Of a stretch of DNA of 60,854 bases, positions 1 through 60,854 are shown piece by piece. Below the pieces are notes generated by a model. That model saw only the letters and a program-made list of their open reading frames with translations. It made no database searches and was not told the origin of the DNA. The position numbers were made by a program, and so were the translations under genes. Source of the DNA: a virus (Duplodnaviria > Caudoviricetes); IMG/VR virus record IMGVR_UViG_3300028145_000004, positions 1 to 60,854 of that record. One strand, written 5' to 3'. Within the stretch, counting starts at the first letter, position 1. Each line of letters starts with the position of its first letter.

Positions 1-180
1 TACCTCGAAGCGCAATCCGGCGAAGCCATCAGCATTGAATGCGGCTTGCAGTTCGCGGTTGCTGTGCGAGCCGTCAATCAGTGCTGTTTCGTGCTGAGAC
101 CAGCGCAGTTCGATGCGACGGGAACAGCCAACGTAGACCTTGCGGCTCGCCTTGTGGGTTATGAGGTAGATGCCAGTCAC
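1..180 (-). CDS. GIY-YIG endonuclease, N-terminal part (runs off window start)
   Basis: Manual translation from GTG at 180 gives MTGIYLITHKASRKVYVGCSRRIELRWSQH...HSNRELQAAFN...FEV, with GIY, YVG, R and H motifs. Not in the ORF track because it is truncated. Confidence 0.85.
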   Translation of the reverse strand, partial: MTGIYLITHKASRKVYVGCSRRIELRWSQHETALIDGSHSNRELQAAFNADGFAGLRFEV

Positions 181-187
181 GCGAATA

Positions 188-260
188 CATCTACACACAA
201 GCAGCACGCTTGTCAACATGAGAAATGAATGTTGACAAAGATTGCGTCTGTGTGTATGGT
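188..260. promoter_or_regulatory. Back-to-back divergent sigma70-like promoters in an imperfect inverted repeat
   Basis: Plus: TTGACA 232-237, 17 nt, TATGGT 255-260. Minus: TTGACA 216-211, 17 nt, TAGATG 193-188. TGTCAACAT/ATGTTGACA inverted repeat. Start codons at 267 and 180 follow each -10 by about 6-7 nt (leaderless-like). Confidence 0.6.
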
Positions 261-266
261 GCATCT

Positions 267-422
267 ATGCAGAAAGACACAGAGCGGACTGAAGTGGTTA
301 GCGTGCGGCTCAAGCCAGCCTACATGGTGAAGCTGCGCAAGCTGGCTAAGGATCAACGCGACCCTGTAGGGTCCGCCGCGCGCAAGCTGGTGGAACGCGG
401 CCTAGACGAGACTCGACGCTGA
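267..422 (+). CDS. Ribbon-helix-helix (Arc/CopG-like) regulator
   Basis: EVVSVRLKPAYMVKLRKLAK...GSAARKLVERGL: beta-strand plus two helices pattern. Confidence 0.55.
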   Translation: MQKDTERTEVVSVRLKPAYMVKLRKLAKDQRDPVGSAARKLVERGLDETRR

Positions 423-460
423 GCACGTGCTTGGCTTGTGTCGGGTAGGAGGATTGAAAG

Positions 461-655
461 ATGAATACTAAACAATCGGTATGCTGCGAGCATTCCTATT
501 GCACCACGTACACGAAGCATCCTTCTCGCTTGTGTGCTGGACATTTGGAGTATGCGCGCCACGTGTGCTCCAATCTTGGTTGCCCTAACCCGCTGTTGTT
601 CGCTGGTGACTATTGCCGTGACTGCGGCGGTTTTCCGGTGAACATCGGGCAGTGA
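461..655 (+). CDS. Small Cys/His-rich hypothetical protein
   Basis: AGGAGG Shine-Dalgarno upstream; several Cys pairs. Confidence 0.45.
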   Translation: MNTKQSVCCEHSYCTTYTKHPSRLCAGHLEYARHVCSNLGCPNPLLFAGDYCRDCGGFPVNIGQ

Positions 656-667
656 GCAAGGGCAAGC

Positions 668-701
668 AAGGCGTCGGAGCGATCCGGCGCCTTTTGCTTT
701 T
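668..701 (+). terminator. Intrinsic terminator
   Basis: AAGGCGTCGGA-GCGA-TCCGGCGCCTT stem with GNRA loop followed by a T-rich tract. Confidence 0.65.
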
Positions 702-822
702 GGGAGTGAAGTGTCTCACAACCTGAGACACATGGTGACATATTGACTTGACAATTGCCGGGAAGATCCGTGCCAATGATGAATAGTTGGCATGGCATTG
801 CTAGGGAGACTGACCGACGAGG
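696..822 (+). repeat. 127-bp exact direct repeat, copy 1 (copy 2 at 60728-60854)
   Basis: GCTTTTGGGAGTGAAGTGTCTC...GACCGACGAGG is identical at both places, offset 60032. Confidence 0.95.
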
Positions 823-849
823 AAGAAAGTGTCTCATCGTCGTGAGACA
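711..849. promoter_or_regulatory. Operator-like inverted repeats TGTCTCA-N5/6-TGAGACA
   Basis: GTGTCTCA-CAACC-TGAGACAC near 711-731 and TGTCTCA-TCGTCG-TGAGACA near 830-849; half-site GTGAGACAC near 1054; TTGACA/TTGACT hexamers lie between them. Confidence 0.5.
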
Positions 850-1231
850 GTCAATCAAACCTTGTGCATCGAGGCGTCGAGCTGACCACCACCAGAACGC
901 GTCCCGATTGCGTCACTACGTCCGATAGCGCGCATTATGAGGCCCGGCATTTCCATGACGAATCAGAGCAACTGCCTGATCTTGCTACGATCTTCTCAAC
1001 AAGGTGCTTCGACACGTGCCGGATATTATCCGACCTGATGTCAACCACGATCTGTGAGACACAATCACGGGTCCCTTTTGTCAGGCCGGGGATACCTTCG
1101 ACGACTCCCCCGAAAGAGAGCCTGCTCCATTGAACTCCCACCGAAGGTCACTGGGAATTTCCGTATTCCTCTTTCCTCAAGCGCAGTTAGAATCCGAGTT
1201 CAGCGTCGTCCAATTGCCGTTTTTTCGGGAG

Positions 1232-1306
1232 TTATCCACAATTCGGTGAATCGTAAGCCCCTTGCAAGCCCCTTCGGAGCCCCTTGCAAGCCCCTTGAGA
1301 GGGGCT
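1232..1306 (+). other. Putative replication origin: DnaA box plus four 11-bp iterons
   Basis: Perfect TTATCCACA at 1232-1240; tandem (A/G)AGCCCCTT(GC/CG/GA) at 1255-1298 with an inverted AGGGGCT at 1300-1306; upstream of the initiator gene. Confidence 0.7.
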
Positions 1307-1454
1307 CTCGCGCACGCGCGTCGCGCGATGTGGAGTGTATGTATCTGTTCCTGTATCTGTAGGGAGAGTGCAGAGAGGGGAATTGTCGCATCGCGTTTGA
1401 CATACACGAGCAGTTCGGATATGAGGCTTGGCGAGCACGAGGGGAGAGCGCGAA

Positions 1455-1676
1455 ATGGGCAAGCGTGTCGGCAAGGTGTTGGTGCAGTTGTGGGTCGACG
1501 AAGATCAGCACGCTCGGTGGCGGCGGGCGTTCAAGACACGGCTTCGTCGGGCTGGGTTGTCGGCGCCCGACAAGTTTCTTGCGCCGTGGATACGCAGCGA
1601 GATGGACCGCGTGGTGGCGGATCTCGGTGAACCTCCGCCAGACCCGGTGCCGGAGCGTGACGAAGATGCGGCTTGA
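1455..1676 (+). CDS. Hypothetical small basic protein, possibly DNA-binding
   Basis: ORF with GGGGAG upstream, directly preceding the initiator gene. Confidence 0.5.
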   Translation: MGKRVGKVLVQLWVDEDQHARWRRAFKTRLRRAGLSAPDKFLAPWIRSEMDRVVADLGEPPPDPVPERDEDAA

Positions 1677-1691
1677 TTGCGAGTGTCCGCC

Positions 1692-2579
1692 ATGTCGGAT
1701 CGCTACTACTCGTTTCGTCCGCGTTACTGGACCGGCACAACGGGCAAGCTGATTCGCGCAGCGGGGCGTGACGCTCAGGTGTTGGGCGCTTACCTGTTCA
1801 CGTGCGCGTCGGCTTCGTCGATCGGGCTGTACTACCTGCCGCTGCCGACGCTGTGTCACGAACTCGGCATGTCGAGCGAGGACGCGCGTGCGGCAATCGT
1901 TGCGCTGCAGGACATCGGGTTTGCCTTCTACGACTTCGAGTGCGAGGAGGTTTGGATTCCCGAGATGGCCGCGCAGCAGTACGGGCCGAAGCTCGTGCCG
2001 CCGAACCACCAGCACGCAGGTGTGGTGAAGCTCATCGCGAGCCTGCGCAAATCACCCTTCTTCGACGCCTTTTACGAACGCTACGAAGAGGCGTTTCACC
2101 TTCCCGACCCAGACGATCCTACCACCACACGTCCCAAGCGACCCAAACTCAAGGCGATACCAGCACAGCAGGAACTCATCCCACTCGACAACGATTCCGA
2201 CGACGACGAAGGCGACGATCTCGAAGACGGGGACGACGACGGCGTTGAAGTGTCGACCGAGAACGGCACGGTTGTCATCACCTCCGACATGCTCGGCGAC
2301 GGCTACAACAAGAACTGCGCGCGGCTGTACGGGCTGCCGTGCGTGACGCTGCCGCTCACCGAGGAGCGCCGTCGAAAAGCGCGGGCGCGGCTCAAGGAGC
2401 ATCCCGACCCGCAGTGGTGGGCGTCTGTGTTCGTGCGCGTAGGAACGTCGGATTTCTTGTGCGGGCGCGGCAAGGGTAATTGGCGTCTGACCTTCGAGTG
2501 GTTGACCAAAAATGCGAGCAACGCCGTTCGAGTGATCGAAGGCGAATTTGACAACGGAGCACGACATGCCCAAGCGTAA
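1692..2579 (+). CDS. Phage replication initiation protein
   Basis: N-terminal RPRYWTGTTGK...YLFT...IGLYYLP...HELGM winged-helix type; C-terminal WRLTFEWL...VIEGEFDN typical of phage replisome organisers. Confidence 0.8.
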   Translation: MSDRYYSFRPRYWTGTTGKLIRAAGRDAQVLGAYLFTCASASSIGLYYLPLPTLCHELGMSSEDARAAIVALQDIGFAFYDFECEEVWIPEMAAQQYGPKLVPPNHQHAGVVKLIASLRKSPFFDAFYERYEEAFHLPDPDDPTTTRPKRPKLKAIPAQQELIPLDNDSDDDEGDDLEDGDDDGVEVSTENGTVVITSDMLGDGYNKNCARLYGLPCVTLPLTEERRRKARARLKEHPDPQWWASVFVRVGTSDFLCGRGKGNWRLTFEWLTKNASNAVRVIEGEFDNGARHAQA

Positions 2580-3159
2580 GTCACGTGCGGAATCGGGCGG
2601 CTTGTTCGTCCCCAAGCAAGGCAACGAAGCGGAGTCGCCAGAGGCTCCACGCGCAGCGCGACCCGGTGAATGCCTCACGTGTCACAACTTCATGTCGGCT
2701 TCGTTCTTCGGTCGACAACCGACCGACGACGATCACCCGGTGCACTGCTACGGCTCTGCATGCGCGTGGCAGTCGAAGCACGGGCGCGAGCCGCATCACG
2801 GTCGCACGTCGTATCAAGCCTGCTGGAAGTGCCACGGCGACATGGGATGCGAGAAGTGCAGCGGGTCGGTGCAAGACGTGCTGTGCACGAAGTGCGCTGC
2901 ATGGGGAACACCGGAAGCTCTCGCCAACCACGGCCCGGTGACCAACGATCCGGGTCAGTTGCAGAAGCGACACGGCAAGCGTGCTCCGACGTTCGAGGAG
3001 TACCCAGAGCACTTCAAGGCGATGGCGCGCGACCGCAATTCACTCGAACCCGAATTACCGCGAGGCCGCTATCGCCCGCAGATCAAGAGCGTGCCGCAAC
3101 CCGAGCCGTGCGACTACGACGGCGAAGGGATATTCGAGCCGGTGTGGGATGAACAGTGA
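2566..3159 (+). CDS. Cys-rich (zinc-binding) hypothetical protein
   Basis: Multiple CxxC pairs; overlaps the initiator stop. Confidence 0.6.
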   Translation: MPKRKSRAESGGLFVPKQGNEAESPEAPRAARPGECLTCHNFMSASFFGRQPTDDDHPVHCYGSACAWQSKHGREPHHGRTSYQACWKCHGDMGCEKCSGSVQDVLCTKCAAWGTPEALANHGPVTNDPGQLQKRHGKRAPTFEEYPEHFKAMARDRNSLEPELPRGRYRPQIKSVPQPEPCDYDGEGIFEPVWDEQ

Positions 3160-3434
3160 GCGAAAAGAGAAACGAGATGAACGAGGACGACGAGTATCGC
3201 GAGTGGGAGAAGCAGTGGGAAGCGCAATTGGTGCAGCGCAAGAGAGATGCGACGTTTGATGCGGCGCACGCGTTATTCTCGCCAGAAGAAGCGCAGGATC
3301 TGCTCGATAAGCTGCGCACCAACAAGGGTCCGTGGACGCGGTGGGCGATGGGGCCTATCGTGGAGGCACTGCAAGAGGTGATCGACGGGCCGCCAACTTC
3401 CCCCGAATCGACTCGCGAACCGCGTCGGGACTGA
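3156..3434 (+). CDS. Hypothetical protein
   Basis: GTGA-coupled to the upstream ORF. Confidence 0.5.
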   Translation: MSEKRNEMNEDDEYREWEKQWEAQLVQRKRDATFDAAHALFSPEEAQDLLDKLRTNKGPWTRWAMGPIVEALQEVIDGPPTSPESTREPRRD

Positions 3435-3717
3435 TCTTCAGGGTCTCGCAGATGTTCACGAAGCTGAACGGCCAATCCCAATCCGTGTCGAGCATCCAGC
3501 GCAACGCTTCGTCCCACGGCCTGCCGCGCGCATCGGGCGGACCACAGCGCCAAGTGCGTGGCACAGGCTCCATCAGCGCGCATTTCACGGCGTCTTCGAG
3601 CACGGCGAGCATCAAGCGTTTCTCACCCGTGTTGACGACCTTTTGTCGCAGCGGCATCTGCGCCGGCAGCATCGGATCGTTGGCGAACAGTTCGGTGTAA
3701 AGCGGGGCAGATGTCAT
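3355..3717 (-). CDS. Conserved hypothetical protein (EKRLMLAVLEDA...WPFSF.NICE.L family)
   Basis: Motif recognised from a family I recall as expanded in Candidatus Binatia genomes; function unknown. Confidence 0.65.
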   Translation of the reverse strand: MTSAPLYTELFANDPMLPAQMPLRQKVVNTGEKRLMLAVLEDAVKCALMEPVPRTWRCGPPDARGRPWDEALRWMLDTDWDWPFSFVNICETLKISPDAVRESIRGKLAARRSPLAVPPR

Positions 3718-3802
3718 GCGGCCCGTGGTGCCACAGCGGCAGCGAGAAAAGCAAGACTGTACGCTTGACATGCCCGACGGTTCCGGTGTATCGGACCCCG
3801 AC

Positions 3803-4033
3803 ATGAGGGCTCCCAAGAAAGCGCGTAAGGTCGAATGCAGTGCGTGCGGAACGATTCTCACCACGGTCAACGGCGAGTGGTTGCGGCACGTACGCCGCAA
3901 AGCCGGCTTGTCTCTCAAGCGCATGTCGGCGAAGTCGGGGATTCCGAAGACGACACTCCACAACGTCGAGACCAACGCGTTTCGTCCGAGCGTCGAAGTG
4001 CTTGGGCAGTACGGGAAGTTGGGAGCACGATGA
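3803..4033 (+). CDS. XRE-family HTH regulator with N-terminal CxxC
   Basis: LRHVRRKAGLSLKRMSAKSGIPKTTLHNVETNAFRPS; TTGACA at 3765-3770. Confidence 0.8.
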   Translation: MRAPKKARKVECSACGTILTTVNGEWLRHVRRKAGLSLKRMSAKSGIPKTTLHNVETNAFRPSVEVLGQYGKLGAR

Positions 4034-4097
4034 GCATGCAGTTGGTGAATAGCGTCACGGTCGACGACGTGTCGACCAAGCGAAGGGAGGCGTAGTC

Positions 4098-4388
4098 ATG
4101 GCGCAGCAGTTGGCGATGCAGGAACCCGAGTGGAAGCCGGAATTTCTCGAAGCGTGTCGCGAGGCGGGATACTCTCGCGTGATCGGCGCAAATAATTCGA
4201 TGGGCAATCGAATCGTGCGCGGTGAGTGGAGCGGCGACGAACCCCTGATCGACGGTTGGCCCGCCATGTGGCAGTTGAAGCAGAAGCAGGAGAAGACGAC
4301 GGTATTCGGTGGAGTGGGTCACGCGTGCGTTACAAGTTCGTGGTCCACGCCCCTTGGGGCAGTCGACTTGCAATCCACCCCGAGATAG
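4098..4388 (+). CDS. Hypothetical protein
   Basis: GGGAGG Shine-Dalgarno; co-oriented cluster. Confidence 0.5.
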   Translation: MAQQLAMQEPEWKPEFLEACREAGYSRVIGANNSMGNRIVRGEWSGDEPLIDGWPAMWQLKQKQEKTTVFGGVGHACVTSSWSTPLGAVDLQSTPR

Positions 4389-4403
4389 GCGTATAGGGCG
4401 CAC

Positions 4404-4700
4404 GTGCCTACCGACCTCGACTACAAACGCGCAGTCACGATCCTTCGCCGCTACGACGAGCGAAGCCGCATGACGAGTGCGAATGGGTCACCGATGGTCG
4501 ACCGCTGCAAGCTGTGCGACAAGGTTCCGTCGAACACGAACCCGAAAACGTGGCGCGAAGCGTGCCCGTGCCGGGACAATCGCGCCTTTCTGGCACGTGA
4601 GGGCGCGCGACCAGTGCGTCCCGTACCTGCCGAACCGAAGGTCGATGTGTTCGCGGTGCCGAACACCGGGCCTGCGCCGATGAGTTTCGGGGATGACTGA
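4404..4700 (+). CDS. Hypothetical protein
   Basis: Co-oriented; CxxC motif. Confidence 0.45.
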   Translation: MPTDLDYKRAVTILRRYDERSRMTSANGSPMVDRCKLCDKVPSNTNPKTWREACPCRDNRAFLAREGARPVRPVPAEPKVDVFAVPNTGPAPMSFGDD

Positions 4701-4983
4701 GTTGCCGAGTGCACGAGCCATCGCGCTGAAGGAAAATGCGCGACGCGGCGACTGGACCGACGGTGTGGAGTTCGAGGCGTTGCCTGCACCAACCGAACCT
4801 GTCGACGGGAAGCCGTATGCGACGCACAAGGGGACGATTGAACTCGCGGGTACGACGCTCACGGTGTACCAACTCAGCGACGGACAGCGCGTGATCGACG
4901 CGCGGGATGTGATGCGACTACTCGAACCAGAACCGAACGCGTTTGAACTCGGAGCCGCAGCACGGCGGCTAGGTATCGCGTGA
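4693..4983 (+). CDS. Hypothetical protein, weakly resembling a P63C N-terminal region
   Basis: ATHKGTIELAGTTLTVYQLSDGQRVI motif. Confidence 0.5.
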   Translation: MTELPSARAIALKENARRGDWTDGVEFEALPAPTEPVDGKPYATHKGTIELAGTTLTVYQLSDGQRVIDARDVMRLLEPEPNAFELGAAARRLGIA

Positions 4984-4989
4984 TGCCTG

Positions 4990-6486
4990 ATGCCCGACAA
5001 CACCCTCAAGCTCTCGCCCGAGCAGCAGCAGAAGCTGTCTACGAATCTCGGCGCGTGGCATCTTGCTCTGCGACCCGACGAAAAGCCTGCGTGGTTTCAC
5101 CAGCGGCTCATCATCCCGGCCATCGAGAGATTGCTCAACGGCAGGGGCAAGCGGAAGTTGGCGATATGCCTCCCGCCCGGACACGGCAAGTCGGAAGTTG
5201 GGACTGTTTCGTTGATTCCCTTCCTGCTTGGCTCGCGTCCTGGCATTCGCGCTATGACGCTTTCCTACTCGACCGCGTTTGCGATGGAGTTTGGTCGGCG
5301 CATCAGGAACATCTGCGAGTCTGATCTAGCCACCGAAGTCTTTCCCACAGCTCACCCCACCCTCGATTCTCACGGCAGCAAGCGATTCAGCACCAAGGGC
5401 GGCAGCAGTTACTTCGCCGCAGGGTTCAACGATCGAATCGCAGGCGTCCACTATGACTTCATCGGCATCGACGATCCGGTGAAGTCCATGTTCGAGGCGC
5501 AGTCCGAGCCGAAGATGCGCGCTCGTTTCGACGTGTACCGTTCCGTGGTGAAGGACCGTCTACGACCGAAAGGCAAAATGCTGATGTCGCTCACGCGCTA
5601 CTGGCTGCGCGACTTCTTTGCGCGCGTCATGGAAGCCGAGCCTGATGCGTGGGACATCCTGATCGTGCCCGCCGAAGATACCGACGGAAAGTTTGGGTGG
5701 CCCCCTGATCGTCGTGGCAGGTTTTTGTGGAGCGACTACTACGGCGACGCGCACTACGAGTCGGCCAAGTCGGATCAGGAGGTGTGGTGGTCAGTGTGGC
5801 AGCAACAGCCGCGCGCCTTCGACGAGTTCTGGTTCAACGAGGATTGGTTTCTCACCTACAAGCCGGGAACGGTAAAGCGTGGCTGGGCGCACTACATGAT
5901 TTGCGATCCTGGCTTGGCGATGTCGGCACGTTCCGACCGCACCTCGATTCTCGTGATCGCGGCTGGGCCGGAGAACAGAGTCTTCGTGGTCGACTGGGTG
6001 TACGACCGTTTGAACCCAGAACAACGCGCGCAACACATCGTGCGTTTGGCGAGAAAATGGAAACCGCGCCGATTCGTTTACGAGGAGCAGGGATTGGTGT
6101 CCGACACGTTCTACCTCAATCAGCGCATGGCGAAAGAAAATCTCGTGCTGCGACCTGTTGCTGTGGGTCGCAAGGGGCCGCGAGCGCAGTTGACCAAGGA
6201 GTCTCGCATCCGAGAGTTACGCAGCGACTTCGCGCAGGCACGCATCTGGTTTCCGCCCTCGATCATGCAGAAGTGTGCGGACGGGTCTGAGATCGACGTG
6301 ATTGCCACGTTCCGAAACGAGGAGTTCATTCCCTATCGTGGCGAAGATTCGGTGCGCCACGACGACGGCCTGGACTCGCTCTCGCGCATTCACGATCCCG
6401 AGCTGCGGATTCAGTTCATTCCCGAACCGGACGGTCGACCTGAGCGGCGCGAGCCGCAACGTGGAGGATGGGAGGCCGCGTGGTAG
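4990..6486 (+). CDS. terL: Terminase large subunit
   Basis: Walker A LPPGHGKS, Walker B FIGIDDP, RNase H-like MICDPG...SDRT and C-terminal HDDGLDSLS; upstream of portal. Confidence 0.95.
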   Translation: MPDNTLKLSPEQQQKLSTNLGAWHLALRPDEKPAWFHQRLIIPAIERLLNGRGKRKLAICLPPGHGKSEVGTVSLIPFLLGSRPGIRAMTLSYSTAFAMEFGRRIRNICESDLATEVFPTAHPTLDSHGSKRFSTKGGSSYFAAGFNDRIAGVHYDFIGIDDPVKSMFEAQSEPKMRARFDVYRSVVKDRLRPKGKMLMSLTRYWLRDFFARVMEAEPDAWDILIVPAEDTDGKFGWPPDRRGRFLWSDYYGDAHYESAKSDQEVWWSVWQQQPRAFDEFWFNEDWFLTYKPGTVKRGWAHYMICDPGLAMSARSDRTSILVIAAGPENRVFVVDWVYDRLNPEQRAQHIVRLARKWKPRRFVYEEQGLVSDTFYLNQRMAKENLVLRPVAVGRKGPRAQLTKESRIRELRSDFAQARIWFPPSIMQKCADGSEIDVIATFRNEEFIPYRGEDSVRHDDGLDSLSRIHDPELRIQFIPEPDGRPERREPQRGGWEAAW

Positions 6487-6660
6487 CTACCGCGCAATCT
6501 CAACCTCTCCGCCCTGCCGCTTCACCAGCATGACCATCGTTGACCACCGACGCCACAGCCACGATTCCAGCTTGCCGGTGACGCCGACGATCTGGTTGTC
6601 CTGCACGTAAACGTGGCCTTCGAGATCCCCGATTCTGACTCTGATGCGTATGGGTTTCAT
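6487..6660 (-). CDS. Small hypothetical protein (57 aa)
   Basis: Manual translation MKPIRIRVRIGDLEGHVYVQDNQIVG...; GGAG upstream; follows the HNH gene. Confidence 0.45.
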   Translation of the reverse strand: MKPIRIRVRIGDLEGHVYVQDNQIVGVTGKLESWLWRRWSTMVMLVKRQGGEVEIAR

Positions 6661-6678
6661 GCCACGCTCCGTATCAGA

Positions 6679-7224
6679 TCAGCGTGATTGGAGTCGAGCA
6701 CGACGCCCGCGCAACAAAGCAGGTAGCTTGACCGGACCCTTCACGTGACGCCATGTCACGCGATGAACGATGTCGAAAATGCAGGAGTCGCTGACGCCAT
6801 GAATGGCGGCTAGGCGCGTGGTAGTGAATCGACGATGAGGAGTGTAGAGGCGTCGAATCTCCAGCACATCGGATTCTGTGAGTTTACAAATGCCGATGCT
6901 CTCACCCCGTGCAATGCGATTACGTGCAGCCGTATCGGCGCCGTTGTCGGCGGCTGTCCCGCCTGCGAGATGCATCGGATTGCAGCATGGCGGATTGTGG
7001 CACAGGTGCCGTACTACGGGCGGCCATTGACCGTTTGCAAAATAGAAAGCAAAGCGATGTGCTCCAGTCGTGGGGCACGTCCGTACCGCAAAGACTCCGT
7101 AACCGCCGCGTTTAGTGCGTCTTGCTCCTCGCCACAGCCAACACTCATCTGGACTTCCAATATCCACACGAGCCCAAAAGTGTTGCTGCCGCAAGCGAAG
7201 GGCAGTATTGCTGCGTTTAGCCAT
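6679..7224 (-). CDS. HNH homing endonuclease (His-Cys box type, C-terminal HTH)
   Basis: FWARVD..SPDECWLW, GYG, AHR, VRHLCHNPPCCNPMHL..GT..DN, KLTESDVLEIR; AAGGAGG Shine-Dalgarno. Confidence 0.92.
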   Translation of the reverse strand: MAKRSNTALRLRQQHFWARVDIGSPDECWLWRGARRTKRGGYGVFAVRTCPTTGAHRFAFYFANGQWPPVVRHLCHNPPCCNPMHLAGGTAADNGADTAARNRIARGESIGICKLTESDVLEIRRLYTPHRRFTTTRLAAIHGVSDSCIFDIVHRVTWRHVKGPVKLPALLRGRRARLQSR

Positions 7225-7381
7225 CTTATCCTCCTTGGCGGGATTTGTGGTTAGCGTCTGGGATGACGTACGACCGCCATCCCAGACGCGTTCATCCTAC
7301 CCGAAGAGTGTATGAGTTTCCACGTTGAGCATCTTTCTGGTACACCGCATCTGTGATGACCGCTGAATCGACCGTGAACTG

Positions 7382-9589
7382 ATGCCGCTCCAGCCGTTAC
7401 TCGAACTGAACCCAAAACTCGAAGTAGGCGAAAAGCTCTCGCCGAATCTGCCAATGGGTGCGGAGGGGGCAGAGTCCGATCGGCGCGTCCCGATGGAACG
7501 GGGCGACCTCACGGAGTGGATTCGCAAGGAGCTGAGTCAGGCTGACCCGGAGATTTCAAAGTTCCGAGAAGCCGGCTTGCAGTGCGCGCAGTTCGTTGCC
7601 GGAAACCAGTACGACCCGGAGACGCGAAAGATCCTACGCATCGAGCGTCGGCCCGACACTGCGTTCAACTCCGTACAGCGGTTTGTGAACTACATCTCGG
7701 GTGTCGAGAGGCGCACCACGAAGGCTCTGATTTACCAACCCGCCGTCATCGACAACGCGCTGCAGCAAGCATTCGGCGAGTTCATGACCAACGCGTACGA
7801 AGCAACGATGCGTTCGTGCGGAGGTGGGTTCGAGCGCAGCCGTGCATTCGCCGACATGCTGGTCACGGGCGTGGGTTGGACGGACACGTACATCACCAAG
7901 AATCGTGACCCGAAGGGCCAGATCAAGCATGTGCGCGTGCCGTGGCGCGAGATGCTGTGGCCCGACTGTTCGGACGAAAACATGATGTCGACGCGGTGGC
8001 GTGCGCGTGAGCCGCTGATCGACAAGTACGAAGCGGAGCGACGGTGGCCGAAGCATAGGGCGCTGATTGCAGGTGCGGTCGGTGGTCGCGGGGCTGACGA
8101 GTTTCCCCAGAAGTCACCCGTGTTCTACACGGTGCCGAACATCGAGACCGAGCCCATCGACAAGCAGGGTACGATGCCCAAGAAGGCGGGCAAGGTCTGC
8201 GTCACGGAGTTCCAATACTACGACGACGAAGACGGGCGCGCGTTCGTCGACCCGGTGACCAAGGAGACCGTATGGCTCTCCGACGCCGACTTCCGCATCT
8301 ACGAAAAGCGGCTGCAGATCATGGCGCCGAATCTGCGCGTGATGGCGGACAAGGCAACGCACCGCGTGTATCGCGTCGCGTATCTGCTCAACCGCAAGTA
8401 CATGCTCGACGAGCCGAAGCGACTTCCCGGCGACCGCTTCTCGCTCAACTGCATCACGGGCCACTACGACGAAGACAACCGCATGTGGTACGGCTTCGTT
8501 CGGCTGCTGATGGACCCGCAGCGATACGCGAACAAGTTCTTCAACCAGCTCATCGAGATCATCGGCGTGTCGGCGAAGGGTGGGGCGATTGTCGAGGAGG
8601 GTGCGTTCACTACCGACGCGCAGCGCCACGACTTCGAGAACACATACGGCAAACCGGGCGCAATCAACATCGTTGCCGAGGGCGCGTTGAAAGAGGGCAA
8701 GGTGATGCCCAAGCCCGCCCCGCAAATGCCTTCCGGCACGATGGAGATGCTGCAGTGGTGCATCGGCAGCATGGAGCAGGTGACCGGAATCTCGGCTGCG
8801 TCTCTCGGACTGATCGTCGACCCCGGCCAAACTCCCGCAACGCTCATGCGCCAACAGCAGCAAGCGGGGCTCACCGTTCTCGCGCACGAGTTCGACTCAC
8901 TGTCCCGCTACCGCCTCGAAGACGAAGGCAAGACGATTGCGGCGTATCTCGGTCTGCTCGCCGACGGAAGGCTCATGCGAATCGGTGCGCCCGAAGCGCC
9001 GCAGGTGATCCAGTTGCTACGCGAGCCGTTCAGCGTCGAATACGATTTGCTTCTCGACGACACCGAGCACGACCCGACGCTGCGTGCGCAGTACAGCAGC
9101 TTCCTGCTCGAAGCCCTGCCCGCACTCACGCGTCAGGGACTGTTTGTTCCGCAGATGCTCGACTACCTGCCGTTCCCCGTGAAGATCCGCAACGCCATCA
9201 AGGAGTCCATGATCGCGCAGCAAAAAGAGCAAGAGGCTGCCGCGAAGGCGGGTATCAACCTGAAGGGGCGCGGCACACCTCGGGACCCACGCGAAACAGA
9301 GGCGCGCATCGCCGATATCCGCTCGAAGGCAATGCTGCATCAGGCCAAGGCACAGTCGCTGTTGCAGAACAGTCGGCGCGAAGATGTCCGAACGCTGCTC
9401 GACCGCTTGCAAGCGCAGCGAGAAGAACGTATGCAGCACGCCCAGCACGGTTTGGAACGGGAGGGACACATGCTGGAGCGAGACAAGTTGGACCTCGATT
9501 CACAAAAGGCGGCGGCGAAGCTCATGACGGACATGGCGAAGGTTCACGCGCAGCGGGACGCGGCGCGACGTAGCGGCAGCCGAGAATGA
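7382..9589 (+). CDS. Portal protein (P22-like)
   Basis: About 700 aa after terL; FVAGNQY, FNSVQRFVNYISG, YGFVRLLMDPQRYANK, MEQVTGIS; C-terminal coiled coil. Confidence 0.9.
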   Translation: MPLQPLLELNPKLEVGEKLSPNLPMGAEGAESDRRVPMERGDLTEWIRKELSQADPEISKFREAGLQCAQFVAGNQYDPETRKILRIERRPDTAFNSVQRFVNYISGVERRTTKALIYQPAVIDNALQQAFGEFMTNAYEATMRSCGGGFERSRAFADMLVTGVGWTDTYITKNRDPKGQIKHVRVPWREMLWPDCSDENMMSTRWRAREPLIDKYEAERRWPKHRALIAGAVGGRGADEFPQKSPVFYTVPNIETEPIDKQGTMPKKAGKVCVTEFQYYDDEDGRAFVDPVTKETVWLSDADFRIYEKRLQIMAPNLRVMADKATHRVYRVAYLLNRKYMLDEPKRLPGDRFSLNCITGHYDEDNRMWYGFVRLLMDPQRYANKFFNQLIEIIGVSAKGGAIVEEGAFTTDAQRHDFENTYGKPGAINIVAEGALKEGKVMPKPAPQMPSGTMEMLQWCIGSMEQVTGISAASLGLIVDPGQTPATLMRQQQQAGLTVLAHEFDSLSRYRLEDEGKTIAAYLGLLADGRLMRIGAPEAPQVIQLLREPFSVEYDLLLDDTEHDPTLRAQYSSFLLEALPALTRQGLFVPQMLDYLPFPVKIRNAIKESMIAQQKEQEAAAKAGINLKGRGTPRDPRETEARIADIRSKAMLHQAKAQSLLQNSRREDVRTLLDRLQAQREERMQHAQHGLEREGHMLERDKLDLDSQKAAAKLMTDMAKVHAQRDAARRSGSRE

Positions 9590-9710
9590 ACTTCCACGCC
9601 CTAGCCGAAGCGTGTCGCGTGTGGGCGATTCGCATGTCTCACCTCGAAGAGTTGCGACGCCTGGCGTACGAACGTGCGCAGAAGCAACAGCCGGGTATGG
9701 TGCTGCACTG

Positions 9711-9926
9711 ATGGCGAAGCGCGGAATAGATATGCGAGTCGATGATCCGTTGGATCGTAAGGCTGGGGAAAAGTGTCAGTTGTGCGATGCCGAGCCCGAG
9801 AAGTTGCGGCCCGTTCTCATATCAGGCGAGGGAATCATCGGGGGTCGTAACCGAACGACGGTCTGTGAAGAGTGTGCCAAGCAGATGCTTTACGATCTGA
9901 CTGGAATATCTGGCAAGGTGGCCTGA
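9711..9926 (+). CDS. Small zinc-ribbon hypothetical protein
   Basis: CQLC...CEEC; stop overlaps the next ATG. Confidence 0.4.
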   Translation: MAKRGIDMRVDDPLDRKAGEKCQLCDAEPEKLRPVLISGEGIIGGRNRTTVCEECAKQMLYDLTGISGKVA

Positions 9927-11179
9927 TGCCGAAGCCGGTGATTCTGGTTGTGGATCGCGGCGCATTTCTACCCTTCGGCCAAGCCCTCGTACCCGACGCA
10001 AGCGTGTTGTGGTTCTCGGAGTTTCGAGACGTCGCATCGTACGCGAAAAACGCGATGGTGGGACGCGACGTGCCGGGTATGGAGCGCGTCGACTCCATGT
10101 GGTCGTACATCGACGACGTGGACTGCGTTGCCTTCCCCGATTGCGGTGATGGCGACATGCAGTCGTATCTGCGTGAGCACGGCTATGCAGTGTGGGGCAG
10201 CGGCAAAGCGGAGATGCTTGAACTCGACCGCTACCAATTTCGCAAGCTGCTTGAGACTCTGGACATGCCGGTGATCCCATATCGACACGTCGTCGGGCTC
10301 GATGCACTGCGCTCAATTCTGCGTGACGAGAACGACCTGTACGTGAAGTCATCGTTCACACGCGGCGACCTTGAGACCTTCGGGCACAAGACGTGGCACC
10401 TCTCGAAGTCGTGGTTCACCGATCTGAAGAATCGTCTCGGTCCACACGGCGACGAGATTGAACTGATCGTCGAAGAGAAAGTACCGGGCATCGAAATCGG
10501 GTTCGACGGATGGTCCGTGGATGGCATGTTTCCGAAGCGTTCGCTGTGGGGCGTCGAGTTGAAGGATCAGGCGTTCGTAGGGCGCGTGCAGGACGTCAGC
10601 GACATGCCGCGTTGCTTGAGCGAGGTGAACGAACAGATCAGCGAGTCGTTGGCCGCTCTCGGTATGCGCGGCAACTTCTCCACCGAGGTGCGTGTTGCCG
10701 AGAACGGCACGGCGTATTTCATCGACCCATGCTGCCGCGCAGGTTCGCCGCCGATGGCGTGCCTCTCGGTGCTGGTGTCGAATTGGCCCGAGATTGTGTT
10801 GGGCGGCTCCCACGGTGAACTGATCGAAGGAGAGTTCGAGGCGGAGTACGCTGCCGAAATCGAAATCAAGAGCGAGTGGTCGACGCACAATTGGGGCGCG
10901 ATCGAGTTTCCTGATGAACTCGCACCGCTCGTGCGCTTGCGGCGTGCGGCGATGGTCGATGGCAAGTGGTGGGTGGTGCCCCATGCTTGGATGAATATTG
11001 TGGGCTCCGCCGTAGGGCTTGGCGACTCACCCGAAGAAGCCATCGACGCAGCAATCGACGTGGCTGAACAGATCGAAGGGCAGGACTTGGAGTGGAATCG
11101 CAATTGCAAAGACGAAGTGCTGACGCTGTGGTCGGAGGCACAAGAGCAGTGCGACAAGGCAACCACGAAGGCGGCGTGA
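9926..11179 (+). CDS. ATP-grasp fold ligase (PurD/GARS-like, divergent)
   Basis: LELDR...RKLL, LYVK, IVEEKVPGIEIGFDGW and FIDPCCRAGSPP, matching the ATP-grasp E/D-x-x-x-R-x-G-x-P motif. Confidence 0.75.
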   Translation: MPKPVILVVDRGAFLPFGQALVPDASVLWFSEFRDVASYAKNAMVGRDVPGMERVDSMWSYIDDVDCVAFPDCGDGDMQSYLREHGYAVWGSGKAEMLELDRYQFRKLLETLDMPVIPYRHVVGLDALRSILRDENDLYVKSSFTRGDLETFGHKTWHLSKSWFTDLKNRLGPHGDEIELIVEEKVPGIEIGFDGWSVDGMFPKRSLWGVELKDQAFVGRVQDVSDMPRCLSEVNEQISESLAALGMRGNFSTEVRVAENGTAYFIDPCCRAGSPPMACLSVLVSNWPEIVLGGSHGELIEGEFEAEYAAEIEIKSEWSTHNWGAIEFPDELAPLVRLRRAAMVDGKWWVVPHAWMNIVGSAVGLGDSPEEAIDAAIDVAEQIEGQDLEWNRNCKDEVLTLWSEAQEQCDKATTKAA

Positions 11180-11550
11180 GGCTACCGGCCTCGGTGCGTA
11201 TCGAGGTGATCGAGCACTCGCAGCAGCGTTATGATACGCCAGGTGATTGGACATTCGAGGCAGACACGCTGGTGGTCCGCGTGTCGCGAATGTCTAAGCC
11301 TATCTACGGGTGGCTCGTTGCCGTACACGAATTGGTTGAAGCGTTGCTCTGCTGTATTGCGGGCGTGACTGCCGAAGAAGTGGATGACTTCGATCAGTTG
11401 TGCGGGCGGGAACCTGGCGACAATCCATTCGCACCCTACCACAAGGAGCACGTGGCTGCTGAGATGGTCGAACGACTTGTCGCATTTCTCGCTGGCGTGA
11501 ACTGGCGGGAATACGATTTGGAAGTCAATTCGCTAGAACACAGAATCTGA
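11176..11550 (+). CDS. Putative metal-dependent hydrolase (HExxE motif)
   Basis: QRYDTPGDW...VAVHELVEALLC...PYHKEH; GTGA-coupled to the ATP-grasp gene. Confidence 0.6.
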   Translation: MRLPASVRIEVIEHSQQRYDTPGDWTFEADTLVVRVSRMSKPIYGWLVAVHELVEALLCCIAGVTAEEVDDFDQLCGREPGDNPFAPYHKEHVAAEMVERLVAFLAGVNWREYDLEVNSLEHRI

Positions 11551-11601
11551 ACCTTTTCCCTTTCGCAACAGCCTGTGGTAAGGGCGCACAAGGAGAACAC
11601 G

Positions 11602-12864
11602 ATGGCGGCACCAAACGAAAACACGACGACTCTCGATTACGTCCCCGGAAGCACGGCGACCTACGACCCATTCGCGGCAGTCGAGGCGCGCGACAATGCC
11701 AACATGGCGGCGCGCGGCGTGATCCCGCACGACCTCGCACCGGGCATGGTGCCCGCACCAACCGTGCAGGTGTCGAGCGAGCCCGTCGAACCCACACCGC
11801 CGCCCGAGCCAAGTTCCCAGCCAACCCAACTTCCACCGGAAGCCGTGCCACCGGCACCGGCAGCACCACCGACCCCTTCGGACTCGCCGCCAGCGACCGA
11901 ACCGACGCCGCCAGCCTCCTCCCCGGAGCCCGCGCCCTCTGCTCCGGTGGAGACGGCGCCGGTAGCGCCACCCCCGCCAGTCGCAGGACGTGAGCAGACC
12001 CCCGAGGAGCGCGCGGCATGGGCGCGGTATCGAGAAGAAGAGAAGCGCACCAAGGCTGCGATGGTGGAGCTGCAGCAAACGCGTGATCGTCTCGCGCTGA
12101 TCGAGCAGCAGCAAACGCAGGCCAGACTCGCCGAGCAGCAACGCCAGCAGCAGGAGCAATTGGCCCTGCAGGGCGAAGCATACCAACCCGATCCGGTCGA
12201 GCAGATGCAGGCGCAGATGGCGCAGATGCAGCAGACCATGCAGCAGCAGCAACTGACCTTCGAGCTGCAGACCCAAGAGCAGGCATTTCAGTCGCAGCAT
12301 CCCGACTACGCAGCGGCCCGCGACTTCTACGTGCAAAAGCAGATCGAGGAAGCGGACGCTCTCGGGCAGATTGCAGTCGTGCAGGAACGCGCCTTGAATC
12401 ATCCCGTCGTCGGGCCAGCAATTCGGCAGGCAGCCGAGCAGGCCGGCAAGCTCACGGTCGATGTCGCTCGCGAGACCGCCATTCAGATCATCTTCCAAGA
12501 GCGCAGGGCGCAGATGCTCGAAGGCGCGCGACGCGTCGGAAAGACTCTGCCGCAGCTCGTATACGAACTCGCACCACGTCACGGCTATCAAGCGCAGAAC
12601 GGAAACAGTGCCGCAGCGCCGGCAGCTCCAACAGCCGCGATCTCTGCCGCCGAGCAGGTTCGGCAAGAGCAGACTGCCGCAGCCGCGAACTCACTGTCGA
12701 ACGTGACGCGGGAATCGTCACCGCCGCCGCCGCGCATCCAGACCCGTGCGGACCTCGAAACGATGGGTCGCACGGACGTGAACGCCCTCAACGACTTCAT
12801 CGCCAAAATGGACAATCCGAACCGGCCCGGATACGACCCGAACTGGCTGGAGAAGATGGCATAA
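11602..12864 (+). CDS. Capsid scaffolding protein
   Basis: Pro/Glu-rich N-terminus, long Gln-rich coiled coil, FQSQHPDY motif; AAGGAG Shine-Dalgarno; between portal and capsid. Confidence 0.7.
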
Positions 12865-12865
12865 G

Positions 12866-13657
12866 ATGCGGCACGCGTGGCTACCGGCAGTTCTGTTGTT
12901 CGTGTGCGTCGCCAGTGCTGCGCACGCGCAAGCAACCCCGACGTCTCCACCTGCGACGTTCACGCCCGAGGCCACCGAAACGGTTCTCCCGAGTCCAACT
13001 GAGCCACCGCCCACGCAAACGTTGACGTTCACGCCAACCGCTACTCCAACCCCATCGACCACACCAACGAACACCCCAACCAGTACGGCAACGAACACAC
13101 CGACCCGTACGCCGACACCAACAAAGACTCCGACCATCACGCAAACAGTCGCTGCAACCGAGACGCCGACTAGAACACCGACACCAAGCCGCACTCCGAC
13201 GGTGACGGTGACGAACACCCCGACGATTACGTTCACACCGAGCCGAACCCACACCGGGACGCCTACCGTGTCGCGGACGCCGACGATCAGTCCGACGCCG
13301 ACGTGTGGGCCTCTCAACGACAAGCGCGGGAACCCCGACAACTCGCTGTGCAACGTGTCGTGCGCGGCAACGCCGTGTCCTCTGGGCACACCCGTACCCG
13401 CGTACAACGAACCATTCGGAAGTCGGAAGACGGTGACATGCGAAGGATCGGGGCAGAGCGTACAGACGTTGTGCTACCCGCATGTTGGCTACTACAGCCG
13501 CACGCCGATCCCGGTGGGGTCACCAATCGCGTGCCCGGGCTATCTCGGATTCGACGAAACCTTCGAGCAGTGCCTGTGCCAAATCGTATCGGGCACTGGC
13601 GCGGTGTCGTGTTGGGTTGATCGACTTCCAGATGCCGTGGCTCCGGTGCAACCATGA
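12866..13657 (+). CDS. Secreted Thr-Pro-rich protein with Cys-rich C-terminal domain
   Basis: Signal peptide ending AAHA-Q, long TPT repeat, C-terminal domain paralogous to that of 14142-15863. Confidence 0.75.
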
Positions 13658-14145
13658 GGGGAGTTCCGATTCGCGTCAGTCCCAATACGTTCACGATTGT
13701 GGATGCTGAGGACGCACCATTGGTCAACAAATATTATTGGAGTCTGCATCAACAACGAGGCTACGTGCAGGGCAGGCGGCATGGGCCGAATCACGGGACG
13801 CACCGCTGGGTACTCTTGCATCGCCTGATTCTGGGCCTGCGATTTGGCGAGCGCAAATATGCAGATCACATCAACCACAACATCTTGGACAATCGTCGTG
13901 CGAATCTACGGTTTGCAACTCCACAGCAAAACGGCATGAATCGACGCACCAAGCATGGTGGCGCGTCGCCATTCAAGGGCGTCACGCGTGGCGGATGGGG
14001 ATGGCGAGCGCGCGTGCGCCTTGACGGAAAACTCCGAAACTTCGGCGAATATAAGACCGAAGAAGAAGCCGCCATGCGCTACAACGTCGAAGCGAAGAAA
14101 CTCTTCGGCGAGTTCGCCTACCTCAACCCTGTCGAAATGGGATGA
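13654..14145 (+). CDS. HNH-AP2 homing endonuclease
   Basis: [33 protein letters not shown]...WRARV...[23 protein letters not shown]. Confidence 0.95.
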
Positions 14146-15863
14146 GACTCCACGCCACCATCGCTGCGTTGGTGCTGATCGCAAGCGCGGCATCGGCGCA
14201 GACCATCGGGGCAGGCCAGTGTTGCGAGTGCGCTGCAGCCCTGTGTACGGACTTCCAGGCGTCCATCGGAGCGCCCTGCATCGCGCCTTGCACGCTGATA
14301 AACAACGCGGTGTGCGCCAACTTCATCAGCGTCGGGGCTGCATGCCTGACCTTCACTCCGACGCGGACCCCGACCCTCACGCCGACTCCAACTAGAACAC
14401 CCACCCTCACGCCGAGCCTGACGCCGACTCCAACTCGGACCTTCACGCCGACCCCCGCAACGGATCATATCTACACTTTCTGCCTTGGGCCTACACCGAC
14501 GCCCGAGGACATCCAGTCAGTAGAGAAATCAGCCGCAACCTATTGCCCTATCGGCGGGAGTACGACGGACACGCAATCCTTTCCTCTGGTTGGCAAGCGT
14601 TCCTTCAGCGGCGGCGACTATACTGTGGCCACTGGTCTAGTGCGATGGCTTACGGGACCGACGTTGGCATTGACTCAGGCAGTTGGGGGAACCGGGACCA
14701 TCACGGTTGGAAGTTCTACCTTGACGGATGATGGGTATAGCCTCGGGGAAGATTGGTCGTTGTGGAACATTGCTGATCCGGGTGCCAGTTTCACCTGCTT
14801 GGAGCCATCGGATTCTCCTCCGTGGCAGGGGTTTCCGGCAATCGGTCAAGAACCACCTTCGACTGTTGGTACATGGACTTTCCCGCTTCAGATCGCGGCG
14901 CTCCCCACGTGGCTGAATACCGGCACTGGCGATGGGTACTCGTACGCGAAGGCGGCGATTCATTGCGCAGGCGACAATTGCAACAGCGGGAACGCGCCTA
15001 CCGGCCTCAATGAGGTGGCGCTGACAGAGTGGTGCTTTAGCGTTTATGTGAATGACGTTACGCCGACCCCAACGAGCCCGACGTCTACGCCGGCCCCGAC
15101 GTCTACACCGATCCCCGGTTGTTGTGGATTCGCGGGTATTACGGTGGACCCCTTTGCTGGTGCAACCTGCTTGGACCACACTACACCCGGACCCCCGTTC
15201 TCGTCGCTCGACGACTGCATAGCGGTCCTGAACTCGCTGCCGACGCCGCTGCCGGGAACCCCGACGCCTTACGTCGTGACGTACAACGGCGCGGCTACGT
15301 GCGCGACGCCGGGGGATGTAACGAGCGCGTGTGCGCTGGGGACGGGAACCGCGACGCCCGCAGTCACTCCGACGCCGACCGCAACGGGCGCTACCCAGAC
15401 TCCGACAGGAACGCCGAGCATCACCGCAACAATCACCCAAACGCCCACCGTCACCGACACGCCTTCAGTGACGCCAACCATCACTACCACCGCCACGCCC
15501 ACCTGCTTTCCTCAATTCGACAAGCGAGGTGTACCCGACCTGACGCTGTGCAATCAGGCGTGCGTCTCACCACCGTGCGACGGAACGTACGTGCCGGCCT
15601 ACAACGAGCCGTTCGGGCGCGTGAAGGTGATGACGTGCGAGGATGCTGCCGGAACGTCGTCAGCGGTGCCCCTGTGCGTGTCGCATACAGGCTACTACTC
15701 CAACACACCGATTCCTCTCGGGACGCCTGTCGCCTGCCCCGGCAAGTTCAAGTTCGTCGACACGTTTGAGAAGTGCACGAGCCGCATCACGGCGTGTAGT
15801 TCATGTCGGGTAACGTCGTGGATTGATCGGTTGCCGGATGCTGTTGGGAAAGTGCAGCCGTGA
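14142..15863 (+). CDS. Secreted Cys-rich Thr-Pro-linker multidomain protein
   Basis: Signal peptide ending ASA-Q; TP linkers; C-terminal DKRG.PD..LCN...VPAYNEPFG...DRLPDAV..VQP shared with 12866-13657. Confidence 0.75.
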   Translation: MRLHATIAALVLIASAASAQTIGAGQCCECAAALCTDFQASIGAPCIAPCTLINNAVCANFISVGAACLTFTPTRTPTLTPTPTRTPTLTPSLTPTPTRTFTPTPATDHIYTFCLGPTPTPEDIQSVEKSAATYCPIGGSTTDTQSFPLVGKRSFSGGDYTVATGLVRWLTGPTLALTQAVGGTGTITVGSSTLTDDGYSLGEDWSLWNIADPGASFTCLEPSDSPPWQGFPAIGQEPPSTVGTWTFPLQIAALPTWLNTGTGDGYSYAKAAIHCAGDNCNSGNAPTGLNEVALTEWCFSVYVNDVTPTPTSPTSTPAPTSTPIPGCCGFAGITVDPFAGATCLDHTTPGPPFSSLDDCIAVLNSLPTPLPGTPTPYVVTYNGAATCATPGDVTSACALGTGTATPAVTPTPTATGATQTPTGTPSITATITQTPTVTDTPSVTPTITTTATPTCFPQFDKRGVPDLTLCNQACVSPPCDGTYVPAYNEPFGRVKVMTCEDAAGTSSAVPLCVSHTGYYSNTPIPLGTPVACPGKFKFVDTFEKCTSRITACSSCRVTSWIDRLPDAVGKVQP

Positions 15864-16153
15864 TGGAACTCACCTTCACCGTCGCCGACTACCTGTCCGC
15901 CTGCGAGTTCTACGGCTCGTTGCCCAGCAGGCAGCAGAAGCTCTTCGATCGGTTTCCTCCGGGTTCCCGCTGGAAGCTGCGAGCGCACAGCAGCATCTCG
16001 CTCGAACGCTTCCATCCCTACGACTGGTTCGTCCCGATGGGATACACGGATGCAGGACGCATCGAGGTGTGCCGCATCGACCACAGCACGGGTATGCCGA
16101 CCTTCGGCAACCTGACGGTTCGCACGTCGGACCTAGTGCCGTTTGAGCACTAG
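15860..16153 (+). CDS. Hypothetical protein
   Basis: Coupled to the upstream gene. Confidence 0.45.
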   Translation: MMELTFTVADYLSACEFYGSLPSRQQKLFDRFPPGSRWKLRAHSSISLERFHPYDWFVPMGYTDAGRIEVCRIDHSTGMPTFGNLTVRTSDLVPFEH

Positions 16154-16190
16154 AAACACAAAAGCCACCGGGAAGATTCGGTGGCTCTTG
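16153..16190 (-). terminator. Hairpin terminator, possibly bidirectional
   Basis: AGCCACCG...CGGTGGCT stem with an A-rich tract on its left (T-tract on the minus strand). Confidence 0.5.
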
Positions 16191-16426
16191 CGTCTGTGAA
16201 GGTGTTGAGAGACGCCGACACGAAGTCGGACGGGATGGCGCCCTTATCCTCCTACGTCGCGTCCCATGTCAATACCCGAGACCACCCCGAGGCGTTTCAC
16301 AAGGCAACATAAAGGTCGGTTGAATGTGGTGTCGGTAGGACAAGCAAAGCGACCAGACACCTCCGACCTGCTTTCACCCGTCCGTCGCTTAAAGACGGCA
16401 CCATACCTCGGGGCGATCTCAGCTCG

Positions 16427-16777
16427 TCACGCCGTTGGTGCTGGCGCTACGTTGAGGGTCGGAATCAGGCCGAAGTTGGAATTGCCCGTCGCCGTGATGT
16501 CCACGAACCCCGACGTGCTGTTGGTGCCCGCTGTTCCCACCGATGCCTTCATGTCGACCTTCACGGAACCAGCCGACAGGAAGGTCAGCATGATGCCGTA
16601 CTTCTTGGACTGGAAGGGTGTCAGTTGAGCCGCCTCGAAGCGCACCGATGGGTCGGCGGGCGTGATGACGTATTGGAAGATCACGCCGGGGCTGCCGTTG
16701 GGAACGTCGCTGCCGATTGCGTTCTTCAGCGGCATGGTGACGAACACTGGTTGCAGAACTTGTGCTGTAGCTGCCAT
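16427..16777 (-). CDS. Beta-rich hypothetical protein transcribed divergently from the capsid gene
   Basis: GAGGAGG Shine-Dalgarno; minus-strand TTGACA (16829-16824) with a TATTAC-like -10. Confidence 0.6.
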   Translation of the reverse strand: MAATAQVLQPVFVTMPLKNAIGSDVPNGSPGVIFQYVITPADPSVRFEAAQLTPFQSKKYGIMLTFLSAGSVKVDMKASVGTAGTNSTSGFVDITATGNSNFGLIPTLNVAPAPTA

Positions 16778-16865
16778 CTCTCTGTCCTCCTCGTCGCGCG
16801 TAATACGTCCGATGGGGAAGCGGTGTCAAGGGTTGAGTTCAGACGTAACGGAACGCGGGCGGCAT

Positions 16866-17157
16866 TTGACTTTCACGTCCAACGAGCGTACACGCCTCAA
16901 TCAGGACCAGATGGCGTCCGTCAAAAGCGATCGTAGCACTTGAGGGAGCGTCAGCCCTCGCAGCACCGCTGAACGCAGGAGAAGCTGGGAACCTCGATCC
17001 GAGCGTAGCAACAGGTAGATCGCTGCAGCGCCGTCAAGTCTGCAGTCGGGTAGTTCGCGATCCGTCGAACGCGCGATCCCTTCAGGTAGTCCGTGGGCCT
17101 GTGCACCAAACCCCACTCCACGGAAGCGCAACCCTACAGCAGCAAAAGGAGACAGCA
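16866..17157 (+). promoter_or_regulatory. Capsid promoter and long structured 5' leader
   Basis: TTGACT-N17-TACACG at 16866-16894; several hairpins with (C/G)CGUC-like loops; AAGGAG Shine-Dalgarno before ATG 17158. Confidence 0.5.
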
Positions 17158-17548
17158 ATGGCCGAAACCATTGTTGCCGTGAATGATCCCGTTGCAGTAC
17201 AGGTGTACTCGCACCGTGTGTTCTTTCAGGCACTGCGGCAGACAACCGCAGCCAAGCTCATGGCCGTCGGGCTCAACGCCCGCGATCAGAGCAACTTCGT
17301 GCAGTTCTTCGACGAAACCACCAAGGGACCGGGCGACCTCATCAAGTACGACCTGATCCCCAACCCCTTCGGTCCCGGCGTCCTCGGTGATGCCCCGATC
17401 GCTGGGCAGGAAGTGCCGCAGAACCCCTTCCAGGACCAGCTCTACATCAACCAACTGCGGCAAGCGATTCTTCTCGTCGGTCGTATGTCCCAACAGCGAG
17501 TGCCCTACTCCATGCGCGACAACGCGAAGGTGGGCCTTGCCAACTGGT
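17158..17548 (+). CDS. Major capsid protein (N4-gp56/DUF4043 family), exon 1
   Basis: GPGDLIKYDL...GVLGD..IAGQE...LYINQLRQA...MSQQRVPYSMRDNAKVGLANW; reading frame broken by the intron TAA. Confidence 0.9.
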
Positions 17549-17812
17549 AAACCTTTGCCCTCCCGTGTGGCGACACGCGGGGAATGCACGGCGTGAAATG
17601 CTGGGAACCCGTAACGTAAAGTCGACGGCAATCAGCAGGGATGAAGCGAATGCTTTGGCCCTCAACGACTATCCCCATTGCGGGAGTACACTCGAAGCCG
17701 AGTGGAAGCGCGCCGCCTGCCACGTGCAGGATGATATAGTCTGGTCCCCGACGAAACTCGGGGCTGCTCATTCGAGCGGTTGCGACGTAGCGAGTCGCAG
17801 CGAACACGAACG
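17549..17812 (+). ncRNA. Group I intron 1 (264 nt, no ORF) in the major capsid gene
   Basis: P AAATGCTGGGAA 17596, Q AATCAGCAGG 17630, R CTCAACGACTAT 17661, S GATGATATAGTCTG 17730; exon ends in U, intron ends in G; splicing gives LANW-Y-KDMID. Confidence 0.9.
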
Positions 17813-18212
17813 ACAAGGACATGATCGACGTCGGGTTGATGAACCAACTCGGCGGCAACACCTTCCAGACCGACACCCGCTACACCGGCCTGAACGCAGT
17901 CACGGCGACCACGGCTGCGAATCACCTCTACGCCGGCAACAAAACGTCGGAGGCGGGACTGTCCAGCTCCGACATCTTCACGACTGCGTTGATTCCACAG
18001 ATCGTGGCGTCGGCGCAGGGCTCACTGACGTTCCCGATCAAGCCCGTGGTGCTCAAGGGCATCGAGATCGCGGGCGTCCTGTTTCTGACCGCGCAGCAGG
18101 TGCGGGACCTGAAGCAGAACTTCGACGTCGGCGAGTGGGGCGACATCTACCGCGCTGCGTTGCAGGGCGGGCAGGTGACGGGAAATCCTCTCTTCACCGG
18201 GGCCATTGGGAT
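17813..18212 (+). CDS. Major capsid protein, exon 2
   Basis: KDMIDVGLMNQLGG...QVRDLK...W...NPLFTGAIG family motifs. Confidence 0.9.
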
Positions 18213-19083
18213 CGACAAGTCGATGGTCCCAGAGCTGGGCAACTAGCTCCAGAAAAACCGCGTGAATTGCAGGGACATCTCGTGATACACGAGACAATCT
18301 GCAGCCAAGCGAGGTTCTGATGATGAAGCAGTGCAAGCTATGCAAGGAGTTCAAGCCAGAGGAAGCATTCTGGTTCAGCGAGAAGAAGCGGTATCGTACG
18401 GCTCGCTGCGATGAATGCCGGCATGCACAGACCAAACTATATCGCGATGCGAACCGTGAGAAGATCGCGAAGCAGGTCCGCGCATGGCAGGTGAACAACC
18501 CAGAAAAGCTCACCGCCAACTGGCGACGACACTTGGAGCGCAATCCAGGCTACACGCAACGCGTAGCAGCGAAGTGGAGAAGCGATCCGAGCAACGTCGA
18601 ACGTCATCGCGAGGGAATGAAGCGACGACGCGAAGAACTCAAGCAACGCGTCTACGATGCCTATGGTGGCGCGCACTGCAATTGCTGCGGAGAAACAATG
18701 CGACGATTCTTGACGATGGACCACATCGACAATGACGGCGCATTGCATCGTCGCACGATAGGTGGTGGAAAGCCGAGTTCACGCTCTTTGTACGCGTGGC
18801 TGATTGCCAGTGGCTTTCCACCGGGTTTCCAAGTTCTGTGCATGAACTGCAACTGGGGCAAGGCACGGAATGGCGGAGTATGCCCACATCAGGATCTTGA
18901 AGGTTCAGAGGCTATCCCTTCGGGGAGTACGCTCGAAGTCGTAACATCAGCGAGTGGAAGCGCGCGGCATCCTTATCCATGCTTTGCTGGCGTGGATGAG
19001 GATGATGAAATAGTCCGATCTGCGGCGCGAGTCGCAGCAGCCGAACAGGCGGGGAAGGCATGACGAACCTTCCTGAACATTTG
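18213..19083 (+). ncRNA. Group I intron 2 (871 nt) carrying an HNH endonuclease ORF
   Basis: P1 GGGAU/GUCCC with U-G pair, P10 GUCGAU/AUCGAC, P GAATTGCAGGGA 18264, Q AATCTGCAGC 18296, R TTCAGAGGCTAT 18904, S GATGAAATAGTCC 19004; splicing gives GAIG-M-IDNVVLH. Confidence 0.9.
18320..19063 (+). CDS. Intron-encoded HNH homing endonuclease
   Basis: CKLC/CDEC zinc motif; YGGAHCNCCGE...LTMDHIDNDG...QVLCMNCNWGK; the ORF tail overlaps the ribozyme core. Confidence 0.88.
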   Translation: MMKQCKLCKEFKPEEAFWFSEKKRYRTARCDECRHAQTKLYRDANREKIAKQVRAWQVNNPEKLTANWRRHLERNPGYTQRVAAKWRSDPSNVERHREGMKRRREELKQRVYDAYGGAHCNCCGETMRRFLTMDHIDNDGALHRRTIGGGKPSSRSLYAWLIASGFPPGFQVLCMNCNWGKARNGGVCPHQDLEGSEAIPSGSTLEVVTSASGSARHPYPCFAGVDEDDEIVRSAARVAAAEQAGKA

Positions 19084-19468
19084 GATCGACAACGTTGTCC
19101 TCCACCAAGACACCCGGTGTCCGTGGGGCGACACGGCACAGAACCTCGTGTGGGACCCGAACACGGGGACGTACGTCGCAGCGCCGACCGCGATTGGTCT
19201 GCCGGCTGCGGGAACCACCAGCGTCGGGCGCGCGATCTTTGTGGGCGCGCAGGCCGCTGCGTTTGCTTGTGGAGCCGAGGAGGGTCCGTCTGGGCAGCCT
19301 CTTCGGGTGAGATGGGTGGAGGAATTGCTCGATGCCAACAACCAGCTCCGCGTCACCGCAGGGATGATCTGGGGCATCAAGAAGACGGTTTTCAACAGCC
19401 AGGACTACGCTTCGATCGTGTGCTCGACGTGGAACGCGCCGACCAACACGTTGAACGTGACTCCGTAA
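19084..19468 (+). CDS. Major capsid protein, exon 3
   Basis: IDNVVLHQD...VGRAIFVGAQAAAFA...WVEELLDANNQL...IWGIKKTVFNSQDY; three exons total 1176 nt = 391 aa. Confidence 0.9.
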
Positions 19469-19485
19469 GAAAGGAGGGATGACAA

Positions 19486-20004
19486 ATGGCCGCAGCAGTT
19501 CAGAACATCTATGCGGACAACTACAGCGATCCGATGGCCGAAGCGTCGGTCAGTGGCGTCGTCGTCGTCCGACCTTTCCTCGTCAACCTGGCGACGCTCG
19601 CCAATCCGTTGTTTTCGGCGACGTCGACCATCAAACTCTGCATGCTGCCCGGAAAGAACATGCCGGGATTCTTGCTGCAGAGCATCTGGATGGACGTACC
19701 CGATATGGACTCGGGCAGCAACGTCGTGCTCGAACTCGGGGACAACACAACCGCCAACCTGTTCGTGACGACCACCGAGATGGGCACGATCGGTCAGGTG
19801 GCGGGACGCGTCAGCAGCTACGCAGCGGTGGGTGGAGGTGGCTCCAACACGGTGGCGGCTGGCGTGGCGTTGGCAGTGCTGCCAAAGTCGTACACGGCAG
19901 ACAACGACCTGTTGCTGACGTTCACCGCAGGTCCGTCGACAGCAACAACCGGCATCATCCGGGGGTTCATCACCTACTCCCAGTGGCCGATGCGGTCGTT
20001 CTAG
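19486..20004 (+). CDS. Putative capsid decoration/structural protein
   Basis: Directly after the capsid gene with AGGAGG; beta-rich. Confidence 0.55.
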   Translation: MAAAVQNIYADNYSDPMAEASVSGVVVVRPFLVNLATLANPLFSATSTIKLCMLPGKNMPGFLLQSIWMDVPDMDSGSNVVLELGDNTTANLFVTTTEMGTIGQVAGRVSSYAAVGGGGSNTVAAGVALAVLPKSYTADNDLLLTFTAGPSTATTGIIRGFITYSQWPMRSF

Positions 20005-20064
20005 GGTGCAGGGTTGGCGTTGCATCGCGAGTTGGTGTAATGCCGACACTGTGAGGACACGAAA

Positions 20065-20349
20065 ATGAGCAAGCCCAACACGTACTACCCCGACGGCTTT
20101 TGCCACGGGGGTGAACTGCCGGATGACCTCTGGATTGATCGCATGATCTACCCGGAGCGTCAGAAGCCTGTGGACGTCGAGTTTCAATCGGGCGAGACGT
20201 TCACTGAGTATCAAGGCCGCGTGGATGAAGCCGAGCGGAAGCAAGAGCACGACAACTACATGCGCGACCGGCAGTTCGTGTTGACGGAAGGCAACGTGAC
20301 GGGGGTCCACACCGGACCCCCGCGCACCGTAACCAACGAGGAGGATTGA
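20065..20349 (+). CDS. Hypothetical protein
   Basis: GAGG Shine-Dalgarno; operon context. Confidence 0.55.
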   Translation: MSKPNTYYPDGFCHGGELPDDLWIDRMIYPERQKPVDVEFQSGETFTEYQGRVDEAERKQEHDNYMRDRQFVLTEGNVTGVHTGPPRTVTNEED

Positions 20350-20350
20350 C

Positions 20351-20611
20351 ATGAGCGACTATCGCAAGCTCGAACCGGGCATGGATGACGAACAGGCCCA
20401 GACAGACCGCCACGGTTGGCGGACGAGCGTGGATTTCGTCACCGGCAAGGGAATGCTCGTCGAAGCGATGTCGGCGGGTGGACCCGAAGTCGGAAACCAG
20501 TTCGACACCGACCCGCTCGGCGAGGAGTACAGCGCCATCACGTACCCGGCAAGCGTCGCGATGCCACCGGGCAAGATCGGCGGCGGGTCGTCTGGCCCTC
20601 CGGTGACCTAG
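20351..20611 (+). CDS. Hypothetical protein
   Basis: GAGGAGG Shine-Dalgarno. Confidence 0.55.
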   Translation: MSDYRKLEPGMDDEQAQTDRHGWRTSVDFVTGKGMLVEAMSAGGPEVGNQFDTDPLGEEYSAITYPASVAMPPGKIGGGSSGPPVT

Positions 20612-20722
20612 GACCCCCTGATCGTGCCGGCGCATGGTGCGCAGGGAGATCCTGCGACGGGTTTGTGGTATCCCACTGAGTACCCCATGAAACACGCCGC
20701 GTACGATCAACATTGAGCGCCA

Positions 20723-20914
20723 ATGCCGCCAGCCAAAAATGAATCTCAGAGACGCTTATTTGCGATGGCGACTCGCCTGAAACGTGGCGAGCTGACAAAG
20801 CCATCAGCCGAAGTAAAGCGGGTCGCCAGCAGCATGAGCGAGGAGAAGCTTCGCGACTTCGCGAAGGGGACGGGTCACCACCGCTCGTCCTTCCGTCACC
20901 ACAGAAGCGGCTGA
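20723..20914 (+). CDS. DUF3008-like small basic protein
   Basis: MPPAKNESQRRLFAMA...KRGEL...SMSEEKLRDFA. Confidence 0.7.
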   Translation: MPPAKNESQRRLFAMATRLKRGELTKPSAEVKRVASSMSEEKLRDFAKGTGHHRSSFRHHRSG

Positions 20915-21049
20915 GACAAGGCCGGGAAAGGAGACTCCTAGCGACTGGAGAAGCCTAACGGCAAATGTCCCGACATAACGTTCAGACCAAGAAAGCTCAG
21001 GGGGCGCGTCCTGACCAAAACGCGCACTAACACCGAAAGGAGAGACGAC

Positions 21050-21235
21050 ATGAAGCGAAGCCTGATTCTGGTTCTACCGCTGTTGTTCGTAAGCGGCTGC
21101 ACGTGCATTCGGGTTGCATCGTGCACCATCACCTTCGGTGCAATCGGTTGCTCACTGCCCCCACCGGAGCCTGAGAAGACTCCCATCACCATCGTGCAGA
21201 ACAGCAACTACATCCACAGCGTCACGGTTCGCTGA
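21050..21235 (+). CDS. Small putative lipoprotein
   Basis: MKRSLILVLPLLFVSGC lipobox; AAGGAG Shine-Dalgarno. Confidence 0.5.
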   Translation: MKRSLILVLPLLFVSGCTCIRVASCTITFGAIGCSLPPPEPEKTPITIVQNSNYIHSVTVR

Positions 21236-21438
21236 TGGGCATTCCATTTCGACAAGGAGAGATCATGGAGCCAGCAACGAAGTTTCCCGATGGCCCGGCC
21301 AAGCCGATGAAGCCTGAAGCGGGAGAGAGCGGCAAGCGGACTGTTGGGCGCGGGTTGCAGTTGCACTCGGGCAGCGGGACGCAGAAGAGTTTGAACAGCA
21401 AAAAGGATCAACCCAAGACGATGCGCTACGTGCGGTGA
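21235..21438 (+). CDS. Small basic hypothetical protein
   Basis: Coupled ORF. Confidence 0.4.
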   Translation: MGIPFRQGEIMEPATKFPDGPAKPMKPEAGESGKRTVGRGLQLHSGSGTQKSLNSKKDQPKTMRYVR

Positions 21439-21782
21439 AGACAACCGCCGCGCACTTCAAGGTGTTCTGTGACGAGTCGGACAGATGGATACGGGAACTC
21501 GGGTTGTTCGATTGGTCCGTTGCCTACCGCCACGAAAATCTCAAGGATAAATACTCCGCCATCCAGTACCAATTCTCCGCACGCAAGGCCCGCATCTCGC
21601 TGTCGACGACTTTCGACGAGCCGGTCACTGTCGAGAAGCTCAAGGACTCGGCCCTGCACGAAGTGTTGCACTTGGTGCTTGCCGACCTCGTTGCTTACGC
21701 TGAAGCCGCCGCCTCCAAGTTGCGCATCGAGGAGGCTGAACACGCAGCCCTCTACCGCATACTGCGAGTCCTGATCCGATGA
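21435..21782 (+). CDS. Small zincin-like metallopeptidase
   Basis: ALHEVLHLVL HExxH motif plus downstream EEAEH. Confidence 0.6.
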   Translation: MKTTAAHFKVFCDESDRWIRELGLFDWSVAYRHENLKDKYSAIQYQFSARKARISLSTTFDEPVTVEKLKDSALHEVLHLVLADLVAYAEAAASKLRIEEAEHAALYRILRVLIR

Positions 21783-22432
21783 CTTTGGGTGAACTCAAAG
21801 AGAACATCGCGACGAGGTTGAACCGCCCGGACCTACTGACGGCGGTTTCCCCCTCCACCATCGCCATCATACCGATGTTCGTGAGCGACCGGATTCGGTA
21901 CTACCAAAAATCTCTCTGGACGCCATCGGAAGTTCTCGACCTTAGCGTTACAACAATCCCCTCCCAAAACACGTACGCGTTTGCTCAGTACCCCAACCTC
22001 GTCGGCACGCAGTGGATCAACAACATCTACCTGCTTCAAGGTTCGATCTGGATTCCACTGGCTCGCACTGACTGGTTCTCCGACATCCTTGAGGCCGACG
22101 TGTTGGAGCCGCCGTTCGTATCGCTGCCATCATGGTGGAGTGTGTACGGTCCAGCTTTTCGTCTCTACCCGACGCCGAGTGCGCCGTATCCTCTGAAGAT
22201 CGAATGCTGCCTGTCTCCTCCCGAGCCCGCTGCCGACGACAAGTCGAACTTTTGGACCGAAGAAGCCGCGACTTGTATCATCGAAGCGGTGTGCGCGGAC
22301 ATTTGCCGTCTCACACTTAACGATGACGCAAGGGCCACCGCGCACCAATGGGCAGCGCAACGTGAAGCAGATTCGCTGACGCAGAAGACGCGTCGCCTCA
22401 GGGGTCCCGCTACAGTCAGAGCGTGGATCTAG
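21779..22432 (+). CDS. Head-tail adaptor (tail tubular A-like)
   Basis: MTLGELKENIA..LNRPDL, P.WWSVY...RLYPTP...Y.L, SNFWTEEA. Confidence 0.75.
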   Translation: MTLGELKENIATRLNRPDLLTAVSPSTIAIIPMFVSDRIRYYQKSLWTPSEVLDLSVTTIPSQNTYAFAQYPNLVGTQWINNIYLLQGSIWIPLARTDWFSDILEADVLEPPFVSLPSWWSVYGPAFRLYPTPSAPYPLKIECCLSPPEPAADDKSNFWTEEAATCIIEAVCADICRLTLNDDARATAHQWAAQREADSLTQKTRRLRGPATVRAWI

Positions 22433-22959
22433 TCGACGTGGCGCCACGCTAGGCGACGCACCACGAGATAAATCACACGGCGCGTAACGCCAACCTGCCG
22501 CGCCAACTCTCCCGTTGCCCGTCCATTAGCGGCTTCTGATCTGATCCACCTAACGAGTGCATCAGTCAACTTGGCGTGCCCCATGCGTTCGCCGCGCGGT
22601 CGCTGGTCGGGGTAAAGGTAAGACCTGTGTCGGTTGCCTCGTGCCGTACGACCCTTACCGTTGCGGTCGGCCACGTTGGCGTGCACCGTTCCGGCGCGTA
22701 CATGGGTCGCGGCATTGCAGCACACTGGATTGTCGCAGGAGTGCATTGCAACTTCGGGCCATTCGCCAGTGATGAGCAGGAGTGCTACGCGATGCGCTTT
22801 CAGAAGACGGCCATCGTAGAATACCGCTCCGTATCCGCGATCGAAACAACCGCGCATCCACGGCCAACACTCATCTGGGGCACCGACCTGCACGCGGTCC
22901 CAGAAGCGACACGCATCTTCCGCTGAAAGAATTGGTGGTATAGGGTTTGTGCCAGCCAT
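22429..22959 (-). CDS. HNH homing endonuclease
   Basis: RFWDRV..DECWPW, GYG, KAHRVA, AMHSCDNPVCCN..H...GT..N, AKLT. Confidence 0.92.
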   Translation of the reverse strand: MAGTNPIPPILSAEDACRFWDRVQVGAPDECWPWMRGCFDRGYGAVFYDGRLLKAHRVALLLITGEWPEVAMHSCDNPVCCNAATHVRAGTVHANVADRNGKGRTARGNRHRSYLYPDQRPRGERMGHAKLTDALVRWIRSEAANGRATGELARQVGVTRRVIYLVVRRLAWRHVD

Positions 22960-23028
22960 CTCGAAAACTGTCCTTTCGTCTTGGTCAGAAGCCGTGAGCA
23001 GGTTGCACTGTCCACGGCTTCGTACTTT

Positions 23029-23361
23029 CTACTCTCCTCGATAGTTCCGATCAACCCACGGAACTTTCCTGCTCACGTCCACCCGCGCATCCAACCTAGG
23101 CATCCTGCGCAGCTCCACCTTCGGCAACTCCTCAATCGGCTCGTACTCTTCAGCGATCTTGATTGCTTCGTTGATCGCCTTTTGCTGTGGATTGTCGAGC
23201 CAGGCCCACCTCTCGAAGCGAACGATCTGCTTGATGAGCGCGATGTCGACTCGATACCACTTGGCGACCCGGCCCAGCGAGTACCCGCCCGCAGCCCACT
23301 CCCTGATCTCCCGTACCTGTTGAGCGTTGAGTTTGCGCTTGCGCCGATGCTTGGGTTCCAT
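23029..23361 (-). CDS. Stand-alone HTH protein resembling the C-terminal domain of the HNH endonucleases
   Basis: KLNAQQVREIREWAAGGYSLGRVAKWYRVDIALIKQIVRFERW. Confidence 0.6.
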   Translation of the reverse strand: MEPKHRRKRKLNAQQVREIREWAAGGYSLGRVAKWYRVDIALIKQIVRFERWAWLDNPQQKAINEAIKIAEEYEPIEELPKVELRRMPRLDARVDVSRKVPWVDRNYRGE

Positions 23362-23387
23362 CGCTATCTGCTGTAATACGTCTGCCG

Positions 23388-24842
23388 ATGCCTCTCAACC
23401 TCGCCAAGCGTAAGTTCCGCACCTTCGCCCCTGACGCTGACCCTCTCGACGACGGGGTTCTTGTCGACGGGAACAACTTCGTGCCGACGCAAATGGGGAT
23501 GCGTACCCTGCCCCAACTGCGACAGTTGACCTCTGCGCTGACGCAGCCGTGCCTCGGTTCAGCGGTGGTGACCTTCGCCGACGGTGAGCAGTTCGTTGTG
23601 GCCGGCACGGAGAACTTCCTGTGCAACATCGCGACGTCGGCATTCGACCCGACAGGTGTTGTGCCGTTCGGCGAGCAGGACTTGGGTGCCGTACTCATTC
23701 CACCGACACGTTGGCGCTTCGCGCAGTACCAAGAGCGTGTGTTCGCGGTCGATGGTGTGCGCCCGCCGTTCCAAGCGGATCAGGCGTCACTTGCTACTGC
23801 GAACCCGTGGACACCCGTACCGGACAACCCTCCCATCTCTGCACTCGTTGCGTCGTCGGACTTCTCCCTGTTTCTCGTAGAAGCCAATCCGAATGCGATC
23901 ACGGGCGGAGCAAGTGCGACGTGGTGGTCATCGCTCAACTCGCAGATTTGGGCGTCGGGTTCCGTGCAGACCGAGACGGTGCATTCGAGCATCACGCAGA
24001 CGCCGGGACCGATCACGGCAGCCAAGGCGTTGCGTTCCGCGATGGTGCTCTACAAGCGCAGCTCGATGTTCGTGGGGCAGCTTGTTGGACCGCCGTTCAT
24101 TTGGTCGTTCACCGAAGTCTCCCGCATCCGTGGCGCACTTTCACAGGAATCGGTGGTGTGCGTTGACGACGTGCACTATTTCCTGAGCGGCACCGACTGG
24201 TATTCCTTCGACGGATACTCGCTCTCACCGCTGCCCAATCAGCATCGCGAGTGGTTCTTTCGGAACATCGGCAGCATCGAGGAGCCGTACATTCTCGGTC
24301 GTTACGACTCTGCGCGCACCTGCATCTTCTGGCACTTCGCTCCGCTGAACGCGTCGAATCCCCTGCAGCCGCGAGAGTGGGTGGCGCTGAACCCGCGCAC
24401 GGGGCAGTGGACGCGTGGCTACAAGCGCATCGAGTCAACGCCATCGGGTATCGACCCGAACACGATTACGGAGCCGTTCGGTGTAACGTCGGTGCTGTTT
24501 CTCGACGACAACACGATGTGGGCGTACGACCGTACAGGGCAAGGTGCTGACCTGCCTGCCTACTTCACGACGGGGGACATTGGGGATCGTCACTTCATGT
24601 ACCAGCTCTCGCGTGTGCGTCCTGCCTTCACCGTGGTGAACGGGACGCCGAACCTCAACATCCAATCGAGCTACACACCGGGTGCTGCGTATACGACGGG
24701 GCCGACGATTCCTCTGAGCGCCGATGGTTGGTGGAACGTGTTGTCGAGTGCGAGGCTCCAACGCTTGCAAGTGTCGGTCGAAGATGATGTCGAGATCGCC
24801 GCAGACAACGAACTCCAACTGAGCCAAGTGGGCGACTACTGA
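23388..24842 (+). CDS. Tail nozzle / packaged-DNA stabilisation protein (P22 gp10 / tail tubular B-like)
   Basis: About 480 aa, beta-propeller-like; WRFAQY, GPPFIWSF..., VHYFLS; follows the adaptor. Confidence 0.75.
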   Translation: MPLNLAKRKFRTFAPDADPLDDGVLVDGNNFVPTQMGMRTLPQLRQLTSALTQPCLGSAVVTFADGEQFVVAGTENFLCNIATSAFDPTGVVPFGEQDLGAVLIPPTRWRFAQYQERVFAVDGVRPPFQADQASLATANPWTPVPDNPPISALVASSDFSLFLVEANPNAITGGASATWWSSLNSQIWASGSVQTETVHSSITQTPGPITAAKALRSAMVLYKRSSMFVGQLVGPPFIWSFTEVSRIRGALSQESVVCVDDVHYFLSGTDWYSFDGYSLSPLPNQHREWFFRNIGSIEEPYILGRYDSARTCIFWHFAPLNASNPLQPREWVALNPRTGQWTRGYKRIESTPSGIDPNTITEPFGVTSVLFLDDNTMWAYDRTGQGADLPAYFTTGDIGDRHFMYQLSRVRPAFTVVNGTPNLNIQSSYTPGAAYTTGPTIPLSADGWWNVLSSARLQRLQVSVEDDVEIAADNELQLSQVGDY

Positions 24843-25531
24843 TGCCCCTCTCAGTCCCAAACGCCACACCTCCGAAAGCACCCGAACTCCGACTTACCGC
24901 AGATCCGACACGCCGCGAACTCGCAGAGGCGTCGCATCAGCTTCAGCATTGGGCGTTCGCTTTCGTGTCCTACATCAACCGGCAGTTGGAGCAGTTGCGT
25001 GCCGTTGCCAACTGGATCGTGCAGCAGCAGGGCATTCGCAACCTCGTGCCTGACAGCGACATCAAGGACCCGGTGACGTTTTGGAACATCGACGCAGGAT
25101 GGGCAGTGACGGACGGTGTTGGCTACGGCGGCGGACGTGGGTTCACCATCAGCGGCGGAAGCGTGACCGCTGATGCGACTTCGGACCCAATGGTCGTCGT
25201 GCCGGGAGGCGACAACTACGTCCTCTCAGGCTGGATCGACGCGACGAATCTGGTAACCGGAACCCTGTCGTGGGTACTGATCGACTCCACCACGAGTGCC
25301 GTGCTCGCAGAACTCACGCAGCTTGCAGGGCAGTCCAGCCGTGTTCAGTTGCCAGTCGAGATTCCGGCGACGACGCTACTCGTGCGAGTGGTTGCAAGAG
25401 CGGTCGGCGTTACGGTAACAGGGAGCGGAATCGTTATGTCGCAGCCACAGTTGGAAATCCCGCACTCTGGAATCGGGGTGGCGACGTCACCGGAGGCGAC
25501 GATCTACAGGGCGAATGTGGGGGATCACTGA
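24842..25531 (+). CDS. Tail needle/fibre-like protein with carbohydrate-binding-like domain
   Basis: Short coiled coil, then NLVPDSD...W...YVLSGW...PQLE jelly-roll-like pattern. Confidence 0.55.
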   Translation: MPLSVPNATPPKAPELRLTADPTRRELAEASHQLQHWAFAFVSYINRQLEQLRAVANWIVQQQGIRNLVPDSDIKDPVTFWNIDAGWAVTDGVGYGGGRGFTISGGSVTADATSDPMVVVPGGDNYVLSGWIDATNLVTGTLSWVLIDSTTSAVLAELTQLAGQSSRVQLPVEIPATTLLVRVVARAVGVTVTGSGIVMSQPQLEIPHSGIGVATSPEATIYRANVGDH

Positions 25532-25679
25532 TGGCGAAAGTGCAGATTGGCAATCATTTGCTGGGTGGTTGGTGTCTCTGGAAGTGGGCGACCGGAGCGA
25601 TGCCTGATGGCAAGGCGATGTCCCTGGCCCACGCGTGGCGCAAGGCCGGATACCACGTGACCGTTCATCCCGTCGACCG

Positions 25680-26225
25680 ATGAGCGCCCACCCCATCCCG
25701 AACCCGGCACCACGGCAGGTGCCGTTCGTGCTCGAAGGGTTCGCTCTCGGATGCGGTCAGGGTCCGCTGCATCTCTGCAAGGTGCGCGACGCCGACGCAC
25801 TCGCGAAGATTTGGCCGTGGATGCGTGAAGGGTTGCTGCGTATCCAGGCCAAAAACAGGCCGCTGACGCACTGGATGCCTGAACACGTCCGCATGGAACT
25901 CGCGAAGGGCTTCATGGGGCAGACGACGACCGAATGCTTCGTCGGCCACGACTGCACGGAGACGGGCGACAGCCTGTTCGGGTTCATCATCGGCTACGTG
26001 TCCTACGATCCGTTCGTGCAACTCCCGCTCGGCTACTACGTGTGGATGGGCAATATGCCCGAGGGTGTTCTCGATCACTGCCTACCTGACTTCGAGCAGA
26101 TGCTTCGAGAACGCGGCTTCCATCACTGGGAATGGGGCACGTCGCGCAAGGGTTGGGCGCGGCGGGCTGAACGGTTCGGCGCGAAGGTGGTCGAGTGGAA
26201 GATTCGGAAGGATCTCATCCCGTAG
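25680..26225 (+). CDS. GNAT-like protein typical of podophage tail/ejection modules
   Basis: IWPWMREGL...GTSRKGWARR; position before internal virion genes. Confidence 0.6.
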   Translation: MSAHPIPNPAPRQVPFVLEGFALGCGQGPLHLCKVRDADALAKIWPWMREGLLRIQAKNRPLTHWMPEHVRMELAKGFMGQTTTECFVGHDCTETGDSLFGFIIGYVSYDPFVQLPLGYYVWMGNMPEGVLDHCLPDFEQMLRERGFHHWEWGTSRKGWARRAERFGAKVVEWKIRKDLIP

Positions 26226-26263
26226 GTTGACACGTCGGGTCGTTCGGGTGTAACGGAACGACC

Positions 26264-26497
26264 ATGAAACGACGCAGAGCCGACCCACGCAAGATCCCCG
26301 CGCTGAAGTGGGCAATGAAGCATCGAAAGTGGGGCGAAGCCCTGATAACGCTACTGAGGCTCGAAGAGTATCGTCCGTTCTGGAATTTGATAATCGCCCA
26401 TGAGCAATTAGCGTTACGACTGCACAACATCGAGAAGCAGTGGGCCAAGCGGGCACGAGCAGGGGGGAAGCGATTCCGGCCACGATCCAACGCCTGA
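26264..26497 (+). CDS. Hypothetical protein
   Basis: Co-oriented short ORF. Confidence 0.35.
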   Translation: MKRRRADPRKIPALKWAMKHRKWGEALITLLRLEEYRPFWNLIIAHEQLALRLHNIEKQWAKRARAGGKRFRPRSNA

Positions 26498-26558
26498 CTG
26501 ACCCTTTGGCGTAACGCTTCAAGGAATGGTATGGCTTGCGGCAGGAGTTTGACGCCGC

Positions 26559-27326
26559 ATGGGATCACGTTCCGAGAGCACGCAGAGTCTACCGGCATGG
26601 GCCAGACCGTACGCTGAATCGCTTCTGCGCACCGGAACGGGACTCGTAGCTCCCGGTGCAACGATTGCTGGCAAGCCCGCAGCAGAAGACACGCTGCCGA
26701 TTCTTCAGGCACCGCCCGACCTCTACCAGCAGATCGCAGGGTTCAACCCGACGCAGCAGGCGGGCATGGACTACCTCACGGGCAGTGCCGGTGCTTCCGC
26801 TGGGCTCGCAGGCGCAGGCGCGGGACAGGTCGGTCAGACGCTTCGAGGCGACTACCTCAACGCGAACCCGTACCTCAACTCAACGTTCGCGGACGCCGCC
26901 TACAACCTCACCGATCAGTACAAGAGCGCAACCGCTCCATCCCTTCTCGCGCAGGCGCAGCAGGCAGGCGTGTACGGCGGCTCGGCGATGAACGAGCAGC
27001 AGGACAGGAACGAGACCGACTTGTCGCGCGGGCTCGCATCTCTCGCGTCGCAAATCTACGGCGGCAACTATCAGACTGAACGTGGCAGACAGCTCGAATC
27101 GGCGAACATGATTCCGCAACTGCAGCAGTCCATCGCGGCACCGGGTCAGCAACTGCTCGGAGTTGGCACGCTGCAACAGGGGCAGACGCAGACGGAGTTG
27201 GATGCTGCGAAGGCGAACGCGGAGTTGAAGCAGGAGTTTCCAATAAAACTCCTCTCGTACTTGGGCAACCTCATGGGAACGGCGACGGGCTCCGGTGGCG
27301 TGGCCGGAGTCAGCACAAGTAAGTAA
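26559..27326 (+). CDS. Internal virion / DNA ejection protein
   Basis: STQSLPAWARPY, IAGFNPTQ, NPYL, AGVYGGS; Gly/Ala/Gln-rich. Confidence 0.75.
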   Translation: MGSRSESTQSLPAWARPYAESLLRTGTGLVAPGATIAGKPAAEDTLPILQAPPDLYQQIAGFNPTQQAGMDYLTGSAGASAGLAGAGAGQVGQTLRGDYLNANPYLNSTFADAAYNLTDQYKSATAPSLLAQAQQAGVYGGSAMNEQQDRNETDLSRGLASLASQIYGGNYQTERGRQLESANMIPQLQQSIAAPGQQLLGVGTLQQGQTQTELDAAKANAELKQEFPIKLLSYLGNLMGTATGSGGVAGVSTSK

Positions 27327-27334
27327 TTCTTATG

Positions 27335-27988
27335 TCAAATATGTCTCCAGTATCGACGCTTCACGATGAGATGAATCAAGGAGAACGACACTCCGTACTC
27401 ATCCCCAAGCGATGTGAGGGTTCGGCCCTCTTCTCGTTTGCGGCGAATCTCGCGCACTTCGATCTCCGTGAGTTTTGCGTTCGGATGTTCGCTGCCACGC
27501 TTCAAAAGCTCGGGGTGAAGCCTAGCTCCACTGCGATCTCCACGTGCCACGCGCTCAGGGTACTTACGAGACGGATTGTTGTCACCGCACTGTCGCAACC
27601 ACGGCATCGTGTTCATCGGGTGATTCGCGCCACGAAGTCGCTTTTCTGGGTGCGTGTGCGCACCATTGCGAAGCCCTGTCGCCTGTCGCCCCTTCGACAT
27701 CATGTCGTCGATGTTGTCGCGCAAGTTTCCCGCTCTCAAGTGGCCGTCACCCACGCGGCAGCACGGTGGATTATCGCATCCGTGAATCGCCATCGCGGGC
27801 CACTCGCCAGTAATCAGAAACAGGGCAACGCGGTGGGCGCGGAGATGTCGACGGGCCTGAATCTTGCCGTACCCGTTCTTGTCGCGACCAGCCGTCCACA
27901 GCCAGCAACCATCGCCAGTGCGGTCGACCTTGCTCCAAAATCGTTCGATGTCTTGTGCCGTCAGGAGTGGCGGCGTTGGATTGTGCAT
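27335..27988 (-). CDS. HNH homing endonuclease
   Basis: RFWSKVD..GCWLW, GYG, RAHRVA, HGCDNPPCC...HL..G...DN, AKLTE; AGGAGG Shine-Dalgarno. Confidence 0.92.
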   Translation of the reverse strand: MHNPTPPLLTAQDIERFWSKVDRTGDGCWLWTAGRDKNGYGKIQARRHLRAHRVALFLITGEWPAMAIHGCDNPPCCRVGDGHLRAGNLRDNIDDMMSKGRQATGLRNGAHTHPEKRLRGANHPMNTMPWLRQCGDNNPSRKYPERVARGDRSGARLHPELLKRGSEHPNAKLTEIEVREIRRKREEGRTLTSLGDEYGVSFSLIHLIVKRRYWRHI

Positions 27989-28075
27989 ACGGACCTCCTT
28001 CTTAGGTTCGTGTGTTCGGGTGCACGGCAGCTTGCAACTGCCGTGTGCCCATCTTCATACTGCGAGGTGAATTGA

Positions 28076-28351
28076 ATGGCAAACAATCAATCAGGCGGCG
28101 GCTACGGAATGATGAACCCATACGCACGCACTCCCGGCCTGAACCAGTACCCCTACCAACCCAACATCACGAACATGCAGCAGCAGGCGAACACGTTTGG
28201 TGCGACACGCAATGCGGTGCTGAATGGACCAGACGGTGCAGGCGCCCCCGACATCACGCAGTTGATTCGGCAGTCGAATGCGCTGCAGGGGACACGCAAC
28301 GCGATCAACACCGGACCCGGCAACGGCATGTACGGTCCACGGAGCAAGTGA
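28076..28351 (+). CDS. Hypothetical protein with internal repeat
   Basis: Q.N...TRNA.. repeated twice; GAGG Shine-Dalgarno. Confidence 0.5.
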   Translation: MANNQSGGGYGMMNPYARTPGLNQYPYQPNITNMQQQANTFGATRNAVLNGPDGAGAPDITQLIRQSNALQGTRNAINTGPGNGMYGPRSK

Positions 28352-28352
28352 G

Positions 28353-29033
28353 ATGTCGGGTATCGAAGAACTCGTAGGCGGAGGTGGCGCGGCAGGTGGC
28401 GGTGCGGGTGCTGCTGGAACTGCGGCGACAACCGCAGGCACTGCTGGAACGGCAGGTGGTTTGGGCTCAACGCTCAGCGGCCTAGGATCATCTGCCCTGA
28501 ATGCGATCAGTGGTATCGGCTCATCTGGCCTAAATGCGCTCAGCGGCATCGGCACGGGCATCCAGAATGCCCTGGGAGCTGTCGGCACTGGTATCCAGAA
28601 TACATTAGGACTCGGCGGTCCAGCAGACACTGGGGCACTCCCTGGCCCCGTAGCACCCCCACCGGGATTCGTAACCTCAGCAGCGGATCTTGGTAACGCA
28701 TTTCAGCCATCCGGTTCACTCCCCGGTCCAGTGAATGTACCAGGCATACCGGCCCAGCCTGGCTTCCTCGGGCAGATTGGCAACGTCGCCAGCCAGCTCG
28801 GCAAGGACGCCCTCGGGTACGCGAAGGAGCACCCCATCAAGACGCTCGGCGGCACCGCCGAAGCCTACCAGCAGCTTCGCGAGTCCCTGCGTGGCGGAAG
28901 CTCACCGCAAGCGACGTTCAACCCGAAGCAGCAAGGTCCACAGCTCCAAGCGCCGCAGATCAGCACGCAGCAGCAAGGGCAACAGCAACGACTTCCAACG
29001 CCAGCCGAACGACTGGCGATGATTCGGAGGTAA
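28353..29033 (+). CDS. Gly/Ala-rich internal virion (ejection) protein
   Basis: 11-aa repeats (SGLGSSALNAI); ejection-module context. Confidence 0.6.
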   Translation: MSGIEELVGGGGAAGGGAGAAGTAATTAGTAGTAGGLGSTLSGLGSSALNAISGIGSSGLNALSGIGTGIQNALGAVGTGIQNTLGLGGPADTGALPGPVAPPPGFVTSAADLGNAFQPSGSLPGPVNVPGIPAQPGFLGQIGNVASQLGKDALGYAKEHPIKTLGGTAEAYQQLRESLRGGSSPQATFNPKQQGPQLQAPQISTQQQGQQQRLPTPAERLAMIRR

Positions 29034-29036
29034 CGC

Positions 29037-29264
29037 ATGGCAAGTTTCGGTTCAGGCGGAGGCGCAGGGAGCGGGAGCACTGGTGGCAATCAGGCCACGA
29101 AATCGCAGCTCGGAGGGCTCGGTCTCGACGCCATCACCAAGCAGTTCGCGCAGCAGTTGGGGCAGCAGCAGTACCAACAGCCGGTGCAGCCGGGGCAGAT
29201 GTTGCAGATGTCGCCGCAGCAACGCTTGGCGCAGACGATGAAGTTGTACGGGGGCGGAGCGTAA
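29037..29264 (+). CDS. Small Gly/Gln-rich protein
   Basis: GGAGG Shine-Dalgarno; operon context. Confidence 0.5.
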   Translation: MASFGSGGGAGSGSTGGNQATKSQLGGLGLDAITKQFAQQLGQQQYQQPVQPGQMLQMSPQQRLAQTMKLYGGGA

Positions 29265-29267
29265 CAA

Positions 29268-30641
29268 GTGCCGAACGTCAGCGACGACACGGGCGCGCAA
29301 CTCACTCAGGCGGACGTCCGACCGGGTGGGCAGCAAGGTGCCGCCGAACTGCTCAGTCAACTACCGGGGCTTCTCGGTAAGATCGGGCCGTTCATTCCGG
29401 CATTGCTGACGGGTACCGCCTCCGCGCTCACGACGCCGATCAAGAGTCGTCCCGCCATCGCTGGTCGCGCCATCCTCGGAACGCTCGCGGGGTATCAGGC
29501 TTCGCAGCCGAGACAGAAGACGGCGCGCGAGTTGTATTACGAGGAGCGCCTTCAGTACGACCGCGAGCACCAAGAACAACTCAAGCAACAAACCGCTGAC
29601 CAAGACAACTTCGCGCAGAACGTACTGACAACGGACGAGGATCGCGTTGCCTTCAAGGCTGACCCGAAAAGTTTTCTGAAGGACTACCGCACTCGCAAGT
29701 TGGCGGAGGCTAACGCTGGGCCGAATCGTGAGTATCTGAAGCACATTGGCAAGTTGCCCGCCGAAGTCGTGGACGCGATGGACCCACGGCAGGTGGCGCT
29801 CCATGCCGGCACTCTGATGGACTACGATCTGAAGAACCAAATGAAGTCACCATCGTACGGATTCAAGGACATCGACGGTGATGTATGGTCGGTAGATCGC
29901 AACAGCGGTCGCAAGATCAGCAATCTCGGAAAGAGCAGCGCATCAAGTTCCAGTGGCGCAAGCGACGACGACGTAAAGCTCGCCGTCGATGCAATCGAAG
30001 CAGGGCGTCAACCACCGGAGTTCGAGAGATTTTATTCCAACACAATCAAGGTGAAGGCTGGACTAGAGAAGCGAGGGGTCGATGTGACCGGCCTCCAGAA
30101 AGATTGGACAGCCATCAAGAAGCATATCCAGACCATGCAGGGTCCGACCATTGAACGCCTATCTGAATCTCTGGATTTCACAACCCATTCACTCGATCAG
30201 GTCGAGGAACTGTATCGACGATGGAAGGATCTGGGTGGGGACACTGGCTACCCACTGTTCAACATGGCGAAACTCGCCGCGTCCAAACAGGTGCCGGGAG
30301 AGATGGGCAATGTTGCGCGAGCGTTGGAGGCGCAGATTGGCGATCTGTCGAGCGACCTAGCCAGTGTCTACAAAGGCGGTACTCAAGGGACTGACTATTC
30401 GCTCAAAGTCGCTGAGAAGAATCTGAAGGAATCGGACAACGAAGGGCAGTTTAAGGCGGCGATGACAGCGATACGACGCAACCTCGGACTGCGCAAATCG
30501 GCAATGGCCGAGTCCAAGCCACGCGGTGTGCGTGAAGACAGCCCATTGAATCGGCCTGATGATGCGCCCACCCCGGTGGCGACCGCCGCCCCGTCCCCCA
30601 CACCCGGCGTCCCCGCAGGTTGGAAGGTCGAAGTAGAGTGA
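29268..30641 (+). CDS. Internal virion / DNA ejection protein
   Basis: Helical 457-aa ORF in the ejection module. Confidence 0.6.
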   Translation: MPNVSDDTGAQLTQADVRPGGQQGAAELLSQLPGLLGKIGPFIPALLTGTASALTTPIKSRPAIAGRAILGTLAGYQASQPRQKTARELYYEERLQYDREHQEQLKQQTADQDNFAQNVLTTDEDRVAFKADPKSFLKDYRTRKLAEANAGPNREYLKHIGKLPAEVVDAMDPRQVALHAGTLMDYDLKNQMKSPSYGFKDIDGDVWSVDRNSGRKISNLGKSSASSSSGASDDDVKLAVDAIEAGRQPPEFERFYSNTIKVKAGLEKRGVDVTGLQKDWTAIKKHIQTMQGPTIERLSESLDFTTHSLDQVEELYRRWKDLGGDTGYPLFNMAKLAASKQVPGEMGNVARALEAQIGDLSSDLASVYKGGTQGTDYSLKVAEKNLKESDNEGQFKAAMTAIRRNLGLRKSAMAESKPRGVREDSPLNRPDDAPTPVATAAPSPTPGVPAGWKVEVE

Positions 30642-32369
30642 ATGCCGACCCTCCGCGTCACCGCGCCCGACGGGACGGTCTACAAGATCACTCCACCTGA
30701 CGGCGCTACCCAAGAGCAGATCGACGCAGGCGTGCAGCAGATCATCGCTGCGCATCCAGCGAAAGCCGCCCCGCGCGGACTCATCCACCGCGCAGGCGAG
30801 GGCATCATCCTAGGTGGCAAGGATGTAGCTGGCATGGCGATGAATCTGCCCGCCGCTGCGCTGCGCATCCCCGGTGCTATCGCAAACGCTCCGCACGCGA
30901 TTGCCGAAGGGGCACGCGAGGCCGTGGCGCACCCCATGCAGGCGGTGGACAAGATCGCTCAGGCGACGGGGGCGCTGATTCCGATGTCGCAGACCATCGA
31001 GCGCACAGCGAAGGCGCTTGCTGACCGTGACCCATCGCAGATCCCGCCCATCGAGGATGTGACACGCGAAGCAACGGTGGCGGGACTCACTCAAAGGCTC
31101 GGCGAAGGTGTTGCAGCGTTTACGAAATGGGCACCGCGTGCATTGGTGAAGGCGATTCCCGGCTCGCAGGTTGAGAGGCACTCGTTGGCTGCGCCGAAGA
31201 TACGGGCTGCGGGCGAGCACCTTCGTCCCACTGATGCAGAACTGCAATCAGCCCGTGCCGAAGTTGCCGCCGTCAACCCAAACCTCAGTTACGATGTAAG
31301 CGAGTTTCGCAAGGTCGCAAACGACATCATGCGTTCCGAAGGTCGCTTGTCCAATCCCGATAGTGGAACGATTCGGGAGATGGAGAACTTCCTAGACAGC
31401 AGCCATCAGGGATGGTCGTTCGATCAGTTGACAGCCGAGGCTCAAAGGCTTGGTTCAGAGTTGGGGGCGGTGCGCACGAACATCGGTGCGCGCCCCGGTG
31501 AAACGACTGGCGGCATGAATCGGGCACGTGATGCGAACCTACGTCGCCTTCTTGCCGCACTGCACACTGACGCCGAGGCTGGTAAGCCGTGGACACCCGC
31601 TGGGCCAGGAGCGCCAGCACAAGAAAACCTTGAAGCCACTGACGCCTGGAAACGGATGCGCCGCCTCGATCAGCGCAACTTCGCAATCAACGGATTGGCG
31701 CGCGATCTCGAAAAGGGCATCGGCATTGCTGGTGACGGCTGGACCTCGGTCAACGTCAATCGCGTGCTCAAGAGCATCCAGACTGCTCGTGCGCTTGCTC
31801 GCAGGGGGCAGAAGTCGGAATCGCTTTGGGTCAAGGGATTTGAGCCTGGCGAACTGGACGCGATTGAGAGCACGCTGCGCGAGATCAAGCGTGACTTGCC
31901 GCGCCTGCCACCGGGGTCCGGTGAGATCACGGGAAGTTCTCAACGTGCGAAGTTGATGGGTGCTGGTGAAGTTATCGGCGGTGGTGCTGCTACTCTCATG
32001 GGGGCTGATCCAGCTCACGCCCTCTTGGCCGGAACAATGACCGGCAGTGCCATGATGATGGGCGTCGATAAGATTGCCGAAGTGATGGCATCGGATGCCG
32101 GTCGCAAGGTTGTTCGCACTGCACTCGCTATCGACCCAAAGGCAGGACCGTTGTTCCGCAACACTCTTGCCGCATTCCTTCGTACTCAGTCAGCCGCAGC
32201 GCGTGGTGAGCCTGCGCCTGATCTATCCGCTCCTCCGCCGCGCCCCGCCCCCGGTCCATCCCCCCAACCGACTCCCTCGCCCGAGGTGATCGCAGCAAAG
32301 CAGAAAGCCGCCAAGGACATCGACGAATTGCTACGCCCATCCGAGCAACGGGAGGCAGCCACCAAGTGA
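30642..32369 (+). CDS. Internal virion / DNA ejection protein
   Basis: N-terminal VTAPDG.VY.I..PDGATQEQI motif common in podophage ejection proteins. Confidence 0.65.
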   Translation: MPTLRVTAPDGTVYKITPPDGATQEQIDAGVQQIIAAHPAKAAPRGLIHRAGEGIILGGKDVAGMAMNLPAAALRIPGAIANAPHAIAEGAREAVAHPMQAVDKIAQATGALIPMSQTIERTAKALADRDPSQIPPIEDVTREATVAGLTQRLGEGVAAFTKWAPRALVKAIPGSQVERHSLAAPKIRAAGEHLRPTDAELQSARAEVAAVNPNLSYDVSEFRKVANDIMRSEGRLSNPDSGTIREMENFLDSSHQGWSFDQLTAEAQRLGSELGAVRTNIGARPGETTGGMNRARDANLRRLLAALHTDAEAGKPWTPAGPGAPAQENLEATDAWKRMRRLDQRNFAINGLARDLEKGIGIAGDGWTSVNVNRVLKSIQTARALARRGQKSESLWVKGFEPGELDAIESTLREIKRDLPRLPPGSGEITGSSQRAKLMGAGEVIGGGAATLMGADPAHALLAGTMTGSAMMMGVDKIAEVMASDAGRKVVRTALAIDPKAGPLFRNTLAAFLRTQSAAARGEPAPDLSAPPPRPAPGPSPQPTPSPEVIAAKQKAAKDIDELLRPSEQREAATK

Positions 32370-32620
32370 CCGAGGAGCAGTTCCTGTTCTGGTTCCGAAT
32401 CTTCCAGGCCATCGCGCTGCCTCTGTTGTCTTACGTCGCCTACACGGTGCGTGGCATCCACATCGAGTTTCGCAAGTTGAACGGGCGCATGATTCGGCAA
32501 GAGGAGTGGCACCTGCAGCACGACAAGCAGGACGACAAGCGTCACGACGAAGTGCGTGCCTACGTGAAGTCGGTCGAGGATCGCTTGGACCGTATGCACG
32601 GCAACGCAGGGAGGCTCTAG
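32366..32620 (+). CDS. Small membrane protein (holin-like)
   Basis: One N-terminal TM segment and a charged tail. Confidence 0.5.
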   Translation: MTEEQFLFWFRIFQAIALPLLSYVAYTVRGIHIEFRKLNGRMIRQEEWHLQHDKQDDKRHDEVRAYVKSVEDRLDRMHGNAGRL

Positions 32621-32622
32621 GC

Positions 32623-32844
32623 ATGGACGCCGTTCTGGCTACCATCATCGTAGCCACCATCGGGGCTGCGACCACCATCGTGGTGACGATCCTGCAGCGC
32701 AACAATGCGAAGCTGGGCACCGCGCTTGGCGAGATCAAGGTCTCGGTGGACGGCAGGCTGGATGACGCGCTTGTGAAGATCGAGACGCTTACCGAAGAGA
32801 TTCAGCAACTGAAAATAGACCGAGCCGTTTTGGCGAAGAAGTAA
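32623..32844 (+). CDS. Small membrane protein (holin-like)
   Basis: TM segment plus coiled coil; GGGAGG Shine-Dalgarno. Confidence 0.55.
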   Translation: MDAVLATIIVATIGAATTIVVTILQRNNAKLGTALGEIKVSVDGRLDDALVKIETLTEEIQQLKIDRAVLAKK

Positions 32845-33067
32845 GTCCGTCCCACCCCTCCATCTGGCGCCGAAACCTAGAACACTTTCGGAGGACTCGC
32901 CGATGATTATGTATCTGGTGACAGTCGCTGCCCTGATTACAGCGTTCCTACTCGGAATGTGGTGGGAGCGACGCAACTGGAACGGCGCGAAGTAGGCCAC
33001 CGACCCACCGCCGCGTGCACTTTGCTTCAGGTTCGGGCATACTCCGCCCCGAAAGGAGTACGGAACT

Positions 33068-33268
33068 ATGCTCGAATGCCTCATCACGTTGATTGTGTGG
33101 GCCATCGTGGCGGTGATTGTCGTCTACATCTTTGAAGTCGTCATTAACCAGTTCGCGTCGCCACCGCCGCCAGTGTTCTTGCTGGTCAGGCTTCTGGTTG
33201 CCCTAATACTCCTGCTGAAATTCCTCGACTGCACCGGGCTTCTGTCGGGTCGCTGGAGAATGCCGTAG
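33068..33268 (+). CDS. Small two-TM membrane protein
   Basis: Two hydrophobic segments; AAGGAG Shine-Dalgarno. Confidence 0.6.
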   Translation: MLECLITLIVWAIVAVIVVYIFEVVINQFASPPPPVFLLVRLLVALILLLKFLDCTGLLSGRWRMP

Positions 33269-33640
33269 ATGGCTGACGAGACCGAACAGCCGGCGCCGGC
33301 ATCTGAACCGCCAGTCGAGCCGCCCCCGCAGGTAGCATCCACAACCACTACCGCCACCACGGTGACGACGGCACCGATCCAATCTCAGAAGCTGACGCTG
33401 CTCGGCCTGCTCGATCGTTTCGTTGACAAGGGCCAACCGTTCGCACTTCCCGAGGGAACGATTCGTGGCACCGTGTTTTTGGTCGTTACGTACGCGCTGA
33501 TGGTATCGTACCGAGGGCCGGATCATTGGGCGCCGCCGCAGCTCGAAGCAGCGTTTCAGGTCATGCTTGGCTTCTATTTCGGCTCGCGGCAATCACCGCA
33601 ATCGACAGCAACTACAACCACTGCAGCAGCAACGAAATGA
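33269..33640 (+). CDS. Membrane protein (holin-like)
   Basis: LPEGTIRG and VMLGFYFGSR motifs. Confidence 0.6.
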   Translation: MADETEQPAPASEPPVEPPPQVASTTTTATTVTTAPIQSQKLTLLGLLDRFVDKGQPFALPEGTIRGTVFLVVTYALMVSYRGPDHWAPPQLEAAFQVMLGFYFGSRQSPQSTATTTTAAATK

Positions 33641-33650
33641 GGTAGATCGC

Positions 33651-34253
33651 ATGAAACACGTACTCGCCATCGCAATTCTGTTCGCCGCCGCGCAGGCGCA
33701 CGCCTTCGAGGTAGGGTGGCCCGGTGGCGCCGCCCAGCCCGTTGCTGGGTCGTGCAGTGGCTGCGTCAAGAACACGGTGTTCCCCACTGCGGTGACCCCC
33801 ACGGACGTATTTCAAGTGCCGCTGACGGGCGGCACCCCGCGCTCGTTCATGTATCACCAGAAGGTCCCGCACGCGGCCGGGGGACCCGCCATCTCGGTCC
33901 GCATGAATGCCATGCGGCTCGCCATTCTGGACGCCGGGAATAGCCTGCTGTGCTTCACGGTGTGTGCCGGGGTGGTGAAAGCTGACCAGAACGCTGATGA
34001 CTTGAACTTGAGCGCGTGCAGCGAGGTGATTTCCACTACCTCGTTTCAGTCGGACCAGTGGGACGTGCAACCTACAGTGACCGGAGCCTTCATTCCGAAC
34101 GACACAACGGGCACGCCTTGCTCGACCACGGTGTGCAACGATGCGGAGCTGTTCGCGCAGGTCAACATCCTGCCGAACGGTCTTCTGTGCGTGGGCGGAA
34201 TCACGGACACCATCGGCATTCTTGGCGTCTACCCCAATTTCGTTGAACCGTAA
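33651..34253 (+). CDS. Secreted Cys-containing protein
   Basis: Signal peptide MKHVLAIAILFAAAQAHA; first gene of the secreted cluster. Confidence 0.7.
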   Translation: MKHVLAIAILFAAAQAHAFEVGWPGGAAQPVAGSCSGCVKNTVFPTAVTPTDVFQVPLTGGTPRSFMYHQKVPHAAGGPAISVRMNAMRLAILDAGNSLLCFTVCAGVVKADQNADDLNLSACSEVISTTSFQSDQWDVQPTVTGAFIPNDTTGTPCSTTVCNDAELFAQVNILPNGLLCVGGITDTIGILGVYPNFVEP

Positions 34254-34262
34254 GGGCTGCGT

Positions 34263-35384
34263 GTGTGCCGACGACTCGTTGCCCTGCTGCTTTGGGCGCT
34301 CCCTGCGTGGGGCACCACGGTCAGCATTGAGCCTTCCAGCATCACCATCGCGACGGGAGGCACCAACTCCGTCACCATCTCGGCCGACAGCCTAAGCGGC
34401 CCGTCGTCCTTCGACCTCTCGCTTGTCTACTCCTCGTCGATAGTCGCCAACACCCTTTGCACCGTCGGCGCCCCCGTCAATTCGGCGGGGTGCTCGTTCA
34501 TCTGCAACAACGGTACGGCGGGCAAGCTGTGCATCGGCATCGCCTGTGTTCCCGGTGCGCTGACGGGCACCAACGTCGTGCTCGCCAACCTGACCTTCAG
34601 CGGCACCCTTGCCGGAAGCTCGCCGCTCGCATGGGACGAGAACGCTTGCCCTGCGACACCCGAGGGTGGTTGCCTGATCGACGACACTCCCGGTGGTTGC
34701 ACTCCGGTCAACGGCGCCCTGATAGTGGCTGCCGCGACGCAGACACCAACACCCACGGGGCCGACCCTGACCCCAACGCCTACCCCTACTCCGACGCAGA
34801 CACGCACATCTACGCCGAGCTTCACGGCAAGCCATACGCCGACCAACACGCGCACGAGAACCCCGACACCGACACCGACCTTTACGCCGACGGTGACCCA
34901 ATCGCCTACCGGGACACCGGACTCGTTTCTGTTCGCCGTGCCGCCGATGGTGACCTCGCCCACGGCTTCGCCTTCAGTGACGCCGACCCGTACCCGCACC
35001 CCGACACCAACTCCGAGCTTCACACCGGGCTCACCCACCGCGACGTTCACGCCGGGTTCCCCGACGCCAACCTTCACGCTGACCAGCACGTCAACGTCGA
35101 CCCCGACGCGGACCCCCACGATAACGAGAACCTCGACGCCGACCGTGACGCCGGGAGGTGCCACTGCGACGCCGACTACCACGAGCACGCCCGACACGTT
35201 CCTGTTGGCCGTGCCGCCAATGGCGACCCGAACGCCAACGGGCCAGATCAGCCCGACACCGACCGTGACGCCTGACCCGTTCCTATGCTGCGACTGCCCT
35301 GATCCGAACGATTGCGTGCCGCCGTTGGGCAACAATACGTGCCCGACCCCGTGCATTCCCGTAACCCCTGCGGTGTGTGACTGA
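34263..35384 (+). CDS. Secreted cohesin-like domain protein with Thr-Pro linker and Cys-rich tail
   Basis: Signal peptide; SFDLSLVYSS...G.L.IGI...GTNVVLANLTF...G.SPL cohesin pattern; C-terminal CCDC...CPTPC...VC. Confidence 0.7.
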   Translation: MCRRLVALLLWALPAWGTTVSIEPSSITIATGGTNSVTISADSLSGPSSFDLSLVYSSSIVANTLCTVGAPVNSAGCSFICNNGTAGKLCIGIACVPGALTGTNVVLANLTFSGTLAGSSPLAWDENACPATPEGGCLIDDTPGGCTPVNGALIVAAATQTPTPTGPTLTPTPTPTPTQTRTSTPSFTASHTPTNTRTRTPTPTPTFTPTVTQSPTGTPDSFLFAVPPMVTSPTASPSVTPTRTRTPTPTPSFTPGSPTATFTPGSPTPTFTLTSTSTSTPTRTPTITRTSTPTVTPGGATATPTTTSTPDTFLLAVPPMATRTPTGQISPTPTVTPDPFLCCDCPDPNDCVPPLGNNTCPTPCIPVTPAVCD

Positions 35385-38215
35385 TGACTATGCTGCGACG
35401 CCTACTCTTGCTGTGCCTGCTGATTGCTGTTGAGGCCCACGCCGACCCGGCATTCGAGGGACAGATTTGCGACGACATGCTGCCGGGAGACCGGCTCACG
35501 TCCACGTTCGCCAACTGCACGGGCTACTCGCCCGGTGACTCCATCCTCATCTGTACCGCGCTACCCGCGCAGGAGCGCAGCATGGTGTGCTACGACAACG
35601 ACACCTCGGGCCACAACAACGTGTGGTACGTCGAGCGCGACACGGCGGGATGGGGCTCGGGCGTGAAGCTGTACTGCGCCTCCGCGTTGCAGATTCCGGC
35701 TGGCTCCAACTGGGACACGATCACGTGTTACTACCAGCAATTCAACGACGCCAACCCGCCGCTGACCCGCGCAGGGATCGCGCTGCGCTTCTCGGGCATC
35801 ACCACCCGCGAGCCCGGTGACCGCTACCAGCAAGCCAAGGACTCCACCAAGCCGATACACCTGTGCGGCGGCTGCACCAACTGCTCGGGGTGCTCGGAGA
35901 CGTTGCCCACGCGCCGTTACGATCAGGACATCATCATTGCCGCCTTCGCGAGTCAGACCGATAGTTCCAACTTCCTGAGCCTCGATTCGCCGTGGGGTGT
36001 GGCTGTCGCTTCCGCTGCTTCCAACGTTGGCTCGTTCGAGCATCGTCTCGATATGTTCGTGCTGGGACCACTCGACAAGGAAGAAGTGCCGCTTTACGGC
36101 GAAGCAACGGGGGCCTACGACTTCGACCTCGGTAACTGGATGGGCGCCACCATCGTGCTGTCGGCTGGCCCATCACCGCCGCCGACGTTCACTCCCGCGC
36201 CGCAGAGCCCGACCCCTACGCCGCTCTCACCGCTGGCCGCGAACTGCCCGAATCAGGGGGTGATGCCTCGGCCCACCGCCTCGACGTTGACCACGCTCTA
36301 CGACGTGCCCGCTGGGGACTCCATCGTGATGACCTGCGGCACCAACTCCAGCGGGGCCTTCGATGACGGGGACGCCTATATGTCCTGCACGGACGGGCTG
36401 AACCAATACGGTATCGACGCCGACCTGAGCCAAGAGCCGCCCACGGCGTACAACCGCATCACGGTGTGCTCCAGCTTGCAGATTCCCACCCCGGTGCCAG
36501 CGGGCAGCACGCTGCTCATGACCCACGGGCCTTCGGGCAACACCTGCTGCGTGGCGGTTGCTCTGCCGAGAGCAGCCTACAACATCATCCCGACCACCAA
36601 CCCGACGCCGAACACGACGCAGACGCCATTCTGGCGCACGCCAGGGGCACGAAACGGGATCACGCCGGGACGCATTGTCGGCGACGCAGGTCAGAGTGTG
36701 CGCGAGAACACTGGACCGTTCTCGATTGCGGCCACGATCAATACCTTGGTGCTGAGTGCGCTGTCCGTGATCGCGCCCGCCTCAGTCATCAGCGCACCGT
36801 GGGTTGCCGGTGGTGAGACCACCGTGGAAGTAGGCAACGCCAAGACGGGTGCCGCCGCTACCCTCAACCGGCAGGTCTACATGGGGGTCAGAACGGAGAC
36901 CGACCCAACGCCGTCCACCGACGGGGTGCAGTGGCGCCGTGATGACGAGTTCAACCGCCGCTGGGTCATCGAGGCCGTGCAGTATCCGGTACGCGAGACG
37001 CCTACGTTGACGCCGACCATCACGTTGACGCCGACCATCACACCGACAATCACCAATACCCCAACCCAGTCGTTCACCCCGTCGTTAACACCAACCCCGA
37101 CGGACACACTGGCGCCGGGTGCAGCGACCTTCACACCAACCTTGACCTTTACGCCGACGCTCACCTTCACGCCGACCCCGACGCCTACGCTCACCTCTAC
37201 CCCGACGCGCACACCGACCTTTACGTTTACTCTGACCTCAACGCCAACGCCGACCTCGAACGCTCTCGCTTTCGTGCAAGTGCTGGGTGCCTCTTCGAGT
37301 TCAACGCCTTGGCCGACTCCCCTTGGTCCGGCTGTATCGAACGCTGTCGCTATCCCGATGACGACTCCGGTTCCAGCCAACTCAGGCAAGACAATCGTGG
37401 TTGGATTCTCCACCACCGACAGCGACTGCTTCCCCTTCAGCGCCTACGACAGCGAAGGCAACGTGTACGGATTGGATGCGGTGTCGAACGGGAACGGCAT
37501 CAAGGGCGCTCAGTTCACGGCGGTCAATCCACAGAACACGCTCAACGCTGGAGCCTTCCCTGATTACATCATCGTCAAGCCGTGCGTCGGTACCGTCGCC
37601 ACGGGCTGCCCAGCTACCTGCAATGCGAGTTCGGCATCTCGCGTTGCGTCAGCCATTCTGGTGACCGGCATCAAGCCGGGAATCGGACCCAACGGCTCAA
37701 CTGATCCGACACCAGCGACCACACCGGGCATCCAGAACGCCGCCTCGATCGGTGAATGCACCAGCAACAGCGGTTCCAGTGAGCACCCGCATTCCGACGT
37801 GTATGCACCCCAAACGCCGGGAGTTGACTCCAAGCGCGTCATCATCGGGTCCATCGGCGCCAACGTCGCCGAGCCCACCTTGGGCTTCTGTCAGGCCAAG
37901 GGCACACCGGCTACACCGGGCGCTACGCCGACGGGGACACCGGGGGCGGGAGCACAGAAGTGCATCAATGGCGTGGCGACACCGCAGTATCAGTACCCGA
38001 CCCCAACACCGAACTCTGGTCAACTCGCGTTGCCGCGAATTGGGACGACGAGCTTCAGCCAGAACCGGGTGCTCGACATGGAGTTGATCCAGCAGACGGA
38101 CCCGACGCCATCGGCGGCGACGATGGAAGGCTACTTCTTCCGCCCCGGCTCTGTGAGTTCAGTGTCTAAGGCGTGGGTGGCACCTGCTTGCTCTTACACG
38201 GGGGCGTCGCAGTGA
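35384..38215 (+). CDS. Large secreted multidomain Thr-Pro-linker protein (943 aa)
   Basis: Signal peptide ending AHA; three related beta domains (GDSI/GKTI...D...N.Y..D) separated by TP linkers. Confidence 0.75.
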   Translation: MTMLRRLLLLCLLIAVEAHADPAFEGQICDDMLPGDRLTSTFANCTGYSPGDSILICTALPAQERSMVCYDNDTSGHNNVWYVERDTAGWGSGVKLYCASALQIPAGSNWDTITCYYQQFNDANPPLTRAGIALRFSGITTREPGDRYQQAKDSTKPIHLCGGCTNCSGCSETLPTRRYDQDIIIAAFASQTDSSNFLSLDSPWGVAVASAASNVGSFEHRLDMFVLGPLDKEEVPLYGEATGAYDFDLGNWMGATIVLSAGPSPPPTFTPAPQSPTPTPLSPLAANCPNQGVMPRPTASTLTTLYDVPAGDSIVMTCGTNSSGAFDDGDAYMSCTDGLNQYGIDADLSQEPPTAYNRITVCSSLQIPTPVPAGSTLLMTHGPSGNTCCVAVALPRAAYNIIPTTNPTPNTTQTPFWRTPGARNGITPGRIVGDAGQSVRENTGPFSIAATINTLVLSALSVIAPASVISAPWVAGGETTVEVGNAKTGAAATLNRQVYMGVRTETDPTPSTDGVQWRRDDEFNRRWVIEAVQYPVRETPTLTPTITLTPTITPTITNTPTQSFTPSLTPTPTDTLAPGAATFTPTLTFTPTLTFTPTPTPTLTSTPTRTPTFTFTLTSTPTPTSNALAFVQVLGASSSSTPWPTPLGPAVSNAVAIPMTTPVPANSGKTIVVGFSTTDSDCFPFSAYDSEGNVYGLDAVSNGNGIKGAQFTAVNPQNTLNAGAFPDYIIVKPCVGTVATGCPATCNASSASRVASAILVTGIKPGIGPNGSTDPTPATTPGIQNAASIGECTSNSGSSEHPHSDVYAPQTPGVDSKRVIIGSIGANVAEPTLGFCQAKGTPATPGATPTGTPGAGAQKCINGVATPQYQYPTPTPNSGQLALPRIGTTSFSQNRVLDMELIQQTDPTPSAATMEGYFFRPGSVSSVSKAWVAPACSYTGASQ

Positions 38216-41200
38216 GGCTACTCGTCGCCATCCTGTTGGGCCTGCTTGCCGCCAAGGCTTCAGCCCTGACGATCAATCCCATGCTCCAGAACAGCATGGT
38301 GTTGCAGAAAAACGTCGGCGACCTTCCTTCGCTCATCAACGGCACGGCATCTACGGGCGCCACGGTGTCGATCTATTGGCCGTGCCCTGATCCGACCTTC
38401 GGAGCAGCGTGCCCCATTCCGCCCGTCTACTCGCGCACCTTGGAGTCCAACGACCAGAACAAGTGGTTCTTCAACCTGTCGACGGGAGACTACACCGACC
38501 TGTCCACCGTCACGTCGACGACCTCGGGAGCGCGGCTGCGCATCGTGGTGACCGACGATCTCAATAACGCAACCACCTGCGTGCAGCCCAGCGGCTACCT
38601 CGTCAACGGCGCCACCATCAGGATGACGACCACCAACGTGACCGGCGTCATCGGTCCTGTCGGCACCTGCACCATCGACATCACGGGGGTGCTGGTCGGC
38701 GAGAACTGGTTGTGCAGCGGGCAGAGCGCCCTCGTGCCTGCCTACGTTGGACACACGTGTCGGGCGGGCGGCGACCCGCCGCAGATGTGCTCAATCTGGC
38801 CTGCGATTCGTGGAAACACCGAGGAGGATTTTGTCTGGACAAGCCTACCGGACCATCTCGCCGATGTGTCAGCCTCGTGCTTCTGGCTTGCCACTGAGTT
38901 GCAGAGCAAGCTGCAAGCACCCATTGGGGCCATCCAGCGTGCGTATGGCGCTACGGGAATCAAGCGGTGGGAGGGTGACTCGATTTGCGAGGACCCCGAG
39001 ATGTTCAACATCATCAACAATGTGTGGAACGGCTCGTGCTCCAACCACTGCACCAATGGTGACGTGTGCCTGACCGACGACGATTGTACGAGCGGCACCT
39101 GCAACTACGTACCCGGCATCAGCGACCCGCCGCACCAAACTAACTTCGGGGCCGCATGGGGTGACCTGTACGGCAGTTCCGTGTGGCCCATGTGGCCCTT
39201 TGGGATTCGTGGCGTGTATTGGTTCCAAGGTTTGAATGACTCTGGTGACGATGCCAACTACCGTCACTCGCTGCCATCGCTCGCACGCTCGTGGCGGCGT
39301 GATCGCAACAACATCACGGCCCAGATTGGCGGCTTGCCCCTCGATGACCTCGCTATGTTCTGGGTGCAGAACACGCCGAAGGGAAGCGGCGCTGACCGTT
39401 GCACGGAGTGTTCACCCGACACCAACATTGCGAACCCTGACCGTTCGCTGTCCAACACCGAACCGATGGGGCCACCGACCTTCGCCGAGCTTCAGAACAA
39501 CGAGTTCGACGACCCGATGCACGCGGCCTACGTGACCGGCTACTATGGCGAAGCGACGGGCGGCTGTCGTCGACTCTCACCGATGGGGTTTGTGACGGCG
39601 TGTAGTGGCATTGTAGCCGACACCGCCGACGGCGAACCTGTGGTGCCTAGCATCAATAGCTGGATGATTGGTGCAACCGATCTTGAGCAGGGCCTGCATC
39701 CCAAAAACACGCAGCCATATGGGCGGCGCATCGCGGAAGCCGCAATGGTGAAGCTCTACGGCTTCACGGCTTTGCAGCCTGGATTCAGCAACTCATGGTC
39801 AGGCCCCAACCTGATCGGTATGCGGCTCGGCACGCCGGGGGGCGGCATACTTCCGGTCAACCTGTGCTTTCAGGATCAGACCGCCGAGGAGATGTTCGGG
39901 ATGCGGATACCGGGCGTGTCGCAGGGTCCATACCCCGAGCCCTACGTGCTGAACGGCTTCTCGTGCTGGGAAGATGGGGCCTCACCGGAATGGCAGTTTG
40001 CGCCCGCCCTCATCAACGGCACGCAGATCATCGTCGACTGCCCGATGGAGACCCCACAACTCATCAAGTACGACAAGTCGCGCTTCGAGGGGCCGCACGT
40101 GCTGTTCGGAAACGTGTTCAATGGCGACACCCAAGCCATGCCGTCGTTCATCGTGGACGTGGCGGATAACAACCTCGACGAGTGCCTGTCGGTGGAGACC
40201 CCCACACCTATCCCCACGCCCACAGGCCCGACCTTGACTCCCACACCGACACACACGGCAGGTGCCACGAACACGCCGACAGAGACGCCCGTGCTGAGCG
40301 CCTGCATGACCGAGCTGCTGGGCATCCCCGACGCGATAGCGGGATTCCATTTCGACGAGACCGAGGGGTCGCTTGCCTACGACAACGTGGACGGGTTCGA
40401 CGGGACCTACACCGACAGCGTGGTGCTCGACCAGCCCTCGCTTCTGTTCAACGACACCAACGCTTCGGCCCAGTTCGGCGACACCTCGGCCATGAACATC
40501 ATCAGTGCGAGCGGCCCCGACTTCTTCCCGGTCGAGCAGTCGGTGATCGTGTTCGCCAAGACATCGGACCCATCTGCGCAACTGTTCAATCAGCAAGATT
40601 CGGCGGGTGTGACCACGCGCTTCTCGATCACGATGGTTGCTGGCAAGGTACGGTTTACCGCTGGCGTCGGCGTCAGTTGTACTCCGACGTATGTGGAGAG
40701 CGTGCTGACATACGACGACGGGTTGGCCCACATGATTGTTGCGGTGTTCAACTCATCCGAACAACTCGAACTCTACGTCGACAACGAAGCGGTGGTGCAG
40801 TCGTTCACCTCGCTCGGGGCGCTGTGCCCGACGCTTGCCTCGGGTGTCGTGGCGGTCGGCTCGAACGCCGATCTCAGTGCGTTCAGTGATGCCTTCATCG
40901 ACGAGCCTCGCATCTATGGGAACGGGCTTACCAGCGGCGATGTGAGCAGCCTTGCGGCCTTGTGCGTCGAGGTGAACACCCCGACTCCTACACGCACCCC
41001 AACATCGACACCCAGCCTGACGCGCACACCGACCCAGACGCTGACACCTACTTCGCTACCGCCATTCTTCCCTGCGGCGGTGTGCCACGGCACAGCGGTG
41101 AGCACTAGTTCGATCACGGCCACGGGTTGTACGACGACGCGACCCGGCATCATCGTGGCCGTCAACTTGGCACAAACGGTTTGTACTCTGCCCGCCGCGA

Positions 41201-42036
41201 CCGACAGCGAGAGCAACACCTACGTGCTCGACAGGGCAACGGTTACCGGGACCTCGGGTCAGCCGTCCACCTACGTTTTCAGCTCCATCCCGGCAGCGGC
41301 GGACCTGACCGCAGGGACCATCACGTTCACGTGCGGCTCGGGCAGTTTCGATACGGGTGATTTGCGTGCCATGCAGGCATCCAACATTCACCCCGCCGAC
41401 GCAGCGGCCAACTCTTCCGGCTTCTCCAATGCGCCTGTGTGTGCGCTGTTCAACACCTTGCCCGATACCTTGCTCGCCTCCACCTTCGCGCTGCAAGGCG
41501 CGGGGGCCGATACCGACACCGTGGTAGGCGGCAGCGGCTACACCACCGTCGGTCAAGCCGGGATCAACAACGGCACCAAAGACATCGTGTCGTTGCTCCA
41601 GTACATCCAAGTCAACGTGCTTGGTGGATGGCTTGGGGACGGCATGGACAGCAGCGCGTCGCGCAACTACTCGGCGGTGCAGGTGAGCTACCCCGGCGAT
41701 ACGCGCACGCCGACCGAAACCCCGACTGCGACCTTGAGCGCAACCCCCACGTCATCGGCCACAGCCACGCCTTCCCCGACGGTCACCAACACGGCCAAGT
41801 CCTGCAAGACGCTGACGCCCTCGCTGACACCGACAGGGACCGGCACCCAACTCCCGACAGTTACGGCAACCCCGACACCAACCCGCAACCCGCTGCTGTG
41901 CTGCGAGTGCCCGTCGAGCGATTGCGTTGAGCCGATCATGAACGAGTGCCCGACGCCCTGTACCGCCATCACGCCCGCCATCTGCAACCCCGGCTACACC
42001 GCAACGCCGACTAGAACCCCGACGGTGACGCCGTGA
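38212..42036 (+). CDS. Secreted sialate O-acetylesterase (SASA/SGNH) plus LamG-like domain protein
   Basis: Signal peptide; [41 protein letters not shown]; LamG-like [11 protein letters not shown]...LYVD, IDEPRIY; TP linkers. Confidence 0.8.
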
Positions 42037-45000
42037 GAATACACATCGCAGCGTTGAAGTTGGCGGCACTGCTGGTTGTGCTTATGCTTGCGTGCAGAGC
42101 GTGGGGCGTGTCTCCGACCGACTTGTGGGTTGCCCAAGGGGGCAACATCTCGCCGACACCGGCGCATCTGTTTCGTATCGACCCCGCCACGGGCGCACAG
42201 ACGCAGGACGTGGGAGCGATGGGACACTACTTGACAGCGATTGTGTTCGCTCCAGATGGCACCATGTACGGGTCAACCTCGAACGTGGACGCGAACGCTG
42301 GTCAGCTCGTTACCGTGAACACCACTACGGGAGCGGCTTCCCTCGTCGGCGCGTTCGGAACCACCAACCCGATGCAAGACCTCTCGTTCAGTGGAACGAC
42401 GCTCTATGGCGCCTCGACCAATGGCGGGTTGCCCCGACTTTACACCATCAACACCGGCACGGGTGTCGCCACGCTCGTTGGTACGAACATCGGAATTAGC
42501 GGCAGCGGCGGAAATGGTCTGTCCTTTTGTCCCAACACGAATCTGTACTTCGCCGGATACGGAACTGATGGCGACCTGTACTCAGTCAACAAGGTGAGCG
42601 GTGCCGGTTCATCGCTGGGGACAATGACAGGGGGAGCGGCTGGACACACGATTCCTGCTCTCGCGTGCAGTGACGGCGGTATTTTGTATGGCATTGACAA
42701 CAATTCGGGCGCGGCGGCTCTCATCTCTATCGACTACAACACGCTGGCGATAACGAGCATCGGAAGCACGATCAGTGGCGCCGATGGTTTGGCTGCTCCG
42801 TTGACGCTTGATACGCCAACTCCGACCAACACGGCAGCGACCTTCACGCCAACGCTTACTCCTGCCGTGCCTACAGCGACGCCGACGGTGACGGTGACTC
42901 CAACTTCAACTCGAACCCCGACCATTACGCCGACCGTAACTCCGACGTGTGCGTTGCCACGAGTCACCGTCGTCAACACGCTGACCGACCACGACGATCT
43001 GTGTTGCGATGCTGTTGACTGCACCTTGCGTGAAGCAGTGCGGACCTCGCTCAGCGGTGAAGCGGTGACCTTCTCCGTGACGGGAACAATCACCCTGACG
43101 GCGGGAGAGAATCTCGTCGATCACACGCTCACCATCGACGGGCCTGGACCGACGCTGCTGACGATCAGCGGCAACGACTCGTCGCGAATCTTCAACATCA
43201 ACACGAGCAGCATCACGTTTACCGTTCAGGACGTGACGATCACGCATGGTTTTACGAACGGTGGCGACGGACATCTTGGTGGTGGTGCGATCTTGGCGAA
43301 GAATATCGGCATCACCAGCACGCTCGTCATCAGCAATTCAGTGTTCTCGAACAACACCGCAGGGACGGCGCTGAGCTTCGCCCCCGGTGGTGCCATCATC
43401 TCGCACGGCTCGACCACGATCACGGGTTCGACCTTCACCAACAACACCAACTTTCTGGCAGAGGGTGGCGCGGTGGCTTGCACGGGTTCGGTCTGTAACG
43501 TGTCGGGTTCGACCTTCGTCAACAATGGCGGTGGCAACGGCGCGGGCGCTATCAGCATGGGGGCAACGTCAAACACGGTGAGCGCGAGCACGTTCTCCGG
43601 TAACAGTGCCACGGGCGCGGGTGCGGTACATCTCTCGGGCTCCGGCGGCTCGATTGTCAACTCAACCTTCGTCGACAATTCGGCCTTCGGTGGGCGTGGT
43701 GGCGGCATTGATTGCAGTGCCGCTTGCACGATCAACAACGACACGTTCGGCAATAATGCGGCATCTGTGGCAGGAGGTGCGATCAGCGGCAATGTGAACC
43801 TGACCGTCGGCAATTCGATTTTCGACGGCACGGACAACTGTAGCTTCTACTCTGGCGGCACTTTGACTGACTGCGGCTACAACATCGACAGCGGCACGGC
43901 TTGTGGCTTCTCTGGTACGGGCGATCAGAACAGCACCGATGCAATGCTGGGGCCGCTGCAAAACAACGGCGGCAACACCCTGACCCAGATGCCTGCGAAC
44001 GGCAGCCCTGCAATCGAGATGGGCAATCCGGCTTCGCCCGGTAGCGGCGGTTGTGCGTGCGAGTCCACCGATCAGCGGGGAGTGACCCGGCCACAGTTTA
44101 TCGTGTGCGACGTTGGGGCTGTGGAGGTTGAACCGACACCGACCCCCACGTTGAGCGCGACACCGACCGTGACATTCACGCCCGGTGGACCCACGCTCAC
44201 GCCGACTGGAACACCGACGATTACCCGCACGGCCACCTCGACGGACACGCCGTCGCCAACAATCACGCCAGGTGGTCCGACGCTGACCCCAAGCCGAACG
44301 CCGACATTGACGCGCACCATGACCCCGACACTGACGGTGACCGTCACCGACACCCCAACCCGCACAGCCACGCCATCCCGCACCGCAACCAATAGCCGCA
44401 CCCCATCGCTGACTCCGAGCGAGACACCTACGCCGACACCAACCACCACCTTCCGGCACTGCATCACCGTCACGCCGACACTCGGTCCATGCGGTAGCCT
44501 CTCCGAAGAAGGCTTGATCGACCTCGAACCTTCCTCCGCATGGTCATTCCGAGAGACCACCGGCACGGTTGCCCACGACATGATCGACTCGAACGACGGC
44601 ACGTACACCGGCAACTACATCCTGACCGGAGACGGCGTTGACCTCGCAGGCACGGGATCGGTGACAACCTCAGTCACCTACCCGGCACCGCAGACTCAGA
44701 GCATCGCCATCTGCGCGCGTGGAACCACCGGAACCTTTGCCGCCTTCGGCATCCCGAGCCAACAGCAGCCGGCGTACTCGCTCTTGGAAGTGTCCTTTGC
44801 CGGCACACCGTGGTGGGGCATCACCTACGGCTCAGGGCAGTTCCAGCTCGTGCCTCCTGCAGTCGTTCCGTGGCAGCCAGTCCCCATCGTCTCCGACGGC
44901 GTTGAGCACCTGATTATCGGGACGCTCGGCACGGTTGGCGGGCAGCGTACCTACCTCGACGGCAGGCTGATCGACTCCAAGCCCTACAAGTTCTTCATCG

Positions 45001-45365
45001 CCCCGACGCCTTCGACCTGGACCTTCGGGTCGGGCAACATCCAAGGCTGGCCGGGAGTTTCCAAGCAGGGGTACAGCGGCAACATCTCGTTCGCTGCATG
45101 GTGGCCCAACCGTCAACTTACTGACGATGAAGTCCTTGGGCTGATTCCTTCGCCGACAGCCACAATCACCCGAACACCTACACAGACCGGAACGGCTACC
45201 GTTACGGGTACTCAGACGCCTACCAAGACGGTGACCAAGACTCGGACGCCAACACCGACTCAGACGTTCACAGCCACTCCCTCACCGACGCTTACCGCCA
45301 CACCTACCCGGACACCTACCAACACCCCAACACCAAGCCAAACCCCCTCGCCTACGGCTACGTAA
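42033..45365 (+). CDS. Secreted adhesin-like protein: beta-propeller + CSLREA-like / beta-helix / choice-of-anchor Q + LamG-like
   Basis: Signal peptide; DGTMYG propeller repeats; DCTLREAV; F.NN.A..GGAI repeats; LGPLQNNGG...SPAI...DQRG..RP..CDVGAVE; TP linkers. Confidence 0.8.
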
Positions 45366-45370
45366 GCCCC

Positions 45371-46585
45371 GTGTCCGTCGACTGCGGCCTGTTTCACCCA
45401 AGCCTGTGGATTTTGCCGTCCGTGGCTGTTTGGGCGATTCTGGGCGTTTTCGTCCCGATATGCTCGGCGTGGTCACTTGGAAGGCTTGCGTGGATTGTAG
45501 GGGCCATTGCGGCGCTAGGCGGGGCCTTTTCGCTCTACACCTTGGATTGGCCCGCAACCGCATGGATACCCGACACGACCGAAATCATCGCAACGATCTG
45601 CCTCGACAAGACGGGCGGGGCGTTCCACTGGCTTGAGGTTCGGTCGGTCCAGGGGGCAGGTTGGCCCTCCCTGCCGTGGGTAGCCTTCAACGCGGTGACC
45701 AACAGCCTGTACGGCGAGCGGGTGCAAGGGCTGTGGTTCGGCTTCGTGCTGGTGCTCATCGGAGCTGCCTACGCTCACCGATGGGGGAGGGCTGCTGCCG
45801 TCGCTGCAGCCTGCGCTCTTGCCACGAACGCACCGCTCCTGTGGGTAGGTCGACACTTCTTTGGGCTCGAACTCGCGGTGATGCAAGTCCTGCAACTGAT
45901 CGCAGTGTCAGGAATGCGACGGTCACGGTGGTGGACACCAGTGTCAGCTTTCGTGACAGCCCTGTGTCCGCTGACGTACGCGGCGACGATGCTTCTGACG
46001 CTCTACCCATTGGCTGCCCCGTGGCGTCGGATGGTTTGCACCTACCTGCTCGCCGGCCTGATGCTCGTGCCCATCTTCGTACTGCACCGCAGCTTCAACC
46101 AAGCTCCGCCTTTCGTCGGGGCGTTCCTAGGCACGTCGAGCTATCCCGGCTTGGCGCGTGATGCGTGCTTGGACTCGGGGCATGAACGCTCGCTGCGTAG
46201 CCTGTGGGACGCCCACGCAGGCATCAACTCATCGCCGGGGGCACCGGGTACGCAGACGCTCTCGCCGCTCAGGCTTGCATCGGTGGTGCTGTCGACGTGG
46301 GTAGCGCCTCAGTGGACGCTGCTCGGGTTGGCAGGGATTGCTCCCGATCTGGTTGGTTGTGGGCACGGGAGAAGCCACCGGCAAATGCTTGTGCACGTGC
46401 CCTTGGCGATGGGGCTTGCGAAACTCGCTGCTCGGCTGCCGTGGGTAGGGTTACCGCTCGCTGCTGCGGTGTTCGTGGACGGCGCGTGGCAGTGGTGGGA
46501 GTGGACGCAGGGTGCGGTGACGGTGCCTATTCTCGTTCCGCTGTCGACGCCTGCTTGTGCGGATCGACGGTTGCCGTGCCCTTGA
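45371..46585 (+). CDS. Polytopic membrane protein, possibly a GT-C fold glycosyltransferase
   Basis: About 9-11 hydrophobic segments; RWGRAAAVAAACALAT.AP resembles PMT/ArnT-type proteins; terminal gene of the secreted cluster. Confidence 0.5.
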   Translation: MSVDCGLFHPSLWILPSVAVWAILGVFVPICSAWSLGRLAWIVGAIAALGGAFSLYTLDWPATAWIPDTTEIIATICLDKTGGAFHWLEVRSVQGAGWPSLPWVAFNAVTNSLYGERVQGLWFGFVLVLIGAAYAHRWGRAAAVAAACALATNAPLLWVGRHFFGLELAVMQVLQLIAVSGMRRSRWWTPVSAFVTALCPLTYAATMLLTLYPLAAPWRRMVCTYLLAGLMLVPIFVLHRSFNQAPPFVGAFLGTSSYPGLARDACLDSGHERSLRSLWDAHAGINSSPGAPGTQTLSPLRLASVVLSTWVAPQWTLLGLAGIAPDLVGCGHGRSHRQMLVHVPLAMGLAKLAARLPWVGLPLAAAVFVDGAWQWWEWTQGAVTVPILVPLSTPACADRRLPCP

Positions 46586-46693
46586 CGAACTTCTTGCACG
46601 AGCAGTAGGGCCAAGCGTAGCATTGTCCGCTGCGGCTCATTCCCCGATGGTCACGCCGACGGTGCCCGCAGGTGCACCACGACTTCGGGTGCT

Positions 46694-47062
46694 TCACTTC
46701 CTTGCTGCTGCGATGCGGGGTGCCCACAGGGCCTCGCACTCGGCGGTGTGAGTGTAGCGCCCACGCAGTTCGCACGACGCGCAGCAGTAGAGCGCGTTGG
46801 GGTGCTCGGGACGCAGAGCATAGATGCCGGGTCGCTGGTTGCATGTTGGGCATACGCGCTGCGGCTCCTCCCCCTCCACCACATCCTCGACCTTCGCGCC
46901 GCAGAAGGGGCAGAAGCGGATTGCAGTGAGAATGCCGTCGATGAGCGTCAGCGTCTCTCGTGGGAAGGCTCGGATGCAGTCTGCACCTATCGCCGTGCGC
47001 ATCGCCTCGCAGCACGGTTCCACCCTCACTACTCGGGGCTCGTTGCGGATGATTCGCTTCAT
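46694..47062 (-). CDS. Zinc-ribbon hypothetical protein
   Basis: IRFCPFCG, CPTC and CCASC motifs. Confidence 0.5.
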   Translation of the reverse strand: MKRIIRNEPRVVRVEPCCEAMRTAIGADCIRAFPRETLTLIDGILTAIRFCPFCGAKVEDVVEGEEPQRVCPTCNQRPGIYALRPEHPNALYCCASCELRGRYTHTAECEALWAPRIAAARK

Positions 47063-47334
47063 GGCAGACACCACCCTCGGTTGCCCACTTGGTAACACGG
47101 CTGGTCAATGGGACATGCAAACCAGGGCCTCTTCATGCCTAGGCGATTCAGAATCTCGTCGCACTGCGCCTCGGTCAGTCCGTGTTGGATACTCACCTGC
47201 CCGTCAATCACGGTGACCAAATGGTACGACGACTCGGCTGGATGCCATTGCAGCGGAAGCGGCGTAGGGGGTGCTTGCCCAGCAGAGACCACTGTTGCGA
47301 GAAACAAGATTGCCACGACACAGAACGCCCTCAC
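47059..47334 (-). CDS. Small secreted protein
   Basis: Signal peptide VRAFCVVAILFLATVVSA. Confidence 0.45.
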   Translation of the reverse strand: MRAFCVVAILFLATVVSAGQAPPTPLPLQWHPAESSYHLVTVIDGQVSIQHGLTEAQCDEILNRLGMKRPWFACPIDQPCYQVGNRGWCLP

Positions 47335-47572
47335 CTTCCCTCTCCTTCCACCGCCTTGAGGGTGGCGGCTAGTTCGTCTTGTTCGATCAAGTGCCAAATT
47401 GCCCACGCGGTGCAAGCATTGACCACGGTCGATTCCTCAAGCGGTGCGAATTTATGCCACCACTCTGGGTAACGGCCCTTGCGTGCCGGACGCCACCGTT
47501 CTGGGTCCGCACAATATCCGCATACCGCTCGCGCTGCTCGTTCGAGCGTAGCCCGTACCAATGCAGGATCAC

Positions 47573-48091
47573 TCACGGCACACACTCGCACCGCACCCCG
47601 TTGGGGCAGGTGAGCTTCGCTGATCCCGGTGCCCACCATCTGCGCTTTGGCGCAGCGTCTACTTGCGCCTTGCGCCGACGAGATGGTCGGTCGTACTCTC
47701 CTCCATCGGTGAGTCCGTCGCTGATCCACCCTGCCGCCTTCAGGCTCGTGCCCGGTTCGTCAAGATGCGTGAACGTGTCCATCGACGTTGCTCCCATTGC
47801 TCGCGCAGCTCGCCAACAGGCTGAGTACAGCATCGAGCAGGCATTCTTGTAGCCTTCCCTAACCGCCACGCGGAGTACGCGAAGATGATCGACCTCGGGC
47901 GTGGTCTGTGTACGTGACGGCCACCCAACAAGAGCGACGCCAACCACCTCATCGCCGTGCCGTACCGAAATGCACCACATGGCGCCCTGGATGCGCGGCA
48001 GGCGTCGGTGTGTATCGCGCACGAATGACAAGGCCGTCGCTCGCTTCACTGTCCACGGGCGCAGGTGCAGCTTCACGGCAGGCACCTGCAC
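47573..48091 (-). CDS. XF1762-family Mom-like GNAT protein (putative DNA modification)
   Basis: FVRDTHRRL, VGVALVGWP, VLRVAV, KNACSMLYSACWRAARAMG, TFT..DEPGTSLKAAGW. Confidence 0.8.
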   Translation of the reverse strand: MQVPAVKLHLRPWTVKRATALSFVRDTHRRLPRIQGAMWCISVRHGDEVVGVALVGWPSRTQTTPEVDHLRVLRVAVREGYKNACSMLYSACWRAARAMGATSMDTFTHLDEPGTSLKAAGWISDGLTDGGEYDRPSRRRKAQVDAAPKRRWWAPGSAKLTCPNGVRCECVP

Positions 48092-49218
48092 TCAACCCCC
48101 GAAGGGCAGGTGAGCGTAACGCCTTCAGGGCTAGGCGACGGCGTTGCCTTGGGACTCGGCGAGGGGGATAGCGTCGGCGTCCTGCTGCCTGTCCCCGTTG
48201 GCTGCGCCGTAGGCGTGCCCGTAGGCTTTACCGTGGACGTGGGCGGCACCGCGTTCGGAAGCGGGTAGCGCCGCACCGTGTTGTCGGTCCACCCGACGTA
48301 TTCATAGGCGCTGTCGTGCGCGAGCGAGATAGGCGAGCAACCCGTTGCCACGGTGTTGATGATCGACGAAGGCGTGAGCCCGTTGACCAAGCGTAGGCGG
48401 CAATTCGCTCTGTCCGAGATGTACACCACGTTGCCCGCCGCATCGACGGCGGAGGGTTGCACGGTTGCGTTAGACGCCATGCCGCCGTCGCCTGATGCGC
48501 CTCCCCATCCTGTGCCCGCGAAGGTGGTCACGGTGTGGTCAAGGTTGTTGAGCACCATGCGGACGCGGTTGCCGCCGTACTCGGCGAGGTAGACAACGCC
48601 GTTGTCGGCAGCGCCTACTGCTCCCGGTGCCTCAAGCCACGTCTGCAAGGCGGGTAAGCCGTCGCCGTTGAAGCCCCACTTGCCTGTGCCCGCGAAGGGA
48701 ACGGTGGACGGTCCCTGATAGACTATGTTGGTGTACGACCCCCATAAGAGTAAGCCGCCGAACGCCGTCAGGCCCGAAGGTTGCACGCCCGACTGTTGAA
48801 TTATCACGAGGTTGTCCGCCGCCCGCACAATGGCGTTGCGTGAGTAGTCGGTCACGTAGGGCACGTCGTTGAGCACCGCCGCCCCGAGGCACAGCCCGAG
48901 ACTCGTGTTGATCGCCGTGTAGCTCCCCGTCGTCATGTCGTAGCGCCACAGCACGTTGCTGCCTGCCGGGTGCCCGTTGTCGCAGGCGTACAGCTTGTTG
49001 TTGCCTACCGCGATTGCGTTCAGCGAGGAGACGGCGCGGGAGACCGAGGGGCCGATCATCACTTCGCCGGGAGGGGTTTGGCCGTGGGCGGTTGCTACAC
49101 CCGCTAGGAAGCAAGCAACCACTAGGAAGATTCGCGTGATCCAATCGCCTGGTTTCCGCACATCGTAGGCAATGGAGTACAGGCAAATGAAGATCGCCAC
49201 GAACTGTAGGTTGGTCAT
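48073..49218 (-). CDS. NHL-repeat (teneurin-like) beta-propeller protein, exported
   Basis: FAGTG..GFNGDG.PA and VYISD..N.R.R repeats; N-terminal hydrophobic segments; TP/SP tail. Confidence 0.8.
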   Translation of the reverse strand: MTNLQFVAIFICLYSIAYDVRKPGDWITRIFLVVACFLAGVATAHGQTPPGEVMIGPSVSRAVSSLNAIAVGNNKLYACDNGHPAGSNVLWRYDMTTGSYTAINTSLGLCLGAAVLNDVPYVTDYSRNAIVRAADNLVIIQQSGVQPSGLTAFGGLLLWGSYTNIVYQGPSTVPFAGTGKWGFNGDGLPALQTWLEAPGAVGAADNGVVYLAEYGGNRVRMVLNNLDHTVTTFAGTGWGGASGDGGMASNATVQPSAVDAAGNVVYISDRANCRLRLVNGLTPSSIINTVATGCSPISLAHDSAYEYVGWTDNTVRRYPLPNAVPPTSTVKPTGTPTAQPTGTGSRTPTLSPSPSPKATPSPSPEGVTLTCPSGVECRCLP

Positions 49219-49520
49219 GCGGGCTCCTTCGGTGGTTCGCCACAAATCTCTGGCAACGCCTCGAACAATTTGCGCCAGTCATTCGGGCGTAACGTTTTGC
49301 GTCCGCGCTCCAAGTCGGACAGATCGACGGCTTTCACTCCGAGGCGCTGCGCCAACTCGCGCAAGCTCAAATCTGCCCCAACGCGAATGTCACGTAGGCA
49401 CTCGCCGTCTTTCGACTCGGGATACTCAGGTAGGGAGATCGTCGTGCCCGGTTTGCAAAGGTACGCCACCTCACGGTTCCCGATGGGGGCCACGTCGATG
49501 AGCTTTTCGATGAGCTTCAT
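49215..49520 (-). CDS. XRE-family HTH protein
   Basis: LRDIRVGADLSLRELAQRLGV.AVDLSDLERG. Confidence 0.8.
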   Translation of the reverse strand: MKLIEKLIDVAPIGNREVAYLCKPGTTISLPEYPESKDGECLRDIRVGADLSLRELAQRLGVKAVDLSDLERGRKTLRPNDWRKLFEALPEICGEPPKEPA

Positions 49521-49704
49521 GCCGTCTCCTTTGCGGGGCGGAAGATGAGGAGCAGAAGCCCCTCGGGAAGTGCTGTGCGCCGCACCTCGTTGCACGCATC
49601 GGCAGCGTACATCAGCCCCGTCGCAGATTCTTGCCGCATCGTGTAGTCCCCCACCTGCACCTCTTCTGCCGGGATTAGGTGTGCTTCGAGTTTCATGGAG
49701 CCTC

Positions 49705-50127
49705 CTACTTGTTGAAGTCGGGTTCCATGCGACCGAAGATCGGCGGAATGGGGTCAGGGTTAGCCCACTCATCGTTACTCAATGCGTCTTTCGTCCAATA
49801 CCCAAGCATTCCAACCACGAGGTTTTGCAGCATCGCGTCGGGATCGAAGTCCATGTCCCTGCCCTGCATGGTCGATGCCTTTACGGCGTACTTCCCGGCC
49901 TCTCGAATCGCCTGCGCGAATGCTTCGCGGCGTGGGTCGCTCGTGCCCATACGGAATGACATTGGCGGTGGCCCGCAGAACTCGGCCCCGTCACCGTAAA
50001 TCCAGTGGTCTTTTGGCAACGGGAAGCTGGCGGTTGCGAATCCGTGACCGTCAGGCAGTACGGTCATGTCATTGACCGTTCCCCCTGCTCCCTCAATCAG
50101 TTCTCGTACCTCTTTTGGTGAAGCCAT
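49705..50127 (-). CDS. Conserved phage hypothetical protein
   Basis: SFPLPKDHW, YAVKASTM.G...DFDPDAM.QN; AAGGAG Shine-Dalgarno. Confidence 0.65.
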   Translation of the reverse strand: MASPKEVRELIEGAGGTVNDMTVLPDGHGFATASFPLPKDHWIYGDGAEFCGPPPMSFRMGTSDPRREAFAQAIREAGKYAVKASTMQGRDMDFDPDAMLQNLVVGMLGYWTKDALSNDEWANPDPIPPIFGRMEPDFNK

Positions 50128-50166
50128 TGAATCGTCTCCTTTCACGCCACGTAGAATAGTTGATCG

Positions 50167-50415
50167 TCAATGCCGCCGAAGTCCGGTGCCACCGCAGGCA
50201 GAACAAGGCACCTCATCGGTTCCGTCCCACAGTGGGTCGTCTGACTCCTGCCAACCTTCGCCACCGCACCAAGTACAGTCGTGCGTATCGTCATCGTCGC
50301 TCCAGCATCGCTCATGGTAGTAGGCGCCGATGCCCACGTTGGATGCGCGGCGGTCACCGGGCTCGATCGGCGCATTGCACTCGGCGCACAATTCCTTGAG
50401 CGATGGCTCCATCAC
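50167..50415 (-). CDS. DnaJ-type zinc-finger small protein
   Basis: CTWCGGEG and CSACGGTG motifs. Confidence 0.55.
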   Translation of the reverse strand: MMEPSLKELCAECNAPIEPGDRRASNVGIGAYYHERCWSDDDDTHDCTWCGGEGWQESDDPLWDGTDEVPCSACGGTGLRRH

Positions 50416-50618
50416 TTCTCCGTGTCTCGCAGCTTCGCTTCTGCGTCCTCAAGTTGGCCGACAAGGAGAGCGAGTTCGTTCTTCGACTCTTGATCATTCT
50501 CGGATGCGTGCAGCCACTTCTTCGCGGCTTCGATGACGGCGGCGTGGGCGTCAACTACTGCATCCTCGGCATCGTTCAGTCGCTTCGCGGCACGTATCAA
50601 CTCTTGCGTTGACACCAT
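50412..50618 (-). CDS. Hypothetical coiled-coil protein
   Basis: Coupled minus-strand ORF. Confidence 0.45.
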   Translation of the reverse strand: MVSTQELIRAAKRLNDAEDAVVDAHAAVIEAAKKWLHASENDQESKNELALLVGQLEDAEAKLRDTEK

Positions 50619-50827
50619 CACGACACCCGCTTGAGCCATTCGGCGTAGAGGGCGTCGGCTGCCAGTGCGCACACTACGGCAAGCTCAACGGGGCGTTTGT
50701 CTACCGATATCCGCTCAAGGTCATCGTCAGTAGTTCGCGCCAGCGCAGCCGCCGCAAATCGGGTCCATACCTGCGAGTGCAGTGCGTCAGGATACTCCTC
50801 GTTCGGAACTTTAGGCAGCTTCACCAT
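50618..50827 (-). CDS. Hypothetical protein
   Basis: GGAGG Shine-Dalgarno; FAAAAL...ADAL motif common in phage small proteins. Confidence 0.55.
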   Translation of the reverse strand: MVKLPKVPNEEYPDALHSQVWTRFAAAALARTTDDDLERISVDKRPVELAVVCALAADALYAEWLKRVS

Positions 50828-50839
50828 TGCGTCCTCCTG

Positions 50840-51277
50840 TCACGCGAGTTGCTCAACCTGCACCGAAATGCGCGGCGCCTCGCCCTGCGCCCCATTGAGC
50901 TTGATTACCTGCGCATCGCACACTTGGCAGTCATCGAGCCACAGAACACCCTTGGCCGCGTCCTTGACTGCCTTGAGCACATTGTCGCCGTCGGGACGCT
51001 TGCAGTGCCACGTCCGACCAACTGGTTCGCGCTTGCGCCAACTCGACTTCGGCAACGTGAATCGTGCCTCGACTACCAATCGAATCGGCCCATCGAAGGG
51101 TTCGCTGCTTCCCATCGCTTCCACCATGTGCTGCTGTGCCGTTGCTTTCCAGTCGCGTGATTTCTTCGGATCGAACACGCGCACACCAATACCGCCATCT
51201 GCGCGCTTGAAGCCGAAGGCTCGCCCCCTGCCCTGCGCTACCGGCTCGCCGGGAATGATGACCACGGTGGCGCCCAT
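50840..51277 (-). CDS. rusA: RusA-family Holliday junction resolvase
   Basis: IPGEPVAQGR.R, KRPDGDNVLKAVKDA..G..W.DDCQV. Confidence 0.92.
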   Translation of the reverse strand: MGATVVIIPGEPVAQGRGRAFGFKRADGGIGVRVFDPKKSRDWKATAQQHMVEAMGSSEPFDGPIRLVVEARFTLPKSSWRKREPVGRTWHCKRPDGDNVLKAVKDAAKGVLWLDDCQVCDAQVIKLNGAQGEAPRISVQVEQLA

Positions 51278-51585
51278 ATCACTCCCCTCGCACTTCCCAC
51301 GTGAACCGCCGACCGCAGCGGGTGCAGATGCCGAAGGCAGGGTCGACGCGAGCAGAACTTTTCGTCTCGGCTTCCTTCATGACGATGACGGAGTGAAGAC
51401 CGAGCCAGCAGATGAAGCGGGCGATCATTGGCGTGTCCAAAGAGCGGCCCCAAGAAGCCCGCTCGCAACGCACACCCCGATGCCGCACCAATACACTCCG
51501 TCAAGGGGAATCGGGCAGCACCGACTGATGTTCAAGTAGGTGAAGAACGCGGTTGGCACAATCACGACCCCGGCCCCTAGGAGTT

Positions 51586-52578
51586 TCATTCGATGGCCTT
51601 TCGTGTCTCGGCAATCGCCTTGTCGGTCGCTTCTTGGATTTTGAAGCGCACATCCGTTCGCGCTGCGACACTGTACGCCTTCACCGGCACTTCGCTGCGC
51701 TCGATGAGATACCTACCGATTGCAGCCGCCTCGAACGTGCCGAGCCTCTTCAGCCGCTTCTTGATCGAAGCGTCGAGCGAGTCGTACTCCTTCGCCCCTT
51801 CCTTCAACTTCTGCCGCTGCTCGATGTCCTCAAGCAGTTGCGCGTCGTCGAAGAGTTGCAGACCTTGCCCGTAGTCGCGACTCGGCCAACACACATGGTT
51901 GAACGGGCAGCGCCCGCACACGCCCTCGTCGTAGGGAATCGGCGCCGGTTCTTCCTTGCGGTCCACGTAGCCCTTGATGCGCTCGATGCGGTTCAGGATC
52001 GCTTCCGCCTTCTCGTAGTCGAGCGGCACCGGAATCCACCGGAGCAGTCCGCTGACCTTGTTCTTCGCAACGATCACGCCCGTGGGCAGTTCGTCGAGCA
52101 GTTCGTAAAGATACAGTTGGTCGAGGTAGCCGCGAACGTAGTAGGCGTCAGCGTGCTTCAAGTCCTCCAGCGTCGCGATCTTGTCCCACGTGTACGGCGC
52201 CATCGACTTGATTTCGAGAACAAGCGGTTGCTCGAACCGCTCGCCACGGAAGCCGACGACGCGCCCGTCCGGTCTGCCGCTGATCGTCGCGTCCTTCACG
52301 ACGTACTGCACGGGGCGATCGCTCTCGCGCGTGATCTGGAACCCCATCGCCTCCATTCGCTTGTAGACATCGGGCGCGTGCAAGTTGCCCTCGTCGAACA
52401 CGCTCTGCAAACCCCATGTGTGCGGCTTCTGATCCTCCCACCGTGTGAACCTGAATGTGAGAAAGCGGTCGCAGGGGTGGCCGACCTGACTCGGGGCAAA
52501 AGAGCGTGCGGGATACACGCCGATTCGCCGCTGAAGTGTTTCCTTTTGCGCTTCGTCGAATACTTCTGGCGTCAACAT
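51586..52578 (-). CDS. Cas4-like PD-(D/E)XK exonuclease with Fe-S cluster cysteines (recombination)
   Basis: PSQVGHPCDR, GNLH, SGRPDG, LEIKS, QLYLY, CGRCPFNHVC. Confidence 0.85.
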   Translation of the reverse strand: MLTPEVFDEAQKETLQRRIGVYPARSFAPSQVGHPCDRFLTFRFTRWEDQKPHTWGLQSVFDEGNLHAPDVYKRMEAMGFQITRESDRPVQYVVKDATISGRPDGRVVGFRGERFEQPLVLEIKSMAPYTWDKIATLEDLKHADAYYVRGYLDQLYLYELLDELPTGVIVAKNKVSGLLRWIPVPLDYEKAEAILNRIERIKGYVDRKEEPAPIPYDEGVCGRCPFNHVCWPSRDYGQGLQLFDDAQLLEDIEQRQKLKEGAKEYDSLDASIKKRLKRLGTFEAAAIGRYLIERSEVPVKAYSVAARTDVRFKIQEATDKAIAETRKAIE

Positions 52579-52734
52579 GGTTTCTGCCCCAACTCCTTCG
52601 CGCACTCCGCGCACAACCGAAGGTGTACACGGTGCAGCTTCATGATCCATTTCACCTTGTTCTTGTCGCAGCCGTCGCAGATGCGGTAGGTGTCCGTTGA
52701 CCGCCACGCCTGCACGAACTCGAACGGCACTCCC

Positions 52735-53847
52735 TCACTCCCTCGCATCCGAAGTAGCCAGCGCCGTCCTGTTCAGATCCTCGTCGCTCGCAGCTTCCAC
52801 CGTCGCAAGCATCTTCTCGTCCAGGTCGCCGATTGCACGCTTGCCCGTGATTGCTTCGAGGATGTCTCCCCAGTTGGTTCCCGTCTCGTTCGCGATCTTC
52901 GACAGCCGCTTCCATGTCTCGGTGCGCCTCTCGGCTAGGGGCTTGGCGTTGGATGGGGTTGGTTCGCCGGTCTCTTTCGCCTGCTCCTTCGTCTTCGTGC
53001 GCTTCTCGATCTCGGCAGTCAGGGCAGCGATCATGCGCTCGTTATTCTTCTTGAACTTCGCCTTGGACTCGTCGGTCAAGTCCTTCTGCGCGGCCTTGAG
53101 GTAGTAGGCCAAGTCCTTGTCGGTCTGTTCGGCAATTGACTTGTCTTTGCCAGCACCCCATTTTATGACGATCTCGCTGCCGCCCGTGCTTGCGCCTGTG
53201 GACTCGCCGCCCTTGCTGCCCTTGGCGTAGTCGACGAACTGCACCTTCTTGGTGTCCAGTCCGCACTCGGCGAGCAAATCGAGGGGCACACCGCCGAGGC
53301 CACCGAGCTGACGCACCGCACGCCCATGAGTGTTCGCCCAGCTCGCCTTGCGGATGTCTACGGGATCGGGCCGCTCCCCGTCCTGCAAGCCCTTCTGGAA
53401 GAACTTGTCGCCGCTCCATCGCGAGCCTTCCACGTAGTCGAGGCGCTCGCCTGTGGTGCGGCATGTCGCTTCCGCGATCATGTGGTAGGCAAACGTGCCG
53501 TCGGGGAAGTCTTCGCGCTCGATTGCGGGTGCGCCTACCTGAATACCCCACACCTTGCCTGCGCGCTCTGCGCCGATGTCTTGCAGGTAGCACCGTTGCG
53601 CAAGGATTGTGCCTTCGCTGTCGCGCGATACATGGCATATCCAGTCGCTCGGCTGCGTCGCCTTGATCGACGCACGGCGCAACTTGTCGAGCACGTTGAT
53701 GAGCGTGTCGATTCGAGCAAGTGCCTTGTCTTCACCTTCCTCGATCCAGCGTTCGACCACCGACTGCGCGGGCTGATCCCGCACCTGAAGGTCGGTCGAT
53801 CCCAAATCACCAGCTACTACTGATTCTGTTGTCACTTCCCACTCCAT
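52735..53847 (-). CDS. Putative single-strand annealing / recombination protein
   Basis: Adjacent to the exonuclease; GAER, DIRKAS.AN..GRAV motifs; function inferred from context. Confidence 0.5.
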   Translation of the reverse strand: MEWEVTTESVVAGDLGSTDLQVRDQPAQSVVERWIEEGEDKALARIDTLINVLDKLRRASIKATQPSDWICHVSRDSEGTILAQRCYLQDIGAERAGKVWGIQVGAPAIEREDFPDGTFAYHMIAEATCRTTGERLDYVEGSRWSGDKFFQKGLQDGERPDPVDIRKASWANTHGRAVRQLGGLGGVPLDLLAECGLDTKKVQFVDYAKGSKGGESTGASTGGSEIVIKWGAGKDKSIAEQTDKDLAYYLKAAQKDLTDESKAKFKKNNERMIAALTAEIEKRTKTKEQAKETGEPTPSNAKPLAERRTETWKRLSKIANETGTNWGDILEAITGKRAIGDLDEKMLATVEAASDEDLNRTALATSDARE

Positions 53848-54452
53848 TTCTGCCACAAATGCGTCGTGGCTCTCACATCTCCAAGACAATACTCCGCCAA
53901 CTGCGCCGTCTTGCCCTCGGCGAACAACTGAGCGACGTTCGACCCGTCGCCGCCCGTCTTCGGTGACTCCACCCCGTAAGCGATGCAGAACGCCTCGAGG
54001 CTGTACTTCCCCATCGCGCCGCCGAAGGTCAATGCGTTGAGCAGGTCGACGTGCGGCCTCAACTCCCACGGCTTTTGCCACGCAGACGACGTGAACAGCT
54101 TGGCCGGTTCGATGCCGTTGATCTTGCTTCGATGGATGATCGTGGGCACATCGAATGACCGTCCCGCAAAAGTCAACAGCCCGTCGTACTTGTCAACGGT
54201 TTTGTTGACCTTCGCGAGCAGGTCCGCCTCGTCCACGCAGAGCACGATGACTTCGCTCGGCGCCATCATCTCCCCGACCACGAAGCACTGCATCCCGCCC
54301 GTGTCCGTGTTCTGCATTCCGACGCAGACCACTTGAGCGAGCGGCGGGCACAGCGACGCGAACGTCACCGGGTCCATGTCCCGCTTCGCTGCCATTGCGG
54401 CGATTCGGTCGTTGTTGATGGAGGGTACGCTCTCAATGTCCAAACACAGCAT
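53832..54452 (-). CDS. DEDD 3'-5' exonuclease (PolB-exo-like)
   Basis: CLDIESVP, LLTFAGRSFDVP, HVDL, SLE, EYCLGDV. Confidence 0.88.
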   Translation of the reverse strand: MLCLDIESVPSINNDRIAAMAAKRDMDPVTFASLCPPLAQVVCVGMQNTDTGGMQCFVVGEMMAPSEVIVLCVDEADLLAKVNKTVDKYDGLLTFAGRSFDVPTIIHRSKINGIEPAKLFTSSAWQKPWELRPHVDLLNALTFGGAMGKYSLEAFCIAYGVESPKTGGDGSNVAQLFAEGKTAQLAEYCLGDVRATTHLWQKWSGK

Positions 54453-54952
54453 ATCGTGTCTCCCGTGCCGCGTTCCGTTACACCCGAACGGCACCCGTAG
54501 TCAAGGGTCGGTTGACCTGTTCGAGGCGTAGGGACACACCTGCTCCATCCACGCCGGATCAACCTCCAACTCGCACCCGTCGCACTGTGGGCAGGGCCGG
54601 AAGCTCTCAACTACCACCTTCCAGAACACCTGCCCGCAGGTGCGGCACCGCAGGCGCATTGAGTCTTTCATCGTTCGGTTCCTCCCATAACCTCGGGTAA
54701 GCAGGCGTCGCAAAGTAGCTCCACGCGCCCGTACTTCCGCACGATCTCCACGCTTGCAGCGGGCACCCGCACCGCCGCCTTGCAGCGACAGCACCTCGCA
54801 GGCGTCGTCACACGCTTGCAGATCAGCAGCGCAGGCGACCGTTCAGGCATCGTTTTCGACCGTTCAGCCCGTGACATCTTGTCAATACTTTTTGCGCGCC
54901 CTAAGAAGCAGTTAGGAGTTGTGGTCAAGTTTCCCTGCAACAACGGCTTGCA

Positions 54953-55168
54953 TCAGCCTTCCAACCGCCTGAGCAAGTGAACTCTCTTCCTAACCGCCTC
55001 CGCAGCAGCCTTACCCGCGCTCTCTTCGATCAAATCCAGGGACACGTACAGGCGCTCCGCTTCCGACACGAGTACGCCGGGAGCCGCAGACGTTACCTGC
55101 CCTCTCGACCTCTCGTGCTCACGCTTGGCGACGCAGATGTGCAGCAGACCTTCCGCGAGTTGTCTCAT
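54953..55168 (-). CDS. Hypothetical protein
   Basis: GAGGGG Shine-Dalgarno; early-region context. Confidence 0.4.
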   Translation of the reverse strand: MRQLAEGLLHICVAKREHERSRGQVTSAAPGVLVSEAERLYVSLDLIEESAGKAAAEAVRKRVHLLRRLEG

Positions 55169-55475
55169 TTCATCCCCCTCACTTTCTCACGGCAGCAGCG
55201 CCGCCGCGAAGCCTACGCCCATTGCAAACCAGAACACGTACCACGCGAGTTGAAGGCGGGTTGTCATAGCGCCCTCGATACGGCTTCACTCAGCCGTGCC
55301 CTGATGCTGTTGTCTCCGGCGCACAACGGCTTCCCGCCTTGCGCCTTGTCCCACAGCCATCGTTGACGGCGCGTGAACGTCGCGAAGCTGATGCGGTCTG
55401 CCATCATCGCATCGACGTTGCGGCGAATCAGTGCCGCGATGCGCTCGCCGTGCTCCCTGACGCTTCGGCTTCTGA

Positions 55476-55947
55476 TCATTTGGAACGCTCCAAGAGTTCG
55501 GCGCTGTCGATGTCCGACACGATGTCCTCTGCATCGCCCGTCTCCTCGCCGTCCAACTCGCCGTGATGCACTGCGTCGAGTAGACGCTTGAGCGCCTTCA
55601 GCGCCCCCACCAAGCGGGCTTCGAGGGCGTCGCGTTCTTTGCGTAGCTCCATGCACCATTGAAACCGGGCCATCGCCTTCCCTACCGCTGCCGACTGTCC
55701 GCGTTCATTCACGGCGTTGACAATCAATTGCGCGTTTGCCCAATTCCGTGAAGATTCAGCGCCGCAATTCGCGATCAAGCCACCTTCGGGGCCATCATCG
55801 AAAATGCCGTAAAATACCTTGTGCGATCCCGCGAGGGGTGCGACATGCCACGGACGCGGGGCCGCTTCGCTGGTTGGTGGATCGTTCACCATTGGCGCCG
55901 CTTCCTCCCCCATCGCCGCGTTGATCTCCGCAACGACTTCTTCGAGG
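55476..55947 (-). CDS. Phage hypothetical protein, 5' end possibly cut by the transposon
   Basis: PRPWHV...IANC...ANAQLIVNAVN motif; the frame runs into the transposon left end. Confidence 0.5.
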
Positions 55948-55965
55948 GGCTTTGCCCAACATTCC

Positions 55966-57276
55966 CTAAGCAACCGGTAACTGTTGGGCAGCCCCAATCG
56001 TTCCCTGCGACGCTGCCGGAATTGTTGGGCAGATGAACTTGTCCAAGGTCGGCGTGATTCCCAATTCGAAGGCTTCGTGAATCAAGCATCTGACATTATG
56101 GACGAGAACCAGCAACAGCGCCTCATTTCGCTGCGCGACTGGCGTCTTGCTGCGCAGGGTATCCGACACGCACCGCTTGATCATGCTGAACGTTGTTTCG
56201 ACGTTGCTCCTGCGATGATAGTGCTCAAGGAACTCTTCACGGTGCAAGCTGAAGAAGTGATAGAGGCGCGTCCAAGCTGGCGTTGACGGGCTCTTGTGCG
56301 ACTTCGAAACTGCCTTAGCAGTCGACTTGAACGGAATGAACGGAACCGCGCCGACCTTCTCAGTGATCGCAAGGTTTGCGTGGCTGGAATACGCCTTGTC
56401 CGCGCTGATTTCCTTCATGTCGAAATCCTCGGCGGCTTTCTCGACCAGCGGCCCGAACTCGACCGGATCGCTGTAGCGGTGGTCGGTCACTTTGCAGGCT
56501 GCGACGATGTTGGTTCGGGTGCCAACGAGCGCGTGCAAGGTGAGGTAATCGCGGCGGGTGCGATCCTCGCCATATTTGTTGCTGAAGTGTCGGTAGAAAT
56601 TCCCGGTTCCAATGCCCGTCGAATCGACTGCGAATTGAGTTTCAATTGAAGCGAGCGGCTTTGCCGTTGCCGTGATGAGTTCGTGCAGGATCGGCGTCAT
56701 GGCTTCCAGTGCCATGTAGTTGAAGATGCTGTTGTAGCAGGGCGCCTGCGTCACGAGTCCCTTGCTCTCGGCATCGCGCATGTCCGTCATGAAGCGGCGA
56801 GCGGAGAAGCCTGAGTAAACCTTGTAAGCCGCGCTGAAGATCATGTCCGAAAGCGGGATGAAGCGACGACCAGCGCCCCTCTGCTCCGGCGTCGCGATGT
56901 CCTTCGTGAGGTCATGCAGAAGCTTACAGAAATACTCTTTCTCGCTGCACTGCGCCTTGTGGTAGGCGCCCCAATTCGGTTGACCGTACGTGACGCGGAC
57001 AGCCGTGGTCTCCGTCGTCGTCGTGCTGACGGTGCCGTCTGGCTTTGTCTCGGTGACGGTTTCGCGAAACAGCGTGAACTGCACGGCCCATCCGTGTTTG
57101 CAAATCGTCCCGCGAAGTTCGAAGTCAGGACACGAGCAACGCGGCCCGTCTGGCGTCATGCTGACGGCATATCTGCCCTTCAGCGATTGCGACGGGACCG
57201 CCCACGTTCCATCCGGCTTCTGGGTCAGGTTTACGGTCGCCGCGATTTCGAGTCCCTTCTGTCGTCGTTCGTCCAT
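55966..57276 (-). CDS. DDE transposase (IS4/IS5 superfamily) with N-terminal SWIM zinc finger
   Basis: CSCPDF...CKH; FAVDSTG, SADKAY, YHRRSNVETTFSMIK (Y-R-E-K signature). Confidence 0.92.
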   Translation of the reverse strand: MDERRQKGLEIAATVNLTQKPDGTWAVPSQSLKGRYAVSMTPDGPRCSCPDFELRGTICKHGWAVQFTLFRETVTETKPDGTVSTTTTETTAVRVTYGQPNWGAYHKAQCSEKEYFCKLLHDLTKDIATPEQRGAGRRFIPLSDMIFSAAYKVYSGFSARRFMTDMRDAESKGLVTQAPCYNSIFNYMALEAMTPILHELITATAKPLASIETQFAVDSTGIGTGNFYRHFSNKYGEDRTRRDYLTLHALVGTRTNIVAACKVTDHRYSDPVEFGPLVEKAAEDFDMKEISADKAYSSHANLAITEKVGAVPFIPFKSTAKAVSKSHKSPSTPAWTRLYHFFSLHREEFLEHYHRRSNVETTFSMIKRCVSDTLRSKTPVAQRNEALLLVLVHNVRCLIHEAFELGITPTLDKFICPTIPAASQGTIGAAQQLPVA

Positions 57277-57383
57277 GCGCTCTCTCCTGTGTACGCATGG
57301 ATATGTACCTCACAGGTACAGCCTGGTCAATACCTGTTGGGTAAATAGTTGCGGGTATATAGCGGCGGTGATATAGGGGCGCC

Positions 57384-57527
57384 ATGGGCAAGGTTAAGCG
57401 TACAGTGACGTTCTTCGTCTGCGAGCGATGCGAACACGAGTGGATACCGAAGGACCCGGACGACCCGCCGAGGGTGTGCCCTCGGTGCAAGTCGCCGTAC
57501 TGGGATCGGCCGCGGCGAACGTCGTAA
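57384..57527 (+). CDS. Small zinc-ribbon protein (47 aa) divergent from the transposase
   Basis: Manual translation: MGKVKRTVTFFVCERCEHEWIPKDPDDPPRVCPRCKSPYWDRPRRTS. Confidence 0.7.
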   Translation: MGKVKRTVTFFVCERCEHEWIPKDPDDPPRVCPRCKSPYWDRPRRTS

Positions 57528-57551
57528 GCGTCGCCGCATTGACTGAAAAGG

Positions 57552-58643
57552 TTACCCGGTCGATTGATCCGCAAGCTTGACCGATCTTACGGGTCTTAGC
57601 TCGGCGACCTTTTCCGTGTGGAGGGCGCGGAAATCGGAGGGGTGTACATGCAGTGCTCGCGCCAGTTCGTTTCGTGAATAACCCAAATTGCTGAGGTGAA
57701 ACTCAATCAGTTCCCTAAAGAGGCCGGGTTCCTCTGGGGGGATCGGGCCGGGTTCGTTCTTTCGATACCCGTATCTGCTGAGAGTTGAATAGAGCGTCCG
57801 CTCGTACCGATCAGAAATGCGGCCAAGAGAACGTGCCCGGCGGATGAGCGCCTGGATCGAAACTTTCCAGTGAGCCTTGAGCTGGACAAAACGTTCCAGA
57901 TTCAGGCGCGCCGATAGATGTCCGCGGATGTCGGCTTTTGGCATTAGAAACTCTGCAGCAAAACGGTCCGCCTGCCCTTCAGTATCCACATCGACGGATG
58001 TTGGCAGATGATGGTGAAGGATCACGTGCCCCAGTTCGTGGCAAAGGCTGAATCGGAGTCGGTCACCGGAGCTATTCGGGTTGACCAAGATGAGCGGCGG
58101 CAATCCATCCGGTTCGCAAATGCTGAGCGCATCAATCTGGTTGCTCCCGAAGTCGCATCGCGTCACGACAACGCCTGCATCCTCAAGAGTGCGCGTGACA
58201 TTATCGACCGGTCCGGGCGGGAGGTTCAGCTGCATCCGCAACTCGCGCGCAACAGCCTCCACATCGCCGTGCCACTCTTCGGGATTTATGAGTGGGATAC
58301 GAAGCGTCGGAATGTCGAGGGACCGAAGAAGGATCTGCATCTGCAGACGAAGGAAACACGCCTTTGCGCGCACCGCCCGGATCGCGTTAGCGGGGACCCT
58401 CGCGCGCTTTCGATAGAAAGTGACGGGGAGATTCCAATATTTGCAGTCCTGAAAGAAGAAAGACTCGGGGTAGTTCAGGGCGGCAGCTAATTTGGTAACC
58501 ACATCGGGCGTGATCGGAAATTGCCCGTTCTCTATTTTTGACAGTGTGCCCTGCGAGATACCGAGGTCGGCGGCAAGATCATCCTGCTTCACCTCGCGCA
58601 TCTCGCGAGCAAACGTCACCATCGCTGGATTTGCAGCCTCCAT
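57552..58643 (-). CDS. XRE-HTH plus ImmA/IrrE-type metallopeptidase
   Basis: QDDLAADLGISQGTLSKIENG; RLRFSLCHELGHVILH; EGQADRFAAEFLMP. Confidence 0.92.
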   Translation of the reverse strand: MEAANPAMVTFAREMREVKQDDLAADLGISQGTLSKIENGQFPITPDVVTKLAAALNYPESFFFQDCKYWNLPVTFYRKRARVPANAIRAVRAKACFLRLQMQILLRSLDIPTLRIPLINPEEWHGDVEAVARELRMQLNLPPGPVDNVTRTLEDAGVVVTRCDFGSNQIDALSICEPDGLPPLILVNPNSSGDRLRFSLCHELGHVILHHHLPTSVDVDTEGQADRFAAEFLMPKADIRGHLSARLNLERFVQLKAHWKVSIQALIRRARSLGRISDRYERTLYSTLSRYGYRKNEPGPIPPEEPGLFRELIEFHLSNLGYSRNELARALHVHPSDFRALHTEKVAELRPVRSVKLADQSTG

Positions 58644-58699
58644 GCCTCTCCCGTCTCGTCTTCAAGCGACGCATAGCGCCGCTTCGGGTTCCAAAACCC

Positions 58700-59305
58700 C
58701 TAGTGTTTCCCCTTGCGGTTCGGGAAGTTCACAACCTTTGCGACGTGCTTGGGTTGCTTCGGCTTGACTCGGCTGACTAGCTGAGGCGGTAACTGTTTCG
58801 GTGCGACTGGTGGTATCAGTCTCAATTGGGCGGCTGGCTGAGCCAGCGCATAGTGCCAAGCTGGGACGCGCCGCTGCACATAATGCACGGCATAGACTCC
58901 TTCCAGCTTCGTCTCGAACTCGTCGAATCGGTGCCCGATCGTGATCCGTTTTCCGGGGAACCCTATGATTTGGCGCCGGGTCTCGACGAGCTTCGCGAGG
59001 GGCGTCGCGAATGTCGACGCTCGATACTTGCCGTCGAGCCATTTGAAACGAACAGCGACGTTCTTGTAGTTCATCACAATCCGGTTGTCACTCATCTCCC
59101 GAATGACTGCCCCCGGAGTGTCAACGAATGCCTTGCGCACTCGTTCGATAAGCAATTCGTAATAGATGTTTCTCCGGCCGCGGCGCGTTGCAACAGGAAA
59201 GAACTTTGCGACCTTCGAGGTCCAAGTTGCATGCGCGTCGACATGACACTGAACCAGCTTGTCCTCTATCGGACCGAGAATCCGTCTCGCATCATCTTCC
59301 GTCAT
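58700..59305 (-). CDS. Hypothetical protein upstream of ImmA/IrrE (candidate toxin)
   Basis: Co-oriented partner; VAVRFKWLD motif. Confidence 0.6.
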   Translation of the reverse strand: MTEDDARRILGPIEDKLVQCHVDAHATWTSKVAKFFPVATRRGRRNIYYELLIERVRKAFVDTPGAVIREMSDNRIVMNYKNVAVRFKWLDGKYRASTFATPLAKLVETRRQIIGFPGKRITIGHRFDEFETKLEGVYAVHYVQRRVPAWHYALAQPAAQLRLIPPVAPKQLPPQLVSRVKPKQPKHVAKVVNFPNRKGKH

Positions 59306-59474
59306 TCAACCACCAACTCCGCCCTTTCCAATTCCCCTGAGTGATTACTTGATTACAGACCGTCTCGGCAAAAGTCAAGAAAAATATTCCGAACTTTATT
59401 CCTGTTGCGCCGTGTTTGCCGTAGCGCGGTGCGGTTCTGTAAGCGGCGTTGGCCATGTGGTAATGCGTTCGGAA

Positions 59475-59918
59475 ATGGCGGAGGAAGAAAGCCAGGATCA
59501 GGCCCCAGAGGACATCCCTAGTACCGGCCAGCAGGCTAGCATCAAGCGGAAGGCTACATCGAAGTCGCCAAGGGTGCTCAACCAGGAGGAGCTTGCCCAG
59601 TCTGGCGTCAGGGTAATGCTGCTCGATGAGCTTGATCGTCTCGAAGGTGAGGTGTCCAAGCTTGCGGAATATGAAGATCGATACCACGAGACCGACAAGA
59701 ATCTTGGCATCATGGCGGAGCGTCTTGAGAAGGCAAATGCGGCCGAACTCGGATACTCAATCAGCCTATCCGTTGGTTCGGGTCTGTTGACGCTCGCACC
59801 GACTCTGGCAACGGATTTCGCTCGGGTCGTCCTCTTCGTATTCGCGGCTCTTCTCCTCGGCGGAGCAATTGCGTTCAAGACTGCGTTCAAGACTACCTCC
59901 AGGAAGGTTCAGGCGTGA
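59475..59918 (+). CDS. Coiled-coil protein with two C-terminal TM helices
   Basis: LLDELDRLE...YHETDK coiled coil followed by two hydrophobic segments. Confidence 0.65.
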   Translation: MAEEESQDQAPEDIPSTGQQASIKRKATSKSPRVLNQEELAQSGVRVMLLDELDRLEGEVSKLAEYEDRYHETDKNLGIMAERLEKANAAELGYSISLSVGSGLLTLAPTLATDFARVVLFVFAALLLGGAIAFKTAFKTTSRKVQA

Positions 59919-60280
59919 TGTTGCTGAAAATCACTTCGATCGCCGACCGGGGGGTTCTGGAAAAAGAACGCATCGTGATGAAGGCCGCTTCGGACACCGA
60001 TATTGGGCGATTCGCAATCTTCCGGTGCGGTGTCGAGGGCGATCAGATTACGACGATCGTGACGGATACTTTCTGGCTCCCAAATATGACGGTGAGGGCT
60101 GGTGATCTTGTTGTTCTGTACTCGAAGGTTGGGAAGGACAATGAGAGAGTGCTGAAGTCTGGAGCTACCGGGCACTTCTTCTATTGGGGACGCACCACTC
60201 CGCTGTGGGGCAGTTTGGACCACGCACCAGTCCTCGTCCTTACGAGGGAATGGGAATCGTACATCCCCGAAATCGCCTAG
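59915..60280 (+). CDS. Beta-sandwich hypothetical protein (lamin-tail-like)
   Basis: EKERIV.KA..D.DIG.F, FWLP...V.AGD.VVLYSK.G, HFFYWG; coupled to the upstream gene. Confidence 0.65.
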   Translation: MMLLKITSIADRGVLEKERIVMKAASDTDIGRFAIFRCGVEGDQITTIVTDTFWLPNMTVRAGDLVVLYSKVGKDNERVLKSGATGHFFYWGRTTPLWGSLDHAPVLVLTREWESYIPEIA

Positions 60281-60373
60281 AACCTTCGACGGAAAATCTA
60301 CCAACGCTATGATGATCTGCGTGCAGCCCACCGCATTGCTCCCGGCGCTGATTCCGTGAGATCATCGCGCCAA

Positions 60374-60589
60374 ATGACCCGCTTGGCGTTTCTCTGTATT
60401 CTCTGCGCAATAGTCGGCTGCTACGAAAGCCATGGGGTGCACGACGGTGACGCGGAGCGCATTAAGGCCGTAGTGGTGAGGACGGAGGCAGCCGCAGATA
60501 GAGCAGAGGCAGCCGCCAAATCAGCTATGGCCGCAGCCGCAAGGGCCGAGGAGATGGCAGCGCGAGCAGAGGCGGCCGCGCGGCATTGA
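60374..60589 (+). CDS. Small Ala-rich lipoprotein
   Basis: Lipobox IVGC followed by alanine-zipper repeats. Confidence 0.5.
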   Translation: MTRLAFLCILCAIVGCYESHGVHDGDAERIKAVVVRTEAAADRAEAAAKSAMAAAARAEEMAARAEAAARH

Positions 60590-60727
60590 CCATAAGTCGA
60601 CACGCGCGCTCCCTGACTTTATGCGCAGCCCACCGACTTAGGTGCCGGAGGAATTGTTGGGCAGCCCGTCACGGCGTTGTCGCCGGTGTCCGAACTGTTG
60701 GGCAGATCGGAACTGTTGGGCAAAGCC

Positions 60728-60854
60728 GCTTTTGGGAGTGAAGTGTCTCACAACCTGAGACACATGGTGACATATTGACTTGACAATTGCCGGGAAGATC
60801 CGTGCCAATGATGAATAGTTGGCATGGCATTGCTAGGGAGACTGACCGACGAGG
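60728..60854 (+). repeat. 127-bp exact direct repeat, copy 2 (of 696-822)
   Basis: Identical sequence; begins exactly after the transposon right TIR. Confidence 0.95.

Follow-up and report, generated by a model that had tools for sequence, protein, structure and literature searches.

A soil phage genome with two group I introns of the same subfamily in its major capsid gene

The major capsid gene of a tailed phage from soil is present in three pieces, separated by two group I introns that belong to the same subfamily. The window, i.e. the whole stretch of 60,854 nucleotides that was analysed, is a 60.9-kb genome whose record is rated 100% complete; the features discussed here are listed in Table 1. 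We are highly confident that the region is best explained, as a whole, as the capsid gene of a complete genome holding two related introns that would splice, and whose family would spread by homing. The feature is real, and the kind of arrangement is already known from other phages. What the sequences add is a capsid family, PF13252, with related introns at six sites, and variation in their presence or absence within one sample.

Table 1. Features in and around the interrupted capsid gene (positions in the window)
Feature	Position	Strand	Remarks
Shine-Dalgarno-like AAGGAG	17146..17151	+	6 nt 5′ of the capsid start codon; seen in sequence
Capsid exon 1	17158..17548	+	130 codons + 1 nt; last base U17548; PF13252 E 1.6e-15
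Site A, empty in this genome	17436..17437	+	further intron of ~783 nt found here in run X1 record 4 and run X2 record 7
Possible cryptic 5′ splice site U17531	17526..17534	+	exon stretch upstream of U17548 that can base-pair with intron 1's guide sequence
Intron 1, group I, ORF-less	17549..17812	+	264 nt; RF00028, covariation, 264-nt absence in run X2 record 7
Capsid exon 2	17813..18212	+	400 nt; last base U18212; PF13252 E 3.6e-12
Intron 2, group I	18213..19083	+	871 nt; RF00028, covariation, run X2 record 10
HNH endonuclease ORF, 247 aa	18320..19063	+	within intron 2; PHROG matches and motif
Capsid exon 3	19084..19468	+	stop codon included; PF13252 E 3.5e-10

Results

A capsid gene in three pieces

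A first-pass annotation of this DNA, made from the letters alone, had described the capsid reading frame as split in three, and a search with the Pfam profile PF13252 (Phage_capsid_3) found precisely this. The three pieces are collinear, cover profile positions 2-121, 130-263 and 289-355 of 376, and score 57.4, 46.3 and 39.8 bits respectively, each above the curated cut-off of 23; L007, a homologue without interruption, reaches 170.7 bits. Joined, they form 1176 nt encoding 391 amino acids, with a single terminal stop. The exons contain neither frameshift nor stop, and are about 62-86% identical to those of relatives (65-86% for exon 1, 58-81% for exon 3). Left unspliced, the reading frames run into a stop at 17548-17550, which begins with the final exon 1 base, and into another at 18244-18246, 11 codons into intron 2. 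Because of these two stops, an intact capsid can only be made after both introns are removed, as had been proposed.

The capsid had also been called N4-gp56-type, and this label has to be withdrawn. In Pfam, N4 gp56 matches PF25209 only and not PF13252, and the hhalign comparison of N4 gp56 with a profile of the capsid homologues gave a probability of 0.9%. N4 was absent among the matches listed in a tblastn search with the capsid (25 of 28 records). The entries found in a PDB profile search were all named 'Major capsid protein', without phage names, and do not decide the kinship of the capsid. For the exon pieces of one relative, L031, Pfam gave a sub-threshold SU10_MCP match only, and PHROGs gave 'major head protein'.

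Both insertions are group I ribozymes

Searched against 2.1 kb around the gene, the Rfam model RF00028 (Intron_gpI) matched intron 1 at 17522-17763 (38.7 bits, E 8e-8) and intron 2 at 18203-19037 (35.0 bits, E 1e-6), both over the full model (positions 1-253), in agreement with the group I core motifs noticed earlier in the two gaps. In a search of the whole record, intron 1 was found with E 5.6e-10. The covariance-model check proposed in the first-pass annotation therefore gave significant E values for both introns, but scores below the gathering score of 50, and a default Rfam scan of the window at gathering scores returned no match. Default scans thus miss these phage introns because their scores lie below the curated cut-off. 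When seven related loci were searched together (49.7 kb), RF00028 reached E <0.01 for the intron of L008 only (28.4 bits); the remaining introns of relatives were recognised by their likeness to those of the window and with HMMs built in this analysis. In its P4-P6 core (17592-17641), intron 1 shares 87-92% identity with 45 phage records, 31 from Staphylococcus, 11 from Bacillus, 2 from Lactococcus and 1 labelled only 'Bacteriophage', and in one of them a 'Group I catalytic intron' is annotated under the match.

That the insertions might instead be inteins, group II introns or insertion sequences is extremely improbable. The length of intron 1, a multiple of three, would suit an intein, but that of intron 2 is not such a multiple, and the in-frame stops speak against this reading. 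Both insertions match the group I model, and no other Rfam family reached E <1 in the 2.1-kb search, the three remaining matches having E values of 4.6-8.2.

One fold is common to seven related intervening sequences, the two of the window and five from capsid genes of relatives. Of 231 cells in its 3′ domain, 98.7% are paired (32-51% in slid controls), and compensatory changes on both sides are found in 25 of 33 pairs; as the helices had been drawn by eye on these very sequences before counting, this and the following percentages are inflated, which does not apply to the both-side changes. P2, P4 and P5 are paired in 99% of cells, and 9 of their 14 pairs have changed on both sides; for P3, 49 of 49 cells are paired. 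The extra helices P7.1 and P7.2, located between P7 and the 3′ strand of P3, pair in 100% of cells, and 8 of their 10 pairs have changed on both sides. Such extra helices are a criterion of subgroup IA in the classification of Michel and Westhof, and IA introns are typical of phages. As judged from these alignments, both introns belong to one subfamily with P7.1 and P7.2, as in IA introns. Compensatory changes keep every helix of the ribozyme in seven copies, which implies selection on the RNA fold.

This conservation bears on whether the insertions still splice. If they did not, the capsid would be dead and the phage defective, or the protein would be assembled from separate fragments. Non-splicing HNH insertions have been described elsewhere (see the cases in PMC7344957), and the NrdA of phage Aeh1, split by one of them, is a published precedent for assembly from fragments. 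We nevertheless consider a loss of splicing highly unlikely here, given the helices preserved by compensation, the open exons with their 62-86% identity to relatives, a record rated complete, and the position of the cuts, which fall inside conserved blocks and not at domain borders.

Splice junctions and intron-less alleles

The exons end with U17548 and U18212, and the introns with G17812 and G19083, i.e. the exon-terminal U and intron-terminal G that had been reported. Compared to uninterrupted homologues, the junctions first proposed outscore the other in-frame U...G pairs near each gap. Spliced at these positions, the 391-aa protein aligns gap-free at both junctions with all three uninterrupted homologues (L006, L007 and L013); both the expected continuous product and the alignment test suggested for it were thus confirmed. 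The two insertion sites are within invariant protein blocks, ..NW.K.. and ..GAIG... For intron 2, RF00028 places the splice-site U at U18212 as well.

Contigs of a close relative devoid of insertions at the predicted junctions were found in run X2, a soil run of another study. In its record 7, position 17549 is joined to 17821 with 7 letters between, meaning that exactly 264 nt are absent. In its record 10, the end of exon 2 of the relative directly abuts 19084, and intron 2 is absent. Runs X3 and X4 gave only short, dissimilar pieces and were uninformative. Homologues and intron-less alleles bear out the two introns at the coordinates first given for them.

Two other splice sites were considered and rejected. 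An alternative junction for intron 2, with the deletion of one of two copies of a 10-nt repeat that stand at either end, would yield 390 amino acids and need a gap against the homologues. As for U17531 as the splice site of intron 1, homologues and the intron-less allele run on to 17548.

Intron 1 has a short P1 helix

In the P1 of intron 1, G17557 of the guide sequence pairs with U17548; the P7 strands are at 17667-17671 and 17737-17741. This P1 is the weakest of the seven, with 3 exon bp and 2 intron-side pairs, compared to 4-7 exon bp in the others, and P10 has 4 bp. In intron 2, the guide sequence is at 18226-18232 and the P7 strands at 18910-18914 and 19011-19015. Its P1 is strong (7 exon bp, U18212-G18226) and its P10 has 6 bp. 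The P1 and P10 pairings announced for both introns are therefore present in both, strong in intron 2 but weak in intron 1. Folded alone and unconstrained, intron 1 gave a minimum free energy structure in which P2-P6, P7.1, P7.2, P8, P9, P9.1 and P9.2 were all recovered (z = -2.5).

The Rfam alignment sets the P1 of intron 1 at 17526-17534, not at U17548. Use of U17531 would destroy the reading frame. We asked whether intron 2 might be the mobile, working element and intron 1 an impaired relic, which would splice poorly, or mis-splice at the cryptic site, at a cost in capsid yield. The small number of exon pairs in P1 and the Rfam pairing of its guide sequence fit such a relic, as do the lack of a nuclease ORF and the fact that none of the 13 relatives examined has an intron at this site. 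We find it quite unlikely, however. The core of intron 1 is complete and its helices pair as in the relatives; the exons are all intact, and in its run this genome predominates (word depth ~19 over the region, 0 differences). Some group I introns, moreover, tolerate short P1 helices.

Intron 2 contains an HNH gene that overlaps the ribozyme core

The ORF of intron 2 starts in the P6 loop, behind GAGG, and reads on across P7-P9 of the ribozyme. Some ~150 nt at its end are shared with the ribozyme core, so that translation could disturb folding and vice versa. Compared to PHROGs, its product matches phrog_2255 'HNH endonuclease' (E 1.5e-13) as well as phrog_1035 and phrog_2633, both 'endonuclease VII'. 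The product has no Pfam match, and no HNH family of Pfam came up as far as E 10. Six out of six intron ORFs share the invariant columns CxxC...CxxC, DH and CxNCN...NGGxCPH, and the residues C120, C123, D134, H135, C174, N176, C177, N178 and H190 are invariant in all of them. No further copies of the intron 3′ domain or of the HNH gene were found elsewhere in the window. Based on these comparisons, we consider the structure of the gene and the boundaries and fold of its introns as shown, and likewise, from the PHROG matches and the motif, the family of the nuclease.

Intron presence varies among relatives

An interruption of the same kind was found in 5 of the 13 related contigs from other samples. 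A further site, called A, is empty in the present genome and filled in two other contigs. One is record 4 of run X1, which is probably the source run and in which this variant is minor; the other is record 7 of run X2, the relative from another run. In relatives L008, L011 and L012, too, this codon is the site of an intron.

Record 5 of run X1 (13,207 nt) spans 17452-19700 with 0 differences. It stems from a separate assembly, and the run contains 99% of the sampled words. X1 may be the source sample itself, in which case its reads are not independent of the record. The record being metagenome-assembled, the split could in principle have arisen as an artefact of assembly, or by the chimeric joining of two phages. 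With this X1 contig, and with like interruptions in relatives from other samples, such an origin is hardly conceivable.

Discussion

Splicing activity, the target of the nuclease and homing are predicted here from the sequences, and could operate as follows. Both ribozymes would be contained in the late transcript. Each intron would fold, take a free guanosine at P7 and cut after the U of P1 (U17548 and U18212), after which the exons would be ligated behind G17812 and G19083, with P10 as a guide. Only the doubly spliced mRNA would encode the 391-aa capsid. When phages co-infect a cell, the HNH nuclease of intron 2 most likely drives homing into capsid alleles that lack introns. As intron 1 has no nuclease gene, it would probably travel as a passenger, and may be fixed in place or co-converted from the nuclease cut 400 bp away.

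Double splicing as a control point, which the first-pass annotation had put forward as a possibility, is a conjecture that the sequences neither favour nor disfavour. With its presence/absence variation, six insertion sites and nuclease ORFs, the pattern of capsid introns in these relatives resembles selfish homing more than regulation. A bolder reading is that the capsid gene of this lineage is an active battleground for one mobile group I intron family, most of its members with HNH genes, at six sites at least and with variable presence, in which the nucleases would be weapons that cut the capsid gene of a co-infecting relative if it lacks introns. Several introns would then confer immunity at several cut sites. 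Interference competition of this kind has reportedly been seen with the intron endonuclease of PhiPA3. We regard the battleground as a speculative and rather improbable proposal, and keep to two related introns that would splice and spread by homing.

Nothing new is added here on the workings of phage introns. In practice, the capsid gene will be miscalled as fragments in this genome and in 5 of the 13 relatives unless introns are modelled. With six intron sites, and a third intron seen in a minor variant of the same sample, the family offers a compact natural system for studying how introns and HNH genes move to new sites.

Comparison with known systems

Several related introns in one phage gene are known from orf142 of phage Twort, which has three group I introns, and introns also occur in td, nrdB and nrdD of T4; their cores are of the IA type with P7.1 and P7.2. 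The likeness extends to the possibility of exon skipping between like introns, whereas the genes and the hosts are different. Skipping of exon 2 (400 nt) in the present gene would break the reading frame.

A related case in GenBank is MW202512.1 (Podoviridae sp. ctDrO704), with a PF13252-type capsid (41% identity) and an intron of the same subfamily, which the domain HMMs built here match with E 3e-11 (5′) and 3.4e-19 (3′). This intron also holds a nuclease-like ORF, annotated there as 'icea protein', but it is single and at another site (about aa 30-41). The exons of that capsid gene are annotated as separate genes, a truncated 'major capsid protein' and a 'hypothetical protein', as the first-pass annotation had anticipated for automated annotation of such genes.

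The same annotation had called two introns in a capsid gene unusual, which is overstated, since capsid introns have been published (PMC3706429, PMC7886860). In mycobacteriophage LittleE, Pope et al. 2013 (PMC3706429) describe a capsid-gene group I intron with an HNH gene, the splicing of which was demonstrated by RT-PCR and N-terminal sequencing; an ORF-less 265-bp relative of this intron is found in BAKA and Optimus, within tail genes, and a capsid-gene intron of lactococcal phage Tuc2009 is cited in the same text. From that account, the likeness to the present case includes a group I intron in the capsid gene, a copy with an HNH gene (LittleE) and a short ORF-less copy of ~265 nt (in the tail genes), a U at the exon end and a G at the intron end, and an intron present in only some close relatives. 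LittleE, however, has a single intron per gene, with the HNH gene running on the opposite strand, whereas we find two introns, and a same-strand HNH gene that extends over the ribozyme core. Capsid family and host lineage are also different, and splicing, experimental in LittleE, is predicted from sequence here.

Closer in number of introns are the crAss-like phages of the Delta and Zeta groups, also metagenome-assembled and with fragmented annotation, which have several group I introns per capsid gene. One crAss-like capsid gene is in five fragments, and 3 of the 4 gaps contain group I intron domains (Yutin et al. 2021, PMC7886860). Those are phages of gut Bacteroidetes with another capsid family, and their introns were recognised by endonuclease domains. 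Compared to that work, covariation backs the ribozyme fold here, and intron-less alleles back the boundaries.

The split capsid gene and its spliced product

The virus record is complete (60,854 bp, completeness rating 100%), with a G+C content of 60.7%. Matches to a large terminase, a portal and a virion structural protein (see table) place the split capsid gene in a tailed-phage structural module. Between the portal and capsid genes (9872-15863), three long ORFs, at 9872-11179, 11575-12864 and 14142-15863, were without a PHROG match at E 1e-5.

Features of the window and capsid-gene introns of related contigs
Feature	Record	Position	Basis or remark
Large terminase	window	4990-6486	PHROG profile
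Portal	window	7382-9589	PHROG profile
Capsid exon 1	window	17158-17548	+ strand
Intron 1	window	17549-17812	264 nt
Capsid exon 2	window	17813-18212	+ strand
Intron 2	window	18213-19083	871 nt
HNH ORF, 247 aa, inside intron 2	window	18320-19063	phrog_2255 'HNH endonuclease', E 1.5e-13
Capsid exon 3	window	19084-19468	+ strand
Virion structural protein	window	23388-24842	PHROG profile
Intron at ~aa 93	L008	4280-5037	
Intron at ~aa 93	L011	2743-3487	
Intron at ~aa 93	L012		
Intron at ~aa 139	L004	4416-5276	
Intron at ~aa 139	L005	2155-3035	first interruption
Intron at ~aa 341	L005	3655-4481	second interruption

Both the ORF listing and the sequence give the capsid gene as three open pieces, with AAGGAG preceding the start codon at 17158. 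All three match PF13252 (Phage_capsid_3) above the cut-off and collinearly, at profile positions 2-121, 130-263 and 289-355 of 376, and the joined pieces (1176 nt) encode 391 aa. The three-piece gene proposed in the first-pass annotation is thus borne out. Its junctions also stood: when all in-frame pairs near each gap were searched, with and without the rule that the exon ends in U and the intron in G, the pairs it had chosen were the best U...G solutions for both introns. It had further suggested aligning the spliced protein with homologues; against the uninterrupted capsids of three related contigs (L006, L007 and L013), identity is 62-64% and both junctions are gap-free. An alternative junction for intron 2, with one copy of the 10-nt end repeat removed, yields 390 aa and needs a gap against the homologues. 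The label 'N4-gp56-type' had to be dropped, as N4 gp56 matches PF25209 and not PF13252, and its hhalign probability with the homologue profile was 0.9%. Among the matches listed, the closest GenBank phage capsids are 25-40% identical to that of the window, and their host genera include Microcystis, Paracoccus, Rhizobium, Klebsiella, Erwinia and Burkholderia.

Intron-less alleles

In all, 13 distinct related contigs came from three viral-contig scans. The number of independent ones is lower, since L011 and L012 seem to represent a single phage, as do L018 and L019. With the spliced protein as tblastn query, the capsid gene was uninterrupted in 8 of these 13 and interrupted in 5, always elsewhere: none of the related contigs examined had an intron at either window site.

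Contigs of four sequencing runs were placed on the capsid region. The sole run with most of the region, X1, is a soil metagenome and may be the source sample of the window. One of its contigs (record 5, 13,207 nt) spans 17452-19700 with 0 differences, so the arrangement with introns is contiguous. In X2, a run of a different soil study, 17549 and 17821 are separated by just 7 letters on a close relative's contig, which leaves exactly 264 nt absent; the frame read through the join is as predicted. On a second X2 contig, 15 letters resembling the end of exon 2 (13/15 identical) abut 19084. Taken together, the two contigs indicate that both predicted junctions exist as DNA in an intron-less relative.

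Group I identity of the intervening sequences

A scan of the window at the Rfam gathering score gave zero matches. In a search of 2.1 kb with E-value reporting, the group I model RF00028 (Intron_gpI) matched both gaps over its whole length, as the first-pass annotation had anticipated, albeit below the curated score of 50 bits: intron 1 scored 38.7 bits (E 8e-8; E 5.6e-10 in the whole record) and intron 2 35.0 bits (E 1e-6). Sensitive blastn against GenBank phages gave matches confined to 17592-17641, the P4-P6 core of intron 1. All 6 intervening sequences of the relatives are similar to the window introns at the nucleotide level, and each of them, like intron 2, contains a related ORF, window intron 1 being the exception. 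The capsid-gene introns of L004, L005, L008 and L011 are related to those of the window, HNH-bearing and group I.

Seven intervening sequences were aligned on a common fold, L012 being omitted as a duplicate of L011. The 3' domain (P7, P7.1, P7.2, P8, P9, P9.1 and P9.2) has standard pairs in 98.7% of 231 cells and changes on both sides in 25 of 33 pairs; 0 of 500 shuffles reached any of these measures, and sliding the partner by 1-3 columns left 32-51% paired. For P2, P4 and P5, 99% of cells are paired, with both-side changes in 9 of 14 pairs, and the long-range P3 is paired in 49/49 cells with several compensatory changes; drawing the helices by eye on the same seven sequences inflates these percentages, not the compensatory changes. 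An unconstrained single-sequence fold of intron 1 recovered P2-P6, P3, P7.1, P7.2, P8, P9, P9.1 and P9.2 (z = -2.5). P7.1/P7.2 are a hallmark of group I subgroup IA, the usual type in phages. We conclude that both gaps are very probably group I introns. Both are predicted to self-splice, and any regulatory role of theirs is hypothetical.

Splice-site choice

The last U of the exon could be paired with a G between intron positions +8 and +14 in 7/7 introns. P1 has 7 exon pairs in window intron 2, for which RF00028 places the splice-site U at U18212, and 4-6 in five introns of the relatives (for the first of L005, the script's top choice falls inside P2, and the second, with 4 exon pairs, was taken). 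P10 is 6 bp in intron 2, which accounts for the 10-mer repeated at its ends, and 4 bp in intron 1.

The P1 of intron 1 has just 3 exon pairs and 2 intron-side pairs. In the Rfam alignment, its guide sequence is paired with exon bases further upstream, at U17531: 17526-17534 with 17554-17562 form 5 of 6 exon pairs, including U17531-G17557, better than the true splice site. Judged by pairing, U17531 is a possible cryptic splice site; if used, it would delete 17 nt and disrupt the reading frame. The argument that intron 1 splices efficiently is weakest here, in its short P1 and the competing upstream pairing.

The intron 2 nuclease

The intron 2 ORF also matches endonuclease VII families among the PHROGs, and a Pfam search with it matched no family. 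It begins in the P6 loop, with GAGG upstream. CxxC pairs, a DH dipeptide and a CxNCN...NGGxCPH block are invariant in the 6 intron ORFs. Comparison of ORF ends with core starts showed that 5 of 6 ORF-bearing introns have the ORF extending into the P7-P9 core, so that part of its C-terminal 'conservation' is RNA conservation. The final ~150 nt of the window's HNH ORF (18905-19063) overlap P7-P9 of its own ribozyme; nuclease translation and ribozyme folding may compete. The window has no second copy of the intron or of the HNH gene. The introns may move by homing.

Distribution of the intron subfamily and comparison with known systems

GenBank MW202512.1 (L027, ~2269-3966) has a capsid gene 41% identical to the window's, split at ~aa 30-41, a sixth insertion site, by an intron of the same subfamily, which matches HMMs built in this analysis (5' domain E 3e-11, 3' domain E 3.4e-19). 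There, the N-terminal exon is annotated 'hypothetical protein' and the remainder 'major capsid protein', in truncated form; the ORF inside the intron is labelled 'icea protein'.

Within X1, a minor variant, on an 870-nt contig (record 4, word depth 3.7), carries a ~783-nt insertion between 17435 and 17437, and an 88-nt contig without it has a depth of 14.7. A P7-like core is present in the insertion, whose site is also that of the introns of L008 and L011; window base 17436 is C, not U. The same further insertion at 17435-17437 was found in the relative from X2 (record 7).

At least 118 stretches of viral contigs, some labelled giant-virus bins, contain a 15-nt core motif of intron 2 (P4'-P6); 80 of these loci (L028-L107) were scanned, and 15 have a 3' domain of this subfamily. 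In one of the 15 (L031, 1472-2867, minus strand), three ORF-less copies of the intron fall inside a 1.4-kb stretch of one gene, whose largest piece matches 'major head protein' (phrog_14242, E 3.2e-11); this gene lies downstream of an acidic scaffold-like ORF. The intron scan found the same three matches in L073.

Pope et al. 2013 (PMC3706429) established by RT-PCR and N-terminal protein sequencing that the capsid gene of LittleE contains a group I intron which carries an HNH gene and is spliced; they also describe an ORF-less 265-bp relative in tail genes, and cite a capsid-gene intron in Tuc2009. Yutin et al. 2021 (PMC7886860) report that capsid genes of crAss-like phages contain group I introns, one gene being in five fragments. 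A literature search, supplements excluded, for a phage capsid gene with two introns gave no case beyond these. The arrangement in the window therefore belongs to a known kind. What the present analysis adds is a view of the whole family: introns at six sites of a single capsid family, varying even within one sample.
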